In this document: positions 1 through 64,000 of the stretch, piece by piece
How positions within the stretch are numbered: position 1 is the first letter of the stretch
Layout of the letters: every line of letters begins with the position of its first letter
From: an uncultured Candidatus Binatia bacterium
GTDB taxonomy: Bacteria; Desulfobacterota; Binatia; UBA9968; JAJDTQ01
DNA length: 64,000 nucleotides
NCBI GenBank assembly: GCA_965215605.1
Contig: OZ244070.1
Coordinates: 3,776,001-3,840,000 of the forward strand
Direction: 5' to 3'
The notes under the pieces: generated by a model
What the model was told of the DNA's origin: nothing
Databases searched by the model: none
Seen by the model: the letters and a program-made list of their open reading frames with translations, nothing else
Program-made: the position numbers and the translations under genes

Positions 1-2
1 TC

Positions 3-206
3 TTCCTCGCCATCTGGCTTCTCGGGTTCATCACGGCATCGGCGGTGGCGACGCTCGCCTACCTCAAGCTGGGCGCCGGCGAGAAGTGGGGCATCAGCAT
101 CGCGCTGACCGCGGTGGCCTGGGGCTTCTTCTTCGGCCTGTTCGACTACGGGCTGCACCTGCCTTTCCCGCCCGGCGAACTGTTCGTCTGGCTCGGGATC
201 GCCTGA
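3..206 (+). CDS. 3' end of a tripartite tricarboxylate transporter TctB-family membrane protein (partial)
   Basis: Frame 3 reads FLAIWLLGFITASAVATLAYLKLGAGEKW...FFGLFDYGLHLPFPPG..*. It is hydrophobic with a TctB-like 'LLGF' and 'F..L.LP.P.G' ending. The 5' end lies outside the window. Confidence 0.7.
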   Translation, partial: FLAIWLLGFITASAVATLAYLKLGAGEKWGISIALTAVAWGFFFGLFDYGLHLPFPPGELFVWLGIA

Positions 207-234
207 CCACCGTCTCATTCAACGAGGTTCGAAC

Positions 235-1785
235 ATGGACGCATCCTGGGACCGGGAGACCGATGTTGTGGTGATGGGCTACGGGTATTCCGGCGGCATA
301 GCGGCCATCGTGGCGCACGATCTCGGCGCCCGTGTCATGCTGCTGGAGAAGATGGAACACCCCGGCGGCAACTCCATCCTCTCCGGCGGTTTCTTCAGGA
401 TCACCGACGACGTGGACAAGGCCTTCGCCTACCTCAAACGCATGTGCCTCAACACCGTGCCCGACCCGGTGATCCACACCTTCGCCCGGGAGCTTCACAC
501 CCTTTCCGGATTCATGAAGGAGCTCACCGACGAAACCGAAATCCAGGTGCAGGAACGGCACGGGACCGGCGGCACCTACCGTTTCGACGGCGGCCCTCCG
601 GGAGACGCCATCGGCCTTCTGGCGGTGAAGAGCGACGAGGCCCAGTGCTACCCCTGGCTCCAGGTCCACGGCACCGGCTGGATCGCCTTCAAGGTGGTGG
701 AAGACAACGTGAACAAGCGCGGCATCGACGTGTCCCTGTCCACGCCGGTGCGGGAGCTGATCTCGGACGAGCAGGGAAGGGTGATGGGAGTGGTGGCCGA
801 GAGCGACGGCAACTCCCTGCGGATACGGGCGCGGAAGGGCGTGGTCCTGGCCGCGGGAGGCTTCGAGCACAACGAGCATCTCCGGCTCCAGTACCTCCAG
901 GCGCAACCGTTCCATCCCATCTGCGCGCCGGGCAACACCGGTGACGGCCTGCTCATGGGGCAGAAGGCCGGAGCGGGCCTGTGGCACATGTGGCACGTCC
1001 ACGGCGGCTACGGCTTCAAGGCGCCGGAATATCCCATCGCCTTCCGCCACCGTATCCAGGGGCGCCACGGCGCCAACCACCTGCCCAAGCCGGGCGAGGA
1101 ATTCTCGCTCAAGAGCGGCGATGAGGGGCCGAAGATGATGCCCTGGATCGTGGTCGACAAGTTCGGCAAGCGCTACATGGACGAGTACCCGCCGGCGCCC
1201 CAGGACAGCCCCTGGCGCGACATGAGCCTCTACGACGTGCACGTCAAGGATTTCCCCCGGATTCCGTCGCACATGATCTTCGACGAGAACGGGCGCATCA
1301 CCGGACCCATGTTCACGCCCATCAGCGACCACCCCTCCCGCCGCTACGAGTGGAGCGTGGACAACTCCGCGGAGCTGGCCAAGGGCTGGATCAAGCAGGC
1401 CTCCACCATCGAGGGGCTCGCGCGGGTCATCGGCGTCCCGGAAGACAACCTGGCCGCCACCGTGGCGCGCTGGAACGAGATCTGCGACCGGAAAGAGGAC
1501 ACGGACTTCCGCCGCTTCGCCGGCAGCCTGTTCCCCATCTTCAAACCGCCGTTCTACGCGGTGGAGGTCTGGCCCGTCATCACCAACACCCAGGGGGCGT
1601 TGGCCCATGACCAGGACCAACGGGTGCTGGACGCCCACGACCAACCCATCCCGGGCCTCTACTGCGCCGGCGAGATGGGCGGCGTGTTCGGCCACCTCTA
1701 CCTGAACTCCGGCAACAACTCGGAGGCATTCATCACTGGCATGATCGCCGGGCGCCACATTGCGGGAGAACGGGCCGGCGGATGA
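235..1785 (+). CDS. FAD-dependent oxidoreductase, fumarate reductase/3-ketosteroid dehydrogenase/TcuA flavoprotein family
   Basis: DVVVMGYGYSG Rossmann motif, GGNSILSGG, VVLAAGGFE, NTGDG, and IPGLYCAGE. Confidence 0.85.
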   Translation: MDASWDRETDVVVMGYGYSGGIAAIVAHDLGARVMLLEKMEHPGGNSILSGGFFRITDDVDKAFAYLKRMCLNTVPDPVIHTFARELHTLSGFMKELTDETEIQVQERHGTGGTYRFDGGPPGDAIGLLAVKSDEAQCYPWLQVHGTGWIAFKVVEDNVNKRGIDVSLSTPVRELISDEQGRVMGVVAESDGNSLRIRARKGVVLAAGGFEHNEHLRLQYLQAQPFHPICAPGNTGDGLLMGQKAGAGLWHMWHVHGGYGFKAPEYPIAFRHRIQGRHGANHLPKPGEEFSLKSGDEGPKMMPWIVVDKFGKRYMDEYPPAPQDSPWRDMSLYDVHVKDFPRIPSHMIFDENGRITGPMFTPISDHPSRRYEWSVDNSAELAKGWIKQASTIEGLARVIGVPEDNLAATVARWNEICDRKEDTDFRRFAGSLFPIFKPPFYAVEVWPVITNTQGALAHDQDQRVLDAHDQPIPGLYCAGEMGGVFGHLYLNSGNNSEAFITGMIAGRHIAGERAGG

Positions 1786-2750
1786 GCGTGCTGGTCACCG
1801 GCGGCACCGGCTTCGTGGGGATCCACGTGACGGCCCAGTTGGCCGAGTCGGGGGAGTCCGTAGTGGCGTTTTCCGCGGAGGGTGAGCTGGATGACGCCGC
1901 GCGAGACCTCCTCGGGCCGGCCCGGGAGCGGGTGACCTGCGTCAAGGGCGACGTCCTGGACCTCCAATCCCTGCTCGCCGCCCTGGACCACCACGGCGCC
2001 GACCGAATCATCCACGGCGCCGCCGTCACCGCCATCGGCGACCTGGAACCGGATGCAGCGCGGCAGGCCGCCCTGGTGAACGTCGGCGGCACCGCCACGG
2101 TATTGGAAGCCGCGCGTCTGGCCGAGGTGAAACGATTCGTTCACCTGAGCTCGGCGAGCGTCTATGGCGCCGCCGATCCACGAGTTCCCCTTGACGAAGA
2201 ATCACCCATCGAGCCCAACGGCATCTACGGCATCACCAAACGTGCCGGGGAAGACATCGTACGCCGTTATATCGAGCTGTTCGGCATGGACGGGGTCATC
2301 CTGCGCCTTTCCGCCCCCTATGGTCCGCTGGAACGCCCCAACCGTTTACGGACCGTCATGTCGCCGGTGTTCCACTGGTGCCGGGCCGCGCTCAACGGCG
2401 ACGAAGTGGAGTTGGCGGACGATCTCGAGCGCGACCTCACCTACGTATCGGATACTGCCCGGTGCGTGGTGCTGGCGTTCCAGAGCCCGAAACTGCGCCA
2501 TGATGTCTACAACGCGAGCTGTGGTGAAAGTCTCCGCTTCTCTGATATCCTCGCGGTCCTCGCACGTGTCCGCCCGGGATTCCGGTTCCGGCTCAAGGGA
2601 GGGGGCGAGTTGTCACCGTTCTTCCGGGACAGCCTTCGCGGCCCCCTGTTCATGGAACGGGCGAGAACCGATCTGGGCTTTGTGCCGCGGTACGACATCG
2701 AGAGTGGATTGAGTCATTATCTGGACTGGCTGGCAACGCATCCCATCTAG
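1782..2750 (+). CDS. NAD-dependent epimerase/dehydratase (extended SDR)
   Basis: VLVTGGTGFVG, SSASVYG, and YxxxK (YGITK); overlaps the upstream stop. Confidence 0.85.
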   Translation: MSVLVTGGTGFVGIHVTAQLAESGESVVAFSAEGELDDAARDLLGPARERVTCVKGDVLDLQSLLAALDHHGADRIIHGAAVTAIGDLEPDAARQAALVNVGGTATVLEAARLAEVKRFVHLSSASVYGAADPRVPLDEESPIEPNGIYGITKRAGEDIVRRYIELFGMDGVILRLSAPYGPLERPNRLRTVMSPVFHWCRAALNGDEVELADDLERDLTYVSDTARCVVLAFQSPKLRHDVYNASCGESLRFSDILAVLARVRPGFRFRLKGGGELSPFFRDSLRGPLFMERARTDLGFVPRYDIESGLSHYLDWLATHPI

Positions 2751-2783
2751 TGTCCTGTCCGAATCACTTGCGGGAGTTGATGC

Positions 2784-3650
2784 ATGATCCCAAGGGCATT
2801 CGAATACTTCGATCCTTCGACGCTGGAAGAGGCCGTGGCGTTGCTCGAACAGCACGGTGACGACGCCAAGCTCATTGCCGGGGGCCAGAGTCTGCTGCCG
2901 ATGATGAAACTGAGGATGGTATCACCGGCGGTGGTGGTGGACCTCTGGCGCGTGCCGGACCTCGACTTCATCCAGCGGGACGACGGCGTCATCCGCATCG
3001 GCGCCATGACGACCCACTACGCCTTGCACAGCTCGGAGGTGATCCAAAGTACCTTGCCGGCCCTGGCGGACGCCGCCCGGGTGGTGGGAGACCCGCTGGT
3101 GCGCAATCTCGGCACCATCGGCGGCAGCGCCGCGCACGCGGCCCCCAACGCCGACTATCCCGCCGTGCTGGTGGCTCTCGGAGCCGAGCTCCAGGCGGTC
3201 GGCCCCGCCGGCAAGAGGAGCATCAGGGCTGCGGATTTCTTCACCGACACTTTCACAACTTGTCTGGGACCCGATGAAATCGTGACGGAAATCTCGATTC
3301 CGCTCCCCGGAAGCGCGGATCGGAGCGCCTACCTGAAGCTGAGCCGGCGTGGAACCGATTTCGCCATCGTCGGCGTTGCCGCGATGCTCGCCGAGGGCAA
3401 CGACGGCCACTGCGTCGACGCCAGCCTGGTGCTCAGCGGGGTAGCTGACGTTCCCGTGCGTGCCACGGAGGCCGAGGACATCCTCAAGGCCGGACCGCTG
3501 GATTCGGAGCGTATGCTTGAAGCCGGCGAGGCCGCCAAGCATAACCTCGACCCTCCGTCCGACGTCCAGGCAGACGCGCAGTATCGTGTCGACGTGGCCG
3601 CAGTTTATGTACGGCGCGCGGTGGCGGCGGCGTGGGAGCGAGAAGGTTAG
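2784..3650 (+). CDS. Xanthine/CO dehydrogenase family FAD-binding medium subunit (CoxM-like)
   Basis: MIPRAFEY, AGGQSLLPMMKLR, RNLGTIGGS, and AYLK motifs. Confidence 0.9.
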   Translation: MIPRAFEYFDPSTLEEAVALLEQHGDDAKLIAGGQSLLPMMKLRMVSPAVVVDLWRVPDLDFIQRDDGVIRIGAMTTHYALHSSEVIQSTLPALADAARVVGDPLVRNLGTIGGSAAHAAPNADYPAVLVALGAELQAVGPAGKRSIRAADFFTDTFTTCLGPDEIVTEISIPLPGSADRSAYLKLSRRGTDFAIVGVAAMLAEGNDGHCVDASLVLSGVADVPVRATEAEDILKAGPLDSERMLEAGEAAKHNLDPPSDVQADAQYRVDVAAVYVRRAVAAAWEREG

Positions 3651-3689
3651 TCCTCCGTCACCAGACACGACACCAGGAAACGAGGCATC

Positions 3690-4178
<489 letters not shown>

Positions 4179-4182
4179 AGCC

Positions 4183-6549
4183 ATGCCAATGATCGGTCAA
4201 AGCATCAAGCGGCGCGAGGACCTCAAGTACGTAACCGGCTCGGGCACGTACGTGGACGACATCACCCTGCCGGGCATGCTCCACGCCGTTTTCGTGCGCA
4301 GTCCCCACGCCCACGCCCGGTTGCTGGGCGTGGACACCAGCAAGGCGCTGGAGCACCCCAAGGGAGTCGACGCCGTCACCGGCGCGGAAGCCTACCCGCT
4401 GGCGGGCCCCATGCCCGTTTACAGCTACCGCCAGGCCACCGCCGTCAAGAAGCCGGACTACCGCTGTCTGGCCCACGACCGGGTGCGCTTCGTGGGCGAG
4501 CCGGTGGCGCTGGTGGCGGCCGCGGACCGGTACGCCGCGGACGACGTGGCCGAGCTGGTGGAGGTCCGGTACGAGCCCCTGGAGCCCCTGATGGACCCGG
4601 ACGAGTCCCTCAAGCCGGGGGCGCCAAAGCTGCACGACAACCTGGACAACAACGTGGGACTTCGCATCGAACGCCAGGGAGGGGACATGGAGGCCGCCTA
4701 CCGGGAGGCCGACTTCGTCTTCAAGCGGCGCTACCGCATGCACCGCCACACCGGCACGCCCATCGAGACCCGGGGCTGCATCGCCCAGTACAACACCGGC
4801 ACGAAGGAGTTGACCCTCCACTGCTCGACCCAGATACCGCACATCCTCAAGACCCACCTGTCGGAGATCCTGGACTTCCCCGAGTTCAAGATCCGGGTCA
4901 TCGCGCCGGACGTGGGCGGGGGCTTCGGCAACAAGCTGCAGGTGCCGCCGGAGGTGGTGGCGCTGTGCCTGATGGCCATCAAGACGCGCCGGCCGGTGAA
5001 GTGGATCGAGACCCGCCGGGAGAGCCTGATGGCGTTCCTGCACGCCCGGGAGCAGACCCACGACGTGGAGATACCGGTGAAGCGGGACGGCACCATCCTG
5101 GGCATCAAGTCCCACGAGATCGTCAACGCCGGCGGCTATCTCGACGCCCGCATCAGCGGCCCGTCGCTGGGCGCCGGCATGTGGCTGCCCGGACCCTACA
5201 TGGTGAAGGGGTACCAGGTGGACATCGACGCGGTGATGACCAACAAGTGCCCGTACGGCGCCTACCGGGGGTTCGGCAGCCAGATGGGCGCGCTGGTCAT
5301 CGAGCGCTCGGTGGACCTCATCGCCAGGCAACTCGGCCGCGACCCGGTGGACCTGCGCCGGCAGAACGTCATCAAGGAGACGCCCTACAAGTGCGTCACC
5401 GGGCACGAGTTCGACAGCGGCGACTACGTGGCCGGACTCGACAAGGCCCTGGAGATGGTGGACTACCCGGTGCTCCGGGAAGAGCAGGCGCGGCTCCGCA
5501 AGGAAGGCCGCTACATGGGCATCGGCGTGGCCATGGCGGTGGAGGGCGCGGGCTGGAACACCTACACCGCGGCCATGGCCCAGCACTACGTACCCACGCT
5601 GGACTACGCCACCGTCACCATGCGCATGGACACCTCCGGCAACGTCAAGGTGCTCATCGGCGACGTCGCCTGCGGCACCAGCCACGCCACCACCGCGGCG
5701 CAGGTGGCGGCCGACGCCACCGGGCTGCCCATCGAAACCATCGAAGTGGTGGAAGGGGACACCGCGGTGACGCCCTACGACTCGGGCACCCGCGCCGCGC
5801 GGTTCAGCGCGGTGGTGCTGCCCGCGGTGGCGGAATCGGGCATGGCGCTCAAGAAGAAGGTGTGCCGCGTCGGCGCCCACCTGCTGGAAGGGGCCGAGGA
5901 TGACATGGATATCGTCGAGGGGCAGGTGCAGGTGCGGGGCGTGCCGGGCAAGAGCCTGCCGGTGAGCCGGGTGGCGCGGGTGGCCTACTCGGAGGTGGCG
6001 ACCCTGCCCCGGGAGATTCCCGCGGGGCTCGAGGCCACCGAATCGTTCAAGGCGCCGGTGAGCGGCCTCTGCATCACCTGGCCCTACTCCATTCACATCC
6101 CGGTGGTGGAGGTGGACATCGAAACCGGCACCGTGAAGTTCCTGCGCTACGCCATCGTCCATGACTGCGGGGTGGAGGTCAACCCCATGGTGGTGGAAGG
6201 GCAGGTGGTGGGGGGCACCGCCCAGGGCGTGGGCGGCGCGCTGCTGGAAGAGCTGGTCTACGACGAGGACGGCCAACTCCTCACCACCAGCTTCATGGAC
6301 TACCTCATCCCCACCGCCACGGACATGCCGTCCTTCGAGGTGTGCCACCTGCAGACCCCGGCGCCGCAGATTCCCGGCGGCTACAAGGGAATGGGGGAGG
6401 GCGGCTGCGTGTACGTCTACGCCGCGGTGGTGAACGCCGTGGCCGACGCCATCGAGCCACTGGGGGTGGAGATCACCTCCACCCCGCTGTCGCCCAGCCG
6501 GATCCTGAAGCTGTTGCGGGAAGCCGGGAGCAACGGAGGAAATGCCTGA
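4183..6549 (+). CDS. Xanthine dehydrogenase family molybdopterin-binding large subunit (CoxL-like, not form I CODH)
   Basis: VGGGFGNK, AYRGFG active-site loop, GQVVGGTAQG, and KGMGE. Confidence 0.9.
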   Translation: MPMIGQSIKRREDLKYVTGSGTYVDDITLPGMLHAVFVRSPHAHARLLGVDTSKALEHPKGVDAVTGAEAYPLAGPMPVYSYRQATAVKKPDYRCLAHDRVRFVGEPVALVAAADRYAADDVAELVEVRYEPLEPLMDPDESLKPGAPKLHDNLDNNVGLRIERQGGDMEAAYREADFVFKRRYRMHRHTGTPIETRGCIAQYNTGTKELTLHCSTQIPHILKTHLSEILDFPEFKIRVIAPDVGGGFGNKLQVPPEVVALCLMAIKTRRPVKWIETRRESLMAFLHAREQTHDVEIPVKRDGTILGIKSHEIVNAGGYLDARISGPSLGAGMWLPGPYMVKGYQVDIDAVMTNKCPYGAYRGFGSQMGALVIERSVDLIARQLGRDPVDLRRQNVIKETPYKCVTGHEFDSGDYVAGLDKALEMVDYPVLREEQARLRKEGRYMGIGVAMAVEGAGWNTYTAAMAQHYVPTLDYATVTMRMDTSGNVKVLIGDVACGTSHATTAAQVAADATGLPIETIEVVEGDTAVTPYDSGTRAARFSAVVLPAVAESGMALKKKVCRVGAHLLEGAEDDMDIVEGQVQVRGVPGKSLPVSRVARVAYSEVATLPREIPAGLEATESFKAPVSGLCITWPYSIHIPVVEVDIETGTVKFLRYAIVHDCGVEVNPMVVEGQVVGGTAQGVGGALLEELVYDEDGQLLTTSFMDYLIPTATDMPSFEVCHLQTPAPQIPGGYKGMGEGGCVYVYAAVVNAVADAIEPLGVEITSTPLSPSRILKLLREAGSNGGNA

Positions 6550-7820
6550 TGCGTATCCGAGAGCTTGTGGAGGCCTGCCGCCAGCACGACGACCTGTGCA
6601 CGGTCGGCGAGGCCATCGACCGGGAGTCCATGCCCGGGCGGATCCAGGACGAGGAAAAGAACGGCAACCGCGCCATCCTGTTCGAGCGCGTCAACGGCTA
6701 TGACGTGCCCGTGCTGGCCAACCTCTACGGCAGCATGGAGCGTTACGCCCTGGGCATGGGGGTGGAGGTCTCGAAGATGTGGGAGCACATCGACCACGCG
6801 GTGACGCATCCCGAGCCGGTGCGGACCACGGACGACGCCCCCTGCTTCGAGGTGGTCCACGACGACCCGGACATCACCCGACTCCTGCCGCTGGCGCAGT
6901 ACTCCGAGCGGGACGCCGGACCCTACATCACCTCCGGGGTGGTTTTCATGAAGGACCCGGAGACCGGGCGGGTCAACATCTCGTTCATCCGCCACATGGT
7001 AAAGGGCCCCCGGAAGCTGGGGTTCAACCCCAAGTCGGTGCACAACCGGCTCTACTACAACAGGATCGCCCGCAAGGGCCGGCGCATGGAAGTGGCCATC
7101 ACCCTTGGGCCGCCGTCGGAGATGCTGGCGGCGGCCGCCGGCTACATTCCCGAGGGGGTGGACGAGGTCCAGGTGGCCACGGCTCTGGCGGCGCCCGAGC
7201 ACCGCGGCGAGTTGGCCATGGCGCAGTGCGGCGCCGTGGACATCCAGGTGCCCGCGGGGTGCGAGTTCGTCATCGAGGGGGTGGTCTCCACCGAACTGGA
7301 TACCGAAGGCCCTTTCGGCGACTGGACGGGCTGCTACGCCCGGCCGCAGCAGAAACCCACCCTGGACATCCTGCGGGTGTCGCACCGCAAGGACCCGGTG
7401 TACCAGACCATCCTGCCGGTGGACTCCAGGGAGCAGATCCTGCTCACCATCGTACGGTTCCTGCCGGAGCTGGAAGCGATCCAGCGCAAGTATCCCGAGA
7501 TCAAGCGCTACACGGTGCCCGACTACGCCCTGGGCCGGCTGGTGGTGGCCGCGGTGGGACCCACGGAGCGGGCGCCCGCTATCATGGACGACTACCTCGG
7601 CATCCAGTGCATCAACCGCGCCATCCTGGTGAACGAGGACGTGAACATCGACGACCCCGCGGACGTGCTCTGGGCCGTGAGCAACCGGATACTGGAACCG
7701 GAGAAGGTGGTGGACCGAGGCTGCGACGACGAGTGGTGGAACAACCTGAAGCTGGGGATCGACACCATGGTGGACATCGACGACATCCGCCACGTCCGGC
7801 CCAGGATCATCCACCGTTGA
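6549..7820 (+). CDS. UbiD-family (prFMN-dependent) decarboxylase
   Basis: ATG overlaps the coxL stop (TGATG). Motifs: DAGPYITSG, EFVIEG, EGPFGDWTGCY, VNEDVNIDD, and KLGID. Confidence 0.85.
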   Translation: MRIRELVEACRQHDDLCTVGEAIDRESMPGRIQDEEKNGNRAILFERVNGYDVPVLANLYGSMERYALGMGVEVSKMWEHIDHAVTHPEPVRTTDDAPCFEVVHDDPDITRLLPLAQYSERDAGPYITSGVVFMKDPETGRVNISFIRHMVKGPRKLGFNPKSVHNRLYYNRIARKGRRMEVAITLGPPSEMLAAAAGYIPEGVDEVQVATALAAPEHRGELAMAQCGAVDIQVPAGCEFVIEGVVSTELDTEGPFGDWTGCYARPQQKPTLDILRVSHRKDPVYQTILPVDSREQILLTIVRFLPELEAIQRKYPEIKRYTVPDYALGRLVVAAVGPTERAPAIMDDYLGIQCINRAILVNEDVNIDDPADVLWAVSNRILEPEKVVDRGCDDEWWNNLKLGIDTMVDIDDIRHVRPRIIHR

Positions 7821-7839
7821 GCGCGGGAAGGAGCCAACC

Positions 7840-8511
7840 ATGCCGAAGCTCATCGACCTGAGCCTGCCCCTGACCGCCAACGTCACCGTGGTGCCGGGCC
7901 ATCCGACCCTGTCGTTCCACCCGATCCACACCCACGAGACCCACGGCCGCTCCAACACCGAGATGCACGCGAGCATCCACACCGGCACCCACTGCGACCC
8001 GCCGTATCATTTCGTTCCCGGCGGCAAGACCATCGACCAGATGCCGCTGGAGCGCTTCATGGGGCCGGCGGTGAAGATCGACCTGCGCCGCAAGGTGAAA
8101 CCCAGGACCGGCATCACTATCGACGACGTCCGCACCTCACCGGGTTTTCGGGAACGGGACCTCAAGGGAAGGATCGTGGTGTTCCACACCGGCTGGAACC
8201 GCAAGATGTTCGGCAATCCCAACTACTACTTCGACAACCCCTTCATCACCACCGAGCTGGCGCGCTGGCTGGTCTCGAAGCGCATCAAGGCGCTGGCGCT
8301 GGACTCGCCGCAGGACCAGGCGCAGGGGACGGGGGAGCCGAAGCACGGGGATTTTCCCGTGCACCGGACCTTTCTGGGCAAGGGCATCCCGTTCATCGAG
8401 CACCTGGCCAACCTGCACAAGGTCCCCAAGCGGACCTTCACGATGATCGCATTCCCGATCAAGATCGAGGGCGGGGACGGGGCGCCGTGCCGCGCCGTCG
8501 CCGTGGTTTAG
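7840..8511 (+). CDS. Cyclase family / kynurenine formamidase-like metal hydrolase
   Basis: HTGTHCDPPYH, FHTGW, PVHRTFL, IEHLANL, and DGAPCRAVA. Confidence 0.9.
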   Translation: MPKLIDLSLPLTANVTVVPGHPTLSFHPIHTHETHGRSNTEMHASIHTGTHCDPPYHFVPGGKTIDQMPLERFMGPAVKIDLRRKVKPRTGITIDDVRTSPGFRERDLKGRIVVFHTGWNRKMFGNPNYYFDNPFITTELARWLVSKRIKALALDSPQDQAQGTGEPKHGDFPVHRTFLGKGIPFIEHLANLHKVPKRTFTMIAFPIKIEGGDGAPCRAVAVV

Positions 8512-8525
8512 AACCCGGATGCAGA

Positions 8526-8557
8526 ACGCCCCTTTCCGCTTCGGCGAAAAGGGGCGT
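8526..8557. terminator. Hairpin between convergent genes, probably a bidirectional intrinsic terminator
   Basis: ACGCCCCTTTCCGC-TTCG-GCGAAAAGGGGCGT stem with a UUCG tetraloop. Confidence 0.65.
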
Positions 8558-8592
8558 GTCACGGCGTCAGCCGCAAGCGGGTGCGTGGACCC

Positions 8593-9630
8593 TCACTTGG
8601 GCAGCATCCACTTGAGGCGCTCCTTGGTCTCCGGAGACATGGACAGGATCGTCTCCGTGTGCTTCTCGGCCTCCTCGCCAGACACGTACACGATGTTCAG
8701 CTTGGACTTCTTGGCGTCGGCCAGGAAGGCCGGATCCTTGAGGGTCGCGGCATAGGCCTTGCGCCAGGCCGCCAGCCGGTCCCTGGGGGTGCCCGGCGGC
8801 AGCGTCACCGGCCTCTGGAAGTTGTACTGCACCGCCCAGGCATTGAGCATTTCCACGTTCTCCTTGCCCTTGACGAGGTCCGTCACCCGCGGCAGGTCCT
8901 TCACTTCCTTGTCCGGCGGACTGCCGTGGACCAGGATGGGGATCAGCTTGTCGTCGCCCTTGGCGTCGAGCATGGATCGCGCCGTCACCCGCATGGACTC
9001 GAACGCCATGCAGACCCCGCCCAGCTCCCTCGCCTGCAAGGCCAGTCTCACGATCGCCGTACCCTTGTAACCGGGAACGACTTCGAAGATCTCTTTCCCG
9101 GAAGCGATGTTGAGGATCGTGGGCAGGGTGGTGCCGGTGCCGCCGGACGACCCGACCTTGAGGGGCTTCCCTGACTTGACCAGATCTTCCCAGCTCTTGA
9201 TGCCGGTGAATCCCATCACCGCGCAGCTCGGCCACCCGGTCACGGGCGCGCCCACCCAGCCGAGCTTCCGTGCCTTGAAGTTGACCCGCCGGCTGCCCAG
9301 CGCCTCGTGCAGCAGGAACACGTTGTTCCAGACGCCCACGGTCAGCCCGTCGGGCTTCACCTTGTTGTAGAGGTAGTTGGCGACGATGAGGCCGCCGGCG
9401 CCGGTCAGGTTCTGCACCACCGGGGTCGGGTTCCCGGGGAAGTGCTTGCTGATGTGACGCGCGGCGGCGCGGGTGTAGGTGTCGTAGCCGCCGCCGGGCG
9501 AGGCCCCCACGATGAACCGGATGGTCTTGCCCTTGAAGAAATCCTCGACGCTCCAGGCGGAGCCCGAGAGCCCGAGGACGACCGCCGGGACGACACCCAG
9601 GCCAACAATGCGGGAAAGTGCTCGTTTCAT
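8593..9630 (-). CDS. Tripartite tricarboxylate transporter substrate-binding protein (TctC/Bug)
   Basis: Signal peptide, then FFKGKTIRFIVGASPGGGYD, VQNLTGAGG, KPDGLT, and GYKG. Confidence 0.9.
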   Translation of the reverse strand: MKRALSRIVGLGVVPAVVLGLSGSAWSVEDFFKGKTIRFIVGASPGGGYDTYTRAAARHISKHFPGNPTPVVQNLTGAGGLIVANYLYNKVKPDGLTVGVWNNVFLLHEALGSRRVNFKARKLGWVGAPVTGWPSCAVMGFTGIKSWEDLVKSGKPLKVGSSGGTGTTLPTILNIASGKEIFEVVPGYKGTAIVRLALQARELGGVCMAFESMRVTARSMLDAKGDDKLIPILVHGSPPDKEVKDLPRVTDLVKGKENVEMLNAWAVQYNFQRPVTLPPGTPRDRLAAWRKAYAATLKDPAFLADAKKSKLNIVYVSGEEAEKHTETILSMSPETKERLKWMLPK

Positions 9631-9655
9631 GTGGTCGTCTCCCTTCGTCCACCCT

Positions 9656-10693
9656 TCACTTGGGCAGCATCCACTTGAGCCGTTCCTTGGTCTCCGCGGA
9701 CATGTTCAGGATGGTCTCCACGTACTCGTCGATCTGTTCTCCGGACACGTGCACGATGTTCAGCCGCGACTTCTTGGTGTCGGCGAGAAAGGCCGGGTCG
9801 TTGAGGGTTGCGGTGTAGGCTTTTCGCCAGGCGGCCACGCGCTCCCTGGGGGTTCCCGGAGGGAGGGTCAGAGGGCGCTGGAAGTTGTATTGCAGCCCCC
9901 AGGCGTTGAGCATGGCCACGTTGTCCTTGCCCTTGACGATGTCACGCACCCGCGGAATGTTCTGGACTTCCTTGTCCGGCGGATCGCCGTAGACCACGAT
10001 CGGGATCAGCTTGTCGCCGCCCTTGGCGTCCAGCATCGACCGGGCGGTGACCCGCATGGACTCGAATGACATGCAAAGCCCGCCCAGCTCCCGCGCCTGC
10101 AAGGCCAGCCGCACCGGCGCCGTACCCCTGTATCCGGGAATGATCTCGAAGAGCTGCCTGCCGGTGGTCGTATTGAGAATCGTCGGCAGGGTGGTGCCTG
10201 TGCCGCCCGCGGATCCCATCTTGATGGGTTTGCCGGACTTCAGCACATCGTCCCAGGTCTTGAGGCCGGTGAACCCCATGACCGCGCAACTCGGCCATCC
10301 GGTGACGGGTGCGCCGACCCAGCCGAAGTTCCGCGCCTTGAAGTGGACCCGCCGGCTGCCCAGGGCCTCGTGCACGACGAAGATGTTGTTCCAGACCCCC
10401 ACGGTCAGGCCGTCCGGTTTCGTCTTGTTGTAGATGTAGTTGCCGGCGATGAGACCGCCCGCACCGGTCAGGTTCTGTACGACGGATGTCGGGTTCCCGG
10501 GGAAATGTTTGCCGATGTGGCGTGCGGTAGCCCTCGTATAGCCATCGTAGCCGCCGCCGGGCGCATGGCCCACGATGAACCGGATGGTCTTGCCCTTGTA
10601 GAAATCCGCCACGCTCCACGCGGTCCCCGACAGCCCGAGGACGAGGGCCAGGGTCACGCCAACCTTGATCGCGGCCGCAAATGCACGTGTCAT
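9656..10693 (-). CDS. Tripartite tricarboxylate transporter substrate-binding protein (TctC/Bug), tandem paralogue
   Basis: Same motifs as the neighbour and an identical C-terminus (ETKERLKWMLPK). Start MTRAFAA follows an AAGGGAG RBS. Confidence 0.9.
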   Translation of the reverse strand: MTRAFAAAIKVGVTLALVLGLSGTAWSVADFYKGKTIRFIVGHAPGGGYDGYTRATARHIGKHFPGNPTSVVQNLTGAGGLIAGNYIYNKTKPDGLTVGVWNNIFVVHEALGSRRVHFKARNFGWVGAPVTGWPSCAVMGFTGLKTWDDVLKSGKPIKMGSAGGTGTTLPTILNTTTGRQLFEIIPGYRGTAPVRLALQARELGGLCMSFESMRVTARSMLDAKGGDKLIPIVVYGDPPDKEVQNIPRVRDIVKGKDNVAMLNAWGLQYNFQRPLTLPPGTPRERVAAWRKAYTATLNDPAFLADTKKSRLNIVHVSGEQIDEYVETILNMSAETKERLKWMLPK

Positions 10694-10893
10694 GAGAACT
10701 CCCTTCTTGGTGAGAAACGCTGTCCTTAAGGCCACACACCATGCAAAAGACCATGGAGATTGTCAAGAACAAGGACATCCCAAGAACGGCGGGGACGGAG
10801 GCCATTCGGCTGTTGCCTATTCGATCCCCTTGTTGTAGGTGCTTACGCAGCCGCGCGTTCCAACGGACCCATACAAGTGGAAGGGCACGAACC

Positions 10894-11820
10894 ATGCTGA
10901 GCCAGCAAGCGATAGCAAAAACGGTCACTGCTCTATGGAAGACAAATCAGTATGATCTGCCCGAGGACTTCAAGTCGTTTCTCCAGGAACAACACGACAA
11001 GGAGACCAGCGAACTGGGGAAGGCCCACCTCAAGGCGAACCTGGACGCGGTGGCCAGCGCCTCGGCCCGGAGCATGCCTTTCTGCGCCGATACCGGGCTT
11101 CTGACCTACTACGTCGGCCTGGGCACCGCCGTAATCGGCGACATCGAGGGCGGCTGCCAGGCGCTGGAACGCACCCTTCGCGAGGTCAGCGCCGAGGTCA
11201 CTTCGGAAATCCCCTTGCGGCCCAACGCGGTCCATCCCCTCACGCGCCACAACCCCAACACCAACCAGGGTCCGGGTTGCCCGGACATCAAGGTGCGGGT
11301 AGTGCCCGACGCCGACTACCTGGAGATCACCAACGTGGCGGTGGGCGGCGGCCCCGAGTTGGTGGGCAGCAAGTTCACCGTGCTGCCGCCCACCGCGGGC
11401 GAGAAGGGCGTGCGGAAGTTCGTGGTGGAGTCCACTATCAACCTGGTGCGCCTCGGCGCCACCTGCTCGCCCAACCTGGTGGGGGTGGGGCTGGGCGGCA
11501 CCTTCGAAACCTGCACCCGGATGGCCAAGGAAGCCGCCATCCTGCGTCCGGTGGGGGACCGCAATCCCGACCCCGAGCTGGCCCGGCTCGAGGACCAGCT
11601 CATGGACGACATCCTCAGGCTGAAGCTGGGTCCCATGGGCATGGGCGGCGCCACCTCGGCCTTCGACGTCCACCTGGAAATGGCCTACTGCCACATGGCG
11701 ACCCTGCCGGTGGCGGTCTACCTCCAGTGCGCCGCCATGCGCCGCACCACCGTGCGCATGTACGCCGACGGCCGGGTCGAGAGCCTGCCGCTGTCGAGTT
11801 GGATGGAGCGGGACCCATGA
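10894..11820 (+). CDS. Fe-S hydro-lyase alpha subunit (class I fumarate hydratase / tartrate dehydratase alpha)
   Basis: PFCADTG, LRPNAVHPL, GGGPE, CSPNLVGVGLGG, LGPMGMGG, and HMATLPVAV..QC. Confidence 0.88.
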   Translation: MLSQQAIAKTVTALWKTNQYDLPEDFKSFLQEQHDKETSELGKAHLKANLDAVASASARSMPFCADTGLLTYYVGLGTAVIGDIEGGCQALERTLREVSAEVTSEIPLRPNAVHPLTRHNPNTNQGPGCPDIKVRVVPDADYLEITNVAVGGGPELVGSKFTVLPPTAGEKGVRKFVVESTINLVRLGATCSPNLVGVGLGGTFETCTRMAKEAAILRPVGDRNPDPELARLEDQLMDDILRLKLGPMGMGGATSAFDVHLEMAYCHMATLPVAVYLQCAAMRRTTVRMYADGRVESLPLSSWMERDP

Positions 11821-11871
11821 CCCGCGGGCAATGCCATCGTACACGGGACGGCATGACCTTCACTCGGGGTC

Positions 11872-12627
11872 TTGCTGTTTGACACCGCCACTGTCCTGGC
11901 CATCGCCGGAACCTTCCTGATCGCGGGCACGGTCAAAGGGGTCATCGGTCTTGGCCTTCCGACCGTGAGCCTCGCCCTTCTGGCGGTGGCGCTCCATCTG
12001 CCGAATGCCATGGCCGTGCTCCTCGTGCCATCCTTCGTGACCAACGTCTGGCAGGCCCTGGCCGGCGGCCATGGCCGAGTCCTCCTTCACCGGATCTGGC
12101 CGTTTCTGCTGGTGGCGGCGGGCACGGTACAGTTGGGAGCAATGGCGCTGACGCGGGTCGATCCCTCGCTGCTCACAGCGCTCCTCGGGTTGCTGCTCGT
12201 GGCGTACGCCGCCGCGAATCTGGCCGGACTGCGGTTCCGGCTGGAAGCCCGTCATGAGGGGTGGGCAGGGGCCTCGTTGGGACTTGTCAACGGAGTGCTG
12301 GCGGGAATGACGGGATCCTTCGGGATCCCTGGGGTGATGTACCTTCAGGCCCTCGGGCTGTCGAGAGACGCGCTGATCCAGGCCATGGGCATGCTCTTCA
12401 CGGTATCGACGCTGGCCCTTGGTTTCGCGCTTCAGGCCGGCAACCTGCTGCGACTCGAGCACGGTGTCCTTTCCACCATGGCCCTGGTGCCCGCTCTTGT
12501 GGGAATGGTCATCGGGCAGCGAATTCGGAAACGGCTCTCGGAGCAGTTGTTCAGGAAGATATTCTTCTTTTCCCTCCTTGCGCTGGGCGCCTACCTCGCC
12601 TCCCGCGCATTCGCTGGCTTGCAATGA
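11872..12627 (+). CDS. Sulfite exporter TauE/SafE family membrane protein
   Basis: AGTVKGVIGLG and GVLAGMTG motifs with about 8 hydrophobic segments; TTG start uncertain. Confidence 0.8.
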   Translation: MLFDTATVLAIAGTFLIAGTVKGVIGLGLPTVSLALLAVALHLPNAMAVLLVPSFVTNVWQALAGGHGRVLLHRIWPFLLVAAGTVQLGAMALTRVDPSLLTALLGLLLVAYAAANLAGLRFRLEARHEGWAGASLGLVNGVLAGMTGSFGIPGVMYLQALGLSRDALIQAMGMLFTVSTLALGFALQAGNLLRLEHGVLSTMALVPALVGMVIGQRIRKRLSEQLFRKIFFFSLLALGAYLASRAFAGLQ

Positions 12628-12673
12628 CCGGGGCGTCCACATAGGCTCCACAAGGTTCCGGGAGGAACATGAC

Positions 12674-13285
12674 ATGAAGTCCGTCCATCTGCAGAGCCCG
12701 ATATCCGAGGAAGCCCTGCGCGCTCTCGACGCCGGCGATTCGGTCACCGTCAGCGGACGCCTGTTCACCTGCAGGTCGCTGACCTACGATCGCCTGATCG
12801 ATCCCGAGGCGGGGGAGGGCGTGCGCAACCGCCTAAGGGCGCTCGGTGCCGAGACCGTGTTCCACAGCGGCCCGCTGGTCAAGGAAGGGCCGGACCACGC
12901 CGAGATGATCGCCATGGTGCCCATGCCGAGCTGGCTCGCCGGACGCGAGAAGATCGAGAAGGCCGTCGGCCTGTTGGGTCTCAAGCTGATCATCGGCAAG
13001 GGCATGCTCGAAGGGCTGGAAGAGTTCTGCAAGAAGGCCGGCTGCGTGCACCTCGTATGCGCCGGCAACTATAACGAGTACGCCTCGAGCGTCGTCAAGG
13101 TTATCGAATGCGCCTGGCCCGAGCTGGGCCGGCCCGAGGCCATGTGGATCGTGGAGGCGGACGGTTTGGGCCCTCTCATCGTCGACGCCGACACCAAGGG
13201 CAGAAGCCTGTATCAGGACATCGACGTGGAGTTCAAGTCCGACGCCGCGGCGTTGCTGGAGGAGTTGGGGATCGACTTGGACTAA
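12674..13285 (+). CDS. Fe-S hydro-lyase beta subunit (fumarate/tartrate hydratase beta)
   Basis: LDAGDSVTVSG, FHSGP, IIGKG, ELGRPEAMW, and GPLIVDADTKGRSLY; GGAGG RBS. Confidence 0.85.
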   Translation: MKSVHLQSPISEEALRALDAGDSVTVSGRLFTCRSLTYDRLIDPEAGEGVRNRLRALGAETVFHSGPLVKEGPDHAEMIAMVPMPSWLAGREKIEKAVGLLGLKLIIGKGMLEGLEEFCKKAGCVHLVCAGNYNEYASSVVKVIECAWPELGRPEAMWIVEADGLGPLIVDADTKGRSLYQDIDVEFKSDAAALLEELGIDLD

Positions 13286-13544
13286 CGGATACCGACCAGC
13301 TCGGCGAATGCCCGATCGGTGCGGAAAATCCGAGGGACCCCGGAGCCGGGCTCGGGAGAATACGCGTGCCGGCGTGGGACACGGGTGACAACCGCGAAAC
13401 GCCGGCGTGTCCGTCATGGCTATTGGGGTCCCCTGCTTGGCCACGCTGGTTTACGATCCTCAAGTGATCCTGTACGATCCTTGAAGATATCCGGCATCCA
13501 GGCAACGGATGCCACGGGTGGTAATGATGCGACAGCCTCAATTC

Positions 13545-16500
13545 ATGGAACGCCGGCTACGTTCCGGAAGGGTCCGTCATCATTCTGGACGCGGCGGTAT
13601 TCTGGTTCATGTTTTGTGCGCCTTCCTGGCCTTGAGTCAGGCGAGCTTCGCGTTTGCTCAGCAGATGACGGAGGAGGAGAAGCAAGAGCAGAAGGAACTC
13701 GAGAAGCTCATCGGCAAGGAAAAGGACATCCAGTTCAAAACAGAGAGCTCGGACAAGGGCAAGGATGGTTTCGGTTCGGTCAAAGGTGATCCGAAGAGCC
13801 ATGACCCCGGGACCGATCCGAAGACACAGGAAATGATCCGAACTTATGAGGACCAGGTTGACACCACGCCTGGCACCAAGCTCGACCGGGCTGTCACACA
13901 CCGTTCTTCCGTCCATCTAGAAGGTGAGCTCAAGAAGCAGGTCGCCCGACTGGGCGGAAGCGTCCCGGCCGATGACATAGACCAGCACGTGGTCTTTCGA
14001 CCGAGTGAGGCCGCCAAGACCGACGCCGCGCTGAAAGATTGGGAGAAGAAACACTGGCGGCAACTGATCCGCGACCACAAGACGGAGCAGCTAAAACAGT
14101 CGCTACTGAGTCACGTCGAAGCGCCGCCAACCAAGCCTGTAGAACCAGGCTCGGGCGAAACCGGCCGCTTGAGCGGCAAGGGCGGCGGCCAGTCCCCCCA
14201 TAAGTCAAAGTTTTTCCAGATGATGCAGGCTGCGGGTGCGCTCAAGAAACCCGCGCCGGACAGCGCCAAGTCCACCGCCGCCCCCGGAAGCCAGGTCGCC
14301 TCCAAGGGTTCCACCCCAGGCGCCTCGCCAGCATCCGGAGGAATGCCGGGTTCACAGGCCAGCCGCCAGCCCTCAACCGCCAAGACCGCCGCTCCCAAGG
14401 GCGCAACAGCAGCGGGCGCGAAATCCACCGCCGCCCCCGGAAGCCAGGTCGCCTCCAAGGGTTCCACCCCAGGCGCCTCGCCAGCATCCGGAGGAATGCC
14501 GGGTTCACAGGCCAGCCGCCAGCCCTCAACCGCCAAGACCGCCGCTCCCAAGGGCGCAACAGCAGCGGGCGCGAAATCCACCGCCGCCCCCGGAAGCCAG
14601 GTCGCCTCCATGGGTTCCACCCCAGGCGCCTCGCCAGCATCCGGAGGAATGCCGGGTTCACAGGCCAGCCGCCAGCCGCCAACCGCCAAGACCGCCGCTC
14701 CCAAGGGCGCAACAGCAGCAGGCGCCAAGTCCACCGCCGCCCCCGGAAGCCAGGTCGCCTCCATGGGTTCCACCCCAGGCGCCTCGCCTCCATGGGTTCC
14801 ACCCCAGGCGCCTCGCCAGCATCCGGAGGAATGCCGGGTTCACAGACCAGCCGCCAGCCCTCAACCGCCAAGACCGCCGCTCCCAAGGGCGCAACAGCAG
14901 CGGGCGCCAAGTCCACCGCCGCCCCCGGAAGCCAGGTCGCCTCCATGGGTTCCACCCCAGGCGCCTCGCCGCATCCGGAGGAATGCCGGGTTCACAGACC
15001 CAGCCCCCAACCGCCAAGCAACCGTCAGGGCGCAACAGCAGACCGCCGGAAGCCAGGTCGCCTCCATGGGTTCCACCCCAGGCGCCTCGTCAGCATCCTC
15101 CCAAGGGCGCAAGAACAGCAGCAGCGGGCGCCAAGTCCACCGCCGCCCCCGGAAGCCAGGTCGCCTCCATGGGTTCCACCCCAGGCGCCTCGTCAGCATC
15201 CGGGGGAATGCCGGGTTCACAGGCCAGCCGCCAGCCGTCTTCCGTCCAGAGCACGGCTGGACAGCCTACATCGACGCCATCGGGCACCGGTACCGCTCGG
15301 AGAGGCCAGATTGCGAGTCTGCAGCAACCCGCCGACTCAGCGACCTCGAGTGGCACATCGCCAGGGAATGCCGAGGCCGGACGTACCCCGCCCTCGGCCG
15401 GGACAGGAACACAGGGGGCAGGGCAGTCAACTGGCGACCCTCTGGCCTCGTCGTTTGGAACTCAATTCAGCTTTGAAAGGGAGCGGCAGGCGCTGACCGC
15501 ACCGGACTCCGGCCCGGACGCGGCGACTCAGGGGGCGCAGCCGCCCGGTTCAACGTCGGCGGACCGACGGGTGGCCGCTCTCGCCGATCCATCGAAACCC
15601 GGAGGCTCTCACGCTGCCAGCGGAGAAGGCAGCCCCGGAGAACCCTCACGTTCCGGCACGACGGAACTCGCGGTTGCCGGCGACCAGGTCCACGGGGCCG
15701 GCACTGGCGAGAAGCCGCCTGGACAGAGCCCGGGAGACGGTTCCGAACAGCAATTGTCCGAAGCCGGCAAAACGCCGGACGACCAGAGCGGCATACCGTC
15801 CGGTACCGAAACCGCCGCGGCACCCTCCAGCGGACCGGAAACCGGGACCCGCGAGGTGACATCCGGCGATACGCCCGATGTCACCTCGCGGGACAGTGCG
15901 TCCAAGGAGCCCGAAGGAACCGGCTCCGAACAGTCGACCCAGGTGGCCGTTCCCTCGCCCCACGATCACACCGGGGATGCAACCGCGGGTACAGAGTCGG
16001 GTGGCGACGACCGGCCAAGCACCAGCGGGAGTGATTCCGAACCCCAGGAAGTTGCCGAGCGCGCCAGCGCCCCCGAGGGCGAGCGTCCGCGCATCGCCGA
16101 TAAAACGGCCCTCTCCCCGGAGGAAATGGATAAAGCCCTCGATGCCGTAGACAAGCTCGAGAAGGGCGAGGTCCTTGCCGAAGCGGACCGGGAACTCCTC
16201 CGAAGACTCGGAGCCGAGGTGGCGGGCGAAAACCGTTCCGCAAACGAGTATGACACGTTGGCCTCCCGTTGCCATGGTGTTGCCAAAGACTTCAAGGAAA
16301 TGGAGGAGGAAAACAAGGAGCGCCTGGGCACTTTCTATAAGGTTGCCACCTCGGCGGCTGCCGTTGACGAGGGGTATCCTGTGGCATCCAAACTCTTTCT
16401 CAAGACTGTTGCCGCTGTCCCAGCGGGGGCCGAGGCGAAGCAGGTGGCGAATGCCGGCAAACACACCATCGAGACAACCGAAGACCTTACGTCAAAATCG

Positions 16501-16998
16501 ATGGTTGAGACCCTGGAAAATGTAGCCGAGCGGGCCGCTGAGTTTCTTCCGGCACCTATTGATGATCGTCTGCAGGCTGCGGCCGAAGGCTTGCGGTCGA
16601 GGCGACAACTCAAGGAACTCTCCAGGTTGGACCCCGACTCTGCAGAATACAAAGCCAAGGTACGGCAGTTCGCGGAGGAAAAGAAGTCCAGGCTGGCAAG
16701 GAGACAGTGCCGATCGCTCAAAGGGATCGCGTTGGGCGAGGAGGGGTGTAGACTGGCCTTTGCGGGGGAGTCCGCTGTTGTCGCTGGAGGAAAGATCGGG
16801 GCAAGTCTGCATGACAACCTCGCTTGGAGCAAGGCCGAGAACCAGAGGCGGGAAGCTGCCGAGCAGTATGCCCTGAAGCGTAGAATCGAGTTCCAAGAAT
16901 GCGCCCGGATCGAGAGGTTCAAGGCGCAACTGGCACGGTGCCGGGATGGATACGCCGGGTGTCCGTTTTCCTCGGCGAGCCCCTTGCGCCCGGAGTAG
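13545..16998 (+). CDS. Large secreted low-complexity tandem-repeat protein, reading frame broken within the repeat array
   Basis: The N-terminal frame (ORF 13509) has a signal-peptide-like ...LCAFLALSQASFAFAQ. The repeat peptide continues in ORFs 14792 and 14236, and the latter carries the S/T/G/E-rich stalk and a Cys-containing helical C-terminus to 16998. Confidence 0.6.
14265..15237 (+). repeat. 153-bp (51-aa) tandem repeat array, about 6 copies, last ones degenerate
   Basis: Unit starts at 14265, 14418, 14571, 14724, 14906 (153+29-bp internal duplication) and 15130. Unit peptide is AKSTAAPGSQVASKGSTPGASPASGGMPGSQASRQPSTAKTAAPKGATAAG. Confidence 0.95.
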
Positions 16999-17006
16999 CC
17001 CCTGCC

Positions 17007-17321
17007 TTGATTATCAAGATCGGAAGAGCGCCGGGAAACGACTTCGTCATCGAGAATCCCACCGTGTCGCGTGAACACGCGGTGCTGGAGATCGAGGACG
17101 GGCAGATCGTCCTGCGGGATATCGGCAGCAAGTCGGGAACCTACGTGCTGGTCAACGGCAAGCCGGAACGGACCACCTATACGGTGGTCGCCGAGAACAC
17201 TTCGATCATGGTCGGGAACGAGCGTCTGCGCATCCACGACGTAGTTGACGCGGCATCCCGGAAGAGCCGCAAGGTCACCTACGTTCGCAACCCGATGACG
17301 GGCGAGATCGAGAAGCGATGA
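17007..17321 (+). CDS. FHA domain protein
   Basis: IKIGRAPGNDFVIENPTVSREHA..LRDIGSKSGTYV contains the GR and SxxH FHA motifs; TTG start after GGAG. Confidence 0.85.
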   Translation: MIIKIGRAPGNDFVIENPTVSREHAVLEIEDGQIVLRDIGSKSGTYVLVNGKPERTTYTVVAENTSIMVGNERLRIHDVVDAASRKSRKVTYVRNPMTGEIEKR

Positions 17322-18064
17322 AGCGGTTGTCATTTGCCGTTGGCGCCGCATGCCTGGCCGTCGTCCTGCTGTGCGCGATGCATCTCTACCTCTCGGACTC
17401 CGCGGCCAAGATTGTCCTGGACCGGGGCGGTCGGACGTACCCGTTCTCGGTCCAGAACGTCATGTGGATCATCTTCTTTGTCGGGCTGGCGGAAATCGTT
17501 CTCCGCTACCTCGAGGCGAGAGAGGAGGGCAGACAGCTCGGTTTCCGGTATCTGCCGGAGGACGAGGAGACGCTTCTCGTCGCGACCGACCTTCCGGCGG
17601 TGTACAAGAAGGTCTCCCTCGCCACGGGCTCCGACTACCTCTTCCTGCCGTCGCTCATCAAGCGAATCATCTCGGTGTTCCAGACCACGAAATCGGTCGA
17701 GAATGCGAGCGCCGTGCTCAACAGCAGCATCGATCTGCGCTCCCACGACCTCGACCTGAAATACAACATTCTGCGCTATGTCATGTGGGTCATTCCGACC
17801 CTCGGCTTCATCGGCACGGTGATCGGGATCTCGGATGCGCTGGCCTACGCAGGCGAGCCTGGGCGCAGCCAGGACCCCAATCTGCTGACCGAGCTCACGG
17901 CCCGGCTGGCGGTGGCATTCTATACGACGCTGGTTGCACTGGTGATGTCCGCCTTTCTCGTCCTCGTCATGAACGTGGTGCAGAGCTTCGAGGAGCGGAT
18001 CATCAACAGGTGCGGCCAGTATTGTCTGGATAATCTGGTCAATCGACTCTACAAGGTAGAATAG
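17318..18064 (+). CDS. MotA/TolQ/ExbB proton channel family protein
   Basis: IPTLGFIGTVIGIS and LAVAFYTTLVAL signature helices; N-terminal TM segments. Confidence 0.88.
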   Translation: MKRLSFAVGAACLAVVLLCAMHLYLSDSAAKIVLDRGGRTYPFSVQNVMWIIFFVGLAEIVLRYLEAREEGRQLGFRYLPEDEETLLVATDLPAVYKKVSLATGSDYLFLPSLIKRIISVFQTTKSVENASAVLNSSIDLRSHDLDLKYNILRYVMWVIPTLGFIGTVIGISDALAYAGEPGRSQDPNLLTELTARLAVAFYTTLVALVMSAFLVLVMNVVQSFEERIINRCGQYCLDNLVNRLYKVE

Positions 18065-18067
18065 GTT

Positions 18068-18688
18068 ATGTTCAGACGGAAACGGAACACAAGCAAGGCG
18101 CCCGAGATTCCGGCCGTCTCCCGGAACCAGGAAATCGACGAGGACGAGACGATCGTCATCGACCTGTCCGAGCCGCACCAGCCGGGCCCCGAGGCCGTCA
18201 CGCTGGAACTGCCGGAAGAGGTCGAGGTGTCCGTATCGTCACCCGCTCTCGGGACCCCCGATGAAACGGTGGTGCTCACGGCCGGGTCGCGCGCAACCGC
18301 GCCGCCGCCGCCGGCCGGACCCGCCCCCGGGCCCATGTCCGCGGTCGACCCCGGCAATCGCGCCGGGTGGCTCGTGGTGGTTTCCGATTCCGGTTTCGGC
18401 CGCGCCTTCGGCCTGTCTCTCGGGCGCAGCACCGCCGGCCGCTCGGCGGCAAATGCCATATCGATCGACTGGGACGTGGCCGTCTCGGCCGAGGCGCATG
18501 CCATCATCGCCGCGGACCCGAAGTCCCGGAAGTTCTACGTCGTTGCCGGCAACTCGACCAATCTTGCCTATCTGAATGGCGCGCCGATCCTTAATACCGA
18601 GGAAATGTCCGATGGCGACAGGCTTCAGATCGGTGAGACCGAGATGGTGTTCGTCCAGCTCTTCGGCAAGTATGTCGACTGGCGCTGA
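18068..18688 (+). CDS. FHA domain protein with Pro/Glu-rich N-terminal linker
   Basis: GWLVVVS..GRAFGL..GRSAANAISID...VSAEAHA...TNLAYLNG...GDRLQIGET. Confidence 0.8.
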   Translation: MFRRKRNTSKAPEIPAVSRNQEIDEDETIVIDLSEPHQPGPEAVTLELPEEVEVSVSSPALGTPDETVVLTAGSRATAPPPPAGPAPGPMSAVDPGNRAGWLVVVSDSGFGRAFGLSLGRSTAGRSAANAISIDWDVAVSAEAHAIIAADPKSRKFYVVAGNSTNLAYLNGAPILNTEEMSDGDRLQIGETEMVFVQLFGKYVDWR

Positions 18689-18708
18689 GGGCATCGGAAA
18701 GGTGCGAG

Positions 18709-19425
18709 GTGCGGATCGCCGCATCGAAAATCCGCTATCAGGGAACCCGTGATTCACAGGAGGATTTCGTCAGCCTGTTGTCGATCCGCAACCGGGGACA
18801 CGCCGCGGTCGGCGGGATACTGACCGACGGCATCGGCGGGCTGCCTGGCGGCGGCGATGCAAGCGCTACGGTGAACGCCTTCAGCCGGGCCTGGCTCGCG
18901 GACGAGTTGCCCGCGGTGGTGGAGGGCGATGTCGAAATCGAGAGTTGCCTCCGCCGCCTGCCGGCGGCGGCCGATGAGGCGCTGGCCTGTTACCAGTCGG
19001 AGAGCGGTATCCCTGACTGCGGAACCACATTGGTTGCCGCGGTTGTCCTCGATGAGGTCTGCCACTTCGTCTCGGTGGGCGATTCCCTGGTGCTTGCCAT
19101 CAACGCGGACCGAACGCTCACCCGTCTCAATCAACTTCACAACGCCGAGTTGGACGGGAGAGCGGCGCTGACCGCCGCGATTCTCGGACGCGGCATCAAG
19201 GCCATCGATCAGGGCAAGGCCCGTCTCGGCCCGGGCGGCCATCACAGCATCCTGCTGGCCTCGGACGGGATCCGGACACTTCGCGATGACGAGGTCGTCG
19301 CGGAATTGGACCATGCCTCCGAGGGCCCGTTGCGCCAAGTCGTGGACAGGGTGCGCCGCAAGCAGGCGGTGCGGCAGGACAATCTGGCAATGGCGCTGTT
19401 CCGCGTAGTGGCCGTCGGGACATAG
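18709..19425 (+). CDS. PP2C-family Ser/Thr protein phosphatase
   Basis: QGTRDSQED, TDGIGG, GTTLV, SVGDS, LASDG, and QDN motifs. Confidence 0.88.
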   Translation: MRIAASKIRYQGTRDSQEDFVSLLSIRNRGHAAVGGILTDGIGGLPGGGDASATVNAFSRAWLADELPAVVEGDVEIESCLRRLPAAADEALACYQSESGIPDCGTTLVAAVVLDEVCHFVSVGDSLVLAINADRTLTRLNQLHNAELDGRAALTAAILGRGIKAIDQGKARLGPGGHHSILLASDGIRTLRDDEVVAELDHASEGPLRQVVDRVRRKQAVRQDNLAMALFRVVAVGT

Positions 19426-19531
19426 GACAGGGTCCCTGCAACCGTCTTCAGGCTCATCTTCGGCTTGCGGGCTGGAAGCCGTTTGGATATGGATACGGGC
19501 GGACACGGCTCGATTCGGGAGGGGGAATTGC

Positions 19532-21043
19532 ATGTTCAGAATCTTTTGTTCCGTAGCTTCCATGCTCGTTCTGGCTGGATGTATGGGAGGACTCGGAGGG
19601 TCCTGGGGCCCGGGCGCCGACGACAAGACACCGGTAAGAATCGAACCCGCCAAGTTCCGTGGCCTGCCCGTGGTAAGGGTGAGCTTCGTCGCCAGTGTCG
19701 ACGCTTCGGCCCGATTGCGCTACCAGGATGCCTACTGGAAGAATCCGATTCCCTCCCGCGCCAGCGACGAGTCCGAGGAGGGAGACGTCGCTACCAAGCC
19801 GGCCGACGGCAGCACGGCGGAGATCAACTTCAACGCGATGGAATCGAAGAACGTCTTCTACGCGTTTCATCTCGCCAAGTATCTGGAGGCCCGCGGCAGG
19901 GGGACCTACCTCGTCTTCCTCAATCCGGAAGTAGTGAAACACGACGACACCCGAGGGTTCTACCGTGAATCCTACGAAGACGGCCTGCCTCCGCATGACG
20001 TGGATGTCAGCTTCGGAGCCTATGTCCATCCGGACACCAAGCCGTCGAACGTGGTCGACACCACCTACGGCGAGTGGATCGCGCCGATCATTTCGGTACG
20101 CGTCGACAAGGCGTTCTCTTCCGCTACCGCCGGAGCGGTGGGACTTCCGGACCGGCTGACCTCGTATGCCGCCGACAGCGACGGCTACGGCGCGCGCGCG
20201 CAACTGGTGGATTTCCTCAATGCCAGGATCGGCAGGCCGACGGCGGTCAACCCGGGCACGGCGCGGGACAGCGGCAAACTCGCCGCCGGGGAATTCTACG
20301 CGCTCCCATCCGGTGAGGCCAGGTTGTCCGAGGGCGGGATCCCGAAGGAGGAGTTGACTGCGCAGGAGCTCGACGCGGTGTCCTACAATCCAGGCCGGCT
20401 CGACGCGTTCCCCGTCTACAAGGGCGTCCATCGGATTGTCGAGGTGGCGCTTGCCAAGGTCGACAATTCGAGGACGGCAACTCGTTCCCAGGAGGACTAC
20501 TGGGCGTTCTACGGCGAACCGAATGCGTCGACCATCGTCCTGCAGCGTAGCGACCGGGGCAAGCGTCGTTTTCTGGTCCGGGCGCGGCAGGCGGAACTTC
20601 AGTATCTTCGAGACCGGGATCGCAACTGGATGGAGGCGGTTCTGAACACATCCGACTTCACTTCCGGCTTCAACGAGTTGCGCGAGGCGGAGTTGAAGGC
20701 TCGGAACGAATTCGTCCAGGCCCGGATGAAGCAGGGACTAGGCGCGCTGCTGGCGGTAGGTGGTGCATTCGCTGCTGTCGGCGGCGCGCAAAGCGACAAT
20801 CCCCTCGCTACCGGAGCCGGGATGGCGATGGTCGGCACGGGGCTCACCATGGCTATATCGGCGCAGACGGTCATCGACCGTATCAACCAGGGGTTCGACA
20901 CCGCCTTCAGCAACTCCTACAATTCGCAACGGGACTATATCGTGGAGTTCGAGGAAGCCGAAAGGGAGACGATCAGGGCGCGCAACTATGAGGACTTCAG
21001 GAAACAACTCAAGAACCGCTACGCCAAGCGTTTTGGAGCGTAA
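19532..21043 (+). CDS. Putative lipoprotein with C-terminal glycine-rich hydrophobic hairpin
   Basis: Lipobox LVLAGC; C-terminal GLGALLAVGGAFAAVGG...GAGMAMVGTGL. Confidence 0.65.
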   Translation: MFRIFCSVASMLVLAGCMGGLGGSWGPGADDKTPVRIEPAKFRGLPVVRVSFVASVDASARLRYQDAYWKNPIPSRASDESEEGDVATKPADGSTAEINFNAMESKNVFYAFHLAKYLEARGRGTYLVFLNPEVVKHDDTRGFYRESYEDGLPPHDVDVSFGAYVHPDTKPSNVVDTTYGEWIAPIISVRVDKAFSSATAGAVGLPDRLTSYAADSDGYGARAQLVDFLNARIGRPTAVNPGTARDSGKLAAGEFYALPSGEARLSEGGIPKEELTAQELDAVSYNPGRLDAFPVYKGVHRIVEVALAKVDNSRTATRSQEDYWAFYGEPNASTIVLQRSDRGKRRFLVRARQAELQYLRDRDRNWMEAVLNTSDFTSGFNELREAELKARNEFVQARMKQGLGALLAVGGAFAAVGGAQSDNPLATGAGMAMVGTGLTMAISAQTVIDRINQGFDTAFSNSYNSQRDYIVEFEEAERETIRARNYEDFRKQLKNRYAKRFGA

Positions 21044-22361
21044 CCGGTGGACGGTGGCAGCGGGCCTCTCGATCGGACTGCTGTGGCTTGCGCTATCGGC
21101 AACCGCTCAAACTCCGGACATACAGCGCGGTGAGATCTGGCGGTATTGCGAAGAATACTTCGTCAAGGTCGAGGATCTCAAGAACGGGAAGGTCCCGGTC
21201 AGCAACGACGAGGCCCACTACCGCGTCCGTGACCTGTCGAGAGACTTCCTGCGTCTCGCCAAAGGTTTCCGGCCACGGAGTACGGAAGAGGGCCATGTTC
21301 TCGGAGAGTGCCTCAACCTTGCCAACGGCAACGCCTTGTTCTCCTTCGAGCAGGTGCAGAATCTGGAAGCCCAGGACGATGACTTCGTTGACATGGCCAC
21401 GACCGAGGCCATCAACAACTCGCGCGCCAGGGAGTTCGACACAAAAAAGGAGCTGGGACAGAAGTACGACCTCATGCGTGACGCCGAGATCGCCCGCGCG
21501 ACCTTCGATAGCGAGATCCGGGCGATAAACAACCATATCCTCGAGAATATCGCCACGGCCAATATGGCCGTGGCCCAGGCCACACGGAGTCACTTGGACC
21601 AAAGCTCCCGGTTGGGGCTCGCTCGCGGCGGGTACAACACCGCCTACGGTCCCAACGGCACCATCGTTTCCTTCAATGCCTTCTCGTTTCTCATTGCGAA
21701 GGCAAGCCAATCCATGATCAAGACGCGGTCGCAGCCACTTGCGCCGGGCCTGACGGCCTCCGCTCCCGCGGGGCAGAATGCCGCGGTGCCGGGGACCTAT
21801 ACAGCGGCGCCCCCGACTCCACCTTCCGCTCCTGGACCGGCCGGCAAGCTCTCCGCGCCCGCCCGTAAACCCGCAACCTCCGCGGCGGCGACGCCCGTGT
21901 CGGTCGCTACCGCATCAGGGGCTCCTGCATCGGCGACTCCTGCGTCAACGGCCCCAGCCTCGCCGACTACTGCATCGGCGTCGCCTGCGTCAGCACCGTC
22001 TGGCAGCAGGGTTCCTGCAACCGGCACGACCGGACCGACGTCAGCCGACACCACTGCGCTCGCGGCGGTGCCTGCCCCGGTCGACAGCAAGGCTCCCGAG
22101 GCCGATACACGCTGCGCCGCCTACCGCCTGACCGGCGATGGCGGGAAGTTCGCCGAGCTCGAAAACAAATGCGACATTCCCATCAGTTGGCTCTGGTGCT
22201 GGGTCCCGAAAGGAACGCCTGACTGCGAGCCCGACCAAGCCTCCGAAATCGTTCCCGCGAGGAGTCGCGTCCTGCTTCCCGGACCCGGGCCCGGCGAAAC
22301 CCCGCGTGCGGTGTTCCGCATCTGCGACATGTCGGATCCAGACAAGTTTTGCACGCTTTGA
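21033..22361 (+). CDS. Secreted hypothetical protein with Ala/Pro/Thr linker and C-terminal Cys-rich domain
   Basis: Signal-like WTVAAGLSIGLLWLALSATAQ, an A/P/T/S-rich linker, and six Cys in the last ~85 aa; start codon uncertain. Confidence 0.6.
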   Translation: MERNRWTVAAGLSIGLLWLALSATAQTPDIQRGEIWRYCEEYFVKVEDLKNGKVPVSNDEAHYRVRDLSRDFLRLAKGFRPRSTEEGHVLGECLNLANGNALFSFEQVQNLEAQDDDFVDMATTEAINNSRAREFDTKKELGQKYDLMRDAEIARATFDSEIRAINNHILENIATANMAVAQATRSHLDQSSRLGLARGGYNTAYGPNGTIVSFNAFSFLIAKASQSMIKTRSQPLAPGLTASAPAGQNAAVPGTYTAAPPTPPSAPGPAGKLSAPARKPATSAAATPVSVATASGAPASATPASTAPASPTTASASPASAPSGSRVPATGTTGPTSADTTALAAVPAPVDSKAPEADTRCAAYRLTGDGGKFAELENKCDIPISWLWCWVPKGTPDCEPDQASEIVPARSRVLLPGPGPGETPRAVFRICDMSDPDKFCTL

Positions 22362-22362
22362 C

Positions 22363-24807
22363 ATGGTGCTGCTTCCGAACAACGCGAAGATCGCAGAATA
22401 CAAGATTCTCGGGCATCTCGGCAGCGGCGGGTTCGCCAACACCTACCGGGCGTACGACAGCAATCTCGACAAGGACGTCGCGATCAAGGAGTTCTTTCCG
22501 AGGCGGTACTGCAGCCGGGACGAGAACTATCGGGTGCTTCCCCTTCCCGGTGAGGAGGAGCGGTTCCGGTCCTTGCGCGACTCCTTCCTGCGGGAAGCCC
22601 GCATCCTCGCCCAGTTCGACGAAAAAAACATCGTCAAGGTGCTGCGCTATTTCGAGGGCCTCGAAACCGCGTACATGATCATGGAGTACGTGGACGGCCG
22701 GAATCTCGGTTCGGTGATCCAGGAAAATGTCGTTCAGCCCGAGGATAGGGTCGTGGGCTGGCTCCGTGGACTTCTTCGCGGGCTCGGGACGGTCCACGCC
22801 GGCAAAGTCATCCACGGCGATATCAAACCGAGGAACATCATCATTACCGAGTCCGACGAAGCGGTGCTGATCGATTTCGGCGCGGCGGTCGCCCATGACG
22901 CGGATTCCGACGACGGCGCCGCCGAGGTGACGGAGACCGCCGGGGAGGTCTTCGCCAGTCTCAACTATGCCGCCCCCGAGCAGCTTCACGGCGACCGCGT
23001 CGATCAACGCACCGATCTCTATTCGCTTGGCTCCGTCTTCTACGAACTCGTTACCCACGAAAGACTCGGCCGGGACCGGACGGAGGAGATCGCCGAGGAC
23101 CAGATCCTGGCCTATGGCCGGTTCTACGGCGCCCGCTTTCTGAGGACCATTCATCGCGCGATCCAGCTCGATCCGGAGACCCGATTTTCCGATTCCGAGA
23201 GCTGGCTCGAAGAGTTGACGCTGTCGCGATGGGAGAAGACCGGGAGATTTCTGCGCCGAAGGCGCAAATCGCTGATCGCGGCGGCCGTGGTTCTCGCCGC
23301 CGCAACCTACGCCGTGAACTACGTCGTCGAGAACGAGATCGACCGCGAAAACGCTTATTTCAAGATCCTGGCGTCGAAGGCCGAGATCGACGCGCAGATG
23401 GATCTCGGGCACGGATACCGGAGGAAGTTGGAGAAGGCGCGCGACTATCTTTCCGCCTACGCAACCGAATACCGCTCGCAGGTCGACAGGCTCGCGCCCG
23501 CGAACCTGATTACGGGACGCTCCTCGGTGGAGGGCCTGCGGCAGACGGTGCGCGTGACCGAGTCCTTGGCGACAAGGCTGTCGGCCGTTGCCGCCAGGAT
23601 CGACGCGATGCAGGCGAAATACTATTTCAGCCGTTACCCGGGTGCTGTCGAGGAGGCGGACCGCCTGGTCAGGGACATCGATGCCCGGATCGCCCGTTTG
23701 ACACGGGATCTTCTCGCCGCCATCGTCGAGAATGGCATCGTCGGCGAAGGTCGCAGGCGCCGGATCCGTGTCGACAACGTCGGGCTTGCGGAGCTCGTCA
23801 CCGGGGTCAAGGAAAGCGCGGAGCCGGTCACCCTGCCGGAGATGGTGCCGAGAAGCCGGCCGCTGGTGGATTCCTTCCTCACGCGCCAGCTTGAGCGCAT
23901 GCAGCGTGCGCGGCTCGCGCGCGAACGGGCCAGCACCCTGTCAAGGCTTGCGACGCTCCGCGATGCCTACCCGAAGGGAAGCCGCGCCGCGGTATTCCCG
24001 AAACTGATCGAAGAGGCGCGTCAGGCTGATGCGTTGAAGGACCTGAAGGCGCTCGTCGCCCGAGGCGAGCGCACTGCCAAGACCATCGACCGGGAACTGC
24101 AACTCGCCGAGGTCCGCCGCAAGAAGCTGCGTGCCGAAGCCAAGCTCCGCGGCGCCATACAGAAGATCGAGGCCGGAATGCGGCCGGTTCCTCCGGGCCG
24201 GTTCAAGATGGGCGGCCCCGACCAGGGCTATGCCCAGCCGGTCCGCGAGGTCTCGGTCTCCCGGTTTTTCCTCGGAGTCAACGAAGTCAGCGTCGCCGAA
24301 TGGATGGTGTGCGTGAGAGAGAAGAAATGCGCGGCCGCAAGCGGCACCAGGATGGACCGTCCGGTCACCGGCATCACGTGGAACCAGACGCAGGAGTTCA
24401 TCCGTTGGCTGAACGGGCGCAGCAGGCGCTACCGCTTCCGGTTGCCGTCGGAGGCCGAATGGGAATACGTGATCAAGCGCTACGGCTACCGCGAGAAGGA
24501 ACTGTCAGGCGGCCTCATGTCGATCACCGCGAACAACACCAACAAGCTCGGCCTCAACGCGATGCTCGGCAATGCACTCGAATGGCTCGATGACTGCTGG
24601 CACGGCGGCTACTACCGCGCGCCCGTGGACGGCTCCTCCTGGAACCGCGGACTACAGTGCAACAAACGAGTGGTGCGCGGCAGCAGTTGGGACGGCAAGC
24701 ACCGCCTTGAAGCGAGAAACGCCGCCTATTTCCGGCCGCCTCAGGGTGTCGAGCGCACCAAGTCTTTGCCGACCCTTGGTTTTCGACTCGCGGGTGACCG
24801 GAAATGA
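22363..24807 (+). CDS. Membrane Ser/Thr protein kinase fused to a C-terminal FGE-sulfatase (SUMF1) domain
   Basis: Kinase motifs LGSGGFANTY, VAIKE, IHGDIKPRN, IDFG, YAAPEQ and DLYSLG; then a TM, a coiled coil, and FGE motifs FRLPSEAEWEY, GNALEW, RVVRGSSW and LGFRL. Confidence 0.9.
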   Translation: MVLLPNNAKIAEYKILGHLGSGGFANTYRAYDSNLDKDVAIKEFFPRRYCSRDENYRVLPLPGEEERFRSLRDSFLREARILAQFDEKNIVKVLRYFEGLETAYMIMEYVDGRNLGSVIQENVVQPEDRVVGWLRGLLRGLGTVHAGKVIHGDIKPRNIIITESDEAVLIDFGAAVAHDADSDDGAAEVTETAGEVFASLNYAAPEQLHGDRVDQRTDLYSLGSVFYELVTHERLGRDRTEEIAEDQILAYGRFYGARFLRTIHRAIQLDPETRFSDSESWLEELTLSRWEKTGRFLRRRRKSLIAAAVVLAAATYAVNYVVENEIDRENAYFKILASKAEIDAQMDLGHGYRRKLEKARDYLSAYATEYRSQVDRLAPANLITGRSSVEGLRQTVRVTESLATRLSAVAARIDAMQAKYYFSRYPGAVEEADRLVRDIDARIARLTRDLLAAIVENGIVGEGRRRRIRVDNVGLAELVTGVKESAEPVTLPEMVPRSRPLVDSFLTRQLERMQRARLARERASTLSRLATLRDAYPKGSRAAVFPKLIEEARQADALKDLKALVARGERTAKTIDRELQLAEVRRKKLRAEAKLRGAIQKIEAGMRPVPPGRFKMGGPDQGYAQPVREVSVSRFFLGVNEVSVAEWMVCVREKKCAAASGTRMDRPVTGITWNQTQEFIRWLNGRSRRYRFRLPSEAEWEYVIKRYGYREKELSGGLMSITANNTNKLGLNAMLGNALEWLDDCWHGGYYRAPVDGSSWNRGLQCNKRVVRGSSWDGKHRLEARNAAYFRPPQGVERTKSLPTLGFRLAGDRK

Positions 24808-25877
24808 AGGTGCGGCAACTCCTTTTCGGACTCCTGGCCGCGTCGCTGTTTGCCGCGGGAAACTCCGCGGCGGAAACCAGGTTCCTGTTCAGCTCCCAGT
24901 CGAAAAATCACAAGTTCAGTGTCGTGTCGGTCGACGGGGGGCTCGTGGTGGATTCACGCCTGTCTCCCTCCCTCGGTTCCGGCCTGACGCTCCGCTACAT
25001 CGCGAGGGAAACCGACATCACGATCCAGGCCGTGAACGTTCCGCCGCCTGTCGAGGTTTTCACCTACTTCAACGGCCCGCCGCCCGGCGACATCTGCAGG
25101 CATGCCGTGTTCCTCGGAGAACTTTTCGCCCCGACGGGAATCGAGCACCGTGTCTATGCCGACGGCGAGCCGAAGTGTACCGACGTCGCTCCGGCGGGTG
25201 AGGGCGCACGCCGCCTGGCCGCGGACCTGGCGGACCTCACGGAGGGGTATGTCCGGCGGCTTCTTTTCGTCGTGGGACCCGCGGCCCCGGGGAACGTTCC
25301 GGAAATCGTCTGGCAACAACGCCGGATCACTGCCAAGGAGTTCCGCGCGAAGGCGACGCTGCTGCGGGAGTTGACCACCTTGCTCGAAAACGCCCGTGAG
25401 GGCCAAGTGTCGTTTCTCTCCTCGGCGGTCTATCGCGTGTTCGGCGGTCCCGTGGTTGCGGTCATTGGGACCGCAGCGGGCGAAGCCGGACGCGTCACCC
25501 TGCTTGCCGCCGGCGACGTCGGTCCACCCTACGAGCTCTGGCTGTTTCTCGGCCTCCCTGTGGTGGCCATCGCCGTGCTGGTCCTGCTGGTTATCGTGCT
25601 CGTTCGCAGACGGCGGCGGAAACGGACGATCACGAGTTCCCCGGTCAAGAGGGTGATCCGCATCGGCTATGGCCCGGATCTCGACATTTCCCTCGGCGAC
25701 GAGGGAGAGCGCGAAGTGCTGTCCATTCGGGTCCACCAGGACGGCCTCGCTACCGCCACCGCCGTCAGTCGGGTCGACAAAATCTCGCTCAACGGCAAAC
25801 GCTTCTCCGGCACCGGCCGGATCTCCCCCGCCGATTCGCTCTTCGTCAACGACCGCAGGATCCTCTTGAGGATATGA
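24804..25877 (+). CDS. Single-pass membrane protein with possible degenerate cytoplasmic FHA-like domain
   Basis: Signal peptide, TM LWLFLGLPVVAIAVLVLLVIVLV-RRRRRKR, then IRIGYGPDLDI...LNGK...ISPADSLFV. Confidence 0.6.
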   Translation: MKVRQLLFGLLAASLFAAGNSAAETRFLFSSQSKNHKFSVVSVDGGLVVDSRLSPSLGSGLTLRYIARETDITIQAVNVPPPVEVFTYFNGPPPGDICRHAVFLGELFAPTGIEHRVYADGEPKCTDVAPAGEGARRLAADLADLTEGYVRRLLFVVGPAAPGNVPEIVWQQRRITAKEFRAKATLLRELTTLLENAREGQVSFLSSAVYRVFGGPVVAVIGTAAGEAGRVTLLAAGDVGPPYELWLFLGLPVVAIAVLVLLVIVLVRRRRRKRTITSSPVKRVIRIGYGPDLDISLGDEGEREVLSIRVHQDGLATATAVSRVDKISLNGKRFSGTGRISPADSLFVNDRRILLRI

Positions 25878-26824
25878 AACGCCGCGATCGCTCGATCGAG
25901 ACCATCAGCCTGTCCGCCATCGACCTGTTCGCGTCGGCGCTGGGAGCGTTCATCGTCATTACCGCGGTCTTGATCCCGTATTACCCCAATCTCAAGGATG
26001 GCCACCGCAATGTCGCGGTCCTCGAACGCGAAGCCCAGGAGAACCAGAAACGCACGGCGCGGGCGGTGGAAGCCGAACAACTCGCCCGTGCCGAGGCGAA
26101 ACGCCGCCGTGAGCAACAGGCGGCGGCGGCGGCGAAGGCACGCACGCAGCGGCGGCGGATCCACGCCGCCATCCAAAATGAGCACACAAAAGGTATCGCG
26201 CTCCGGAGTACCGTGAAGGACCTGACGAAGAACCTGTCGAATCTGCAAAAGGAGAATCAGGCACGGCGCAGACAGTTCGCGGGAAGGCAGTCGGAGTTTT
26301 CGATATTGGGCCTGGTCCTCAAGGCCAGGTCGATCGTCATCGTCGTCGATCTTTCCGGAAGCATGAGTAACTGGAGCGGCCTCATGGTGAAGACACTCAC
26401 CGAGATCGTTTCGTCGTTTCACGACGGGATCCGGTTCGCCATCCTCGGGTATCAGGGCACGCGCGGCGTGTCCCAGTTCTGGCCCGCGCGCAAGCAGATG
26501 GCGCTCGCGGACACGCGAAGCAAATCGAGTGCGCTGGCGTTCGTCAGGAGCCTTCCGAGCCGCTTCGATGGATCCACGCCCACCCAGACAGCGCTCTTGA
26601 CCGCCCTGGTATACAAGCCACAGGCCATTGTCCTGATCAGTGACGGTTCACCGACCGACGCCGAGCCGGACGACATCGTCGCCAAGCTCACGCGCCTCAA
26701 TCGCGGAGTCACGGCAATCCATACGGTGGCGCTTGGTGACTACCTGAAACATCCTGAGCTCGTCGTGTTCCTCAGCAAGCTCGCGGCGCGGAACAAGGGG
26801 CGTTTCGTCGGTGTGATCCGGTGA
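25874..26824 (+). CDS. TM-Asp / coiled-coil / vWA domain protein (intact MIDAS)
   Basis: N-terminal SLSAIDLFASALGAFI TM, a coiled coil, and VVDLSGSM, GSTPT, LISDGSP. Confidence 0.85.
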   Translation: MKRRDRSIETISLSAIDLFASALGAFIVITAVLIPYYPNLKDGHRNVAVLEREAQENQKRTARAVEAEQLARAEAKRRREQQAAAAAKARTQRRRIHAAIQNEHTKGIALRSTVKDLTKNLSNLQKENQARRRQFAGRQSEFSILGLVLKARSIVIVVDLSGSMSNWSGLMVKTLTEIVSSFHDGIRFAILGYQGTRGVSQFWPARKQMALADTRSKSSALAFVRSLPSRFDGSTPTQTALLTALVYKPQAIVLISDGSPTDAEPDDIVAKLTRLNRGVTAIHTVALGDYLKHPELVVFLSKLAARNKGRFVGVIR

Positions 26825-27768
26825 AGAAGAAGATCCGCGATATCGAGGTTTTCAACCTGTCCGCCCTGGACCTGTTTGCCTCGGCCATGGGCGCATTTGT
26901 CCTGCTGAGCGTGATGATGCTGCCGTACTTCTTCAAGGGCAAGGAACTGGAAGAGGTCATGGAGCATCTGAAGCAGGAGGTCGCGGCCACCGCCGCGCAA
27001 GCCGGTGAAGCCGAAGCCGCCGCGCGCACGGCCGTGACCGCCGCACGGAACGTCACCGAAGACAACGTCGCCGAGACGGGCAAGGGGGGGCGTGAACTGG
27101 CGGCGCTCCGGGCGAAGTCCGCGGAACTCTCGGCGCGAATCGATGGCCTCCGGAAGGAAATCGAACGGGAGAAGCGGAAGAAGGTCGCTGTCAAGCCTGA
27201 CAAGGGTGGGCACAAGGTCTCTTTCCGCCTGCTCGGCCTGAAAACCAACGAAGACCGCTATCTGATCCTGATCGACGGTGCGGCGAGGATCAAGAGAAAC
27301 ACAGGCAATCTGCCGAAGGTCCTGACCGAGGTGGTATCGGTCTTCGGGCCCGGAAAGGAGTTCGCCATCGCCTTCTACCGGCACGCCGCCGCCGGGCTGC
27401 TATACGAGCGCTGGCCCAAGACCGGCTTTGTCGAAGGCTCCTCCGAGACTCGGACCAAGGCGGTAGCTTTCATGAAAAAACAGTATGAAAAGATGTCGGG
27501 CCGAAGCGCCACCTACCAGGCCCTCGAACGGGCGGTCGGCGAACAGGCCGACGCGGTGATCTTCATCTCGGACGGCTTCATTTCCCGCAAGACCAATCTC
27601 GGACGCGGTCCCGTTCAGGTCATCGACGAGATCAGCGGAAAGAATTCACGGGGCATCCAGGTGAACAGCGTTGCCGTCGGCGTCTGGTTCCGCAATCCCG
27701 GCTTTGCCGACTTCATGAACCAACTCAGACTGCGGAACGGCGGCGACTTCAAGGGCGTGCCGCCCTGA
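26821..27768 (+). CDS. TM-Asp / coiled-coil / vWA domain protein (degenerate MIDAS)
   Basis: NLSALDLFASAMGAFV TM, a coiled coil, and LILIDGAAR, SATYQAL, FISDG, VNSVAVG. Confidence 0.8.
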   Translation: MKKKIRDIEVFNLSALDLFASAMGAFVLLSVMMLPYFFKGKELEEVMEHLKQEVAATAAQAGEAEAAARTAVTAARNVTEDNVAETGKGGRELAALRAKSAELSARIDGLRKEIEREKRKKVAVKPDKGGHKVSFRLLGLKTNEDRYLILIDGAARIKRNTGNLPKVLTEVVSVFGPGKEFAIAFYRHAAAGLLYERWPKTGFVEGSSETRTKAVAFMKKQYEKMSGRSATYQALERAVGEQADAVIFISDGFISRKTNLGRGPVQVIDEISGKNSRGIQVNSVAVGVWFRNPGFADFMNQLRLRNGGDFKGVPP

Positions 27769-27841
27769 TCGACAGGCAACGCGTCGAACGCGGTCTCCAT
27801 GACTCGCCGCGGTCCGGTATTGAGCCGGCCGACTGACGGCT

Positions 27842-28498
27842 TCAGAATCCGGGAGCGACTTTCCTGGTCCGCTCCAGCCCCTCCCACGTATCGATGACCT
27901 CCCGGTGGGACGCCACCAGGCCGAACTGGCGGCGGGTGTTCTCCAGGGTGCCTTCGTGGAGCACCGGGTCGGGACCGGCCATGCAGTCGTCCACCATGGT
28001 GACGTAGTAGTCCAGCATGAAGGCGTCGCGCATGGTGCTTTCCACGCACACATTGGTGGCCACGCCGGTCAGGAGGACGCTCTCGATGCCCTTGGCCCTG
28101 AGGATGGTTTCCAGGTCGGTGTTGATGAAGGCGCTGTAGCGGTGTTTGATCACCACCCGCTCGTCCGCCCGGGGCTCGATGCCGTCGAAGAAATCGGCGC
28201 CCCAGGACCCCTCGCGGCAGGTCTCGGTATCGGCGCCCTCCGGCTTGCGGTAGAGCCACGGCTCGGTGTCGGTCCACTCGCTGTGGATGGTCTGGATGTA
28301 GACGATGGGCAGGCTCACCTCCCTCGCCTCGTTGATGAGCTTGTAGAGGTTGGGCATCATCTCGAGACCTGATCTGACATCCAACCCACGCTTGGCGCAG
28401 GCACCCTCCGGGCTGCAGAAATCGTTCTGCACATCCACCACGATCAGCCCCGCCAGGGAGGGGTCGCAACGCTCCTTGAGACTTCTCAACACGCTCAT
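27842..28498 (-). CDS. Isochorismatase-family cysteine hydrolase (amidase, RutB-like)
   Basis: VVDVQNDF, KHRYSAF, and GVATNVCVESTMRDA. Confidence 0.9.
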   Translation of the reverse strand: MSVLRSLKERCDPSLAGLIVVDVQNDFCSPEGACAKRGLDVRSGLEMMPNLYKLINEAREVSLPIVYIQTIHSEWTDTEPWLYRKPEGADTETCREGSWGADFFDGIEPRADERVVIKHRYSAFINTDLETILRAKGIESVLLTGVATNVCVESTMRDAFMLDYYVTMVDDCMAGPDPVLHEGTLENTRRQFGLVASHREVIDTWEGLERTRKVAPGF

Positions 28499-28523
28499 GC
28501 CTGCCTCCTTCGAATCCCTGGCC

Positions 28524-29342
28524 TCAATCAGCCATCATTTCTTTCTGCAGCGGAGTCAGGGCATTGGAGCAGCCCACCATGCTGTTGCGCGTCACCAGCC
28601 CTACCAGTTGTTCTTCGCTCCAGTCCTCGGTCCCCTCGGGACGCTTGGGCACAACCAGGTAGCGGGTCTCGGCGGTGCTGTCCACCACCCGCACCTCCGT
28701 GGCCTCGGGCAGCTCCAGCCCCATTTCCTTCAGCACCCGGCGGGGGTCCACCACCACGCGGGTGCGGTAGTTGGTGCTCTTGTACCAGTCGGGGGGCTGG
28801 CCGAGCAGTTGCCGCGGATAACACGAGCACAGGGTGCACACCACCACGTGGTGCACGTCGTCGGTGTTCTCCACCGCGATGAGCTGGTTGGCCGTGGACA
28901 TGTCGACGCCCAACTCCTCGGCCGCGGCGATGCCGTCCTCGAACAGACGTTTCCTGTACTCGGGGTCGGTCCAGGCCCGGGCCACCACCCGGGAGCCCTG
29001 ATGCGGTGATACGCCCTCGTTCTCGTCGATCTTGCGCCTCACCTCGTCCGTGCTGATGATGCCCTTCTCGCGCAGGAGGTTGCCGAGGGCCAGCATCTGC
29101 TTTTCGAACAGCGTGTGCTCGTGCTCGGTGGTGTCGATGGGATTGTTGGCGTGGAGCTGCTCGAACACGTCGTCGTGGCTGTGGTCGTGTCCGTGCCCGT
29201 GCTTGACGCTTCGCGTCTCGTCGGCGCTGAGGACGCCCTTTTCCTTCAACAGGTCCGCGGTTGCGCGGGCCCGCCGTTCGAAGTAGCTCGGCCCCTCGGT
29301 GGATGCCGGCTCGTTGCTTGTTTCCTGTTTGTCCTTGGCCAT
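28524..29342 (-). CDS. Co-type nitrile hydratase alpha / thiocyanate hydrolase gamma-like subunit with N-terminal extension
   Basis: VVARAWTDP, VVCTLCSCYP metal motif, PDWYKS..YR.R.V.DPR, and DSTAETRYLVVP. Confidence 0.88.
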   Translation of the reverse strand: MAKDKQETSNEPASTEGPSYFERRARATADLLKEKGVLSADETRSVKHGHGHDHSHDDVFEQLHANNPIDTTEHEHTLFEKQMLALGNLLREKGIISTDEVRRKIDENEGVSPHQGSRVVARAWTDPEYRKRLFEDGIAAAEELGVDMSTANQLIAVENTDDVHHVVVCTLCSCYPRQLLGQPPDWYKSTNYRTRVVVDPRRVLKEMGLELPEATEVRVVDSTAETRYLVVPKRPEGTEDWSEEQLVGLVTRNSMVGCSNALTPLQKEMMAD

Positions 29343-29362
29343 GACGTTCTCCCGGTATGCGT

Positions 29363-29653
29363 TTATCGCAGCTCCAGCCACCGCTCGAAAATGTCCGCGT
29401 AGATCTTGTTGACACCCTTGGGCGCGGGCCGGTCGTCCCACACGTGAGCGAGTTCGAACTCGATGGAGTACAGGTTGGCCTTGGGCAGGCCGTCCTTGCC
29501 GAAGGAGAGCAGCTCCGGGTCCTTGAAGCTGCCCCTGATGTCGGCCACCACGCCGGCCTTACCCCGCAGGTACTGGGGCGAGCGGATGTGATGCCCCAGG
29601 GTCAACGTCTCCTTGACCCGCACGCGATCGCCTTGCTTGTAACGAAAACTCAT
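29363..29653 (-). CDS. Nitrile hydratase beta C-terminal SH3-like domain protein (thiocyanate hydrolase alpha-like)
   Basis: YKQGDRVRV, HHIRSPQYLRGKAG, LYSIEF, and DIFERWLE. Confidence 0.85.
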   Translation of the reverse strand: MSFRYKQGDRVRVKETLTLGHHIRSPQYLRGKAGVVADIRGSFKDPELLSFGKDGLPKANLYSIEFELAHVWDDRPAPKGVNKIYADIFERWLELR

Positions 29654-29838
29654 GGGCGCCAGTCTCGACTTTCACGGGTTGATTGTCAACTCGCGGAGCG
29701 GCCCGGGTACGCGACAGTGGCATAGATACCATCGCCATTGGTCCTGGCCGGACTCGCCGCCGGCCGGTTCAGCAAGAGAAGGCGCCTGCCGTTGCCTTGG
29801 GCGGCCAGACGCGTCAAGATCAACTGGAAGGAGGCATC

Positions 29839-30462
29839 ATGATCGATTTGTATACGTGGAGGACTCCCAACGGCCGCAAGGTATCCGTCATGCTGGAAGA
29901 GCTGGAGATGCCCTACAAGGTCCATCCCATCAACATCGGCAAGGACGAGCAGTTCGCTCCCGACTTCCTGGCCATCAGCCCCAACAACAAGATCCCGGCC
30001 ATCGTCGACCCGGACGGCCCCGGGGGAGGTCCCTACAGCCTCTTCGAGTCCGGCGCCATCCTGCTGTACCTCTCGGAGAAGGCTGGCGGCCGTTTCCTGC
30101 CCGAGGCATCCCGGGCGCGCTACGACGTCATGCAGTGGCTCATGTTCCAGATGGGCGGGGTAGGGCCCATGTTCGGCCAGGCCCACCACTTCCTCGGCGC
30201 CAAGGAGCAGGTCCCCTACGGCATCGACCGGTACAAGAACGAAACCCGCCGCCTCTACGGAGTGATGGAGAAACGCCTGTCCGACCACGAGTACCTGGCC
30301 GGCGAATATTCGGTGGCCGACATCGCCACCTATCCTTGGGTGGGCCGGCACGAGAGGCACCAGGTGGATCTGGCCGACTTCCCGCAGGTCAAGCGCTGGT
30401 TCGAAGCCATCGGCGCCCGCCCCGCGGTGCAGCGCGGCATGCAGGTGCCGCCGGACGCGTAG
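29839..30462 (+). CDS. Glutathione S-transferase, YfcG-like (Nu class)
   Basis: TPNGRKV, SPNNKIPAIVD, FESGAIL, and QWLMFQMGGVGPMFGQAHHF; GGAGG RBS. Confidence 0.92.
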   Translation: MIDLYTWRTPNGRKVSVMLEELEMPYKVHPINIGKDEQFAPDFLAISPNNKIPAIVDPDGPGGGPYSLFESGAILLYLSEKAGGRFLPEASRARYDVMQWLMFQMGGVGPMFGQAHHFLGAKEQVPYGIDRYKNETRRLYGVMEKRLSDHEYLAGEYSVADIATYPWVGRHERHQVDLADFPQVKRWFEAIGARPAVQRGMQVPPDA

Positions 30463-30571
30463 CATCGGAGAACACAGCTTGGATATCGTTGACAGGCCCC
30501 GCGGAGGCGTGTCAGAAACCTCCCTTACGGCTTCGGGACAGGTCCCCCCGCGTGCCTGGATCCCGATGCCG

Positions 30572-30580
30572 TGCTAGACT
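30572..30580 (+). promoter_or_regulatory. Possible extended -10 promoter of the tRNA
   Basis: TGC-TAGACT ends 9 nt upstream of the mature tRNA 5' end. Confidence 0.3.
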
Positions 30581-30589
30581 TCCCTGTAC

Positions 30590-30663
30590 GCCCCCGTAGC
30601 TCAGCAGGATAGAGCACAGGATTCCTAATCCTGGTGTCGTGAGTTCAAGTCTCGCCGGGGGCA
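30590..30663 (+). tRNA. tRNA-Arg (CCT)
   Basis: Acceptor GCCCCCG/CGGGGGC, D arm GCTCAGCAGGATAGAGC, anticodon arm CAGGA-TTCCTAA-TCCTG, and T loop GTTCAAG; CCA not encoded. Confidence 0.95.
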
Positions 30664-30674
30664 CTCCCACCTGC

Positions 30675-32660
30675 TCACGGGCCGACGACGGCTTCCAGGT
30701 ACGCCTTCCGGTAATCCGCCATTAGCGCATCGGTGTCCTCGGCAAGCATGAGGCCGATGGCGACCAGAGCCTCCATGGCGGCTCGTACCTGCTGGAGGTA
30801 GTCATCCACGCTTGCGTACCTTTCCTCCAGCGACAGGCGCGGATCGCCGTCGGCTTCACGGTCGGCGGGAGTCTGGGGGAAGGGGATGGAGGAGCCCAGC
30901 AGGCCGGCCAACTCGCCTTCCGCCAGTTCGTGGGATTGCAGATTCCATCCGGTATGGGTGGCCAGGGGGACGGTGATCCAGGGGAGGCGAACCCCTGCGA
31001 CATCGTTGCCGTCCGCATCCACTGCCGGTACGAGGATGCTGTAACCGGCCCCGTCGGCGGCGGCCCGCGGGCGGGCGTCGACGACGCCCTCGGCAACGCC
31101 CGCGCCGTAGTCGAGGAACAGTTGGCGGTTGTGAAGGCCGGTGCAGGCCGCGCCCGGGATGGCCGGGAACCCGGTGCGCAGGCTTTCCGGGGTTGCAAGC
31201 GTGCCGTCGGCGCTGCGCGGGATTCGGCTCGGAGGCGGCGCGGTACCGTCGGTGGCCCAGCGGTCCATGGCGACAATGAGGGCGCGCAGGGCCGGACCGA
31301 TGCTCAGCGGGTTGCTCAGGTGCCGGGCTTTGCCCCGTTCGGCCCGGGTGCCGTAGGGCGCGTTGTGCTGGGTGCTGGACATCAGGAACATGCGCACGCG
31401 GTCGGGCAAGGAAACGTCGTTTCCGCGCCCGTCGGTATGCGCCAGCGCCCCCCGCTTCTGCCAGTACTCGGTGGAGGTCTGGGTATGGATCACCAGGGGG
31501 TCGGTGGCGGGCCGCTTGAGGATGCCGTCGCTCCGGCCCGTCCGCGGGTCCTCCATGACGTTGTAGGCGAAGGGGAAAAGCTCCGGCTCGAGCTGGTTGG
31601 TGTGCTGCTGGCACGAGGTGACGGGGCGGGCGAACTCGTAGTTGAGGAACATCCGCCCGCCGCCGGAGGCGTGGGGCGCAATGGCGTCGAAGACCAGCCG
31701 CCCCTGCTCGTCCTCGTTGAACCCGTGGTAGACCAGGTCGCGCAGGAACCGGCCGCTCTGGGAACGGCCCCAGGCATAGGCCTTCTCGACGCCCCCGCCG
31801 CCCGCGAGGGGGTTGGGGTTGCCGGCGCCGTCCTCCTCGTCGCGGCGCAGGAACGAGACAAGATCGCGCACCGCGGCGAACCCGAGACCCAGTACCAGCG
31901 GGTCCCGCGCCGTGTACACCAGCTCGTAGATGGCGCCCGGAATGAAACCGTCCGGCAAGTGGAGATGGGACGCGCTCGGCGTGATCTCCCGTGATCCGTT
32001 CCCGCCCTCGACGGCGAACGCCCAGTCCGTATGCGGGATGACCTCCCGCTGGCCGTAGGAGCGCATCCTCACCGTCAACTCGGCCTGAGAGCTGTCGGGA
32101 TTCGCGGCGGGGTAGCTGCGGACGCGCGGATCGCCGCTCAGAGGCCAGGAACGGACGCCGGGACGGGTGACGCAGATCTCCGTGCGCACGAGCCGCTGTA
32201 TGGGCGCGCCGTGCTCGGTGGCGACGGGAACATCCAGCACCATCCCGTCCTTCCAGGGGATCAGGTCTCCCTGCCAACCCGAAGTGACCCAGGTGAAGCC
32301 CCATCGCATCAGGAACCCGTTGCCGGCGTGCTCCAGGCTCACGGGGTCGTTGCACTCTGGTGCGTCGTTGAGAAACATCAACGCCCGCTTGCTGCCGCGG
32401 TTGGGAGCCTCGTAGAGCACCCGGCCGTTCCCTCTATCCCTGTCCGCCGGCCGCAGGATATAGACGTCGCAGGAATATTCCACCGCGCCGCGCCCGTTCC
32501 GGGGCGCGTTGTCGAGGTTGACGATGCAGGCGTTGCGAGGATCCTCCGGGGCGACCTCGCCGAAGGCCTTCCCGGCCGTGATCTCGTACCCCCCGGCCGG
32601 GCCGAACTCGTGACCGCCCGCGAACGGTTGGGTGCGACTGACGACGAAACGGGTCAACAT
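30675..32660 (-). CDS. Alpha/beta hydrolase domain-containing protein (large, GxSQSGR type)
   Basis: YEAPNRG, SGWQGD, GLGFAAVRD, WGRSQSGRFLR, EYWQK, and VDADGN. Confidence 0.75.
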   Translation of the reverse strand: MLTRFVVSRTQPFAGGHEFGPAGGYEITAGKAFGEVAPEDPRNACIVNLDNAPRNGRGAVEYSCDVYILRPADRDRGNGRVLYEAPNRGSKRALMFLNDAPECNDPVSLEHAGNGFLMRWGFTWVTSGWQGDLIPWKDGMVLDVPVATEHGAPIQRLVRTEICVTRPGVRSWPLSGDPRVRSYPAANPDSSQAELTVRMRSYGQREVIPHTDWAFAVEGGNGSREITPSASHLHLPDGFIPGAIYELVYTARDPLVLGLGFAAVRDLVSFLRRDEEDGAGNPNPLAGGGGVEKAYAWGRSQSGRFLRDLVYHGFNEDEQGRLVFDAIAPHASGGGRMFLNYEFARPVTSCQQHTNQLEPELFPFAYNVMEDPRTGRSDGILKRPATDPLVIHTQTSTEYWQKRGALAHTDGRGNDVSLPDRVRMFLMSSTQHNAPYGTRAERGKARHLSNPLSIGPALRALIVAMDRWATDGTAPPPSRIPRSADGTLATPESLRTGFPAIPGAACTGLHNRQLFLDYGAGVAEGVVDARPRAAADGAGYSILVPAVDADGNDVAGVRLPWITVPLATHTGWNLQSHELAEGELAGLLGSSIPFPQTPADREADGDPRLSLEERYASVDDYLQQVRAAMEALVAIGLMLAEDTDALMADYRKAYLEAVVGP

Positions 32661-32926
32661 GGGTGGAACCTCCGGATGGCAAGGATGCGCATATCATCAT
32701 GACCTATCGAGGGCGCCTCCAACAAGTCCGGGATGGGGCGGGAGCCGGTGCTGGAAACGGCTCACGGGGCTTCAATGCCTGGACCCCGGGTCACGCTCCG
32801 GGTGACGGGGAGGTGATCCGAACGATGCAGGGCGGGGAATGTAAAGGTGCTTCATCAAAGGGCCGGAATCGGCTACGTTGGGCGTTGCATGCAAGGCCTG
32901 AGGTTCTCTTTGAGGAGGAAGTCGAC

Positions 32927-33763
32927 ATGATCAAGCCCACCGCATTGAAACGGGGCCACTACGAATGCAAATCCCTGGACGACACCTTGCCGGTGCTCAC
33001 CGATCTGCTGGCGTTCGAGATTGTTCGGCAGGGTTCCGGACAGGCGGCGGTGAAGCATCCCAATACCGACTGGGAGCTGGTGGTCCACGAGGGCGCGCCG
33101 GAGGCCGTGGACAAGCCGCATCTGCATCACTACGGCGTGCGGGTGGAGACCCTCGACGAGGTGAACGCCGCCTACGACTACATTCTGTCGCAGAAGGAGC
33201 GCTACAAACTCATGCGCGTCAGCCGTCCACACGAGAACCACTTCGCCCATTCGGTCTATTTTCGCGAGCCCGGCGGCAATGACTGGGAGATCGAGTACTA
33301 CGACCACGAGGCGGTGGTGCGGGGCCAGCGGAACGCCATCGAGCCGTGGCGCGAAAAAATGCCTGAGGAGCGGTTCCCCGGGCGCGGCTACCTGCCCCAG
33401 GCGTTGAGTCACGGCACCCGCGAATGCGACGACAAGGAGATCAGCGCGAAGTTCTACGGCGAGGTGCTGGGACTGGAGATCGCCGGCGGCGGCCGCTCAT
33501 CGGTGTACATCAAGCACTACGATACACCGTGGTACGTGGTGGTGCTGCCGGGGCGGACCCGCCACTATGTCTCCGAGCTCAACCGCTTCACGCTTCAGGT
33601 GGAGACCGAACAGGAAGTCGTGGACGCGCACCGGAGGTTCCGTACCTCGGGCAAGGACGTGGGCATCGACGAAGTGCGGGACCTGCAGGACGACAACGGC
33701 GAGGTCTCGTTCGTGTTCAGCGACCTCGACCGTAACTGGTGGGATATCTGCGCCGCCCGGTAG
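32927..33763 (+). CDS. Two-domain VOC (glyoxalase/extradiol dioxygenase) family protein
   Basis: HHYGVRV, SVYFREPGGNDWEIEY, FYGEVLGL, and FSDLDRNWWDI; GAGGAGG RBS. Confidence 0.8.
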   Translation: MIKPTALKRGHYECKSLDDTLPVLTDLLAFEIVRQGSGQAAVKHPNTDWELVVHEGAPEAVDKPHLHHYGVRVETLDEVNAAYDYILSQKERYKLMRVSRPHENHFAHSVYFREPGGNDWEIEYYDHEAVVRGQRNAIEPWREKMPEERFPGRGYLPQALSHGTRECDDKEISAKFYGEVLGLEIAGGGRSSVYIKHYDTPWYVVVLPGRTRHYVSELNRFTLQVETEQEVVDAHRRFRTSGKDVGIDEVRDLQDDNGEVSFVFSDLDRNWWDICAAR

Positions 33764-33786
33764 GGCAGGCCAAGGGGGATACGAGC

Positions 33787-34098
33787 ATGTGGTTCATTGC
33801 ACTCCGGAGTGCGGCCAAACCCAGGGAAGAGTGGAACGTGACGCTGGACGAACACCTGTCGTGGATGAAGCGTCAGCACGAGGCGGGGAAGATCGTCATG
33901 TCCGGACCGACGCCGGACCGCAAGCTCGGCATCTACCTCATACGCGCGGAATCACGGGAGGAGGGTGAGGGCATCGCCGCGGGCGACCCTTACACCGCGG
34001 CCGGCTTCTGTACGTTCGAGCTGATCGAGTGGGAGCTGCACCAAGTCATGGGGGCCGGGCCGTTCTCCATGGCGGAGATCAAGGCGCACGGCCGGTAG
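33787..34098 (+). CDS. YciI family protein
   Basis: EHLSWM, SGP, and DPY..AG motifs. Confidence 0.8.
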   Translation: MWFIALRSAAKPREEWNVTLDEHLSWMKRQHEAGKIVMSGPTPDRKLGIYLIRAESREEGEGIAAGDPYTAAGFCTFELIEWELHQVMGAGPFSMAEIKAHGR

Positions 34099-34110
34099 GG
34101 TCTTGTGAGG

Positions 34111-34890
34111 CTACAGGGCGGCGGCCGAGAACGTGCGGCGCCAGGCGAAGGCGCGCTGCTCGAAGCGGGCGATGACGCCGTACTCGATGATCAGCATTAG
34201 AATCACGAAGAGCAACACCCACGCCAGCACCTGCTCCATGTCGAAGTTCTCGAACCAGAAGAAGAACATGTAGCCGATGCCGAACTTGATGCCGAAGGTC
34301 TCGGCCAGGGCGACGATTTTCCAGGTCATGCCGAACGAGTACCGGAACGCGGACATGAGGTAGGGCATGAGCTGGGGGATGTAGACCTTCCGCACCATCA
34401 TCCGCCGGTTGGCCTTGAAGGACTTGGCCATGTCCATCAGGCTCTTGTCCATGGCCTTGGTGCCTTCCGCCATGTTCACGGTCACGAAGGGCGTAACCAC
34501 CGCCATCACCGCCACCAGGCTCCCGGTCTCGCTGAAACCGAACCAAAGCACCGCCAGGAACACCATCAGTATGGTGGGTATGGTCAGGAACAGCGGGATC
34601 AGGCTCATGAGGGAATACTCCACGGTCCTGCGGAGTCCCATGGCGAGTCCGATGCCGATACCCGCCAGCATCGCCACCACGAACGCGATGACGATGCGGA
34701 ACATCGTGATGCCAATGTGGAAGAAGGCCGTGTGGCCCTCGGGACCGAGCTCCACCAGGATGCGTCCCATGGTCATGAGGATCCGGAACGGGCTCGGCAG
34801 GACCTCCGGCAGCGTGAACAGCGAGCCGATCCACCAGACCGCCACCAGCGCCACCATGGACGCCAGACGCATGTAGGTGCGCATGCTCAT
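34111..34890 (-). CDS. NitT/TauT family ABC transporter permease
   Basis: LPSP, TM helices, EAA-like DMAKSF loop, and AETFG. Confidence 0.9.
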   Translation of the reverse strand: MSMRTYMRLASMVALVAVWWIGSLFTLPEVLPSPFRILMTMGRILVELGPEGHTAFFHIGITMFRIVIAFVVAMLAGIGIGLAMGLRRTVEYSLMSLIPLFLTIPTILMVFLAVLWFGFSETGSLVAVMAVVTPFVTVNMAEGTKAMDKSLMDMAKSFKANRRMMVRKVYIPQLMPYLMSAFRYSFGMTWKIVALAETFGIKFGIGYMFFFWFENFDMEQVLAWVLLFVILMLIIEYGVIARFEQRAFAWRRTFSAAAL

Positions 34891-35666
34891 TGGGACTGCT
34901 GCTCCAGAACAGCGAAGAACTCCTGCACCAGCTCCTTCTCCATGTCGAACAGACGCGGGTCCTCGGGTTGCCGCGGCCGCGGCAAGTCCACGGGGACGTG
35001 TCGGAAGATCCGCGCCGGCTTGGTGCTCATCATGTAGACGTTGTCGGACAGGTAGACGGCCTCGCGCAGGTCGTGGGTAACGAACAGGATTGTGGTCTTC
35101 GCGCGTTCGAGAATGTCCATGAGGTCGATGCGCATCTTGCGCGCGGTGATCTCGTCCAGATGGCTGAAGGGTTCGTCCATCAGCAGGACATCCGGCTCAA
35201 TGGCCAGGGCCCGGGCAATGGCCACCCGCTGCTGCATCCCGCCCGACAGGTTCAGGGGATAGTTCGGCTCCTGACCCGCCAGACCCACCATGTCCAGGTA
35301 CTTGGTGACACGGTCGCGCCACTGCTCGCGCGGCACCCCCTGGGCCTCCAGCGCGAAGCGGATGTTGTCCTCCACCGTGAGCCAGTTGAGCAGGCGGGCG
35401 CTCTGGAAAACGTAGCCCACGTGGATGGCGGCGTCGGGGGACTCGGCCGCAGGATGCACCGTCACGCTGCCGCCGGTCTCCACCTCGATGCCCGCAATGA
35501 CGTTCAAGAGCGTGGATTTGCCGCAGCCGGAGGGACCCACGAGGCTGGCGAACTCGCCCTCCTTGACGTCCAGGCTCACGGCGTCGAGCACCACGAACTC
35601 TTCGCCGCCGCCGGGGGCGGGGAACTTCTTTGTCAACTTGTCTACGTGAACGACGGTCGAAGCCAT
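34887..35666 (-). CDS. NitT/TauT family ABC transporter ATP-binding protein
   Basis: GPSGCGKST, LSGGMQQR, and LLMDEPFSHLD. Confidence 0.95.
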   Translation of the reverse strand: MASTVVHVDKLTKKFPAPGGGEEFVVLDAVSLDVKEGEFASLVGPSGCGKSTLLNVIAGIEVETGGSVTVHPAAESPDAAIHVGYVFQSARLLNWLTVEDNIRFALEAQGVPREQWRDRVTKYLDMVGLAGQEPNYPLNLSGGMQQRVAIARALAIEPDVLLMDEPFSHLDEITARKMRIDLMDILERAKTTILFVTHDLREAVYLSDNVYMMSTKPARIFRHVPVDLPRPRQPEDPRLFDMEKELVQEFFAVLEQQSQ

Positions 35667-35715
35667 GAAAGATACCTGTACGGGAGGTTGAGTCTGAACG
35701 CCGGGCCACGCGCCA

Positions 35716-36480
35716 CTACGTGGCCACCTGATGCCGCCACCGGAAGGCCCGCCTCTCCCAGGACCGGAATATCAGCACATCCACCAGGACCATGAAGATC
35801 ATGAAGCTCACACCCCAGGCGAGCATCAGGTCCACCCGCGTGTCCTGGAAATGAAAGACCAGCATCTGCCCGACCCCGCTGCCCACGGCGAACGCCTCTC
35901 CCACCAGCACGATCTTCCAGGACAGCGAGAGCGCGATACGCATGGACGAGAAGAGGTAGGGCATGAGCTGCGGGACGATGACCTTGCGGACGATCAGGTG
36001 CCGGTTCGCCTTGTAGACCTTGGCCATGTCGATGACTTCCTTGTCGATGGCCTTGGTCCCCTCCCAGACGTTGAGGGCGACGAACGGAAAGACGATCAAC
36101 ACCGTGGTGAATACCGGCCCGACGTCTGAGAGACCGAACCACAACACCCCCAGGAAGGCCCAGCAGATGGCCGGGAACGTCAGCAGCACCATGATCCAGC
36201 CGTCGAGGAACGCCTCCACGTGACGATGGAGCCCCATGATCACTCCGGCGATGCCGCCGATGATCATGGCCAACGTAAGACCCAGAATGATCCGCCGGAG
36301 GGTATCCCACACCACGACGTAGCTGTCGGGCTCGGAATAGAGGGTGACGGACCGTTCGAGGAGTTCTTGCGGCCCGGGCACGACAGCCGGCGGGGCGAAC
36401 ATCGATGCCGCCTGCCACAGCAGGACGAAAACCAGCAGTGTGAGGATCCCGGGCAGGAAACCGGGCTTGCCCTTGATCAT
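35716..36480 (-). CDS. NitT/TauT family ABC transporter permease
   Basis: Paralogue of 34111..34890 with DMAKVY and GEAFAVGSGVG; start codon uncertain. Confidence 0.88.
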   Translation of the reverse strand: MIKGKPGFLPGILTLLVFVLLWQAASMFAPPAVVPGPQELLERSVTLYSEPDSYVVVWDTLRRIILGLTLAMIIGGIAGVIMGLHRHVEAFLDGWIMVLLTFPAICWAFLGVLWFGLSDVGPVFTTVLIVFPFVALNVWEGTKAIDKEVIDMAKVYKANRHLIVRKVIVPQLMPYLFSSMRIALSLSWKIVLVGEAFAVGSGVGQMLVFHFQDTRVDLMLAWGVSFMIFMVLVDVLIFRSWERRAFRWRHQVAT

Positions 36481-36569
36481 AAGGAGAGCCTGTCGGAGAT
36501 GGGCGTGAAGCAGTCCGGGTCCTCGGGCCGGCCGAAACCGTGGCGAGGACCCGGACGCCGTATCGTCGA

Positions 36570-37562
36570 CTAGTTGAGAATCAGCCCGTGTTTCTTCTTG
36601 TCCGGAACGAAGTCCAGGACGCCGCGCCGTTTGGCCATTTCGAGGAAGTTCCACTGATGGTCAACGGTTTCCTTGTCCCACTTGGCCAGGAAGATCTTGT
36701 TCTTCTGCAGCCAGTCCCGGTACACGCCGGCCTCGGCCTTGTTCTTGATGCCGGTCACCTTGGCGAACTTGGCCTCGGCCTGGTCGAAGTTCTTGGGATT
36801 CCTGAGCCAGCGCATGGACTCCATGACCGCCGCGGAGAAACTCGCCGCGCGTTTCCTGTCAGCGTCAACCCACTCCCGCCAGCAAACCAGCGGGGCGGAC
36901 CAGACGATGGGCTGGCCGGTCTTGGACTTCCAGTAGTCGTTGGGCACGAACACCGAGCGGTACTTGTCGGGCTGCGACGCGGCCCGCACCGTCAGCGAGC
37001 TGATGTTGAACATCGAGTCCACGTCGCCGCGGTCCAGCAGGGCCAACAGCGCCGGGGCCGCGGCCTGCTTGAGATCTACGTCCTTCTTGTCGATCACGTC
37101 CATGCCATGACCGTCGATGATGACCGCGCGGGTGGCCTTGAAAGCGCCGGCGCCGGTGGACCAGGTGCCGAACTTCTTGCCCCGCAGGTCGCCGATGGAC
37201 TTGACCGCGCTGTCCTTCTTGACGAAGACCTCCTGCATCACGGTGAGCCCGCCCCCAATGATGACGAAATCGAGCCCCTTGGTGATCCGGGCGATCGCGG
37301 CGGTGCCGGCATACGATGAGCAGGGCACCTCCTTGGCGGGCAGCGCCGCCATGTGTCCCGCGAAGGGGCGCACGTCCACGTCCGCGTCGATGCCGTTCTT
37401 TTTAAAGATTCCGGCCATTTCCCCGGCCAGATACAGCATGGAAATGATGCTGTTCCGCCCGGCGGTGACCTTGATCTTGTGGAGATCCTGGGCCGCCGCC
37501 TCGAAGGCCAGGAAACTCACCAGCATGATCGCCAGCAAGGCTGTCCATGTGTAGCGTCGCAT
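36570..37562 (-). CDS. ABC transporter substrate-binding protein (SsuA/NMT1 type)
   Basis: Signal peptide, GIFKKNGID, SIGDLRGKK, and LDRGDVD; GGAGG RBS. Confidence 0.85.
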   Translation of the reverse strand: MRRYTWTALLAIMLVSFLAFEAAAQDLHKIKVTAGRNSIISMLYLAGEMAGIFKKNGIDADVDVRPFAGHMAALPAKEVPCSSYAGTAAIARITKGLDFVIIGGGLTVMQEVFVKKDSAVKSIGDLRGKKFGTWSTGAGAFKATRAVIIDGHGMDVIDKKDVDLKQAAAPALLALLDRGDVDSMFNISSLTVRAASQPDKYRSVFVPNDYWKSKTGQPIVWSAPLVCWREWVDADRKRAASFSAAVMESMRWLRNPKNFDQAEAKFAKVTGIKNKAEAGVYRDWLQKNKIFLAKWDKETVDHQWNFLEMAKRRGVLDFVPDKKKHGLILN

Positions 37563-37674
37563 TGTCTGCCTCCTTTAAACTGGTCGCCGGTTTCGGCAAC
37601 GAACGCTTTCCTTCTTCGGTAAACGCGGGAAACGACGAATACTAGTTCGTGCCCGGTTCTTTGTCAATGGCGCG

Positions 37675-39060
37675 TCAGGGTTTCAGATAGTCTTTCAGTT
37701 CCATCTTTTGCCACAGTTCCGGGTCCGGCTCGATCCTGGTCTCGAACTCCTTTTCCACTGGCCGGGTGGCGTCGATGACCAGGTGCGTGGTCATGGGGCC
37801 CCGGCCGGTGCGGGCCTCGTTGTAGGACACCGGATCGAGGTGCGCGCCCTTGACCCCCGGCATGATCAGCAGATCCTGGTCGGCCACCATGCGAGTGCTG
37901 ATGGCCCAGGCCACCTCCCGCTCGTTGAAGATATCCACGTCGTCGTCCACCACCACAACGGTCTTCCCGTAGTTGTCGGTGGACACGGCCACCAGGCCGG
38001 CCTGCTTGCCCTCGCCGGGGACCCGCTGCTGCAGCGAGACGTACGTACCCAGCCAGCCCATGGTGCTCACCGCCTTGAGGGTGGGGAACTGGGATCGCAG
38101 CCGGTCGTACATGCTCATCTCGGCGCTGACGTTGGGTGCAAGGTTATGCTCGAGGTGGGCCGAGTCCAGGTGATGATAGATGGCGTCCCGGCGCATGGTG
38201 ATGGCGGTCACGTCAATGACGTAGCAAGGCTTGTCGCCGACTCCGTAGTAGCCCAGGTACTCGGCGTAGGGGCCGTCGGTGGCCATGGCGGCGGCGTCGA
38301 TGGTCCCTTCGATGACGATCTCGGCCTGGGCCGGCACCGGCACGTCGACGGTCTCGCCCCTGACCACCTCCAGCGACTCCCCGAGGTAGCCGCCCATGAG
38401 GTCGAACTCCACTACCCCCTTGGCCTGGGACGCCTGCAGCACCGCGGAGTGGTGGCCGATGACCAGGGCGATCTCCATGGGCCGCCCCAGTTCCGCGCAG
38501 CGCCGGGCGATGTAGGCGCCGTCGTTGCCCGGATTGATCATGCAGCCGAGCCGGTTCCGGCCCATGACCAGGTGACGGTAAATGCCCGCGTTGGGAACGC
38601 CGGTGTCCGGCCATCTGGCGATCATGAAACCGGCGCCGATGTACTTCCCGGCATCGAGCTTCGAGTTGTGGATGATGGGCAGCACGCTCAGGTCCACGTC
38701 GTCGCCGATGAACTTCCTCTCCTTGACCGGCGCCTCCTCTTCGTCCACCCACACGGGATCCTCCCGCTGGGCCAGCTTCTTGCGCAGCACGTCGTAGATC
38801 TCCAGCCGGGTCATGCTGCGCGGGTCGCAGCCCAGTCCCCAGGCCAGGAGGTCGAAAGAGCCGAACATGTTGGTGACCAGCGGCAGCGTGCTGCCCTTGA
38901 TCTCGGGGCAATAGATCACCGGGTTGCGGCCCTCGGCCGCCAGCTTGTGCTGGATGATGCCGATCTCCAGGTAGGGGTCCAGCGGCTTCGTCACCTCGAC
39001 GTAGTTCTCGGGTCCGGTCTCTCTCACCGCCTGAAGGAAAGTTCGCAGATCGGGGTTCAC
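37675..39060 (-). CDS. UbiD-family decarboxylase
   Basis: DLRTFL, DAGKYI, NAGIYR, EIVIEG, DGPYAEYLGYY, VVVVDDDVD, and IDAT; GTG start after AAGGAGG. Confidence 0.9.
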   Translation of the reverse strand: MNPDLRTFLQAVRETGPENYVEVTKPLDPYLEIGIIQHKLAAEGRNPVIYCPEIKGSTLPLVTNMFGSFDLLAWGLGCDPRSMTRLEIYDVLRKKLAQREDPVWVDEEEAPVKERKFIGDDVDLSVLPIIHNSKLDAGKYIGAGFMIARWPDTGVPNAGIYRHLVMGRNRLGCMINPGNDGAYIARRCAELGRPMEIALVIGHHSAVLQASQAKGVVEFDLMGGYLGESLEVVRGETVDVPVPAQAEIVIEGTIDAAAMATDGPYAEYLGYYGVGDKPCYVIDVTAITMRRDAIYHHLDSAHLEHNLAPNVSAEMSMYDRLRSQFPTLKAVSTMGWLGTYVSLQQRVPGEGKQAGLVAVSTDNYGKTVVVVDDDVDIFNEREVAWAISTRMVADQDLLIMPGVKGAHLDPVSYNEARTGRGPMTTHLVIDATRPVEKEFETRIEPDPELWQKMELKDYLKP

Positions 39061-39099
39061 AAGACAGCCTCCTTCATCCGGCACGCTCCTGTAATAGTA

Positions 39100-40092
39100 T
39101 TACGTGGGACAGGACACGAGCGGCAGGACTTCCTCGACGAAACGGCGGATCTGCGCCAACTGGTCGGGCCCGGTAAAGCGCAGCACCGGCGTGCTGATGC
39201 CCATGTCCAGCCACTCCCGCAGCAACACCGCGCACTCCTCGGGGGCGCCGTAGGCGAGCCAGGTCCGGATGACCTCTTCGCTGGGCGGCGCCAGCGGGTA
39301 ATACTCCTGGAAATAGTGCTTCGACTCCTCGTAGGCCACCCGCTTGTCTTCGTTGATGTTGATCATGCCGTGGATGCAGGTCTCGAAGCCGCCCAGATCG
39401 CGCCCCTGCCGCTGCGCCACCCTCTGCATGAAGTCCCAGCGGCGGCGGAACTCATCAGGCGCCACGGCATCGGTCATGTAGCCATCCCCCAGCCGTATCA
39501 CCCGCTCCAGCGCGCGCTGCACCAGCGGGCTGCCCTCCAGAGGCCGGCGCGGGTTCACGGCGATCCAGATGGGGCAGGGGCGCTGCACCGGCTTGGGCAG
39601 GATGTCGCAGTCCTCCAGGGTGTAGAATCGTCCCTGGTGATGCACCTTGCCGTCGCTCCACAGCGCCCGCAGCAGCGCGATCCCTTCCTCCAGCCGCGGC
39701 GCGCGCTCTCTGGAGGTCTGCCCGAAGGCCCGCAGCTCGGGCTCGTGGCCGCCGCCGATGCAGGCGCCCAGCACGGCGCGCCCGCCTGAGACGTGGTCCA
39801 GGCTCGCCCACTGGATCGCCAGTTCCACCGGATGGCGCAACGGAAACGTGGCCATGCAAATGGTGCCGAGCCGCACCCGCTCGGTGCGCGCGGCGAGGTT
39901 CGACAGCATCACGATGGAATCGAGCCTGGGCTTGTGGATGAAACTGTCGCCTACCCAGACCGACTCGAAGACGCCGGACTCCTCGGCGAGGGTGGCGGAG
40001 GCGAAGAGGTCCTCCACCGTCGTCAGGCCGAACAGCACGCCCCGGTTGGGGAGGCTCAGGCCCCATCGAGTCGGCAGATCGCGCATGGTCAT
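39100..40092 (-). CDS. LLM-class flavin-dependent oxidoreductase (luciferase-like)
   Basis: SVWVGDS, AARTERVRLGT, SLDHVSGGR, and PKPVQ.P.PIWIA. Confidence 0.9.
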   Translation of the reverse strand: MTMRDLPTRWGLSLPNRGVLFGLTTVEDLFASATLAEESGVFESVWVGDSFIHKPRLDSIVMLSNLAARTERVRLGTICMATFPLRHPVELAIQWASLDHVSGGRAVLGACIGGGHEPELRAFGQTSRERAPRLEEGIALLRALWSDGKVHHQGRFYTLEDCDILPKPVQRPCPIWIAVNPRRPLEGSPLVQRALERVIRLGDGYMTDAVAPDEFRRRWDFMQRVAQRQGRDLGGFETCIHGMININEDKRVAYEESKHYFQEYYPLAPPSEEVIRTWLAYGAPEECAVLLREWLDMGISTPVLRFTGPDQLAQIRRFVEEVLPLVSCPT

Positions 40093-40120
40093 GTCGTGCC
40101 GGATCCGTAGCGGGAACGTT

Positions 40121-42376
40121 TCACTTCTTCAACTCCCGCCATATCCGCTCCGGTGTCATGGGGAGGGTCTTCAGGCGCACCCCCACGGCGTTGTAAATGG
40201 CGTTGGCGATGGCAGGGGCGGCCGGGCCGAAGGGCAGTTCCCCGATGCCCTTCGCTCCATAGGGGCCTTCGGAGGGATCGCCCTCCAGGAACATGGGCTC
40301 AAAGCGCTTGGGCGTGGCGGCGAAGGTGGGGACCCGGTAATCCACGAAGTTGGGGTTCAACACCTGGCCGCCGTCCACCGACAGGTCCTCGTACAGAGCA
40401 TAGCCGATCCCCTGGGTGACGCCCCCCTCTATCTGGCCCTGGACCCCCAGGGGGTTGATGGCCTTGCCGACGTCGTGTACCGCCAGGTAGCGCAGCAGCT
40501 CCACCACGCCGGTCTCCATGTCCACCCGCACCTCGGCCAGGTGGCAGCAGGCGGCGATGACCGGGGCTGCGGCCTCGTAGTCGTTGGTGACGAAGCGGGT
40601 GGCGGCTTCGTCCACGAACGCGCCCTTGCCGATGATGAGCAGGCCCTGGCGGTCGTAGGCCTCCCGGACCACGTCATCGAAATCCACCTCGCCGCCGGGC
40701 TCCACCGTAGCGGCCACACGGTCGTTGCCGAATTCCAGCGTTTCGGGCGCCGCGCGCAGCATGCCGCCGGCCACCTCCGCCAGGCGCCGGCGCGCGTCGG
40801 CGGCGGCAGCGGCCACGGCGTTGCCGCATACGTAGGTGGTGCGGCTGGCCCAGGCGCCCAGGTCGAAGGGGATCACGTCGGTGTCGTTGTGGAAGATGCG
40901 GATGCGGTCCACGGACACGCCCAGCTCCTCGGCGGCGATCTGCGCCATCACCGTGCGGGTGCCGGTGCCGGTGTCGGCGATGGTGGCGATGATCGCCACG
41001 CTGCCGTCCCGGTCCACCTTGACGATGGCCTCGGTGGAGTTCTGCCGGTAGTAGCGCAGGCCCGCGCCGGTCTCGGACAGGACCGCCATGCCGATGCCGG
41101 TGCGCGTCGTGCCTTCGGCGCTTCCCTTGCCCGGCCGCATCACTTCGGTGGCGCGCTCCAGGCAGGCGCGTTCGCACGGGCGCCTCAGGTTCTCGGCGCG
41201 CATCGTCACCGGGTCCAGGTCCAGCCGCCGGGCCATGGTTTCCAGAATGGACTCGAAGGCGAAGGTCTCCTCGGCGTGCCCGAAGCCCCGGAAGGCGCCG
41301 CCGGGCGGCTTGTTGGTGTAGACGAGCCGGGCGTCCACCGAGGCGGCTGGGTGGTGGCGGTCGTAGCTCGAGAAGAAGGTCATGGTGATGAAGTTGATGG
41401 TGGAGATGCCCTTGTCGTTGTAGGCGCCGTTGTCGCCCAGCACCTCCAGATGCTTGGCGCGGATGACGCCGTCCTTCGTGCAGCCCAGCCTGAGCTTGAA
41501 GCGGTAGGCGTAGCGCGCGCCGGCGCAGCGGAACTCCTCGTCCCGGGTGTTGACGATGCGCACGGGCCGGCCGCCGGACTTGCGCGACAGGATCGCGGCA
41601 ATGGGCACCATCACGTTCATCACGAGCCGGGCGCCAAAGCCGCCGCCGGTCTCGGGTTGGATGACGCGCACGTGCCGCTGGGGAATCCCAAGGGCGCGGG
41701 CGGTCTCGGCCCGCAAGGTGTGCGGCGCCTGGGTCTGGTGCCACACGGTGAGCTGCCCGGTGGCGCCGTACTGGGCGATGCAGCCGCGGGTCTCCATGAC
41801 CGCGTGGGACTGGCGCGTGGTCTCGAACTCCTCTTCCAGCACCAGATCGCAGCCGGCGAACGCCGCCTCGACATCGCCCTCCGCCTTGTGCACCTCGTAG
41901 GCGAGGTTGCCGCCGTCGTGGACCGCGGGGGAATCCGGAGACAGGGCCGCGGCCACGTCCAGCACCGGCTCCAGAGGCTCGTACGACACCTCGACAAGGC
42001 GCGCGGCCTCCTCGGCGGTGGCTTCGTCCAGCGCCGCCACCGCGGCCACTTCGTCGCCCGCGTAGCGCACCGTGCGGCCGGGCGCACACAGCGGCGTCTT
42101 GTCCGCGAACTCTGGAACGAAGCTGAACCTGATGTCGGGCATGTCCCGCGCGGTAATGACCGAGACGACCCCGGGCAGCCGTTCCGCCGCCGAAGTGTCG
42201 ATGTCGAGGATCCGGGCGTGGGGCAGGGGACTCCGGCAGATCTTGCCGTAAAGCATTCCCGTGGCGTGCAGGTCCTCGAGGTAGCGGGCCTCGGCGGTGA
42301 CCTTGGCCGCCCCCTCCACCAAGGGCGTGGCCTGGCCGATGGTATGTAGCCCGCGGTGACCGTTCGACGTTCGCAT
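40121..42376 (-). CDS. Xanthine dehydrogenase family molybdopterin-binding subunit (4-hydroxybenzoyl-CoA reductase alpha/nicotinate dehydrogenase-like)
   Basis: RSPLPHARI, GGGFGAR, AFRGFG, GQIEGG, and GAKGIGE. Confidence 0.9.
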   Translation of the reverse strand: MRTSNGHRGLHTIGQATPLVEGAAKVTAEARYLEDLHATGMLYGKICRSPLPHARILDIDTSAAERLPGVVSVITARDMPDIRFSFVPEFADKTPLCAPGRTVRYAGDEVAAVAALDEATAEEAARLVEVSYEPLEPVLDVAAALSPDSPAVHDGGNLAYEVHKAEGDVEAAFAGCDLVLEEEFETTRQSHAVMETRGCIAQYGATGQLTVWHQTQAPHTLRAETARALGIPQRHVRVIQPETGGGFGARLVMNVMVPIAAILSRKSGGRPVRIVNTRDEEFRCAGARYAYRFKLRLGCTKDGVIRAKHLEVLGDNGAYNDKGISTINFITMTFFSSYDRHHPAASVDARLVYTNKPPGGAFRGFGHAEETFAFESILETMARRLDLDPVTMRAENLRRPCERACLERATEVMRPGKGSAEGTTRTGIGMAVLSETGAGLRYYRQNSTEAIVKVDRDGSVAIIATIADTGTGTRTVMAQIAAEELGVSVDRIRIFHNDTDVIPFDLGAWASRTTYVCGNAVAAAAADARRRLAEVAGGMLRAAPETLEFGNDRVAATVEPGGEVDFDDVVREAYDRQGLLIIGKGAFVDEAATRFVTNDYEAAAPVIAACCHLAEVRVDMETGVVELLRYLAVHDVGKAINPLGVQGQIEGGVTQGIGYALYEDLSVDGGQVLNPNFVDYRVPTFAATPKRFEPMFLEGDPSEGPYGAKGIGELPFGPAAPAIANAIYNAVGVRLKTLPMTPERIWRELKK

Positions 42377-42614
42377 GACGCGCGCATCTTATCACACCTG
42401 TCCGCCGGACAGGACACGGGAGCCGCAGAAAGTGGCCGGGAGCATTTCAAGAAACAGGGTTGCATTCCACACCGAAGGTGGAATAGGGTTACGGCTTTTG
42501 TTGCAGTGGTCTGACGGGCTGCGGGGACAGGGTCCGGCGCCCATCCTCGCCATCGTCCCGCGGCATCCCGCACGGGGACCCGCCCGGCAGTCGAGTTAAA
42601 CGGAGGTTACATTC

Positions 42615-44348
42615 ATGAGCGACAAGAAAGTCCTTAACCGGGACGCACGGCGCTACACGCTGCCGTCGGAGCGCGCCCTCGGAGCCGAAACCCACAGCTA
42701 CCTGCCGGAGTTGTGCGACCAACTCCGTACGCGCAAGATCGGCCGGCGCGATTTCCTGCGCCAGGCGGCGCTGCTGGGCATGACCGTGGGCGGCGCCTAC
42801 GCCATGGTCGACAAGCTCGTCGGCGGGTCGTTCACGCCCATCGTGGCGGCAGCAACCCCGAAACCCGGCGGCACCTTGCGGGTGTCCATGCGCATACAGG
42901 AAGTGACCGATCCGGCGACCTTCGACTGGACCGAGAAATCCAACGTCGCGCGCTTCATCGTGGAGCACCTGACCCGGACCCGGGCGGACAACGTGACGGT
43001 TCCCTACCTCGCCAAGAGCTGGGAGGCGTCGGACGACCTCAAGTCCTGGGTGTTTCACCTCCGGGACGACGTGACTTGGTCCAACGGCGACAAGTTCACC
43101 TCCACGGACGTGGCGCACACCGTGAACCGGTGGCTGGACCCCAAGACCGGCTCCTCCAACCTGGGGCTGTTCGCCGCCATGGTGGAGACCGTCAAGGGAG
43201 CCGATGGGAAGGAGACCAAGCGGGGCATTGCGGGCGCCGTGGAGGTCATCGACGACCACACCATCAAGTTCAATCTGAGGCAGCCCGCCCTGGCCATGCC
43301 GGAAAATTTCTACAACTACCCGGCCGCCATCGTCCATCGCGGTTTCGGCAAGGACTACCCCGCCGACCTGTCCAGGAATCCCATCGGCACCGGTCCGATG
43401 AAGCTGGAGTCCTTCGCCGTCGGCGAGAGGGCCATTCTCAAGAAGGCGCGGGATTGGTGGGCCGGGCCGTTCTACCTGGATGAGATCCAGTATTTCGACC
43501 ATGGCGAGGATACCAATGCGTGGATCGCGGCGCTGGCGTCACAACAGGTGGACATGGTCTTCCGATTGCCCAACAACGCCATCGAGACGGTCAAGCGCCT
43601 GCCCTTCGTGGACCTTCACGAGGCGACCACGGCGCAGACCGCGGTCATGCGGTTCCGCATCACGGAGAAACCCTTCGACAACCTCAAGCTGCGTCAGGCC
43701 ATCGCCGCGTGCATGGACCAAAAAGAACTCCTGGACAAGGCGTTCAAGGGCCTCGGTCAGGTGGCGGAGAATCACCACGTCTGCCCCATCCATCCCGACT
43801 ACGCGGCGCTGCCCCCGCTCAAGCGGGATATCGAAAAGGCCAAGAAGCTCCTGGCCGAAGCCGGCTACAAGGACGGCATCACCGTCGAAATCGCCAACGG
43901 CGATACCGAAGGGCCGTGGATGACCGACGTTTGCGCCATCTTCAAGAATCAGCTCGCGCCCGCGGGCATCAACCTCAAGATCAACAAGATGCCCGACAGC
44001 CAGTACCGGGAGGTATGGGACAAGGCGCCCTGGGGCTACACCGCGTGGACGCACCGCCCCCTCGGCACCATGGTTCTCGGTCTGGCCTACCGCTCCGGCG
44101 TGCCATGGAACGAGACCGCCTACAACAACCCCGGGTTCGACGCCGCCCTCGACGACGCCGAGGCCACCCTCGATGTCAACGAACGCAAGAAGAAGATGGC
44201 CGTGTGCGAGAAGATCCTCCAGGACGACGCCATCATCCCGCAGCCCTTCTGGCGCTCGGTCTTCAAGGCGGCCAACAAGCGGGTCAAGGGGCATCAGACG
44301 CATCCCACGCTGTACCACCAGTTTCAGAACGTCTGGCTGGAGGGTTGA
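42615..44348 (+). CDS. Peptide/nickel (family 5) ABC transporter substrate-binding protein, Tat-exported
   Basis: GRRDFLR twin-arginine motif, PYLAKSWE, LRDDVTWSNG, and PIGTGP. Confidence 0.9.
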   Translation: MSDKKVLNRDARRYTLPSERALGAETHSYLPELCDQLRTRKIGRRDFLRQAALLGMTVGGAYAMVDKLVGGSFTPIVAAATPKPGGTLRVSMRIQEVTDPATFDWTEKSNVARFIVEHLTRTRADNVTVPYLAKSWEASDDLKSWVFHLRDDVTWSNGDKFTSTDVAHTVNRWLDPKTGSSNLGLFAAMVETVKGADGKETKRGIAGAVEVIDDHTIKFNLRQPALAMPENFYNYPAAIVHRGFGKDYPADLSRNPIGTGPMKLESFAVGERAILKKARDWWAGPFYLDEIQYFDHGEDTNAWIAALASQQVDMVFRLPNNAIETVKRLPFVDLHEATTAQTAVMRFRITEKPFDNLKLRQAIAACMDQKELLDKAFKGLGQVAENHHVCPIHPDYAALPPLKRDIEKAKKLLAEAGYKDGITVEIANGDTEGPWMTDVCAIFKNQLAPAGINLKINKMPDSQYREVWDKAPWGYTAWTHRPLGTMVLGLAYRSGVPWNETAYNNPGFDAALDDAEATLDVNERKKKMAVCEKILQDDAIIPQPFWRSVFKAANKRVKGHQTHPTLYHQFQNVWLEG

Positions 44349-44371
44349 GAGTCTACGCTGCGACGGATCCT

Positions 44372-44472
44372 GCAGGGGTGACCGGCCGGTCGCCCCTGCC
44401 CGCGCCCTCGGATACGGGGGATCGCCGGAAGCAGGGGAATGGCTGCAGGGGCGGTCGACGGGCCGCCCCCGC
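44372..44472. repeat. Two related GC-rich palindromes (REP-like) between SBP and permease genes
   Basis: GCAGGGGTGACCGG-CCGGTCGCCCCTGC (44372-44399) and GCAGGGGCGGTC-GACG-GGCCGCCCCCGC (44445-44472). Confidence 0.55.
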
Positions 44473-44534
44473 TTGTGCGCCCCTCGCGGCTGGCCGGGAT
44501 CGCGCGCGCGAACCGCGAGCATCGGAGACTTGAA

Positions 44535-45467
44535 ATGTCACAACTGATTCTGCGGCGCGTCGGCATGATGATCCTCATCATGCTCACGGTCTCGCTGCTT
44601 CTGTTTCTCATGAACGAGGGCGACCCGCGGTTGATCGCCCGCAGCGTTCTCGGGCCCTACGCTCAGGACCTGCAACTCGACGCCTGGATCGCGGAGCATG
44701 GCTACGACCGGCCGATCATGGTCCGCTATGTCGATTGGGTCGGGCGGGTGCTGTCCGGCGACCTCGGTCACTCCATCATCTACAAACGGCCGGTGAACGA
44801 GTTCTTCTGGGACCGGCTTGGCAATACCGGGATCCTCGCCGGCATCACGTTTGTCGTCATGGTGGTGGTGGCCCTGACCCTCGGGGTTCTGGCGGGCATG
44901 AAGGAAGGCTCGGCTCAGGATCGGGTCATCTCGGTCTTCTCCATCACCACGACCTCGATCCCGGAATACGCCAGCGCGGTGCTGTTGGCCTGGATCTTCG
45001 TTTTCGGGCTGGGCTGGCTTCCGGGGACTTCGTCCATGACCGGAGGGTTCAATTTCGTCGAGTTGATCCTGCCCGTGATGGTGCTGACACTGTACGGTTT
45101 CGGCTACGTGGCGCGCATGACGCGCGCGTCCATGGCGGAGGTGATGACCAACCCCTACATCCGCACGGCCATGCTCAAGGGGCTGCCCTACCGGCATATC
45201 ATCATGAAGCACGCCCTGCGCAACGCCCTGATCGCGCCGTTCACAGTCATCATGCTGCAGATCAACTGGCTCTTGTCCGGCGTGGTGGTGACGGAGTTCG
45301 CCTTCGGCTACAAGGGCTTCGGCGCGCTGCTGCTGGAGGCGGCGCTGCGGCGCGACATCTTCGTCATCGAGGCCTGTGGCCTGGCGGCGGTGTTCGTGGC
45401 GGTCTTTACCCAGACCATCGGCGATGTCGGGTACACCTACCTGAACCCGCGAATCCGGTTCAAGTGA
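44535..45467 (+). CDS. Dpp/Opp ABC transporter permease (DppB-like)
   Basis: GDLGHS, RMTRASM..V, and HALRNAL. Confidence 0.92.
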   Translation: MSQLILRRVGMMILIMLTVSLLLFLMNEGDPRLIARSVLGPYAQDLQLDAWIAEHGYDRPIMVRYVDWVGRVLSGDLGHSIIYKRPVNEFFWDRLGNTGILAGITFVVMVVVALTLGVLAGMKEGSAQDRVISVFSITTTSIPEYASAVLLAWIFVFGLGWLPGTSSMTGGFNFVELILPVMVLTLYGFGYVARMTRASMAEVMTNPYIRTAMLKGLPYRHIIMKHALRNALIAPFTVIMLQINWLLSGVVVTEFAFGYKGFGALLLEAALRRDIFVIEACGLAAVFVAVFTQTIGDVGYTYLNPRIRFK

Positions 45468-45477
45468 GGAGGGGAAC

Positions 45478-46371
45478 ATGGCCACGAATACCGAAAATGC
45501 GCCTCTCGTAAGACCGGATTCGAGCATCGTGAACGTCTTCAAGGCCGTGGCTCTTCTGCGCGAGAGCCCGGTGGGTCTCATCGGCGCGCTCATCGTCCTG
45601 CTGTTCATCCTGCTCGCGATCTTCGCGCCGCTGGTGTCGCCCTTCGATCCCAACGCCACCATGCTGCCCTTTGCCTTCCCGGGAACCGCCGCTCCGGACG
45701 GCGGCGTATTCCTCTTGGGGACCGACCATCTTGGCCGGGACATCCTTTCCCGCATCATCTGGGGCGGGCAGCGGGTTCTGTTCTACGCCACGGCGGCCAC
45801 GGTGTCGGCCTACATCGTCGGCATCATCATGGGTCTGGCGGCCGGCTATTTCCGCGGCTACCTGGACGAAATCATCTCGTTCTTCGCCAACGTGATCCTG
45901 TCGTTTCCCATCATGGTGCTGTACGTGCTGATCATCGCCAAGCTGGGCGCGTCCGGACTCAACATCATCTTCGCGGTGGTGTTCGCGTCGTCGCCGGGCA
46001 TCATGCGCATCGTGCGCGGTGTCACCATGGACATCGCCACCCGCGACTACATCGCCGCCTCGCAGACTCGCGGCGAGGGTCCCTGGTACATCATGCTGGT
46101 GGAGATTCTGCCCAACGCGCGCAGTCCGCTCATTGTCGATTTCTGCCTGCGCATGGGCTACACGACCATCACCATCGGCGCCCTCGGCTTCCTGGGCCTG
46201 GGACTGCCGCCGCCGGATCCCGACTGGGGCGGCATGATCACCGAGACCCGCGCCTTCGTCACCGGCGGCTTCCCGCACATGGCCATCATGCCGGCGTGCG
46301 CGGTGTCGCTGCTGGTGCTGGGCTTCAATCTGCTGGCCGACGGGCTGCGGGAAGTATCGCTGAGGGACTGA
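45478..46371 (+). CDS. Dpp/Opp ABC transporter permease (DppC-like)
   Basis: LGTDHLGRD, EILPN, and FLGLGLPPPDPDWGGM. Confidence 0.92.
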   Translation: MATNTENAPLVRPDSSIVNVFKAVALLRESPVGLIGALIVLLFILLAIFAPLVSPFDPNATMLPFAFPGTAAPDGGVFLLGTDHLGRDILSRIIWGGQRVLFYATAATVSAYIVGIIMGLAAGYFRGYLDEIISFFANVILSFPIMVLYVLIIAKLGASGLNIIFAVVFASSPGIMRIVRGVTMDIATRDYIAASQTRGEGPWYIMLVEILPNARSPLIVDFCLRMGYTTITIGALGFLGLGLPPPDPDWGGMITETRAFVTGGFPHMAIMPACAVSLLVLGFNLLADGLREVSLRD

Positions 46372-46464
46372 TCGGGGGGGCTCGAGCTGGCGCGCCCGTC
46401 GACGGACTCAGGACAGGCGCCGTGCAGCGAAGGACGCCAACTCGGCACGACTTGGAGACACGCA

Positions 46465-48579
46465 ATGGCTGATCACAACGGCAGCGGCGAGACGCCGGTC
46501 CTGGAGATTTCGGGCCTGCGGCTGAGCTACTACACGCGCGCCGGGGAGATTCCGGCGGTGATGGACTTCGACCTTACCATCGCCAAGGGCGAATCCGTGG
46601 GGCTGGTGGGCGAATCCGGGTGCGGCAAGTCCACGGTGGCCAACGGCATCATGCGCTACATGGGCAAGAACGGCGGCATCGTCGGCGGCACCATCAAGTT
46701 CCAGGGCCGGGACATGGCGGAATTGACCGAGGAGGAGGTCCGGCGAGTGCGCGGCAGGGACATCGCCATGATCTACCAGGAGCCCATGGCCGCGCTCAAT
46801 CCCAGCCTGACCATCGCCGCCCAGCTCATGGAAGTGCCCATGATCCACGAGGGCGTGAGCGAGGAAGAGGCCTTCCAGCGCTCCTTCGACATGCTGGCGG
46901 CCGTGAACATCCCGGATCCCAAGCGCCTGATGGACTCCTACCCGCACCAGGTCTCCGGCGGCCAGCAGCAGCGGGTGGTCATCGCCATGGCGCTGTTGTC
47001 GCGGCCGGCGCTGCTATTGCTGGACGAGCCCACCACCGCCCTTGACGTCACGGTGGAGGCGGGGATCGTGGAGCTGATCGCCGAGTTGAGCAAGGAATCC
47101 GGCGCGTCACTGCTCTACATCTCCCACAACCTCGGCTTGATGCTGGAGGTCTGCGACCGGATCTGCGTCATGTACTCCGGCGAGGTGGTGGAGGAGGGGC
47201 ATATCGATTCGATCTTCTCATGGCCGAAACACCCCTACACTCACGGACTGTTCGGCTGCATCCCGCTGCCCCACGCCGACAAGAACGCGCGCCCGCTGAG
47301 CGCCATCAAGGGACAGCTTCCGTTGCCGCACCAGCGGCCCAAGGGCTGCTACTTCGGACCACGTTGCGAGTTCTTCGAGGCCGGGCGTTGCGACAGCGAC
47401 CACATTCCCATGGAGGGCGTGCACACCGACGACGACCCGGCGCACCGGGTGCGGTGCCTGCGCTGGAACGAGATCGACCACGACGAGGCCGTGAAGAACG
47501 AGATCACGCGCGAACCCATCGAGGTGGGCGACACGGTCCTCGAGGTCGACAACATGCGCAAGTACTACGACGTCAAGGAAAGCACGCTGGCGACGCTCAT
47601 CTCCCGGGAATCCGTGCGTCAGGTGAAGGCCAACGAGAGCATCAGCTTCGACGCCGGGGAAGGGGAGACCGTGGCCATCGTCGGCGAGTCGGGCTGCGGC
47701 AAATCCACCTTCGCCAAGGTCCTGATGGGCCTGGAAACGGCCACCGACGGCGAGGTGCGGCTCGACGGGACCGACTTGGGCAGCATCGGGGTCCAGAAAC
47801 GCACCCCGGAGCAGCTTGCGTCGCTGCAGATGGTGTTCCAGAACCCCAACGACACGCTCAACCCGTCCCACTCCGTCGGCTACCAGATCGGCCGGGTCAT
47901 CAAGCGCTTCGGCATCGAGTCCGACCCGGCCAGGATCCAGGATCGGGTCCACAAGCTGCTGGACACGGTGAAGCTGCCCCGGGCCTTCGCCGCCCGCAAG
48001 CCGCGCCAGCTATCCGGCGGACAGAAACAACGGGTGGGCATCGCCCGGGCCTTCGCCGGCAATCCGAAGACCGTCATTGCGGATGAGCCCATCTCCGCGC
48101 TGGATGTTTCGGTGGCGGCGGCGGTGACCGAGTTGCTGATGGACATCCAACGCGAGCACCGCACCACGCTGCTGTTCATCAGCCACGACCTGGCCGCGGT
48201 GCGCTACCTCGCCGACCGCGTGGTGGTCATGTACCTGGGACAGATCATGGAGAGGGGGACCACCGAGGAAGTCTTCGCGCCGCCGTACCATCCCTATACC
48301 GAGGCGTTGCTCTCGGCGGTGCCCATCGCCGACCCGGAGGTGGAGAAGCGCCGCATCGTGCTGGAAGGCAATCTGCCGAGCCCTCTCGATCCGCCCAAGG
48401 GATGCCCGTTCTCGACGCGGTGCCAGCGGAAGGTCGGGAGCATCTGCGATGACGAGCCGCCGCCGGTACAGCTCGACACCGACGGCCATTCCATCGCCTG
48501 CCACATCCCCTTGGACGAACTGCGGGAGGTGGAGCCGGTCATCACCATCCCGGATCGGGATCTCGAGACGACCACCTGA
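46465..48579 (+). CDS. Dpp/Opp ABC transporter fused double ATP-binding protein
   Basis: Two GESGCGKST Walker A motifs, two SGGQ signatures, HPYT, and C-terminal Cys clusters. Confidence 0.95.
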
Positions 48580-48666
48580 AACCGGACGATTTCCATCCGG
48601 GACCGAAGGTGGTAGTTTTGCCGTGTCGAAAGCATGTGCACGAAAACACCGTCAAGGGAGAAGAAC

Positions 48667-49689
48667 ATGGGGAAAATCGACTCGGCATTCAAGGTCATCG
48701 ACGCTGACGCCCACGCACGGGACAACGACGAGTTCGTCAAGCCGTTCCTCGGCGAGGCCTTTCAGAACCGCCGGCCGCCGTTCATTCCGAGAGAGACCTA
48801 CGACCGCAACCTCGGCGGCACCTTGGGGCACGCGGGCATCAAGCACGAGGAACGGCTCTCCGCCATGGACACCCAGGAGATCCATACCGCGGTCATGTAC
48901 CCCACCAGCGGGCTGGGCATCGGCCGCATCCGCGAACCCGGCTACCAGACCCAGTTGTGCCGCGCCTACAACGAGTTCATCGCCGACTACTGCAAGGCTT
49001 CGCCGCGACTCAAGGCCGTGGCGAACCTGCCGGTCAACGCTCCGGAGGCGGCGGCCGGGGAGTTGCGCTACGCGGTCACCGAGCTGGGACTGGTGGGAGG
49101 CATGCTGGCGGCCCAGGGGCATGGAAAGAACTTCGGCTCACCGGAGTATTTTCCGCTCTACGAGGAAGCGCAGAAGATCGGGACGCCGCTGGCGATCCAC
49201 GCCTTCGGCGGCGACGAGCCCGGCAGCGAGATCTTCGACCAGTTCATCGCCATCCACACCACCGGCCACCCGTTTCCGGTATTGCGCCAGCTCACGGGCA
49301 TGGTCTTCGCCGGCGTTCCGGAGCTGTTTCCCGACCTGAAGCTCGGCTTTCTCGAGATCGGCTGCGGCTGGATCCCCTACTGGTCGGACCGGATGGACGA
49401 GGAGTGGGAAAAACGCGGCGCCGTGGAAGCCCCCGAGTGCAAGCAGGAGCCCAGCCACTACATCACCAGCAAGAACGTGTACTACGGCTGCGAGCCTGAC
49501 GAGAAGACCATCGGCTACGTGGTGGGGGAGATCGGCTCCGAGACCATCATGTATGCGTCGGACTATCCTCATTGGGACATGAGCTGGCCGGAATCGGGCT
49601 CGTTGATCTGGTCGCGGGACGACCTCTCGCGGGAGGCCAAGCAGAACATCCTGGGAGACAACGCCCGGCGCTTCTACGGACTCGACTGA
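48667..49689 (+). CDS. Amidohydrolase family 2 protein
   Basis: IDADAH, AYNEF, LAIH, FLEIGCGW, ASDYPHWD, and ILGDNARRFY. Confidence 0.9.
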   Translation: MGKIDSAFKVIDADAHARDNDEFVKPFLGEAFQNRRPPFIPRETYDRNLGGTLGHAGIKHEERLSAMDTQEIHTAVMYPTSGLGIGRIREPGYQTQLCRAYNEFIADYCKASPRLKAVANLPVNAPEAAAGELRYAVTELGLVGGMLAAQGHGKNFGSPEYFPLYEEAQKIGTPLAIHAFGGDEPGSEIFDQFIAIHTTGHPFPVLRQLTGMVFAGVPELFPDLKLGFLEIGCGWIPYWSDRMDEEWEKRGAVEAPECKQEPSHYITSKNVYYGCEPDEKTIGYVVGEIGSETIMYASDYPHWDMSWPESGSLIWSRDDLSREAKQNILGDNARRFYGLD

Positions 49690-49854
49690 GGGTCCGCCCC
49701 CAGGCGCCGGAGCGTCGCACCGGTTGCCATCCGTCCGGCTTTCAAGTAACTAGTTTGACTTCGTTGGAGGAAGCCCGCCCGTTCCCGCCGGTGCCGCATG
49801 CGGCACCGGGAAGCGGTGGCCTTCAACGAAAATACACGTGTTTCAGGAGTTTCG

Positions 49855-50604
49855 ATGCCTCTTTCCGGCGATGCTTTTGTACAGGAGATTCACGACACGG
49901 TTCGCGCCAAGCACTCCAAGGACAACCCTCTGATCGGGATGATCGAAAGGGGCGAGATCGACCGGGAGGCGCTCAAGGGATTCGTGGGGCAGTTCTATCT
50001 TTTCTTCCCCAAGCCCTTTCCCAAGCCCATCGCGGCCATGCTGGGACGCTGTCCCGAGGACGCCGAGCTGGAGCGGATGTGGATCGAGAACGTGGTGGAG
50101 GAGGGTACCGGGGAGATCTCCGGCACCGACAGCCACCGCGGCCTCTTCATCCGTTTCGCCATGAGCTGCGGCTACGCTTCCAAGGAGGAGTTGGACGCGG
50201 TACAGGCCCTGCCCGAGACCTCGGCGTTCCTCGACTGGCGCGATCTGCTCATGTACCAACGCTCGTGGCTGGAGCTCTACGCCTGCCAGGGGTTCTGCCT
50301 TGAAGGCACCGCCAGCGAGCGCATGAGCCGCATCGTCACCGGACTGACCACGCACTACGGCTTCGACCGGGAAAGCGACGACATCCGCTACTGGACGCTG
50401 CACATGGGCGTGGACGAAGAGCACATGAAGGTGGGCCCGTTGGCCGTGAGCAGATACGCGGTCACCGACCAGCAGCAGGACCAGGTGCGCCAGTCGGTGC
50501 AGAAGACCCTGGACCAGTTCTGGCTGGCTTTCGACGGCATCAAGAGAGCCTTCGTCGACAAGGACCCCATCTACGCCGGTTGGCGCAACGGGGGCGCGGC
50601 CTGA
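49855..50604 (+). CDS. Heme-oxygenase-like diiron oxidase (TenA/PqqC/CADD superfamily)
   Basis: ENVVEEGTG...SH, CLEG, and WTLHMGVDEEH give the E/H...E...HxxxDxxH diiron ligand pattern. Confidence 0.75.
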   Translation: MPLSGDAFVQEIHDTVRAKHSKDNPLIGMIERGEIDREALKGFVGQFYLFFPKPFPKPIAAMLGRCPEDAELERMWIENVVEEGTGEISGTDSHRGLFIRFAMSCGYASKEELDAVQALPETSAFLDWRDLLMYQRSWLELYACQGFCLEGTASERMSRIVTGLTTHYGFDRESDDIRYWTLHMGVDEEHMKVGPLAVSRYAVTDQQQDQVRQSVQKTLDQFWLAFDGIKRAFVDKDPIYAGWRNGGAA

Positions 50605-50642
50605 GCCGGCGGCAGGCGCCCAACCCCTCAGGAAACACGACC

Positions 50643-51293
50643 ATGTCCATGATCGATCTCTCGCGGATAATCTATGACGGCATGCCCAAGATCCCGGCGC
50701 TGCCTGACGTGCACGTGCAGCGATTTTTCGATCTCGGCAAGGGCCACCCGCTCAACGTCACCGAGATCAACCTGCCGTGTCATGCCGGGACCCACGTGGA
50801 CGCGCCGGTCCACATCATGCCCGACGGCAAGTCCATCGAGGAGCTGTCGCTCGACGCCTTCGTCGGTCCGGGCGCGGTGATCTCCGTGGAGAAGGGCGGG
50901 GGAGAGGAAGTCACCGCGGCGGATCTCCAGGGCTCGGGGGTTGTGGTGGAGCGGGGCGACGTGCTGATGCTGCATACCGGATGGGACGAGAAGTTCGAAA
51001 GCGAAGAATACAATATGCACCCCTATCTCTCCGTCGACGCGGCGGAATGGATCGTGGAGCGCGGAGTGAAGCTGTTCGGGATCGACTGCATCACGGTGGA
51101 CCTGCCCACGCCGTTGCGGCCCAAGGGGTTCGACTTCCCGGTACACCGGACTCTCCTGGGCAACGACGTGCTGATCGCCGAGAACGTAACCAATCTCGCC
51201 GCCATTGCTGGACGCAAAAGCCGCATCATGGCGCTACCCCTCAAGGTGCAGGGGAGCGACGCGGCCCACGCCAGAATCGTCGCCGAGGTCTGA
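50643..51293 (+). CDS. Cyclase family / kynurenine formamidase-like protein
   Basis: HAGTHVDAPVH, LHTGW, GID, PVHRTLL, and ENVTNL. Confidence 0.9.
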   Translation: MSMIDLSRIIYDGMPKIPALPDVHVQRFFDLGKGHPLNVTEINLPCHAGTHVDAPVHIMPDGKSIEELSLDAFVGPGAVISVEKGGGEEVTAADLQGSGVVVERGDVLMLHTGWDEKFESEEYNMHPYLSVDAAEWIVERGVKLFGIDCITVDLPTPLRPKGFDFPVHRTLLGNDVLIAENVTNLAAIAGRKSRIMALPLKVQGSDAAHARIVAEV

Positions 51294-51306
51294 GCGAGGT
51301 CAAGGC

Positions 51307-52272
51307 ATGCTGGCAAGCCCCATCAGAGGAATTATCGGAGCTGCGCTGACCCCGTTCACGGACGACGGGAAGGTGGACTATGACGCCTTGGCGCGACAGA
51401 TCGAATTTCTCGTAGCCGACTGCGACGCCATCTCCGTGGCCGCGGTCGAAGCCTCGGAGTACACGGTCCTCTCCCTCCAGGACCGGAAAGAGGTCATGCG
51501 GCGCGCCACCGAGATCGTCAACAAGCGCGTGCCGGTCATTCTCGGGGCGTCGAGCCATTCCATCGACACGATCCTCGACCTCGCGGATCATGCCGCCGCC
51601 GTGGGCGGCGACCTCATCCAGGTGCTGATGCCCATCCGTCCGTGGGGCGGGCAGCCCACCATCGCGGATCTGGTACAGTTCTTCACCGAGGTGGCGTCGG
51701 TGAGCCCGTTGCCCATCGTCGCCTATCACAACCCCGGTCCCGGCGCCGACCCACCGCTGGACGCCTTCGTACGGCTCAGCGAGATCGAAAAAGTCGACTA
51801 CTTCAAGGAGAGCTCGCGTGACATCACCAAGATCACGCGCCTCATCGAGCAGATTCAACTGGCCGGCAAGGCCAACTACTTCACCACCATGCAGCCGTTG
51901 CTGACGACGCTCATGATGGGAGGCGCGGGCGCCACCATGCCGCCGCCGGGCACGCGCATCGGCGCCAGGGTGGTCCGCGCGTTCCGGGACGGCGACACCG
52001 ACAAGGCGCGCTACTGGCAGCGCTGCTTTACGCTCTTCCCGGGGAAGTGGGGCGCCTACGGACTGCCGCCGATCATGAAATCCGCCCTGAAGCACTTCGG
52101 GGTCGACATCGGCGACCCAGCCCGGCCCTATTCGCCCGTGAGTCCCCGGGACCACGCCCAGATCGGGCAGTTCCTGGGCCAGATCGGCATCCTGGGCGAT
52201 GGCGAGCCCGACGAAGCCACGTTCGACGAGGCCGCCATCCAGCTTGCCCAGGAAGACACCTTCCTTCGCTAG
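51307..52272 (+). CDS. Dihydrodipicolinate synthase/N-acetylneuraminate lyase family protein
   Basis: LTPFTDDGKVD, LPIVAYHNP, and the Schiff-base Lys in FKESS. Confidence 0.85.
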   Translation: MLASPIRGIIGAALTPFTDDGKVDYDALARQIEFLVADCDAISVAAVEASEYTVLSLQDRKEVMRRATEIVNKRVPVILGASSHSIDTILDLADHAAAVGGDLIQVLMPIRPWGGQPTIADLVQFFTEVASVSPLPIVAYHNPGPGADPPLDAFVRLSEIEKVDYFKESSRDITKITRLIEQIQLAGKANYFTTMQPLLTTLMMGGAGATMPPPGTRIGARVVRAFRDGDTDKARYWQRCFTLFPGKWGAYGLPPIMKSALKHFGVDIGDPARPYSPVSPRDHAQIGQFLGQIGILGDGEPDEATFDEAAIQLAQEDTFLR

Positions 52273-52300
52273 TCCGGATTACGGGAAACGGAAGACACCC

Positions 52301-52510
52301 ATGTCCGGCGGCCTCTTCACCTGGATTACGGAACAGATCAAGACTTGGTCCGACTTTCTGGTGTTGCGCCTCATCCGCGGCACTTCGCGGTTCGAGTCGG
52401 AACTGACCGAGGAAGGCCGCCAGGAACAGCGCATGTGGCGGGACCGGCGCATGCGCAACCTGAAGGGCCTCGCGATTCGAGCCAGGCGGCGGCAGCAACA
52501 GAACTCCTGA
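52301..52510 (+). CDS. Small hypothetical protein
   Basis: 69-aa ATG-started ORF fills the gap, co-oriented with GC3-rich codons, and ends 10 nt before the SQR-like gene. Confidence 0.5.
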   Translation: MSGGLFTWITEQIKTWSDFLVLRLIRGTSRFESELTEEGRQEQRMWRDRRMRNLKGLAIRARRRQQQNS

Positions 52511-52520
52511 CGGTCACGAA

Positions 52521-53678
52521 ATGCACTACCACAACGAACGCAAGCAGATTGTGGTGCTGGGCGGCGGCAGCGGCGGAGTCGTGGCCGCCACCAAGCTCGG
52601 CCGCGCCCTCGGAGCGGATCACGACGTGACCCTCATCGACCGCCGGGCCGATCACGTCTACATGCCCGCGTTCCTGTTCGTGATGGTCGGACAGCGGCGG
52701 CCCGAGGACATCACGCGAAAGCTCAAGCGCCTGGAGAAGCGCAACATCCGGGTGCTTCAGGCGGAGATCCTCGGCATCGACGCCGGCCGCCAGCAGGTCA
52801 TCCTCGAAAGCACCGCCATCCCGTACGATTACCTGATCGTTTCCCTGGGCCTCGAGGTCAGGCCCGACCTGCTGCCCGGCTTCGCCGAGGGGGCGCAACA
52901 TTCATGGGAGATGGACGCGGCCGTGCGTCTCAGGACCACCCTCGACAGTTTCCGCGAGGGGCGCGTGCTGGTGGGCATCCCGCAGGGACCGTACCGTTGC
53001 CCGCCGGCTCCCTATGAGGCCCAGTGGATGCTGGACAGCTACTTCAAGGGACGGACCATCCGCGACTTGGTGGACCTCCAGTACTTCACCCGGGAACCCG
53101 AGCCGGCGGGCGACGAGTACATGCCTTCGGTGTGGATGGACGCACAAAGCAAGAAGCGCAATGTCACCATCCACTACGACTTCGTCGTGCAGTCCATCGA
53201 TGCGGAAAAGAGACGCGTCAAGGGCCTCTACGGCTACGAGTTGTCCTACGACCTGCTGATGATGGTACCGCCACACCGGCCCTCTCAAGTGCTCTACGAC
53301 TGCGGCCTGGCAGAGAAAGAGAACGGCATACGGGTGGACTACGACACCCTGGAGACCAAGTGGGAGAATGTCTACGCCATCGGCGACTGCGCCGACATGC
53401 CCGCCTCCAAGGCCGGCGGCGTGGCGCACCAGGAAGCCGACGTGGTGGCGGACAACCTGGCGGCGGAGATCACGGGGGAAGGGGAGCTATCCACCCTTCA
53501 CCTGCACACCATATGACTGCTTTCTTGCGGCGCGGGACGCGCCGCCGCCAACCGCACCACGTACCCCCAGGGATGGCCGCCTTTCGGCGCCACCGACTCA
53601 CGCTCCTGGGGGCCGTCCCAGATGATCTACTGGAGCAAGGTCCTGTTCGAGAAATGGTGGCTCTGGCGTTACTTTTAG
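52521..53678 (+). CDS. Sulfide:quinone oxidoreductase (type III)/FCSD-like flavoprotein, probable selenoprotein (in-frame TGA at 53514-53516)
   Basis: Motifs IVVLGGGSGG, YRCPPAPYE, VYAIGD and KAG. After the TGA the same frame continues LLSCGAGRA...PSQMIYWSKVLFEKWWLWRYF* (TAG 53676-53678), the typical SQR C-terminal helix. Confidence 0.8.
53527..53545 (+). promoter_or_regulatory. Putative bacterial SECIS element
   Basis: GCGGCGCG-GGA-CGCGCCGC perfect 8-bp stem starts 10 nt after the UGA, with G at the first loop position 18 nt downstream. Confidence 0.7.
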
Positions 53679-53705
53679 CGCCGACATCACCCTGACGAGA
53701 CGGCC

Positions 53706-54743
53706 ATGATCCTCCGCGAGCTCAACGGCGGAAGCTGCAAGACCTACCTGATAGCCGACGAGGGCAGGGGACACGCGGTGCTGGTGGACCCGCTCTACGC
53801 CCACGTGGAGCGGTATATTGCCGTACTCGCCTACCATCGCCTCAAGCTGGACATGGTCATTGACACCCACACCCACGCCGACCATCTAAGCGCGTGCCCC
53901 CAACTTCGATTCCTTCTGGGTCCGCCGTTCGCGATGCAGAAGTGGGCGCCCAGCCCGGCCGTGGACAAGCATCTGGAAGAGGGCGAGGAAATCCCCGTCG
54001 GCGATCTTGTCGTGCGGGTTCTCCATACTCCCGGACACACGCCCGACGGCATGAGCCTGCTGGTGGAAGGGAACGTCCTGACCGGCGACACCTTGTTCAT
54101 CGGCGGCTCGGGACGCACCGACTTCGCCGGCGGCGACGCCGGCGCACAGTACGATGCCGTCACGGGAAAGCTCTTCACGCTCCCGGACGATACCGTCGTC
54201 CGTCCCGGCCACGACTACCGCGGCAACACCGCCTCCACCATCGGCCGCGAAAAAGAAACCAATCCGCGGCTCGCCAACCGCAGCCGTCAGGACTACATCG
54301 ACCTCATGAACAACCTCCAGCTCTCTCCGCCCCAGAACATCCAGGAGGTCCTCCAACCCAATCAGTCCGCCATCAGCAACGAGGAGATCAGTTTTCCCGA
54401 CTGGAGCGAGCTCAAGAAGGTCCGGGAAATCGACGTCCAGGCGCTTCGGCGAATGCTCGATTCCGACGCCCGGCCGCTACTGGTGGACGTTCGCGAACCC
54501 GGCGAGTACTCGGGCGAGCTCGGCCACCTGGCGGGAAGCGTACTGATTCCCCTCCGGGAGCTCATGAACCGCGTAACCGAAATCGCCGAGCACAAGAAAA
54601 CTCCGGTGGTCACCATCTGCCGCGCCGGGATGCGCAGCGCCACCGCCGCGGCGATCCTCGGCAGGTCCGGCTTCAACGACGTCTCCAATCTCGCCGGCGG
54701 CCTGCTGGCGTGGAACGAGGCGCGCCTGCCGGTGGAACGTTAG
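53706..54743 (+). CDS. Persulfide dioxygenase (ETHE1-like MBL-fold) fused to a C-terminal rhodanese domain
   Basis: DTHTHADH, HTPGHT, TGDTLFIGGSGRTDF, and PGHDY; rhodanese part has VDVREPGEY, CRAGMRS and LAGGLLAW. Confidence 0.9.
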   Translation: MILRELNGGSCKTYLIADEGRGHAVLVDPLYAHVERYIAVLAYHRLKLDMVIDTHTHADHLSACPQLRFLLGPPFAMQKWAPSPAVDKHLEEGEEIPVGDLVVRVLHTPGHTPDGMSLLVEGNVLTGDTLFIGGSGRTDFAGGDAGAQYDAVTGKLFTLPDDTVVRPGHDYRGNTASTIGREKETNPRLANRSRQDYIDLMNNLQLSPPQNIQEVLQPNQSAISNEEISFPDWSELKKVREIDVQALRRMLDSDARPLLVDVREPGEYSGELGHLAGSVLIPLRELMNRVTEIAEHKKTPVVTICRAGMRSATAAAILGRSGFNDVSNLAGGLLAWNEARLPVER

Positions 54744-54847
54744 CCGCGCCCAGTTGACCGGAAACCGATTGAGCCAATCACCGGCAGTCAAAGCCCCCCA
54801 AACCCCGAAAACCCCAGCCCCCCCCAGAAGAGCAGGGTATAAGCAGC

Positions 54848-54909
54848 GTATATTATGTCAACCTTAACATCGGCGCAAAGCAGCCGATGTTAAGGTTGAC
54901 ATAATATAC
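54848..54909. repeat. 27-bp perfect inverted repeat with 8-nt loop, AT-rich
   Basis: GTATATTATGTCAACCTTAACATCGGC-GCAAAGCA-GCCGATGTTAAGGTTGACATAATATAC. Confidence 0.95.
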
Positions 54910-54921
54910 ATTATCGGACGT
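54894..54921 (-). other. dif-like XerC/XerD recombination site
   Basis: Minus strand ACGTCCGATAA-TGTATA-TTATGTCAACC compared with E. coli dif GGTGCGCATAA-TGTATA-TTATGTTAAAT; flanking genes converge on it. Confidence 0.8.
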
Positions 54922-55044
54922 TGTTTTCGTGTTGGGGATCAAGGGCTGTCATCGACATTCCTGGAACGAGCCAGACCGTGCGGTCGTGGTATGCGGTCGT
55001 GAGACGACTCATCGAGGAGTCGCGCGCCGGGGACGCGGCAACGC

Positions 55045-55740
55045 TTAGGGTGTGGCCGGCTTGGCGGGTGTACCTGACTCGGCTTCCAATTGCTGCAACC
55101 GTAGCGCGATTTCCACGGTTTCGCCCTCAGGAAACTCCTTGAGATAAGCCATGTAACCGTCCAGCGCGTCTTGGGTCTTGCCCAGACGCGCGTTGCAGCG
55201 GGCCTTGCCCAACATGGCTTCCTGCCGCAGCGGCCCTTGGCGTTCCAGCGCGCTGTCCAGGGACCGTATGGCCTGGTCGCAGGCGTCGTTCATCTCGTGG
55301 GCGAGCCCGAGGGTAACGAGCATGACTTGGCCCACGAAACCGTCGCGCTCCGTGCCGGCTGCATTACTCAGTGCTTCCACCGCCTTGGCGGGCTGTTTTA
55401 GCGCGATATGGCTGTTGGCCACGTAAAGCTCCGCAAGTTGGTCGTATGGCGCCTCACCTTGCGCCCGAAGGTTCCGAAAGGCTTCCAGAGCGGCCTCGTA
55501 GCGGCCCTCCTGATACTCGACGAGAGCCTTGTTGTAGTCCCGCGCCACCAAGTCCCGCTCGTAGCTGCGGTAGTACTGCCATCCGAGCACCGCGACCACT
55601 ATCGCGACGATGGCCGCACCCGTACCGATCAATGGGCGCATGTGGCCCTTAATCCAATCCAGGCCCAGACCCGTCCACACCATGAACCGGTCCGGCTGGC
55701 GTATTTCCTTTCTCAGAATGCGTTTTCTCGGCGCGACCAT
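55045..55740 (-). CDS. YfgM-like membrane-anchored tetratricopeptide repeat protein
   Basis: KEIRQPDRF N-terminus, a single TM ending GWQYY, and TPR-like helices. Confidence 0.75.
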   Translation of the reverse strand: MVAPRKRILRKEIRQPDRFMVWTGLGLDWIKGHMRPLIGTGAAIVAIVVAVLGWQYYRSYERDLVARDYNKALVEYQEGRYEAALEAFRNLRAQGEAPYDQLAELYVANSHIALKQPAKAVEALSNAAGTERDGFVGQVMLVTLGLAHEMNDACDQAIRSLDSALERQGPLRQEAMLGKARCNARLGKTQDALDGYMAYLKEFPEGETVEIALRLQQLEAESGTPAKPATP

Positions 55741-55819
55741 TCAGGCTGTTGCTCCAGTGCTGGCTTGTATATATTACTTGAGCGTCTCAATTTTACTCGC
55801 CTGCTCTTCAAGAAACTCG

Positions 55820-55942
55820 CTAATACTTCTTGGCGTGTAGGTAGATGTCGCATCCGACCGGCGCGGTCACCAGCACGACGACCGCAACCATACCTATGTG
55901 TTCTCTGATCCAATCCAGCATGCGTATTCTCGGCGCGACCAT
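55820..55942 (-). pseudogene. Degenerate duplicate of the 5' end of the TPR gene
   Basis: Reads MVAPRIRMLDWIREHIGMVAVVVLV...* against MVAPRKR...LDWIKGHM in the intact gene; DNA at ~55718-55780 is repeated imperfectly at ~55920-55985. Confidence 0.65.
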
Positions 55943-55966
55943 TCAGGCTGTTTCTCCAGGTCTGGA

Positions 55967-56482
55967 TTACATCTTGTACTTGAAGTCGTCGGGGGACATC
56001 TTGTCCAGGATCTCGCCCCATTTCTCCTTCGATACGTTGGCGAAGTCCGGATCCTTGCCCTCTTCGGTCTGCTGCAAAACGCTGGACTGCTCCAGCACTT
56101 CCTTGGCGACATAGATGGGCGTCTTGCTCCGGAGCGCCATGGCAATGGCGTCGCTCGGCCGCGAATCCATGGCCACCTCGCGGTCCCCTACCAGCAGCGT
56201 GATGACCGCGTAGTAGGTGTTCTCCTTGAGCTCGGTTATGGCCACCCTCTTGACCGAGCCGCCGAGCTCGGAGAGCACATTCTTGAAGAGGTCATGGGTC
56301 ATGGGGCGCGCCATCTTGATCCCCTCGATTTCGGTGGCCATGGCCGTGGCCTCCAGCAGCCCGATCCAGATGGGCAACTGCAGCTTGTTCTCGGAGTCCT
56401 TGAGGACCACGATGGGTGTCCGGGTCACCTGATCGAGTGTCAGGCCCGCCACGGTCATTTCAATTGTTTCAGCACCCTTCAT
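55967..56482 (-). CDS. Bifunctional nuclease family protein (DUF151)
   Basis: LPIWIG..EA, RPMTHDL, and DSRPSDAIAMALR. Confidence 0.92.
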   Translation of the reverse strand: MKGAETIEMTVAGLTLDQVTRTPIVVLKDSENKLQLPIWIGLLEATAMATEIEGIKMARPMTHDLFKNVLSELGGSVKRVAITELKENTYYAVITLLVGDREVAMDSRPSDAIAMALRSKTPIYVAKEVLEQSSVLQQTEEGKDPDFANVSKEKWGEILDKMSPDDFKYKM

Positions 56483-57816
56483 TGCATGACCTCCCTTGCT
56501 CCCACGGCTTCGCCGACCAGTGAATTGGGCGTGGCGCCGACCACGCGAACCCGCGCCATCTCGGCCGGCACAGTGGCTGTGTCCGGCGTGAAGTTGACGA
56601 TCCGGTTGGTCCGGGTCCGGCCCATGAGTTGGTCCCTGCCCAGCCTGGACGGCCCTTCCACCAGAATCTCCTGTTCCGTGCCGACCAGGTTCCGGTTCTT
56701 CCGCAGCGCAATGCCCTTCTGCAGCTCCTGCAGCCGCCGGCAGCGGTCTCCCTTGACCTCGTCGGGCACGTCGTCGCGGTAGACCTTGGCTGCCACCGTG
56801 CGCGGACGCGGCGAATAGGTGAAAGTGAACATGTCGTCGTACTCGACCTCGCGGACCACGGCCAGCGTCTCCTCGAATTCCGCCTCGGTCTCGCCGGGAA
56901 AGCCTACGATCATGTCCGTGGTGATGGCAACCTCCGGCCGGCGCCTGCGTAGCAAGTGGACGCGCTCCATGTACTCGTCGAGCCGGTAGCCGCGGCGCAT
57001 GCGCACCAACACCGGATCGGAACCGGATTGGAGCGGCAGATGGAGGTGCTCGCAGAGGTTCTCGAGCCGGACGAAGGCATCCACCAGCTCAGGCGAGAGG
57101 TCGTGGGGATGGGAGGTGGTGAAGCGGATCCTCCGAATGCCGGGAATGTCGTTGATGCGCTCGAGCAGCTCCGGGAACGACCTCTCCCCTGCCACCGTCC
57201 GGCCGTAGGAATTGACGTTCTGGCCCAGCAGCATCACCTCCTTGACGCCGCGCCTCACCAGCGCCTCCACGTCCCGGACGATGTTCTCGCTGGACCGGCT
57301 CACCTCGCGGCCGCGCACCCGGGGGACGATGCAGAAGCTGCACACCTTGTTGCATCCCTGCATGATGGTGACGTAGGCCTTGGCGCCGTCCGTCTCCGGC
57401 AGTCCCGACGAATCCTCGAGATAGAACGGATCCCGGTAGAAGGCCGTTTCCACCGAGCGCCGGGCCGCTTCCCTGGCCTCTTCGACCATCTGCGGCAGCT
57501 TGTGCATGTTGTGGGTGCCGAACACCAAGTCCAGGTGCGGCGCCCGCCGCAGCAACGCCTCCCCCTCCTGCTGGGCGACGCAGCCCCCCACGCCCAGGAT
57601 GACGCCCTTTTCCTCCTTGAGCGCGCGCCATCGGCCGAGCGCGCTGTAGACCTTCTGCTCGGCCTTGTCCCGCACGCTGCACGTATTCAGGATGATGAGA
57701 TCGGCGTCGTCCACCCGGTCGGTGGGTTCGTAATCGGCGGACTTCATGAGCTGCACGATCCGGGACGAGTCGAGCTGATTCATCTGGCAGCCCCAGGTTT
57801 GCACGTAGAGTTTCAT
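56479..57816 (-). CDS. miaB: tRNA-2-methylthio-N6-dimethylallyladenosine synthase
   Basis: TWGCQMN, NTCSVRDKAEQK, GCVAQQEG, radical SAM CNKVCSFC, FTTSHP, and a TRAM domain. Confidence 0.95.
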   Translation of the reverse strand: MKLYVQTWGCQMNQLDSSRIVQLMKSADYEPTDRVDDADLIILNTCSVRDKAEQKVYSALGRWRALKEEKGVILGVGGCVAQQEGEALLRRAPHLDLVFGTHNMHKLPQMVEEAREAARRSVETAFYRDPFYLEDSSGLPETDGAKAYVTIMQGCNKVCSFCIVPRVRGREVSRSSENIVRDVEALVRRGVKEVMLLGQNVNSYGRTVAGERSFPELLERINDIPGIRRIRFTTSHPHDLSPELVDAFVRLENLCEHLHLPLQSGSDPVLVRMRRGYRLDEYMERVHLLRRRRPEVAITTDMIVGFPGETEAEFEETLAVVREVEYDDMFTFTYSPRPRTVAAKVYRDDVPDEVKGDRCRRLQELQKGIALRKNRNLVGTEQEILVEGPSRLGRDQLMGRTRTNRIVNFTPDTATVPAEMARVRVVGATPNSLVGEAVGAREVMQ

Positions 57817-57956
57817 GGTTCGATGGTTTGACGAAACGATGGATTTACCGCATGTCGCGGTTCCCCGCAACGCAAGGGAAGTATTTCACAGTTCCGGGGG
57901 CTTCGCCATGACCGAGCCGCCGGCGCCCTTTCGCGGATCATACCGGGAGTGTCGGT

Positions 57957-58937
57957 TCACGTGTCCAGTACGCTCGGATGAAAGAGTTCCTCCACCGGAT
58001 AGGGCGCATCGATGAGCGTCTGGTCGGTCAGGTATTTCATGAAGCGTTCGAGGCTGGCGCGGTTGGCGGCGAGGCCCGAGGGCCAGATATCGGCGCCGAA
58101 CAGCGTCCGTTCCTCCTCGAAATCGTTGCGCGCGAACGCCAGTTCCGCATAACCCGGGTCTTCATAGAATCCCGCCGCCTGGGTCTTGGAATCCTCCCAC
58201 ATTTCCATCAGCGCGCGCGGCAGGTCCGGGTGACGGTCGGCGATTTCCTGCTTGTAGACCAGCACGTGCATGATCGGATAATCGCCGTATTTCCTGAAAT
58301 AGCGGGCACATTCTTCCTTGGTGTCGGGGAAGAGCCGGCGGAGCGAGCCGTCCCGCAATCCCTCCAGCAGCTTCTCCGGCGGATGCGGGTGGATCATCAT
58401 GGCCAACTCGCCCTTGATCAGGGCATCCGGCGCGCTGGGCTCGTCGATCAGGGTCAAATCGGCCGCCTCCCGGCCCGGCCAGTCCACAAGCTCGGCGCTC
58501 ATGGTCTGCCAATCGAGCTCCTGCCAGGGAACGCCGTACTCGAAAGCGAGGTCGCCCTTGGCCAGCACCGACATGGTGGTCTGGAAGCTGCGGCAGCAGA
58601 CTTTCCGGCCGATCAGATCGGCCGGCTTGTCGATGCCGGCGGCGGTGCTGACGAACATGTGGTTCTGGCTGAACAGGCGGCGCGGGAACACCGGCGTCGC
58701 CGTGTAGTCGAGCCCGCGGCTCTTGGCGGTCAGATAAGACGAAACCGACATTTCGCAGATGTCGAATTCCTGCCCGCGCATGAAGCGCTTGTGGCGGTCG
58801 ATGCCATCGCGCCGCGGCGGCGCCATGCCGACCTCGAGCACCTTCAGGTCGATGCCGTCCGGGGGCGTGACCATTCCCATGAAAAACGGCACGTGCCGGT
58901 CGTATCGCTCGAGCGCGATGGTCAGTTCTGTCGCCAT
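57957..58937 (-). CDS. 4,5-dihydroxyphthalate decarboxylase-like / periplasmic-binding-fold protein
   Basis: YDRH.PF..G.V, FDICEMS.SSY, PVFPRRLF, and YPIMH; no signal peptide. Confidence 0.75.
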   Translation of the reverse strand: MATELTIALERYDRHVPFFMGMVTPPDGIDLKVLEVGMAPPRRDGIDRHKRFMRGQEFDICEMSVSSYLTAKSRGLDYTATPVFPRRLFSQNHMFVSTAAGIDKPADLIGRKVCCRSFQTTMSVLAKGDLAFEYGVPWQELDWQTMSAELVDWPGREAADLTLIDEPSAPDALIKGELAMMIHPHPPEKLLEGLRDGSLRRLFPDTKEECARYFRKYGDYPIMHVLVYKQEIADRHPDLPRALMEMWEDSKTQAAGFYEDPGYAELAFARNDFEEERTLFGADIWPSGLAANRASLERFMKYLTDQTLIDAPYPVEELFHPSVLDT

Positions 58938-59012
58938 GTCGAGTCTTCCCTTTCTGTCCGGTTACAATGCCAAGCCGCGGCATCGGAATGGAGAGGACAC
59001 TGGTTTGGCGCC

Positions 59013-59705
59013 TCAACGAGCCTGGTATTCCGACAGAAGACTATCACAGGAGGAGAAATCCGTCAGGGTCCGCAGACAGGCGAAGGTTTCGAAATCCAGG
59101 AGAAGATCCCCGTCGCGCCAGAGGAGCAACGCCTTCTCCGGCACATGCCAGACCACACCGCCGATGCGAAGGTCGCCGGGGACGTTGACGAGGAAAAACC
59201 GGGTGGCGCAACCGGAACCGGGGTCAACCCATTGGGTGAAGAAGAAGAGCCGGCCCAGATCGCAATGCAGTTGCTCCCGGACCAGGAAATCGCCGAAGGC
59301 CGGCCCGCCCAGGCTCAAGAACCGACGCTCACGGGGGGTCACCCTTCGTTGCAAGGGCGTCCGCCGCTCCCCCTCGACGGCGAAGACAAGACCCGTGGCG
59401 GCAAGCAGGACCCTGGCGGCGGCAACCCAGCAACCCATGGCGTGCGCGGGAGTCTTCTCGTGTCCAAGCAACCGGTGCGCCGTGGCGCTCGTCAGGCCGT
59501 GGCACCGCCGCAAAGTCCGCGGCGCGTGATCGCCGCTGTCGATACGATCGCCGGGGAAGGACAGATCGCGGCTTCCGGGGCCTGCGGCGGCGGCCATTGG
59601 TCTCGACAGCACCTGAAGACCGAAGCGGCGACTGTCTCGCACGCACACCAGCGCCACCCGGTCAGCACCATCATCCATCGGACACCGTCCGGGCTCCCCC
59701 ATCAC
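59013..59705 (-). CDS. NUDIX-like protein with degenerate Nudix box
   Basis: VL.R, FPGDRID, AAARVLLAATG (catalytic Glu residues missing), QW..P, and TRFFL. Confidence 0.5.
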   Translation of the reverse strand: MMGEPGRCPMDDGADRVALVCVRDSRRFGLQVLSRPMAAAAGPGSRDLSFPGDRIDSGDHAPRTLRRCHGLTSATAHRLLGHEKTPAHAMGCWVAAARVLLAATGLVFAVEGERRTPLQRRVTPRERRFLSLGGPAFGDFLVREQLHCDLGRLFFFTQWVDPGSGCATRFFLVNVPGDLRIGGVVWHVPEKALLLWRDGDLLLDFETFACLRTLTDFSSCDSLLSEYQAR

Positions 59706-59732
59706 CTCCGCGCCCGGACAACCGGCGCTTGC

Positions 59733-61109
59733 TCACGGCCTCCATAAGGGCAGCCACAGGGGTTCCGCCAGCACGAAGTCCTTTTGTGCGATCCGCTCCA
59801 GGGCCTGGCGCAACTGACCCACGCTGGTCTCTTCCAGGGTGATGACGAACGGGAGGATCTCGTCGGGCGCGGCTCCGCCCTTCCCCGCTCCCACCAGGGA
59901 TTCCAGCTCTTCCTCGCCGTGGTCGAGCTGCCAGATCTCCGAGACGTTGATCTGCTTGTCTCCGAAGATCTGGCAGATCTCGCCGACGATGCCGCTCTGG
60001 TCCCGCACCACGAAGCGCACGTAGAAGGAGGCTCGCAACTCGTCTTCCGGACGAACCGAGTCGACTCCCGGGACGATGCTCTCCACCGGCAGGAACGGCG
60101 TGTCGCCCGAGCGCGCCACCAACTCGTGGACGTCGCCCAGCACGGCCACGGCGGTGGCTCCGCCGCCGGCTCCTGGCCCCGCGAACACGTAGTCCCAGTC
60201 ACCCGCGTCCGCCGCTCCGCCCTCGCTCACCTCACCCTTGAAGAACACCGCGTTGGTGACGCCGTCGATGCAAGCGATGGGGTGCCCCTCGGGCACCACC
60301 ATGGGCGTCACCATGGCTTCCAAGGCGCCGCCGACGCTTCGTGCCAAGGCCACGGACTTGATGGTGCCGCGACCCTTCCGGGCGGCGTAGAGGAAGTCGA
60401 TGGCGTGGATGCGCTCGATGCCCTTGCGGTGGATGACGCCCGGCTCCAGGCGCGCGCCGAAGGTAATGGACGACAGCAGCAAGAGCTTGGCCTCGGCGTC
60501 CCGGCCGCTCACGTCGGCGTCCGGATCGGCTTCGGCGTAACCCAGCGCCTGGGCCGACGCCAGCGCGTCGCCGTAGGATCTCCCCTTCCGGGCCATCTCG
60601 GTCAGGATGTAGTTGCAGGTGCCGTTCACCAAGCCATAGACGGCCGCCGGCCGCTCGGCGCCGAGGCTCTGGGTCAGCGGTCCAATGATGGGGATGCCGC
60701 CGCCCACACAGGCCTCGAAGCGGACGGCCCGGCCGCACTCCCGGGCGGCGGACCAGATCTCCGGTCCGTGGGCCACCAGCAAGGCCTTGTTGGCCGTAAC
60801 CACGGACTTGCCGTGACGCAGCGCGTCCACGACCCATTCCTTCTGGGCGCGCAGGTCCTCGGGTCCGCCGGCGCCCAATACCTCCACGACGATATCGACG
60901 TCGGGATGGCCGGTGATCGCGGCCGGGTCGGTGGTGAACAGTTCCGGTGAAACCTGGCACCTCGACTTGCCTTCGGGCTTGCGCGTAAAGATCTTGACGA
61001 CGTCGGCGTCGACGCCGAAGCGCGCCAGATGGCCGTCGGCGATCAGGTCGTGGACCGCGCCGCCCACGGTGCCGGCGCCGAGGATGCCGATGTGGACCCG
61101 GGATGCCAT
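59733..61109 (-). CDS. hom: Homoserine dehydrogenase with C-terminal ACT domain
   Basis: GAGTVG, VVTANKA, FEACVGGGIPII, NGTCNYIL, GYAEADP..DV.G.D, and GPGAG. Confidence 0.95.
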   Translation of the reverse strand: MASRVHIGILGAGTVGGAVHDLIADGHLARFGVDADVVKIFTRKPEGKSRCQVSPELFTTDPAAITGHPDVDIVVEVLGAGGPEDLRAQKEWVVDALRHGKSVVTANKALLVAHGPEIWSAARECGRAVRFEACVGGGIPIIGPLTQSLGAERPAAVYGLVNGTCNYILTEMARKGRSYGDALASAQALGYAEADPDADVSGRDAEAKLLLLSSITFGARLEPGVIHRKGIERIHAIDFLYAARKGRGTIKSVALARSVGGALEAMVTPMVVPEGHPIACIDGVTNAVFFKGEVSEGGAADAGDWDYVFAGPGAGGGATAVAVLGDVHELVARSGDTPFLPVESIVPGVDSVRPEDELRASFYVRFVVRDQSGIVGEICQIFGDKQINVSEIWQLDHGEEELESLVGAGKGGAAPDEILPFVITLEETSVGQLRQALERIAQKDFVLAEPLWLPLWRP

Positions 61110-61118
61110 GGCGCCAGA

Positions 61119-62297
61119 CTATTCGGGCAGGACGCCCATGGCCTTGCGGATGGTCCGCACCGCCTGGCGGGTGCGATGCTCGTTCTCGATGAGCGCGAAG
61201 CGCACGTGCTGATCGCCGTACTGGCCGAAGCCGATGCCGGGAGACACCGCCACCTTGGCCTCGCTCAGCAGGAACTTGGAGAACTCCACCGAGCCCATGG
61301 AGCGGTAGGGAGCCGGGATCTCGGCCCACACGAACATGGTGGCCCTGGGCTTCCGGATCATCCAGTTGATCCGGGCCAAACCCTCCACCAGCACGTCCCG
61401 CCGGCTCCGGTAGGTCTCGGAGATCTCCCGGACGTCGTCGTCCTGGGCGTTGAGGGCGTGTATCGCCGCGATCTGAACCGGCTGGAAGATGCCGTAGTCC
61501 AGATAACTCTTGATGCGCGCCAGCGCGTGGATCATGGTGGCGTTGCCCACCGCGAAGCCCACCCGCCAACCCGGCATGTTGTAGCTCTTGGACATGGTGA
61601 AGAATTCCACGCCCACATCCTTGGCGCCCGGCGCCTGCAGGAAGCTCGGGGGATCGTAGCCGTCGAAGGTCAGGTCCGCGTAAGCCAGATCGTGGATCAC
61701 CAACATCTCATGGGCCTTGGCGAAGCTCACGATGCGCTCGAAGAACTCGAGGTCCACCACTTCGGTGGTGGGGTTGTGGGGGAAATTCAGGATCAGCAGC
61801 TTGGGACGCGGCCAGGTTTGCTTGATGGCCTCCTCGAGGTGTTCCATGAACCCCTCGCTGGAGACCAGCGGAATGCTCCGGAGGTCGCCGCCGGCGATGA
61901 CCACCGAGTACTGGTGGATGGGATAGGTGGGACTCGGACACAGCACCACGTCACCCGGATCGATCATGGCCAGCACCAGGTGCGCCAGCCCTTCCTTGGA
62001 GCCGATGGTTACAATGGCTTCGTCGTCCGCATCGATGGAGACGCCGTACCGCCGCCGATACCAGTCGGAGATGGCTACCCTGAGCTTGTAGATGCCCCGG
62101 GACACCGAGTAGCGGTGGTTCTGCGGCTTCATGACCGCCTCCACCAGCTTGTCGACGATGGGCGCCGGCGTGGCCATATCCGGATTGCCCATGCTGAAGT
62201 CGACGATGTCCTCCCCCCTCCTCCGAGCCTCCTGCTTGAGATCGTTGATGGTGTTGAAAACGTAGGGAGGCAGTCTCTTGATTCGGTTGAACTCCAC
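61119..62297 (-). CDS. alaC: Class I aminotransferase, AlaC/LL-DAP aminotransferase-like
   Basis: [41 protein letters not shown], and KSYLDYG. Confidence 0.8.
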
Positions 62298-62472
62298 CTT
62301 GCAGTTCCTCCCGTCCCCTTCCGGCCGGGTGTATTCGTGGCATCGCGGCCGCGGGAACCTCGACGACAGTCCCGCATGACCTTCAGCGACTGAAACAGGC
62401 AGGATGGATTTTGTTATAAGGCATTGAAACCACAGGCGCAAATTGCCGGCGGCACGACGGTCCGGAAAGTGC

Positions 62473-64000
62473 TTAATCGGCCCATGCCACCAACTGCATG
62501 CTGTCGCCCCATCGATGTTGCAGCACCTCCCTGATTCCCTGCGAGACCTGGCCGCCCAAGCCCGGGTCGTGTGCGAGCCAGTCACGCGCCTCTTGCCGCG
62601 CCGCCTGCAGCACCTCGTGATCCCGCACCAGATGGGCTACCCGGAATCCCTGGTAACCGGCCTGGCGCCTCCCGAGGATCTCCCCGGCGCCGCGGAACCG
62701 CAGGTCGGCCTCGGCCACCTCGAAGCCGTCGGCGGAGCGTTCCAGCACTTCCAGCCGCCGGCGGGAGTCGTCGTCCCTTGAGCCGTAGTGGATCAGGACG
62801 CAGTGGGATTCGTCCCGGCCCCGCCCCACCCTGCCCCGAAGCTGGTGTAGCTGCGCGAGCCCGAACCGCTCGGCGTGCTCCACCACCATGAGGGTGGCGC
62901 CGGGGACGTCGATGCCCACCTCGATGACGGTGGTGGCCACAAGGACCTGAATCTCCCCCTGCCGGAAACGCCGCATCACCTGGTCCCGGTCGGAGGCGGG
63001 CATCTGGCCGTGGACCAGCCCCAGACGAAGCCCTTTCATGACGGTCCGGGACAGTTCCCGGGCCATGGTCTCGGCGGCCGCCAGGGGCAACTTTTCCGAC
63101 TCCCCCACCAGCGGGTACACGAGGTAGGCTTGGCGCCCGTCCGTTACCGCGGCGCGGACGCGCTCGTAGACTCTCTTTCTCCGATCCTCCTGCACCACCA
63201 CCGTGCGCACGGGTGTCCTGCCCGGCGGCGCCTCGTCCAGCAACGACACTTCCAGGTCGCCGGACAGGACCATGGCGAGGCTGCGGGGAATGGGGGTGGC
63301 GCTCATCAGGAGCAGGTCCGGCTCGGGAGCGACGGCGCCGGCTGCCGCATCCCGCAAGGACAGCCGGGCGAAGGCTGTGCGCTGGCTCACTCCGAAGCGG
63401 TGCTGCTCGTCGACGATGCCGAGCCCCATGCGCGGCACGGACACGCCCTGCTGAATGAGCGCGTGCGTGCCCACCACGAAATCCACCTCGCCGTTGCCGA
63501 TGCGCCGGGTGATATCTTTCCGGGCGGCGGCTGGAAGTGAGCCGGAAAGCAGCGCCGCGCGAAGGTTCAACCGCTCGGCGTAGGGTTGGAGCCTTTCGTA
63601 GTGCTGCTCGGCCAGCAATTCGGTGGGAGCCAGCAGCAGCGCCTGACGCCCGTTCTCCATGGCCCGCAGGGCGGCGAGCCAGGCGATGACGGTCTTGCCC
63701 GAGCCCACGTCGCCTTGCAGCAGGCGGCGCATGGGGCTCGGCGACTCCATGTCCGAGTAGATCTCCCGCAGCACCCGTTCCTGGCCGCCGGTGAGGCGGT
63801 ATGGGAGCAGCTCCCGCATCCGGAGGGTGAGCGGTCCCGCCCGTGCCGGCGAGGGGAAGCCGGGACGGTCCAGGCGCTGTCGTTGGCGCAGGGCCAGGGC
63901 CAGTTGGAAGTAGAAGAACTCGTCGAACGCCAGGGAGCGGCGGGCCGCGGCCCTGGCCTCGTCGGCGGCGCCAGGCTCCGGCGCGCGGTCGGAAATGCCT
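62473..64000 (-). CDS. recG: ATP-dependent DNA helicase RecG (5' part outside window)
   Basis: [47 protein letters not shown], and DLRFRGAGE. Confidence 0.95.

Follow-up and report, generated by a model that had tools for sequence, protein, structure and literature searches.

In the window, the whole stretch of 64,000 nucleotides of DNA analysed here, the ORF map placed eleven closely packed genes on the + strand between positions 13545 and 27768, in agreement with the first-pass annotation. Four junctions overlap by 4 bp (FHA1/MotA, 17318-17321, where the FHA1 stop overlaps the MotA start; kinase/membrane protein, 24804-24807; membrane protein/vWA1, 25874-25877; vWA1/vWA2, 26821-26824), and the remaining intergenic gaps measure 1-106 nt. 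The features are as follows.

13545..16998, + strand: g1, secreted protein with Ser/Thr/Pro/Ala-rich repeats, an acidic region and a C-terminal domain (ORFs, frame tracking)
14263..14970, no strand assigned: tandem repeat array within g1, 153-bp units plus a frame-shifting 29-bp duplication (TRF, frame tracking)
16899..17321, + strand: FHA1, small FHA protein of the cytoplasm whose translation is coupled to that of MotA (Pfam FHA, 4.6e-15)
17318..18064, + strand: MotA, MotA/TolQ/ExbB-family channel subunit of 248 aa with four hydrophobic segments (Pfam MotA_ExbB, 1.7e-13)
18068..18688, + strand: FHA2, disordered N-terminal half and C-terminal FHA domain (Pfam FHA, 3.1e-8)
18709..19425, + strand: PP2C-type Ser/Thr phosphatase (Pfam PP2C_2, 1.3e-12)
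19532..21043, + strand: lipoprotein of a conserved family without a named domain (lipobox LAGC)
21054..22361, + strand: secreted protein, Pro/Ala/Ser/Thr linker and six-Cys domain at the C-terminus (translation)
22363..24807, + strand: Hanks-type Ser/Thr kinase with an FGE-sulfatase-fold domain (Pfam Pkinase, 5.2e-38; FGE-sulfatase, 3.6e-26)
24804..25877, + strand: bitopic membrane protein with a signal peptide, periplasmic beta-rich domain, TM helix (249-267) and cytoplasmic FHA-fold tail (AF2 model)
25874..26824, + strand: vWA1, short basic N-tail, TM helix 'SAIDLFASALGAF..PYY' carrying Asp17, coiled linker and vWA head (Pfam VWA, 3.1e-12)
26821..27768, + strand: vWA2, paralogue of vWA1 with the same Asp-bearing TM helix and a degenerate MIDAS, DGAARIK (similarity to vWA1)

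The FHA, MotA_ExbB, PP2C, kinase plus FGE and vWA domains named in the first-pass annotation were recovered by Pfam, and vWA2, which has no Pfam match at E<=0.01, was assigned by paralogy. Models of ExbD, TonB, OmpA, Tss and ZorB/C/D gave zero matches in 12 translated pieces of the cluster, bearing out the reported absence of ExbD, TonB, OmpA, Tss and ZorC/D.

Channel motifs are well kept in MotA: 'GFIGTV' (T167) and 'TT' (203/204) were conserved at a level of at least 90% in 72 sequences, and the closest solved relative, flagellar MotA 9luc, aligned weakly (E 0.15) over these same motifs. The genome contains three MotA_ExbB genes and two ExbD genes; each ExbD adjoins one of the other two MotA_ExbB genes, so the cluster MotA is the only one of the three with no adjacent ExbD and lacks the usual partner. 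We then used 80 related loci, of which 39 had at least 7 kb on both flanks (full-flank loci). An ExbD-family HMM found nothing beside the vWA-linked MotA (0/80 loci); its ten matches lay 2-7 kb upstream of the vWA pair, each just preceded by a separate, weak MotA_ExbB-family ORF.

The two vWA proteins share the N-terminal helix 'DLFASA(L/M)GAF' and were 30% identical (E 1.2e-30). In the vWA1 family, S14, A15, D17, L18, F19, A20, G24, F26, P35 and Y36 were invariant (20/20 sequences), and D17 was likewise invariant in the vWA2 family (26/26). The vWA1 head, predicted to be periplasmic, has an intact MIDAS motif (DLSGS), and first-position paralogues read D(M/L)SGSM wherever the pattern was read. 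The second-position paralogues formed a single clade of 70 (support 0.986) with degenerate DMN../DGA.. motifs. The duplication is ancient and the pair asymmetric, MIDAS-intact at position 1 and degenerate at position 2. The trees of MotA, vWA1 and vWA2 were congruent across 61 loci (nRF 0.36-0.55, compared with at least 0.948 in 200 label shuffles). Sequence comparison of the N-terminal helix with ExbD detected no similarity (hhalign probability 0.26%, Asp residues unaligned), and Pfam gave neither an ExbD nor a MotB signal in it. The statement that ExbD is missing stands by homology, but the vWA pair bears a feature suited to that role, the Asp-bearing TM helix.

This core matches, by its described features, a motor class that PMC12204202 (Mol Biol Evol 2025), in the part dealing with TolQ-like proteins and paired 'TPH-vWA' partners, predicts by computation and with no experiments. 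There, the missing TolR/ExbD partner is a heterologous vWA pair whose anchoring helix carries an invariant Asp, and an AF3 model sets the Asp pair within the Thr ring (section 8, Fig. 4). The cluster shares with that class a tolQ/MotA-family gene without tolR/exbD, a TM-tethered heterologous vWA pair, a conserved TM-helix Asp with conserved Thr in the channel helices, and occurrence in Proteobacteria and beyond. The initial description of an uncharacterised, distinct system is therefore superseded for the core. However, the cluster locus brings nine further genes: kinase, phosphatase and forkhead never occur in the main text of that paper, and section 8 mentions neither an FGE nor a lipoprotein or secreted partner. 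Our literature search found no paper tying the kinase, FHA, FGE and lipoprotein partners to a TPH-vWA motor. What is new here is the co-variation of kinase and FHA, the wider conserved core, the pairing of a MIDAS-intact with a MIDAS-dead vWA, the FHA-fold tail and the insertion in the genus.

A failure of the genes to co-occur in other genomes had been named beforehand as refuting the proposal, but the cluster genes were found together across several phyla, which supports a single conserved unit organised around two vWA proteins and a channel of MotA/TolQ type. The full-flank loci (n = 39) contained two vWA genes in 38, MotA in 37, an FGE or STK-FGE gene in 38 and the lipoprotein in 31. A g1-like secreted acidic protein was present in 36 of these 39 and, after iteration of the family HMMs on the same 80 loci, in 54/80, counts that this iteration and the low complexity of the family may inflate; in every locus with a called STK/FGE gene, the g1-like protein was encoded by the very next ORF. 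The constant set around the motor thus comprises two vWA proteins, MotA, an FGE-domain protein, the lipoprotein family and the secreted acidic protein. Every complete lipoprotein member listed retained the lipobox Cys; the AF2 model (pLDDT 64.9, pTM 0.71) has an N-terminal alpha/beta part and a long hairpin of helices whose hydrophobic tip is rich in Gly, and fold searches with it gave no informative match. The six-Cys secreted protein is subtype-specific, with homologues in only three of the related loci (L007-L009) and no match in Pfam, NCBIfam or Atlas. Besides the lack of similarity between the vWA helix and ExbD and the weak match of MotA to solved MotA, it counts against the motor reading that six genes stand between MotA and the vWA genes in the window, and that two full-flank loci (L037, L086) keep the vWA pair with no MotA seen.

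The kinase protein comprises the kinase domain (1-290), a TM helix (304-322), a periplasmic coiled region and the FGE domain (about 606-814). The Cys after the RG[GS]S[WF] motif was absent from 25 of 26 aligned FGE domains, so this domain looks catalytically dead. Among 58 loci with an FGE ORF, 27 had both kinase and FHA, 28 had neither, one had the kinase only and two had FHA only; the two are gained and lost together, although the 80 loci fall mostly into two dominant clades and the co-variation therefore represents few independent events. In about half of the related loci, all Hyphomonadaceae-type, the FGE-domain protein comes without a kinase domain and without FHA, and PP2C was detected in only 7/80 loci; contrary to the first suggestion, threonine phosphorylation is no integral part of the machine. 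In 31 of 68 loci the ORF immediately preceding MotA encoded an FHA protein. The 19 members of the FHA1 family conserve GR, S..H and S.NGT (the true start of FHA1 may be 16959 or 17007), and in the FHA2 alignment GR, H and, within the N-terminal half, a Thr near residue 67 (ETVVL) are retained. The possible FHA-like tail noted earlier on the membrane protein (about 280-357) has an FHA fold in the AF2 model (pLDDT 84-89), with GYG replacing the canonical GR, and FHA domains topped both structure searches (VIA-align, 3gqs_B FHA domain, Z 10.3, rmsd 2.4 A over 77 residues; Foldseek, from E 4.6e-5); its profile matched TM-FHA proteins weakly (probability 16.6%, E 0.0015).

The same gene order recurs in many genera of Hyphomonadaceae and Lysobacterales. 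Within the genus the close form is patchy, being present in this genome (G000) and in 1 of 24 other same-genus genomes searched, and the cluster forms a 14.5-kb insert separating genes that lie side by side in all six relatives examined (6/6); its GC3 of 0.69-0.83 is below that of most flanking genes. These results indicate that the eleven-gene cluster is a horizontally acquired island.

The cluster probably belongs to the putative 5:2 proton-driven envelope motors of the TolQ-like/'transpore-helix vWA' class. The 248-aa protein would form a pentameric channel, into which a vWA1-vWA2 heterodimer would place its Asp17-bearing N-terminal helices in the position of MotB, ExbD or TolR in known motors, so that a MIDAS-competent head and a MIDAS-dead head are held in the periplasm. 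Driven by proton flow, the two heads would be rotated or pulled against partners in the periplasm or outer membrane, for which the co-travelling large lipoprotein, FGE-fold domain and secreted acidic disordered protein are candidates; in this lineage the FGE domain is the periplasmic end of the Hanks kinase and may contact the vWA heads, as TagR is modelled to do with the vWA domain of PpkA (see below). The two soluble FHA proteins, the FHA-fold membrane protein and the PP2C phosphatase would be an added, reversible phospho-threonine layer that serves either to gate the motor from the cytoplasmic side or to report that it is engaged. The likeliest role would be force transduction to the outer membrane or surface, for example in adhesion or envelope remodelling.

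Compared with MotAB/ExbBD/TolQR, the cluster has the same family of channel subunit with conserved Thr motifs and a partner with one N-terminal TM helix and an Asp near its cytoplasmic end, but this partner lacks homology to ExbD, TolR or MotB and carries neither an OmpA-like nor a TonB/TolA element; in the periplasm it bears a vWA domain, and it always comes as two different paralogues. The proposed machine also resembles the T9SS (PMC12421860), where an FGE-fold ring of PorK, with PorN, operates with the PorLM 5:2 motor: PorLM is driven by PMF, its inner dimer extends into the periplasm, and it works alongside a non-catalytic FGE-fold protein and outer-membrane lipoproteins. However, homology is limited to the FGE fold (GldK 47 bits against a cut-off of 350), PorM, PorN and Sov genes are absent, and the carrier phyla differ. 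The cluster is not a T6SS, Zorya or Ton/Tol locus, as was first concluded, and no such assignment fits.

The vocabulary of Hanks kinase, PP2C, FHA, periplasmic vWA, FGE fold and lipoproteins is shared with the H1-T6SS pathway (PpkA, PppA, Fha1, TagQ/TagR), in which the PpkA periplasmic domain is a vWA domain (stated in PMC3224232) and TagR is a periplasmic FGE domain modelled as binding it (stated in PMC13713981). An orphan threonine-phosphorylation sensor of this type, or a TerY-P-like stress triad, with MotA as an incidental neighbour, is nevertheless very improbable. In the cluster, FGE sits on the kinase and vWA on TM-anchored motor subunits whose intramembrane Asp is invariant; MotA shows the tightest linkage to the vWA pair (37/39 full-flank loci), whereas kinase, FHA and PP2C are dispensable; and T6SS genes, including VipB/TssC and Hcp, were not found in the 97%-complete genome. 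The TerY-P comparison drawn earlier fails on topology, since the prediction places the vWA heads in the periplasm. Anti-phage or anti-invader defence of the Zorya type, in which the MotA-like channel would sense envelope perturbation and trigger an effector with kinase/FHA/PP2C signalling, would suit the patchy distribution, insertion site and low GC3, as well as PADLOC matches of MotA to ZorA (weak; 1.1e-5, 22.6 bits) and of the kinase to PD-T4-6 and mad6. We regard it as rather improbable and do not favour it among the outputs suggested before: Pfam and PADLOC found no nuclease, helicase, protease or other effector domain and no ZorB, ZorC or ZorD, the ZorA profiles (505 and 583 positions) match only about 90 residues of a protein without the long ZorA tail, and the kinase matches are confined to the generic kinase domain. 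Moreover, the conserved partners are all periplasmic or lipoproteins, and the gene order kept across many Hyphomonadaceae and Lysobacterales genera looks like vertically maintained envelope equipment.

A surface motility or adhesion apparatus like Myxococcus Agl-Glt, in which a TolQ-type motor would drive a periplasm-spanning complex ending in a vWA adhesin on a scaffold of FHA-bearing inner-membrane proteins, is a special case of the preferred motor reading with its output defined, and an unlikely one. Agl-Glt likewise combines a TolQ-type motor with FHA proteins, a vWA domain and lipoproteins (PMC11761067), and PMC12204202, in the passage on its other vWA family, raises gliding. The top NCBIfam match of FHA1 is GltG (2.3e-11), but at 43 bits against a cut-off of 650, and no Glt/Agl equivalog in NCBIfam exceeded any cut-off. 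A large secreted repeat protein and lipoproteins are among the cluster products, yet the vWA domain here is on the motor subunit and not on an outer-membrane adhesin. The carrier groups are not known to glide.

The g1 product has a hydrophobic, signal-like N-terminus and is of the secreted repeat type first described, but it is not one ORF: it is spread over three frames (ORFs 13509-15476, 14792-15496 and 14236-16998), between which one repeat peptide shifts. The sensible frame changes twice inside the repeats, from 0 to 2 near 14790, where 29 bp are perfectly duplicated in tandem (14755-14817), and from 2 to 1 near 14975. TRF resolved the array into periods of 153 (x3.4, 97% matches), 29 (x2.2, 100%) and 182 (x2.0). 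Given this disrupted frame, the copy here may have undergone partial decay, or its repeats may be misassembled; the orthologue in the single close relative is intact, with a 1474-aa ORF (L092, 524-4948).

Window 13545–27768 on the + strand carries eleven genes, in which four stop/start overlaps of 4 bp were found and the remaining gaps measured 1–106 nt. The gene layout and the Pfam matches together bore out the tightly packed, co-oriented operon described in the first-pass annotation.

Genes of the cluster in order (window 13545–27768, + strand), with Pfam E-values
g1, secreted repeat protein, first gene: no Pfam match
FHA1: FHA, 4.6e-15
MotA: MotA_ExbB, 1.7e-13
FHA2: FHA, 3.1e-8
PP2C: PP2C_2, 1.3e-12
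Lipoprotein: no Pfam match; lipobox LAGC
Cys protein, secreted, six-Cys C-terminal domain: no Pfam match
Kinase-FGE, 814 aa: Pkinase, 5.2e-38, and FGE-sulfatase, 3.6e-26; TM helix 304–322
Membrane protein, bitopic: no Pfam match
vWA1: VWA, 3.1e-12
vWA2: no Pfam match; vWA1 paralogue, 30% identity

None of these proteins reached an NCBIfam curated cut-off, and an Atlas search with the Cys protein returned no usable match.

We compared the locus with the TPH-vWA motor, a TolQ-like channel with paired transpore-helix vWA proteins. Sections of PMC12204202 present this class as a computational prediction without experiments, in which vWA homologues, mostly in heterologous pairs, co-occur tightly with tolQ homologues and without tolR/exbD, and in which AF3 places a conserved transpore-helix Asp within a Thr ring. 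The window locus fits every stated sequence and gene-content feature of the class, by description and not by seed sequence comparison, and its vWA helices would be expected to assemble inside a TolQ-like pentamer. A tolQ/MotA-family gene lies in the vWA cluster (Pfam MotA_ExbB; MotA in 37 of the 39 related loci with full flanks), each vWA protein is anchored through one N-terminal TM helix with a conserved Asp (D17), the vWA genes form a heterologous pair, no Pfam or NCBIfam match to a syntenic tolR, exbD or motB was found in the cluster, and the conserved Thr residues T167 and T203/T204 are predicted to line the channel. The words kinase, phosphatase and forkhead do not occur in the main text of PMC12204202, and neither FGE nor a lipoprotein or secreted partner is mentioned in its section 8; literature searches combining TolQ/MotA with vWA, FHA and kinase turned up no publication that connects them. 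The first-pass annotation had proposed a new envelope machine regulated by kinase, phosphatase and FHA proteins; the cluster is a real member of the recently predicted motor class, with subtype-specific genes and a kinase/FHA/PP2C layer.

Both vWA proteins showed a single hydrophobic segment after a basic N-tail (vWA1 16–34, vWA2 10–28), with the vWA domain C-terminal. The N-terminus was the most conserved part of vWA1, with S14, A15, D17, L18, F19, A20, G24, F26, P35 and Y36 present in 20/20 sequences, and the transmembrane-helix Asp was also invariant in 26/26 second-position paralogues. Topology prediction puts both vWA heads, and likewise the FGE domain, in the periplasm. The pair was asymmetric, the first protein keeping the MIDAS motif of the vWA domain as D(M/L)SGSM and the second having DMN.. 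or DGA.. instead. Seventy second-position and 70 first-position vWA proteins fell into separate clades (support 0.986), and the duplication is, on this sequence phylogeny, an ancient one. In the MotA family, the motifs GFIGTV (T167) and TT (203/204) were kept at 90% or above in 72 sequences, and they aligned with the corresponding motifs of solved flagellar MotA in a weak match (E 0.15). The MotA, vWA1 and vWA2 trees from 61 loci were congruent (nRF 0.36–0.55 vs at least 0.948 in 200 shuffles), which demonstrates joint inheritance and does not speak to contact.

The source genome contains three MotA_ExbB genes; the two outside the cluster each lie next to one of its two ExbD genes. A 32-sequence ExbD HMM found nothing beside the vWA-linked MotA in any of the best 80 of 292 loci; its matches in 10 of these 80 loci, of Lysobacterales type, lay 2–7 kb upstream of the vWA pair. 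The ExbD genes were located at ~1.4–4.4 kb in seven of these loci (L068, L055, L062, L082, L084, L035, L076) and at ~5.3–7.9 kb in the others (L070, L079, L081), each time just after a separate weak MotA_ExbB-family ORF (E 1e-5 to 7e-7), so that all ten look like canonical ExbB–ExbD pairs. A Pfam search for ExbD/MotB at E ≤ 10 in the first 50 residues of vWA1 and vWA2 was negative. Similarity of the vWA helix to ExbD was not detectable by hhalign either (140 vWA N-termini against 32 ExbD sequences, probability 0.26%), and the two resemble each other in features and context alone.

To place the locus in its family, we collected vWA1 relatives at three scales. Full-length relatives (~300 aa) numbered 594 proteins at E ≤ 0.001 among 8000 candidates scored, and when 1.84 billion representatives were searched with a 20-sequence vWA1 profile, 138 clusters matched at E ≤ 1e-30. 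Scanning species genomes gave 292 relatives; the analysis used the 80 best loci, which belonged to Hyphomonadaceae, Rhodospirillaceae, Lysobacterales/Wenzhouxiangellaceae, other Gammaproteobacteria, one Rhodothermales and one Terrimicrobiaceae MAG. The window proteins served as first queries against their ORFs, followed by HMMs rebuilt from the matches.

Components detected in the 39 full-flank loci (at least 7 kb on each side) and in all of the best 80 of 292 loci
Two vWA genes: 38/39; 77/80
MotA: 37/39; 69/80
STK/FGE gene: 38/39; 61/80
Lipoprotein family: 31/39; 55/80
FHA: 20/39; 37/80
PP2C: 4/39; 7/80
Membrane protein: 1/39; 4/80
Cys protein: 1/39; 3/80
g1-like secreted acidic protein, three extra HMM rounds: 36/39; 54/80 (low-complexity family, the softest count of all components)

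In each locus that had a g1-like protein and a called STK/FGE gene, the g1-like ORF lay directly 3' of that gene. On these counts, the constant machine consists of the secreted acidic protein and the lipoprotein together with the channel, the vWA pair and the FGE domain. All eleven genes were found in two Rhodospirillaceae MAGs (loci L008 and L009), at 38–58% identity and rearranged as two divergent operons; a Binatia/Rhodospirillaceae subtype is marked by its Cys protein and its FHA-fold membrane protein. Three loci from Gammaproteobacteria MAGs (L037, L052, L086) kept the vWA pair, FHA genes, kinase-FGE and lipoprotein, and no MotA-family ORF was detected in them between FHA1 and the following gene.

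The kinase and FHA genes varied together across loci. In Algimonas arctica (L011), the homologue of the kinase is a TM-anchored protein with an FGE domain only, and the FHA gene is absent (Pfam, representative loci). With separate kinase and FGE queries, an FGE ORF was found in 58 of the best 80 of 292 loci; kinase and FHA were both present in 27 of the 58 and both absent in 28, with kinase only in 1 (a 4.8-kb contig) and FHA only in 2, counts that come from few clades and hence from few independent events. This joint presence or absence indicates that control by the phospho-threonine set is a layer found in certain lineages. In two related loci (L071, L034), the sensor is replaced by Sel1-repeat kinases and Trypsin_2-TM-FHA proteins. 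These other subtypes pair a soluble vWA-FHA fusion with Trypsin_2-TM-FHA proteins (L034 2–1324 and 6255–7799; L071 8555–9994), and two PP2C genes and Sel1-repeat kinases accompany them.

An FHA ORF preceded MotA in 31/68 loci, and in the window FHA1 is translationally coupled to MotA. Both FHA1 and FHA2 retain the phospho-Thr-binding residues. The N-half of FHA2 is disordered and has a conserved Thr (ETVVL), a layout that resembles the GarA/OdhI switches; its NCBIfam OdhI match (2.2e-7) was under the cut-off. The vWA1 N-tail carried [DE]T[TSA]VF in 20/29 kinase-bearing vs 8/41 kinase-less loci, a difference confounded by phylogeny, and this Thr enrichment gives a lead to a putative phospho-site. 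In related loci (e.g. L059, L068, L084), the cytoplasmic vWA1 tail just before the Asp helix was compared, and most kinase-bearing Gammaproteobacteria had the form R[DE]T[TSA]VF, which resembles the ETTSVF phospho-site of GarA/OdhI. The kinase-less Hyphomonadaceae tail reads RRNI[SA]VF.

The first-pass annotation had also suspected an FHA-like tail on the membrane protein, and an AlphaFold model with two structure searches upheld it. The model showed a confident all-beta tail (pLDDT 84–89). VIA-align of residues 280–357 retrieved 3gqs_B (Z 10.3, rmsd 2.4 Å, 77 residues), with FHA domains making up ~30 of 50 rows, and Foldseek matches to FHA domains ranged in E from 4.6e-5 to 8e-4; FHA domains headed both searches. 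In the predicted structure, the tail adopts the FHA beta-sandwich fold, with GYG at the aligned position of the canonical FHA GR (the phospho-Thr-binding Arg). Sequence profiles gave no Pfam FHA match at E ≤ 10 and a weak hhalign probability of 16.6%. For the lipoprotein model, the best wide VIA-align match (Z 8.2) was generic and confined to a helical hairpin (373–462), Foldseek against the PDB gave nothing at E ≤ 0.001, and Atlas returned unnamed clusters only, with weak leads to TraT (0.76) and CsgG/Gly-zipper (0.75). Hyphomonadaceae lipoproteins (e.g. L011 7272–9188) are ~640–680 aa long vs 503 aa for the window copy, and G-x-G-Y repeats are abundant in their extra C-terminal 130–150 residues.

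Several described systems share parts with the cluster. A defence role, one option of the first-pass annotation, is weak: the cluster lacks both an effector and Zorya parts, and whole families have maintained the system by vertical descent. Zorya consists of a ZorA whose cytoplasmic tail is long, a ZorB that has a PG-binding domain, and ZorC/D or ZorE, a composition that the cluster does not show; PADLOC gave weak ZorA matches over ~90 residues of the 248-aa MotA, no ZorB, ZorC or ZorD, and generic kinase matches. A reading as a T6SS regulator fails, since neither TssC nor Hcp (PF05943, PF05638) was found in the 97.08%-complete genome, and no Tss match occurred in the cluster. In the TerY-P triad, PP2C and a Ser/Thr kinase accompany a TerY-type vWA protein that is soluble. 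Its three domain types are all present here; the triad was rejected because both vWA heads are predicted to lie outside the cytoplasm via an N-terminal TM helix and PP2C occurs in just 7 of the best 80 of 292 loci.

Among the envelope motors, Ton/Tol-Pal shares the channel family, and the TolQ equivalog scored 19.6 bits against the cluster (cut-off 221); by Pfam and NCBIfam, the cluster lacks ExbD/TolR partner and TonB/TolA transducer domains. For T9SS PorKLMN, the PorL/M, PorK and PorN equivalogs did not reach their cut-offs, and the sole match was a local GldK/PorK hit on the FGE domain (47.2 bits vs cut-off 350). Force transduction from the inner membrane to periplasmic or outer-membrane partners is the best-supported reading of the role of the cluster.

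No Cys followed the RG[GS]S[WF] motif in 25 of 26 aligned FGE domains; we take the catalytic pair of true FGE to sit after this motif, and the missing Cys suggests a docking role. In the H1-T6SS, as described in part of PMC13713981, the TagR FGE domain is modelled binding the PpkA periplasmic domain, which a section of PMC3224232 identifies as a vWA domain. In the T9SS, the non-catalytic FGE-fold protein PorK forms a ring served by the PorLM 5:2 motor (part of PMC12421860). By analogy with these precedents, an FGE–vWA contact is plausible. A bolder proposal, which we rate as improbable, is that the FGE-fold domain docks the MIDAS-bearing vWA head as its partner, which in kinase-bearing lineages would turn the machine into a mechanosensor. 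The kinase would then sense across the membrane whether a proton-driven vWA rotor is loaded or engaged and write the signal as phospho-threonine, candidate sites being [DE]T[TSA]VF in the vWA1 tail or ETVVL in FHA2. FHA proteins sitting on the motor would be the readers, and a feedback loop would be closed between an ion-driven motor and Hanks-type signalling. Literature searches found no paper with such motor/Hanks-signalling coupling.

Flagella, Ton/Tol transport, gliding, T9SS and Zorya defence all run on proton motors of 5:2 stoichiometry. A motor class with an inner subunit ending in an integrin-like vWA head is so far prediction only, and the present analysis supplies a list of its parts, namely the channel, two vWA proteins of which one has a live and the other a dead MIDAS site, the FGE-fold partner, the lipoprotein and the acidic secreted protein. 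Lineages with and without the kinase/FHA layer offer a natural comparison, which makes function and regulation directly testable, including in cultured Hyphomonadaceae (Algimonas, Litorimonas). If true, Ser/Thr signalling to the motor would be a new control mode for this motor family.

The cluster is horizontally acquired. The nearest public-genome match to vWA1 was in a Candidatus Binatia MAG (88% identity), and a vWA1 query matched in 4/41 related genomes: the source genome itself, a close relative of the same genus (G014, 90%), another genome of that genus (G004, 27% over part of the protein) and one of another family (G029, 24%). The gene upstream of the cluster was present in 26/28 genomes of the genus and directly adjoined the downstream genes in 6/6 excised same-genus genomes, indicating that a block of ~14.5 kb (13286–27844) is an insertion, with a fumarase-C-like gene on one side and an isochorismatase gene on the other. 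Ordinary metabolic genes flank it, and most of them have a higher GC3 than the cluster genes (0.69–0.83). Among 41 flanking ORFs, none had an integrase or transposase domain, and inspection of both junctions by eye revealed no obvious repeat or att site at the island ends. G029 and G004 (loci L003 and L004) each carry a divergent vWA pair beside a MotA-family gene, at 24–27% identity to vWA1; as G004 is of the same genus, that genus holds at least two subtypes of the TPH-vWA motor class.

The first gene stands as the secreted repeat protein of the first-pass annotation except that it is not one open frame here and changes frame twice. The frame shifts from 0 to 2 at a perfect 29-bp tandem duplication (14755–14817) within a 153-bp repeat array, and from 2 to 1 near 14975. 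The orthologue in the close relative G014 (locus L092, 524–4948, − strand) is an intact ORF of 1474 aa. Four public runs from one study cover g1; their short-read contigs end inside the repeats (14292–15224), and the duplications are neither confirmed nor refuted by them. The frame shifts could stem from misassembly of the repeats, from decay of the gene or from a switch that works by slippage. At window 15876–15976, in the acidic part of g1, contigs from 4/4 runs (one study) included a form lacking 99 nt in frame; the shorter side of the joint is just 26 letters, and this form may be a repeat copy-number variant.

Elsewhere in the window, two molybdopterin (xanthine-dehydrogenase-family) gene sets (2784–7817 and 37678–42376), each near a UbiD-family decarboxylase, and a nitrile hydratase alpha gene (28527–29441) were observed, which together look like ordinary aromatic or heterocycle catabolism.

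Follow-up and report, generated by a model that had tools for sequence, protein, structure and literature searches.

What is made from a gene whose annotated reading frame stops exactly where its enzyme family carries a catalytic cysteine? The window analyzed here, a stretch of DNA 64,000 nucleotides long, poses this question on its forward strand. A table 11 open reading frame (52521-53516) encodes 331 residues of a flavoprotein resembling sulfide:quinone oxidoreductase (SQR) and closes with ...HLHTI-TGA, the TGA occupying 53514-53516. Beyond this codon, as the first-pass annotation had recognized, the frame continues uninterrupted through 53 further codons and ends ...FEKWWLWRYF-TAG at 53676-53678. 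Read through, the gene (52521-53678) encodes 385 amino acids, and the recoded position is residue 332.

The layout of the product is that of a flavoenzyme. It matches the Pfam families Pyr_redox_2 (85 bits) and FCSD_central (34.9 bits), both above cut-off. An FAD-binding GGGSGG sequence at residues 14-19 represents the N-terminal GxGxxG motif, Cys160 sits in CPPAPYE, and residue 332 is followed by a C-terminal tail (333-385). Judging from sequence comparisons, the in-frame TGA almost certainly encodes selenocysteine (Sec) at the position of a catalytic cysteine. The product of the whole gene is very probably an FAD enzyme of the SQR family, 385 residues long and associated with the membrane, in which Sec takes the place of the C-terminal catalytic Cys. 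This is the reading that had been proposed for the locus, and it is supported by alignment, conservation, a downstream hairpin and the presence of Sec machinery. Sec insertion itself we infer from the following: the UGA is conserved, the tail is coding, the hairpin is constrained, the genome has Sec machinery, and the site is homologous to that of the catalytic Cys.

The UGA codon and the sequence that follows it

Each orthologue match contains exactly one TGA, down to 66% identity, in 36 of the 41 related genomes, which represent 3 families and 10 genera. The TGA is found at the equivalent codon in all 35 orthologues, and it occupies the site in every one of the 108 loci that reach it (112 loci in all). 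TGA-containing orthologues that also conserve the hairpin described below are thus numerous. Because TGA is kept across many independent assemblies, both a sequencing error and a recent nonsense mutation at this codon are excluded.

In a sequence alignment with the human SQOR chain, residue 332 falls at Cys339 and Cys160 at Cys161, which we take to be Cys379 and Cys201 in full-length numbering. Both redox positions expected of the enzyme are therefore accounted for: the Cys of the CPxAPYE motif is Cys160, and the UGA aligns with the second Cys of human SQOR. Cys occupies the residue-332 column in 119 of 153 aligned family representatives, including the query, whose U was entered as C. Both C160 and C332 are near-invariant columns in the family alignment (A3). 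One orthologue that is 68% identical to the query (P0007) carries Cys at the site (HTIC) and has EPGK in place of the hairpin-encoding peptide GAGR. Two more representatives, P0154 and P0175, terminate exactly at the Sec column, which hints at further Cys-to-Sec switches.

The segment after the UGA (53517-53675, forward strand; ending ...IYWSKVLFEKWWLWRYF) bears the signature of coding sequence and corresponds by homology to a C-terminal domain. Entropies at the three codon positions are 0.34, 0.23 and 1.17 bits after the TGA, compared with 0.46, 0.31 and 1.24 bits before it. There is no in-frame stop within the tail in any of 81 distinct sequences that extend down to 66% identity. In 29 of the 81, moreover, the frame past the TGA contains no start codon. 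The tail thus cannot be made as a separate product, which rules out a split gene whose second part is translated independently. The tail aligns with the C-termini of known SQRs, to residue 382 for the Acidianus ambivalens enzyme (3h8i) and to 383 for that of Aquifex aeolicus, and it has an aromatic-rich end. According to PMC9666304, the SQR C-terminal domain carries the quinone site and an amphipathic membrane helix. Since the residues after Sec would build the quinone channel and membrane helix, a product ending at the UGA would miss the catalytic residue as well as the membrane/quinone region.

It is extremely improbable that the TGA is a genuine stop that yields a 331-residue protein, with the downstream frame untranslated or decaying as in a pseudogene or truncated paralogue: TGA is an ordinary terminator in these genomes, and about 115 of the 120 best database clusters are 329-331 residues long or otherwise end ...LHTI, but the tail keeps its coding signature, the shortened product would have neither the C-terminal quinone/membrane domain nor the catalytic Cys position, and a mere terminator would drift, as the real terminators of this gene do (44 TGA, 37 TAG and 22 TAA in 103 loci), whereas TGA at the internal site is invariant. 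The same clusters bear out the earlier assertion that standard annotation truncates the enzyme. Cut at the UGA, they lack the catalytic residue together with the membrane/quinone domain.

A SECIS-like hairpin and the machinery for selenocysteine

A SECIS-like hairpin lies inside the coding sequence (53527-53545, forward strand) and is supported by its fold and by its conservation in relatives. In the window it has the form GCGGCGCG-GGA-CGCGCCGC, an 8-bp stem with a GGA loop that starts 10 nt past the TGA. The first-pass annotation had described this stem and triloop, which are indeed present in the window sequence, but the element conserved across relatives is a shorter stem with a larger loop. 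The outermost and innermost pairs of the 8-bp stem are kept in only 28 and 37, respectively, of 79 distinct related sequences. The conserved core, CGGCGC-NGGNC-GCGCCG, begins 11 nt past the UGA and pairs 53528-53533 with 53539-53544 to give a 6-bp, all-G-C stem closed by the 5-nt loop NGGNC (53534-53538). RNAalifold recovers the same six pairs independently, with a consensus energy of -11.2 kcal/mol. Folded alone, the hairpin has an energy of -15.3 kcal/mol (z -3.3), and none of 200 shuffles is as good. When 71 nt of this GC-rich sequence are folded around the site, the energy does not stand out from that of shuffles (z -0.15).

Base pairing is maintained in 472 of the 474 core cells provided by the 79 distinct sequences, and the sole changes are from GC to GU. 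None of the six hairpin pairs shows a compensatory double change in this set. The hairpin overlaps the strongly conserved peptide GAGRAA, and protein constraint could account for part of its conservation. Because this peptide is conserved and compensatory pairs are not seen, the case for selection on the RNA rests on synonymous sites. At fourfold-degenerate positions, purines are found in 0 of 237 instances at three sites within the stem, compared with 318 of 632 at eight sites outside.

Published criteria for bSECIS elements (PMC13188914, section 5) call for a loop of 3-9 nt, a stem of 4-16 bp, a G among the first two loop nucleotides, a UGA-to-loop distance of 16-37 nt and a minimum free energy of -7.5 kcal/mol or lower. 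The hairpin falls within all of these bounds, with GG starting at loop position 2 and 17 nt separating the UGA from the loop, and its assignment as a SECIS element agrees with the criteria as they are given in that source. Like the bSECIS consensus, it follows the UGA directly on its 3' side, within the coding sequence, and has a small loop with G at position 2 followed by another G. It differs in that the stem is only 6 bp long and entirely G-C, and a conserved lower stem or bulge is not seen. A search of Rfam gave no meaningful match for the hairpin at E <= 10.

The genome is equipped to decode such a signal, which settles a point on which the proposed reading depended. The selA, selB and selD genes are clustered at C1:1984272-1988572 and all score above cut-off, and ARAGORN detects a tRNA-Sec with anticodon TCA. 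The selD gene of this genome itself carries one TGA and so encodes a Sec-containing protein. Wherever a relative has the complete TGA gene (36 genomes), selA too scores above cut-off. In one relative whose assembly is 92% complete and divided into 440 contigs (G038), selA was not found; this genome has an N-terminal fragment of the gene and the small open reading frame that precedes it in other genomes (see below).

These observations also bear on the idea that the UGA is read through with some other amino acid, either because near-cognate suppression inserts Trp, Cys, Arg or Gly, or because TGA has been reassigned. The chemical identity of residue 332 is a deduction, and the hairpin is devoid of compensatory covariation. 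However, reassignment of TGA is contradicted by the 44 of 103 loci in which it ends the very same gene, and leaky suppression would not yield enzyme in stoichiometric amounts. The gene is accompanied by a full set of Sec machinery, the spacing and GG loop of the hairpin fit the bSECIS model, and the homologous residue is a redox Cys, which is the usual site of Cys/Sec exchange. Reading of the codon as anything other than Sec is thus very unlikely.

Relationship to known SQRs

Sequence matches to solved structures, at E values from about 2.5e-30 to 1e-14, include human SQOR (6oi5, 8dhk), the SQRs of A. ambivalens (3h8i), Acidithiobacillus ferrooxidans (3t2y and others) and A. aeolicus (3hyv), and the flavoprotein subunits of FCSD (1fcd, 5n1t). 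The query protein resembles these Cys-containing enzymes in its FAD-binding fold, in both redox-Cys positions and in a C-terminal domain that extends past the second Cys. It differs in having Sec in place of Cys, and overall sequence similarity is low. The apolar residues I331 and L333 flank Sec, as is described for the quinone channel in PMC9666304.

Distances of this size leave some room for an enzyme that contains Sec but is another member of the two-dinucleotide-binding flavoproteins, such as a reductase acting on selenide or persulfide, or a protein like NDH-2 or CoA-disulfide reductase. NCBIfam family matches are all below their curated cut-offs, identity to the closest relatives beyond the clade does not exceed 39%, and even the closest solved structures are matched only at about E 1e-30. 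The computational survey deep-Sep assigned a related selenoprotein to COG1252 (Ndh), the sulfur-related gene next to the enzyme in this genus (see below) occurs in just 22 of 77 loci, and human SQOR is reported to be able to use selenide (bioRxiv 10.1101/2023.04.13.535674). Against this, the best structure matches by sequence are SQOR, FCSD and SQR rather than NDH-2 or CoADR, and the FCSD_central match is above the Pfam cut-off. Both SQR redox-Cys positions are kept, the C-terminal region aligns with SQR C-termini, and in this genus the enzyme has an operon partner of the sulfur-transfer/dioxygenase type. An activity other than that of an SQR is therefore quite unlikely, and the enzyme is treated below as a Sec-containing SQR.

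Selenoproteins of this general kind have been described. The deep-Sep survey of 2025 predicted a Sec-containing "type III SQR" by computation; NCBIfam has a curated model for it, NF049943, and a review lists its motif as HxxU. The first-pass annotation knew of no experimentally characterized selenoprotein family of this type. That statement holds in so far as no experimental characterization was found, but the kind had been predicted and has a family model. NF049943 is also the top NCBIfam match of the query protein, at 264.2 bits (258 bits in the genome search) against a cut-off of 525, so that 'type III' is used here only as the name of the best-matching model. True members score 525-627 bits. 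With this gap, the curated model would miss the query branch and leave its truncated entries as they are. A literature search returned no report of the branch. What is new here is an uncatalogued branch of Sec-SQRs that is cut short in public databases, Sec-SQRs as a kind having been known since 2025. The branch spans metagenome-assembled genomes labeled Binatia, 'Deltaproteobacteria' and Acidobacteriota, from soil and groundwater.

The two groups share a superfamily, a similar length class and the Sec column, which is found in the context HTIU in the query and HATU in NF049943. Cys forms exist in both clades, and both are known from computation only. In the NF049943 clade the site is TGA in 55 of 74 loci and TGC or TGT in the other 19, and one truncated member (P0164) ends ...DGHAT just before the Sec column. 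In other respects the groups differ. The query protein is about 30% identical to NF049943 members, and its C-terminus is shorter and ends WWLWRYF, whereas the NF049943 tail is longer (...MAGK...). The NF049943 SECIS has the form CGAGAAGG-GGUC-CCUUCUCG and is located at +17 nt, in contrast to the hairpin at +11 nt in the query clade. A small partner gene upstream of the enzyme is a further peculiarity of the query clade.

Phylogenetic trees address whether the two clades acquired Sec separately. In a careful tree of 36 rows, they are separated by a split with 100/100 support, and each lies among Cys forms. A single Cys/Sec change is allowed in 0% of 200 bootstrap trees. An AU test on this tree rejects a joint Sec clade (p 0.0053, delta lnL 52) for a group that was named after seeing a tree. 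The AU test on a quick tree of 60 rows does not reject the joint clade (p 0.62), and the constrained tree has a higher likelihood than the free one; this shows that the free search was not optimal and makes the p value of 0.62 weak.

A single ancestral switch from Cys to Sec, common to the query clade and NF049943, is possible but doubtful. It would account for the identical Sec column and the shared HxxU context, and the test on the 60-row tree is compatible with it. It conflicts with the split, the bootstrap trees and the AU test of the 36-row analysis, and with two SECIS elements that are unrelated in sequence, in the codons that they cover and in spacing. The different tree position and unrelated SECIS indicate that the query branch probably represents a Cys-to-Sec switch independent of NF049943; the single-switch alternative concerns only the origin of Sec and not its presence. 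Two Sec-SQR clades with natural Cys relatives would offer a comparison for the effect of selenium in persulfide-forming flavoenzymes.

Proposed mechanism and neighboring genes

In the mechanism proposed for this enzyme, the hairpin 11 nt downstream of the UGA at 53514-53516 would recruit SelB with Sec-tRNA(Sec). Sec would be inserted, and translation would then run on for 53 codons. By homology, Sec332 and Cys160 would form a redox center beside FAD. Sulfur from HS- would be bound there in a selenium-sulfur (per)sulfide intermediate, and FAD would relay two electrons to a quinone in the membrane. The segment past Sec would supply the quinone channel and an amphipathic helix at the membrane for this step. 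The substrates in this scheme, like the role of the small upstream protein considered below, are ones that we infer. If the scheme is correct, sulfide detoxification or oxidation in Binatia-like bacteria and some Acidobacteriota would be selenium-dependent, and the selenium and sulfur cycles would be linked in soils and groundwater.

Directly upstream of the enzyme gene is a conserved small open reading frame (52301-52510, forward strand) that encodes 69 amino acids from an ATG at 52301. A hidden Markov model derived from an alignment (A4) detects this conserved protein of roughly 60 residues in 74 of 77 query-clade loci, the three misses being loci without upstream DNA, and in 0 of 80 NF049943-clade loci. 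Among the 41 related genomes, the small frame is single-copy and adjoins the SQR gene in 37; it was not found in the four genomes without the SQR. In 8 of the 74 loci the two genes share an open frame, and such fusions of small protein and enzyme are seen in Acidobacteriota. A 103-residue version of the small protein has no match in Pfam or NCBIfam, and the ESM Atlas gave no usable match. SQRs are generally treated as single-subunit enzymes, and this protein is a candidate accessory or membrane-tethering subunit for them. It probably works with the enzyme, perhaps as a tether.

These results can be joined in a broader reading, toward which the balance of probability inclines slightly. Sec would have been recruited at least twice independently at the same SQR position, with different SECIS elements. 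In the query branch Sec would be essentially fixed, and the enzyme would operate as a two-part module with its newly recognized partner of about 60 residues. Sulfide oxidation would then require selenium in many soil and groundwater bacteria.

The gene on the other side of the enzyme encodes a fusion of a metallo-beta-lactamase (MBL) fold, similar to glyoxalase II or persulfide dioxygenase, with a rhodanese domain (53706-54743, forward strand; Pfam Lactamase_B and Rhodanese). It starts 27 nt past the stop codon of the enzyme gene. Its NCBIfam matches are all below cut-off, at 92 bits for Blh and 87 bits for gloB. In this genus the protein probably takes up and processes the sulfane sulfur. In tblastn searches it is found in 22 of the 77 loci, nearly all of them from close relatives. 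It lies directly downstream of the enzyme gene on the same strand, except in one locus where it is further downstream (L114) and another where it is on the opposite strand (L127).

A probably recoded TGA and its coding tail

Under the standard bacterial code (table 11), the forward-strand ORF at 52521-53516 ends with the residues HLHTI followed by a TGA codon (53514-53516). Beyond this codon, 53 further codons remain open in the same frame, up to a TAG at 53676-53678. Translation of the TGA as selenocysteine (Sec) gives a 385-residue product with U as residue 332. The first-pass annotation had proposed a hidden SQR-like selenoprotein here, with UGA at the second catalytic cysteine and a SECIS hairpin, and the ORF end, the open extension and the hairpin are all present where it placed them.

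The product matches the Pfam families Pyr_redox_2 (85 bits) and FCSD_central (34.9 bits) above their cut-offs. The best NCBIfam match, NF049943, is the model for the selenoprotein subtype of type III SQR; it aligns to residues 8-377, and hence across the TGA, and scores 264.2 bits where the cut-off is 525. The solved structures closest in sequence belong to human SQOR (E 2.5e-30), to FCSD flavoproteins, and to archaeal and bacterial SQRs. Aligned with SQOR, C160 of the CPPAPYE motif falls opposite chain Cys161, and residue 332 opposite chain Cys339 (YTSCPLVTG); in full-length numbering these chain residues are Cys201 and Cys379, the catalytic cysteine pair of the human enzyme. A MAFFT alignment of 153 sequences combined the query with two close relatives and with the 150 top-ranking representatives at 50% identity. 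Cys occupies the residue-332 column in 119 of these (counting the query's row, with C standing for U), eight proteins stop exactly one residue ahead of it, and the other 26 have different residues, gaps or earlier ends. The TGA thus aligns with a Cys of SQR homologues, as had been supposed.

A six-frame search found orthologues with 66-97% identity in 36 of 41 related genomes, which represent three families and ten genera of one order. Each match contains exactly one TGA and its alignment reaches residue 385; the G033 orthologue is broken across two contigs. The TGA lies at the identical codon in all 35 extracted loci. With 77 further loci from species-representative genomes, the total rises to 112, drawn from partly overlapping genomes. 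TGA is found in all 108 loci that reach the site, and the remaining four end at a contig edge. This pattern indicates selection to keep the internal codon as TGA.

Mean entropies at codon positions 1, 2 and 3 across 81 distinct sequences are 0.34, 0.23 and 1.17 bits for the 53 codons 3' of the TGA, and 0.46, 0.31 and 1.24 bits for the 53 codons 5' of it. None of the 81 tails has an in-frame stop, while the two other frames are interrupted in 53 and 45 of them. Moreover, 29 of the 81 have no in-frame ATG, GTG or TTG anywhere in the tail. Together, the entropies, the stop-free frame and the start-less tails argue that the tail is translated within the same protein. Reassignment of TGA in these organisms would be an alternative source of readthrough, but the final terminator of the gene in 103 loci is TGA in 44 (TAG in 37, TAA in 22), which argues that the codon has kept its usual meaning.

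The SECIS-like hairpin and the Sec machinery

The hairpin GCGGCGCG-GGA-CGCGCCGC spans 53527-53545 on the forward strand, its first base lying 10 nt past the TGA. From 79 distinct sequences in the DNA alignment around the TGA, RNAalifold found, unprompted, a 6-bp stem with a 5-nt loop. This conserved stem, CGGCGC/GCGCCG, pairs 53528-53533 with 53539-53544 on the forward strand (positions 15-20 with 26-31, taking the T of TGA as 1). Standard pairing is kept in 472 of 474 cells of the six core pairs. The extra pairs of the window's 8-bp stem are less widespread, the outer (14-32) occurring in 28 and the inner (21-25) in 37 of the 79 sequences.

The only changes in the core pairs are from G-C to G-U (15 cells), with no compensatory double changes in the 79 sequences, and the stem also codes for the conserved peptide G-A-G-R-A-A. 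Synonymous sites were therefore examined for constraint on the RNA itself. At the three fourfold-degenerate third positions within the stem (18, 27 and 30), all 237 cells hold a pyrimidine (C or T), whereas purines fill 318 of 632 cells at eight fourfold sites outside it (12, 21, 24, 33, 36, 42, 45 and 54). Synonymous choice in the stem thus appears limited to bases that keep the pairs. The Cys-containing orthologue P0007 (68% identical), which is known as a protein alone, has EPGK in place of the GAGR of Sec forms. This replacement fits a relaxation of constraint once a SECIS element is unneeded.

Four bSECIS criteria were taken from section 5 of the review PMC13188914, and the hairpin agrees with all four. 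Its stem is 6 bp and its loop 5 nt, the loop pattern is N-G-G-N-C with a G in second place followed by another G, and the loop lies 17 nt from the UGA. The alifold consensus for the conserved 6-bp stem has an energy of -11.2 kcal/mol, and the window's 8-bp hairpin alone has -15.3 kcal/mol. Folding in a 71-nt context is no better than that of shuffled sequences (z -0.15), and the hairpin has no Rfam match.

The window's genome encodes the machinery for Sec insertion, as its predicted use of Sec would require. Outside the window, selA, selB and selD (580, 380 and 374 bits) adjoin one another on the reverse strand (C1:1984272-1988572), and selD itself carries one in-frame TGA, that is, it encodes a Sec-containing SelD. 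A tRNA-Sec (73 bits; ARAGORN anticodon TCA) lies apart from these genes, at C1:259405-259495. Of the 41 related genomes, 39 have a selA above cut-off, among them every one of the 36 that carry the full TGA gene. No selA was found in two genomes: G026, which is 100% complete and also without an orthologue, and G038, a 92% complete assembly of 440 contigs in which the gene is represented by an N-terminal fragment alone. In G038 the small upstream ORF described below and the first ~60 SQR codons lie at a contig end (C329:3501-3915). G038 is the single exception to co-occurrence of the gene with selA, and its missing selA is probably an assembly gap.

TGA conservation, tail, hairpin and machinery all agree with the original reading of Sec at the catalytic Cys, and a genuine selenoprotein gene is strongly supported by these sequence data. 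From the recoding signals, machinery and homology we infer how insertion and catalysis would proceed. SelB with Sec-tRNA(Sec) would read the hairpin and place Sec at residue 332, where it would form a redox pair with Cys160 at the FAD. Sulfide would then become sulfane sulfur carried on the Se/S pair, with electrons passing from FAD to quinone. According to passages of PMC9666304, apolar residues flanking the second Cys line the quinone channel of SQRs, and the C-terminal domain holds the quinone site and amphipathic membrane helices. In the query, the Sec lies between I331 and L333, and IYWSKVLFEKWWLWRYF closes the tail. A UGA-terminated product would be without the catalytic residue, channel and anchor.

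A separate branch from the NF049943 clade

Selenocysteine in this second catalytic position of SQR-like flavoproteins was predicted computationally in 2025, and a curated model exists for it. The computational deep-Sep study (2025) reports both TGA- and Cys-containing homologues elsewhere, and its supplements may list members of the present branch. A literature search for NF049943 by name found only the review PMC13188914, and one for selenocysteine in Binatia found nothing relevant. The query belongs to a separate, large branch found in metagenome-assembled genomes labelled Binatia, 'Deltaproteobacteria' and Acidobacteriota. This branch falls under the NF049943 cut-off, is truncated almost everywhere in databases, and has its own SECIS element and a dedicated small gene for a putative partner.

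A search of 5.8 billion proteins gave 1552 matches. Identity to the query is 64% or more in each of the best 120 clusters, most of which are 329-331 aa long, being cut at the TGA. Exceptions among those inspected are P0007 (full length, Cys at the site), P0011 (full length, 383 aa, Asn at the site) and the frame-shifted P0006; P0020 and P0096 have N-terminal extensions and still end in HTI or HVI. P0011, a query-clade member with 64% identity, also has an altered peptide in the hairpin region, and its CPPAPYE motif has degenerated to CPPALYE; its catalysis may be altered or lost. Among 50%-identity representatives, a truncated clade member at 427 bits is followed, after a gap, by relatives at 245 bits or less, which are at most 39% identical to the query.

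Five of 85 proteins scanned against NCBIfam exceed the NF049943 cut-off (P0146, P0162, P0164, P0194 and P0203); the query-clade members P0122, P0007 and P0011 score 220-248 bits. In the protein alignment, the truncated NF049943 member P0164 ends in FDGHAT directly ahead of the U332 column and full-length members have Cys in it, so the Sec site is identical in both groups. Of 80 fetched metagenome loci related to P0164 (L135-L214), 74 reach the site, with TGA in 55, TGC in 11 and TGT in 8; Sec forms thus coexist with 19 Cys forms. The TGA forms carry an invariant 20-nt hairpin, CGAGAAGG-GGUC-CCUUCUCG (33 of 33 distinct 60-mers; -11.5 kcal/mol alone), beginning 17 nt past the TGA. The Cys forms, which have lost this GGUC-loop hairpin, make a clean natural comparison for assigning the SECIS. 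Unlike the Sec site, the SECIS elements of the two clades share no sequence, covered codons or spacing.

A single origin of Sec in both clades was compared with two. A quick 60-row tree keeps the clades apart by starred branches, and the AU test on it does not reject a joint clade (p 0.62). That test is uninformative because the constrained tree was the more likely, so the free quick search was suboptimal. In a careful 36-row tree, a 100/100 split separates the query clade (100/100) from the NF049943 clade (100/99), and both clades lie among Cys forms. None of 200 bootstrap trees (0%) permits a single Sec/END label change, 'END' serving as a proxy for Sec. The AU test rejects a joint clade (delta lnL 52, p 0.0053) for a group named after a tree was seen, on an unrooted tree. 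Given these trees and the unrelated SECIS elements, two independent Cys-to-Sec switches seem a likelier history than one. Two further proteins, P0154 (387 aa, ending EGFSL) and P0175 (339 aa, ending KGYGY), are known from protein alone, are placed in other parts of the tree and stop one residue short of the catalytic-Cys column; each may represent a further Sec lineage.

Gene neighbourhood and a small putative partner ORF

Directly upstream of the Sec-SQR gene is a small forward-strand ORF of 69 aa (52301-52510; likely start ATG 52301). An HMM was built from 53 homologues, which share eleven invariant residues; some homologues are extended at the N-terminus by a hydrophobic segment. Pfam, NCBIfam and the Atlas gave no match for the small protein. 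The HMM matches 74 of 77 loci, and the three missed loci start inside the SQR gene, giving 74 of 74 with upstream DNA. The ORF is single-copy directly beside the SQR gene in 37 of 41 related genomes and was not found in the four genomes without SQR (G017, G018, G026 and G040), nor by the HMM in any of 80 NF049943-clade loci. In 8 of 74 loci, seven of them labelled Acidobacteria or Acidobacteriota, it shares one open frame with the enzyme without an intervening stop, and P0096 is a database example of this fusion. Gene fusion and strict co-occurrence argue that the small protein works with the enzyme, and we would guess at a membrane-tethering or accessory subunit.

A gene for a 345-residue fusion of MBL fold and rhodanese (Pfam Lactamase_B and Rhodanese; NCBIfam Blh and gloB under cut-off) begins 27 nt past the stop. 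Its product would be the kind of partner expected for sulfane sulfur processing. It is far less conserved than the small ORF: tblastn detects it in 22 of 77 loci, almost all of them from close relatives. Except in L114 (where it lies further downstream) and L127 (opposite strand), it follows the SQR gene immediately and in the same orientation.

The rest of the neighbourhood looks unrelated. TPR and MiaB-like protein genes lie beyond the MBL-rhodanese gene, and an ABC ATPase gene lies upstream. A same-strand run at 48634-52272 (forward) encodes an amidohydrolase, a haem-oxygenase-like/TENA protein, a putative cyclase and a DHDPS-family protein, with no obvious tie to sulfide oxidation. The run closes at 52272 with the end of the DHDPS-like ORF, just ahead of the small ORF.
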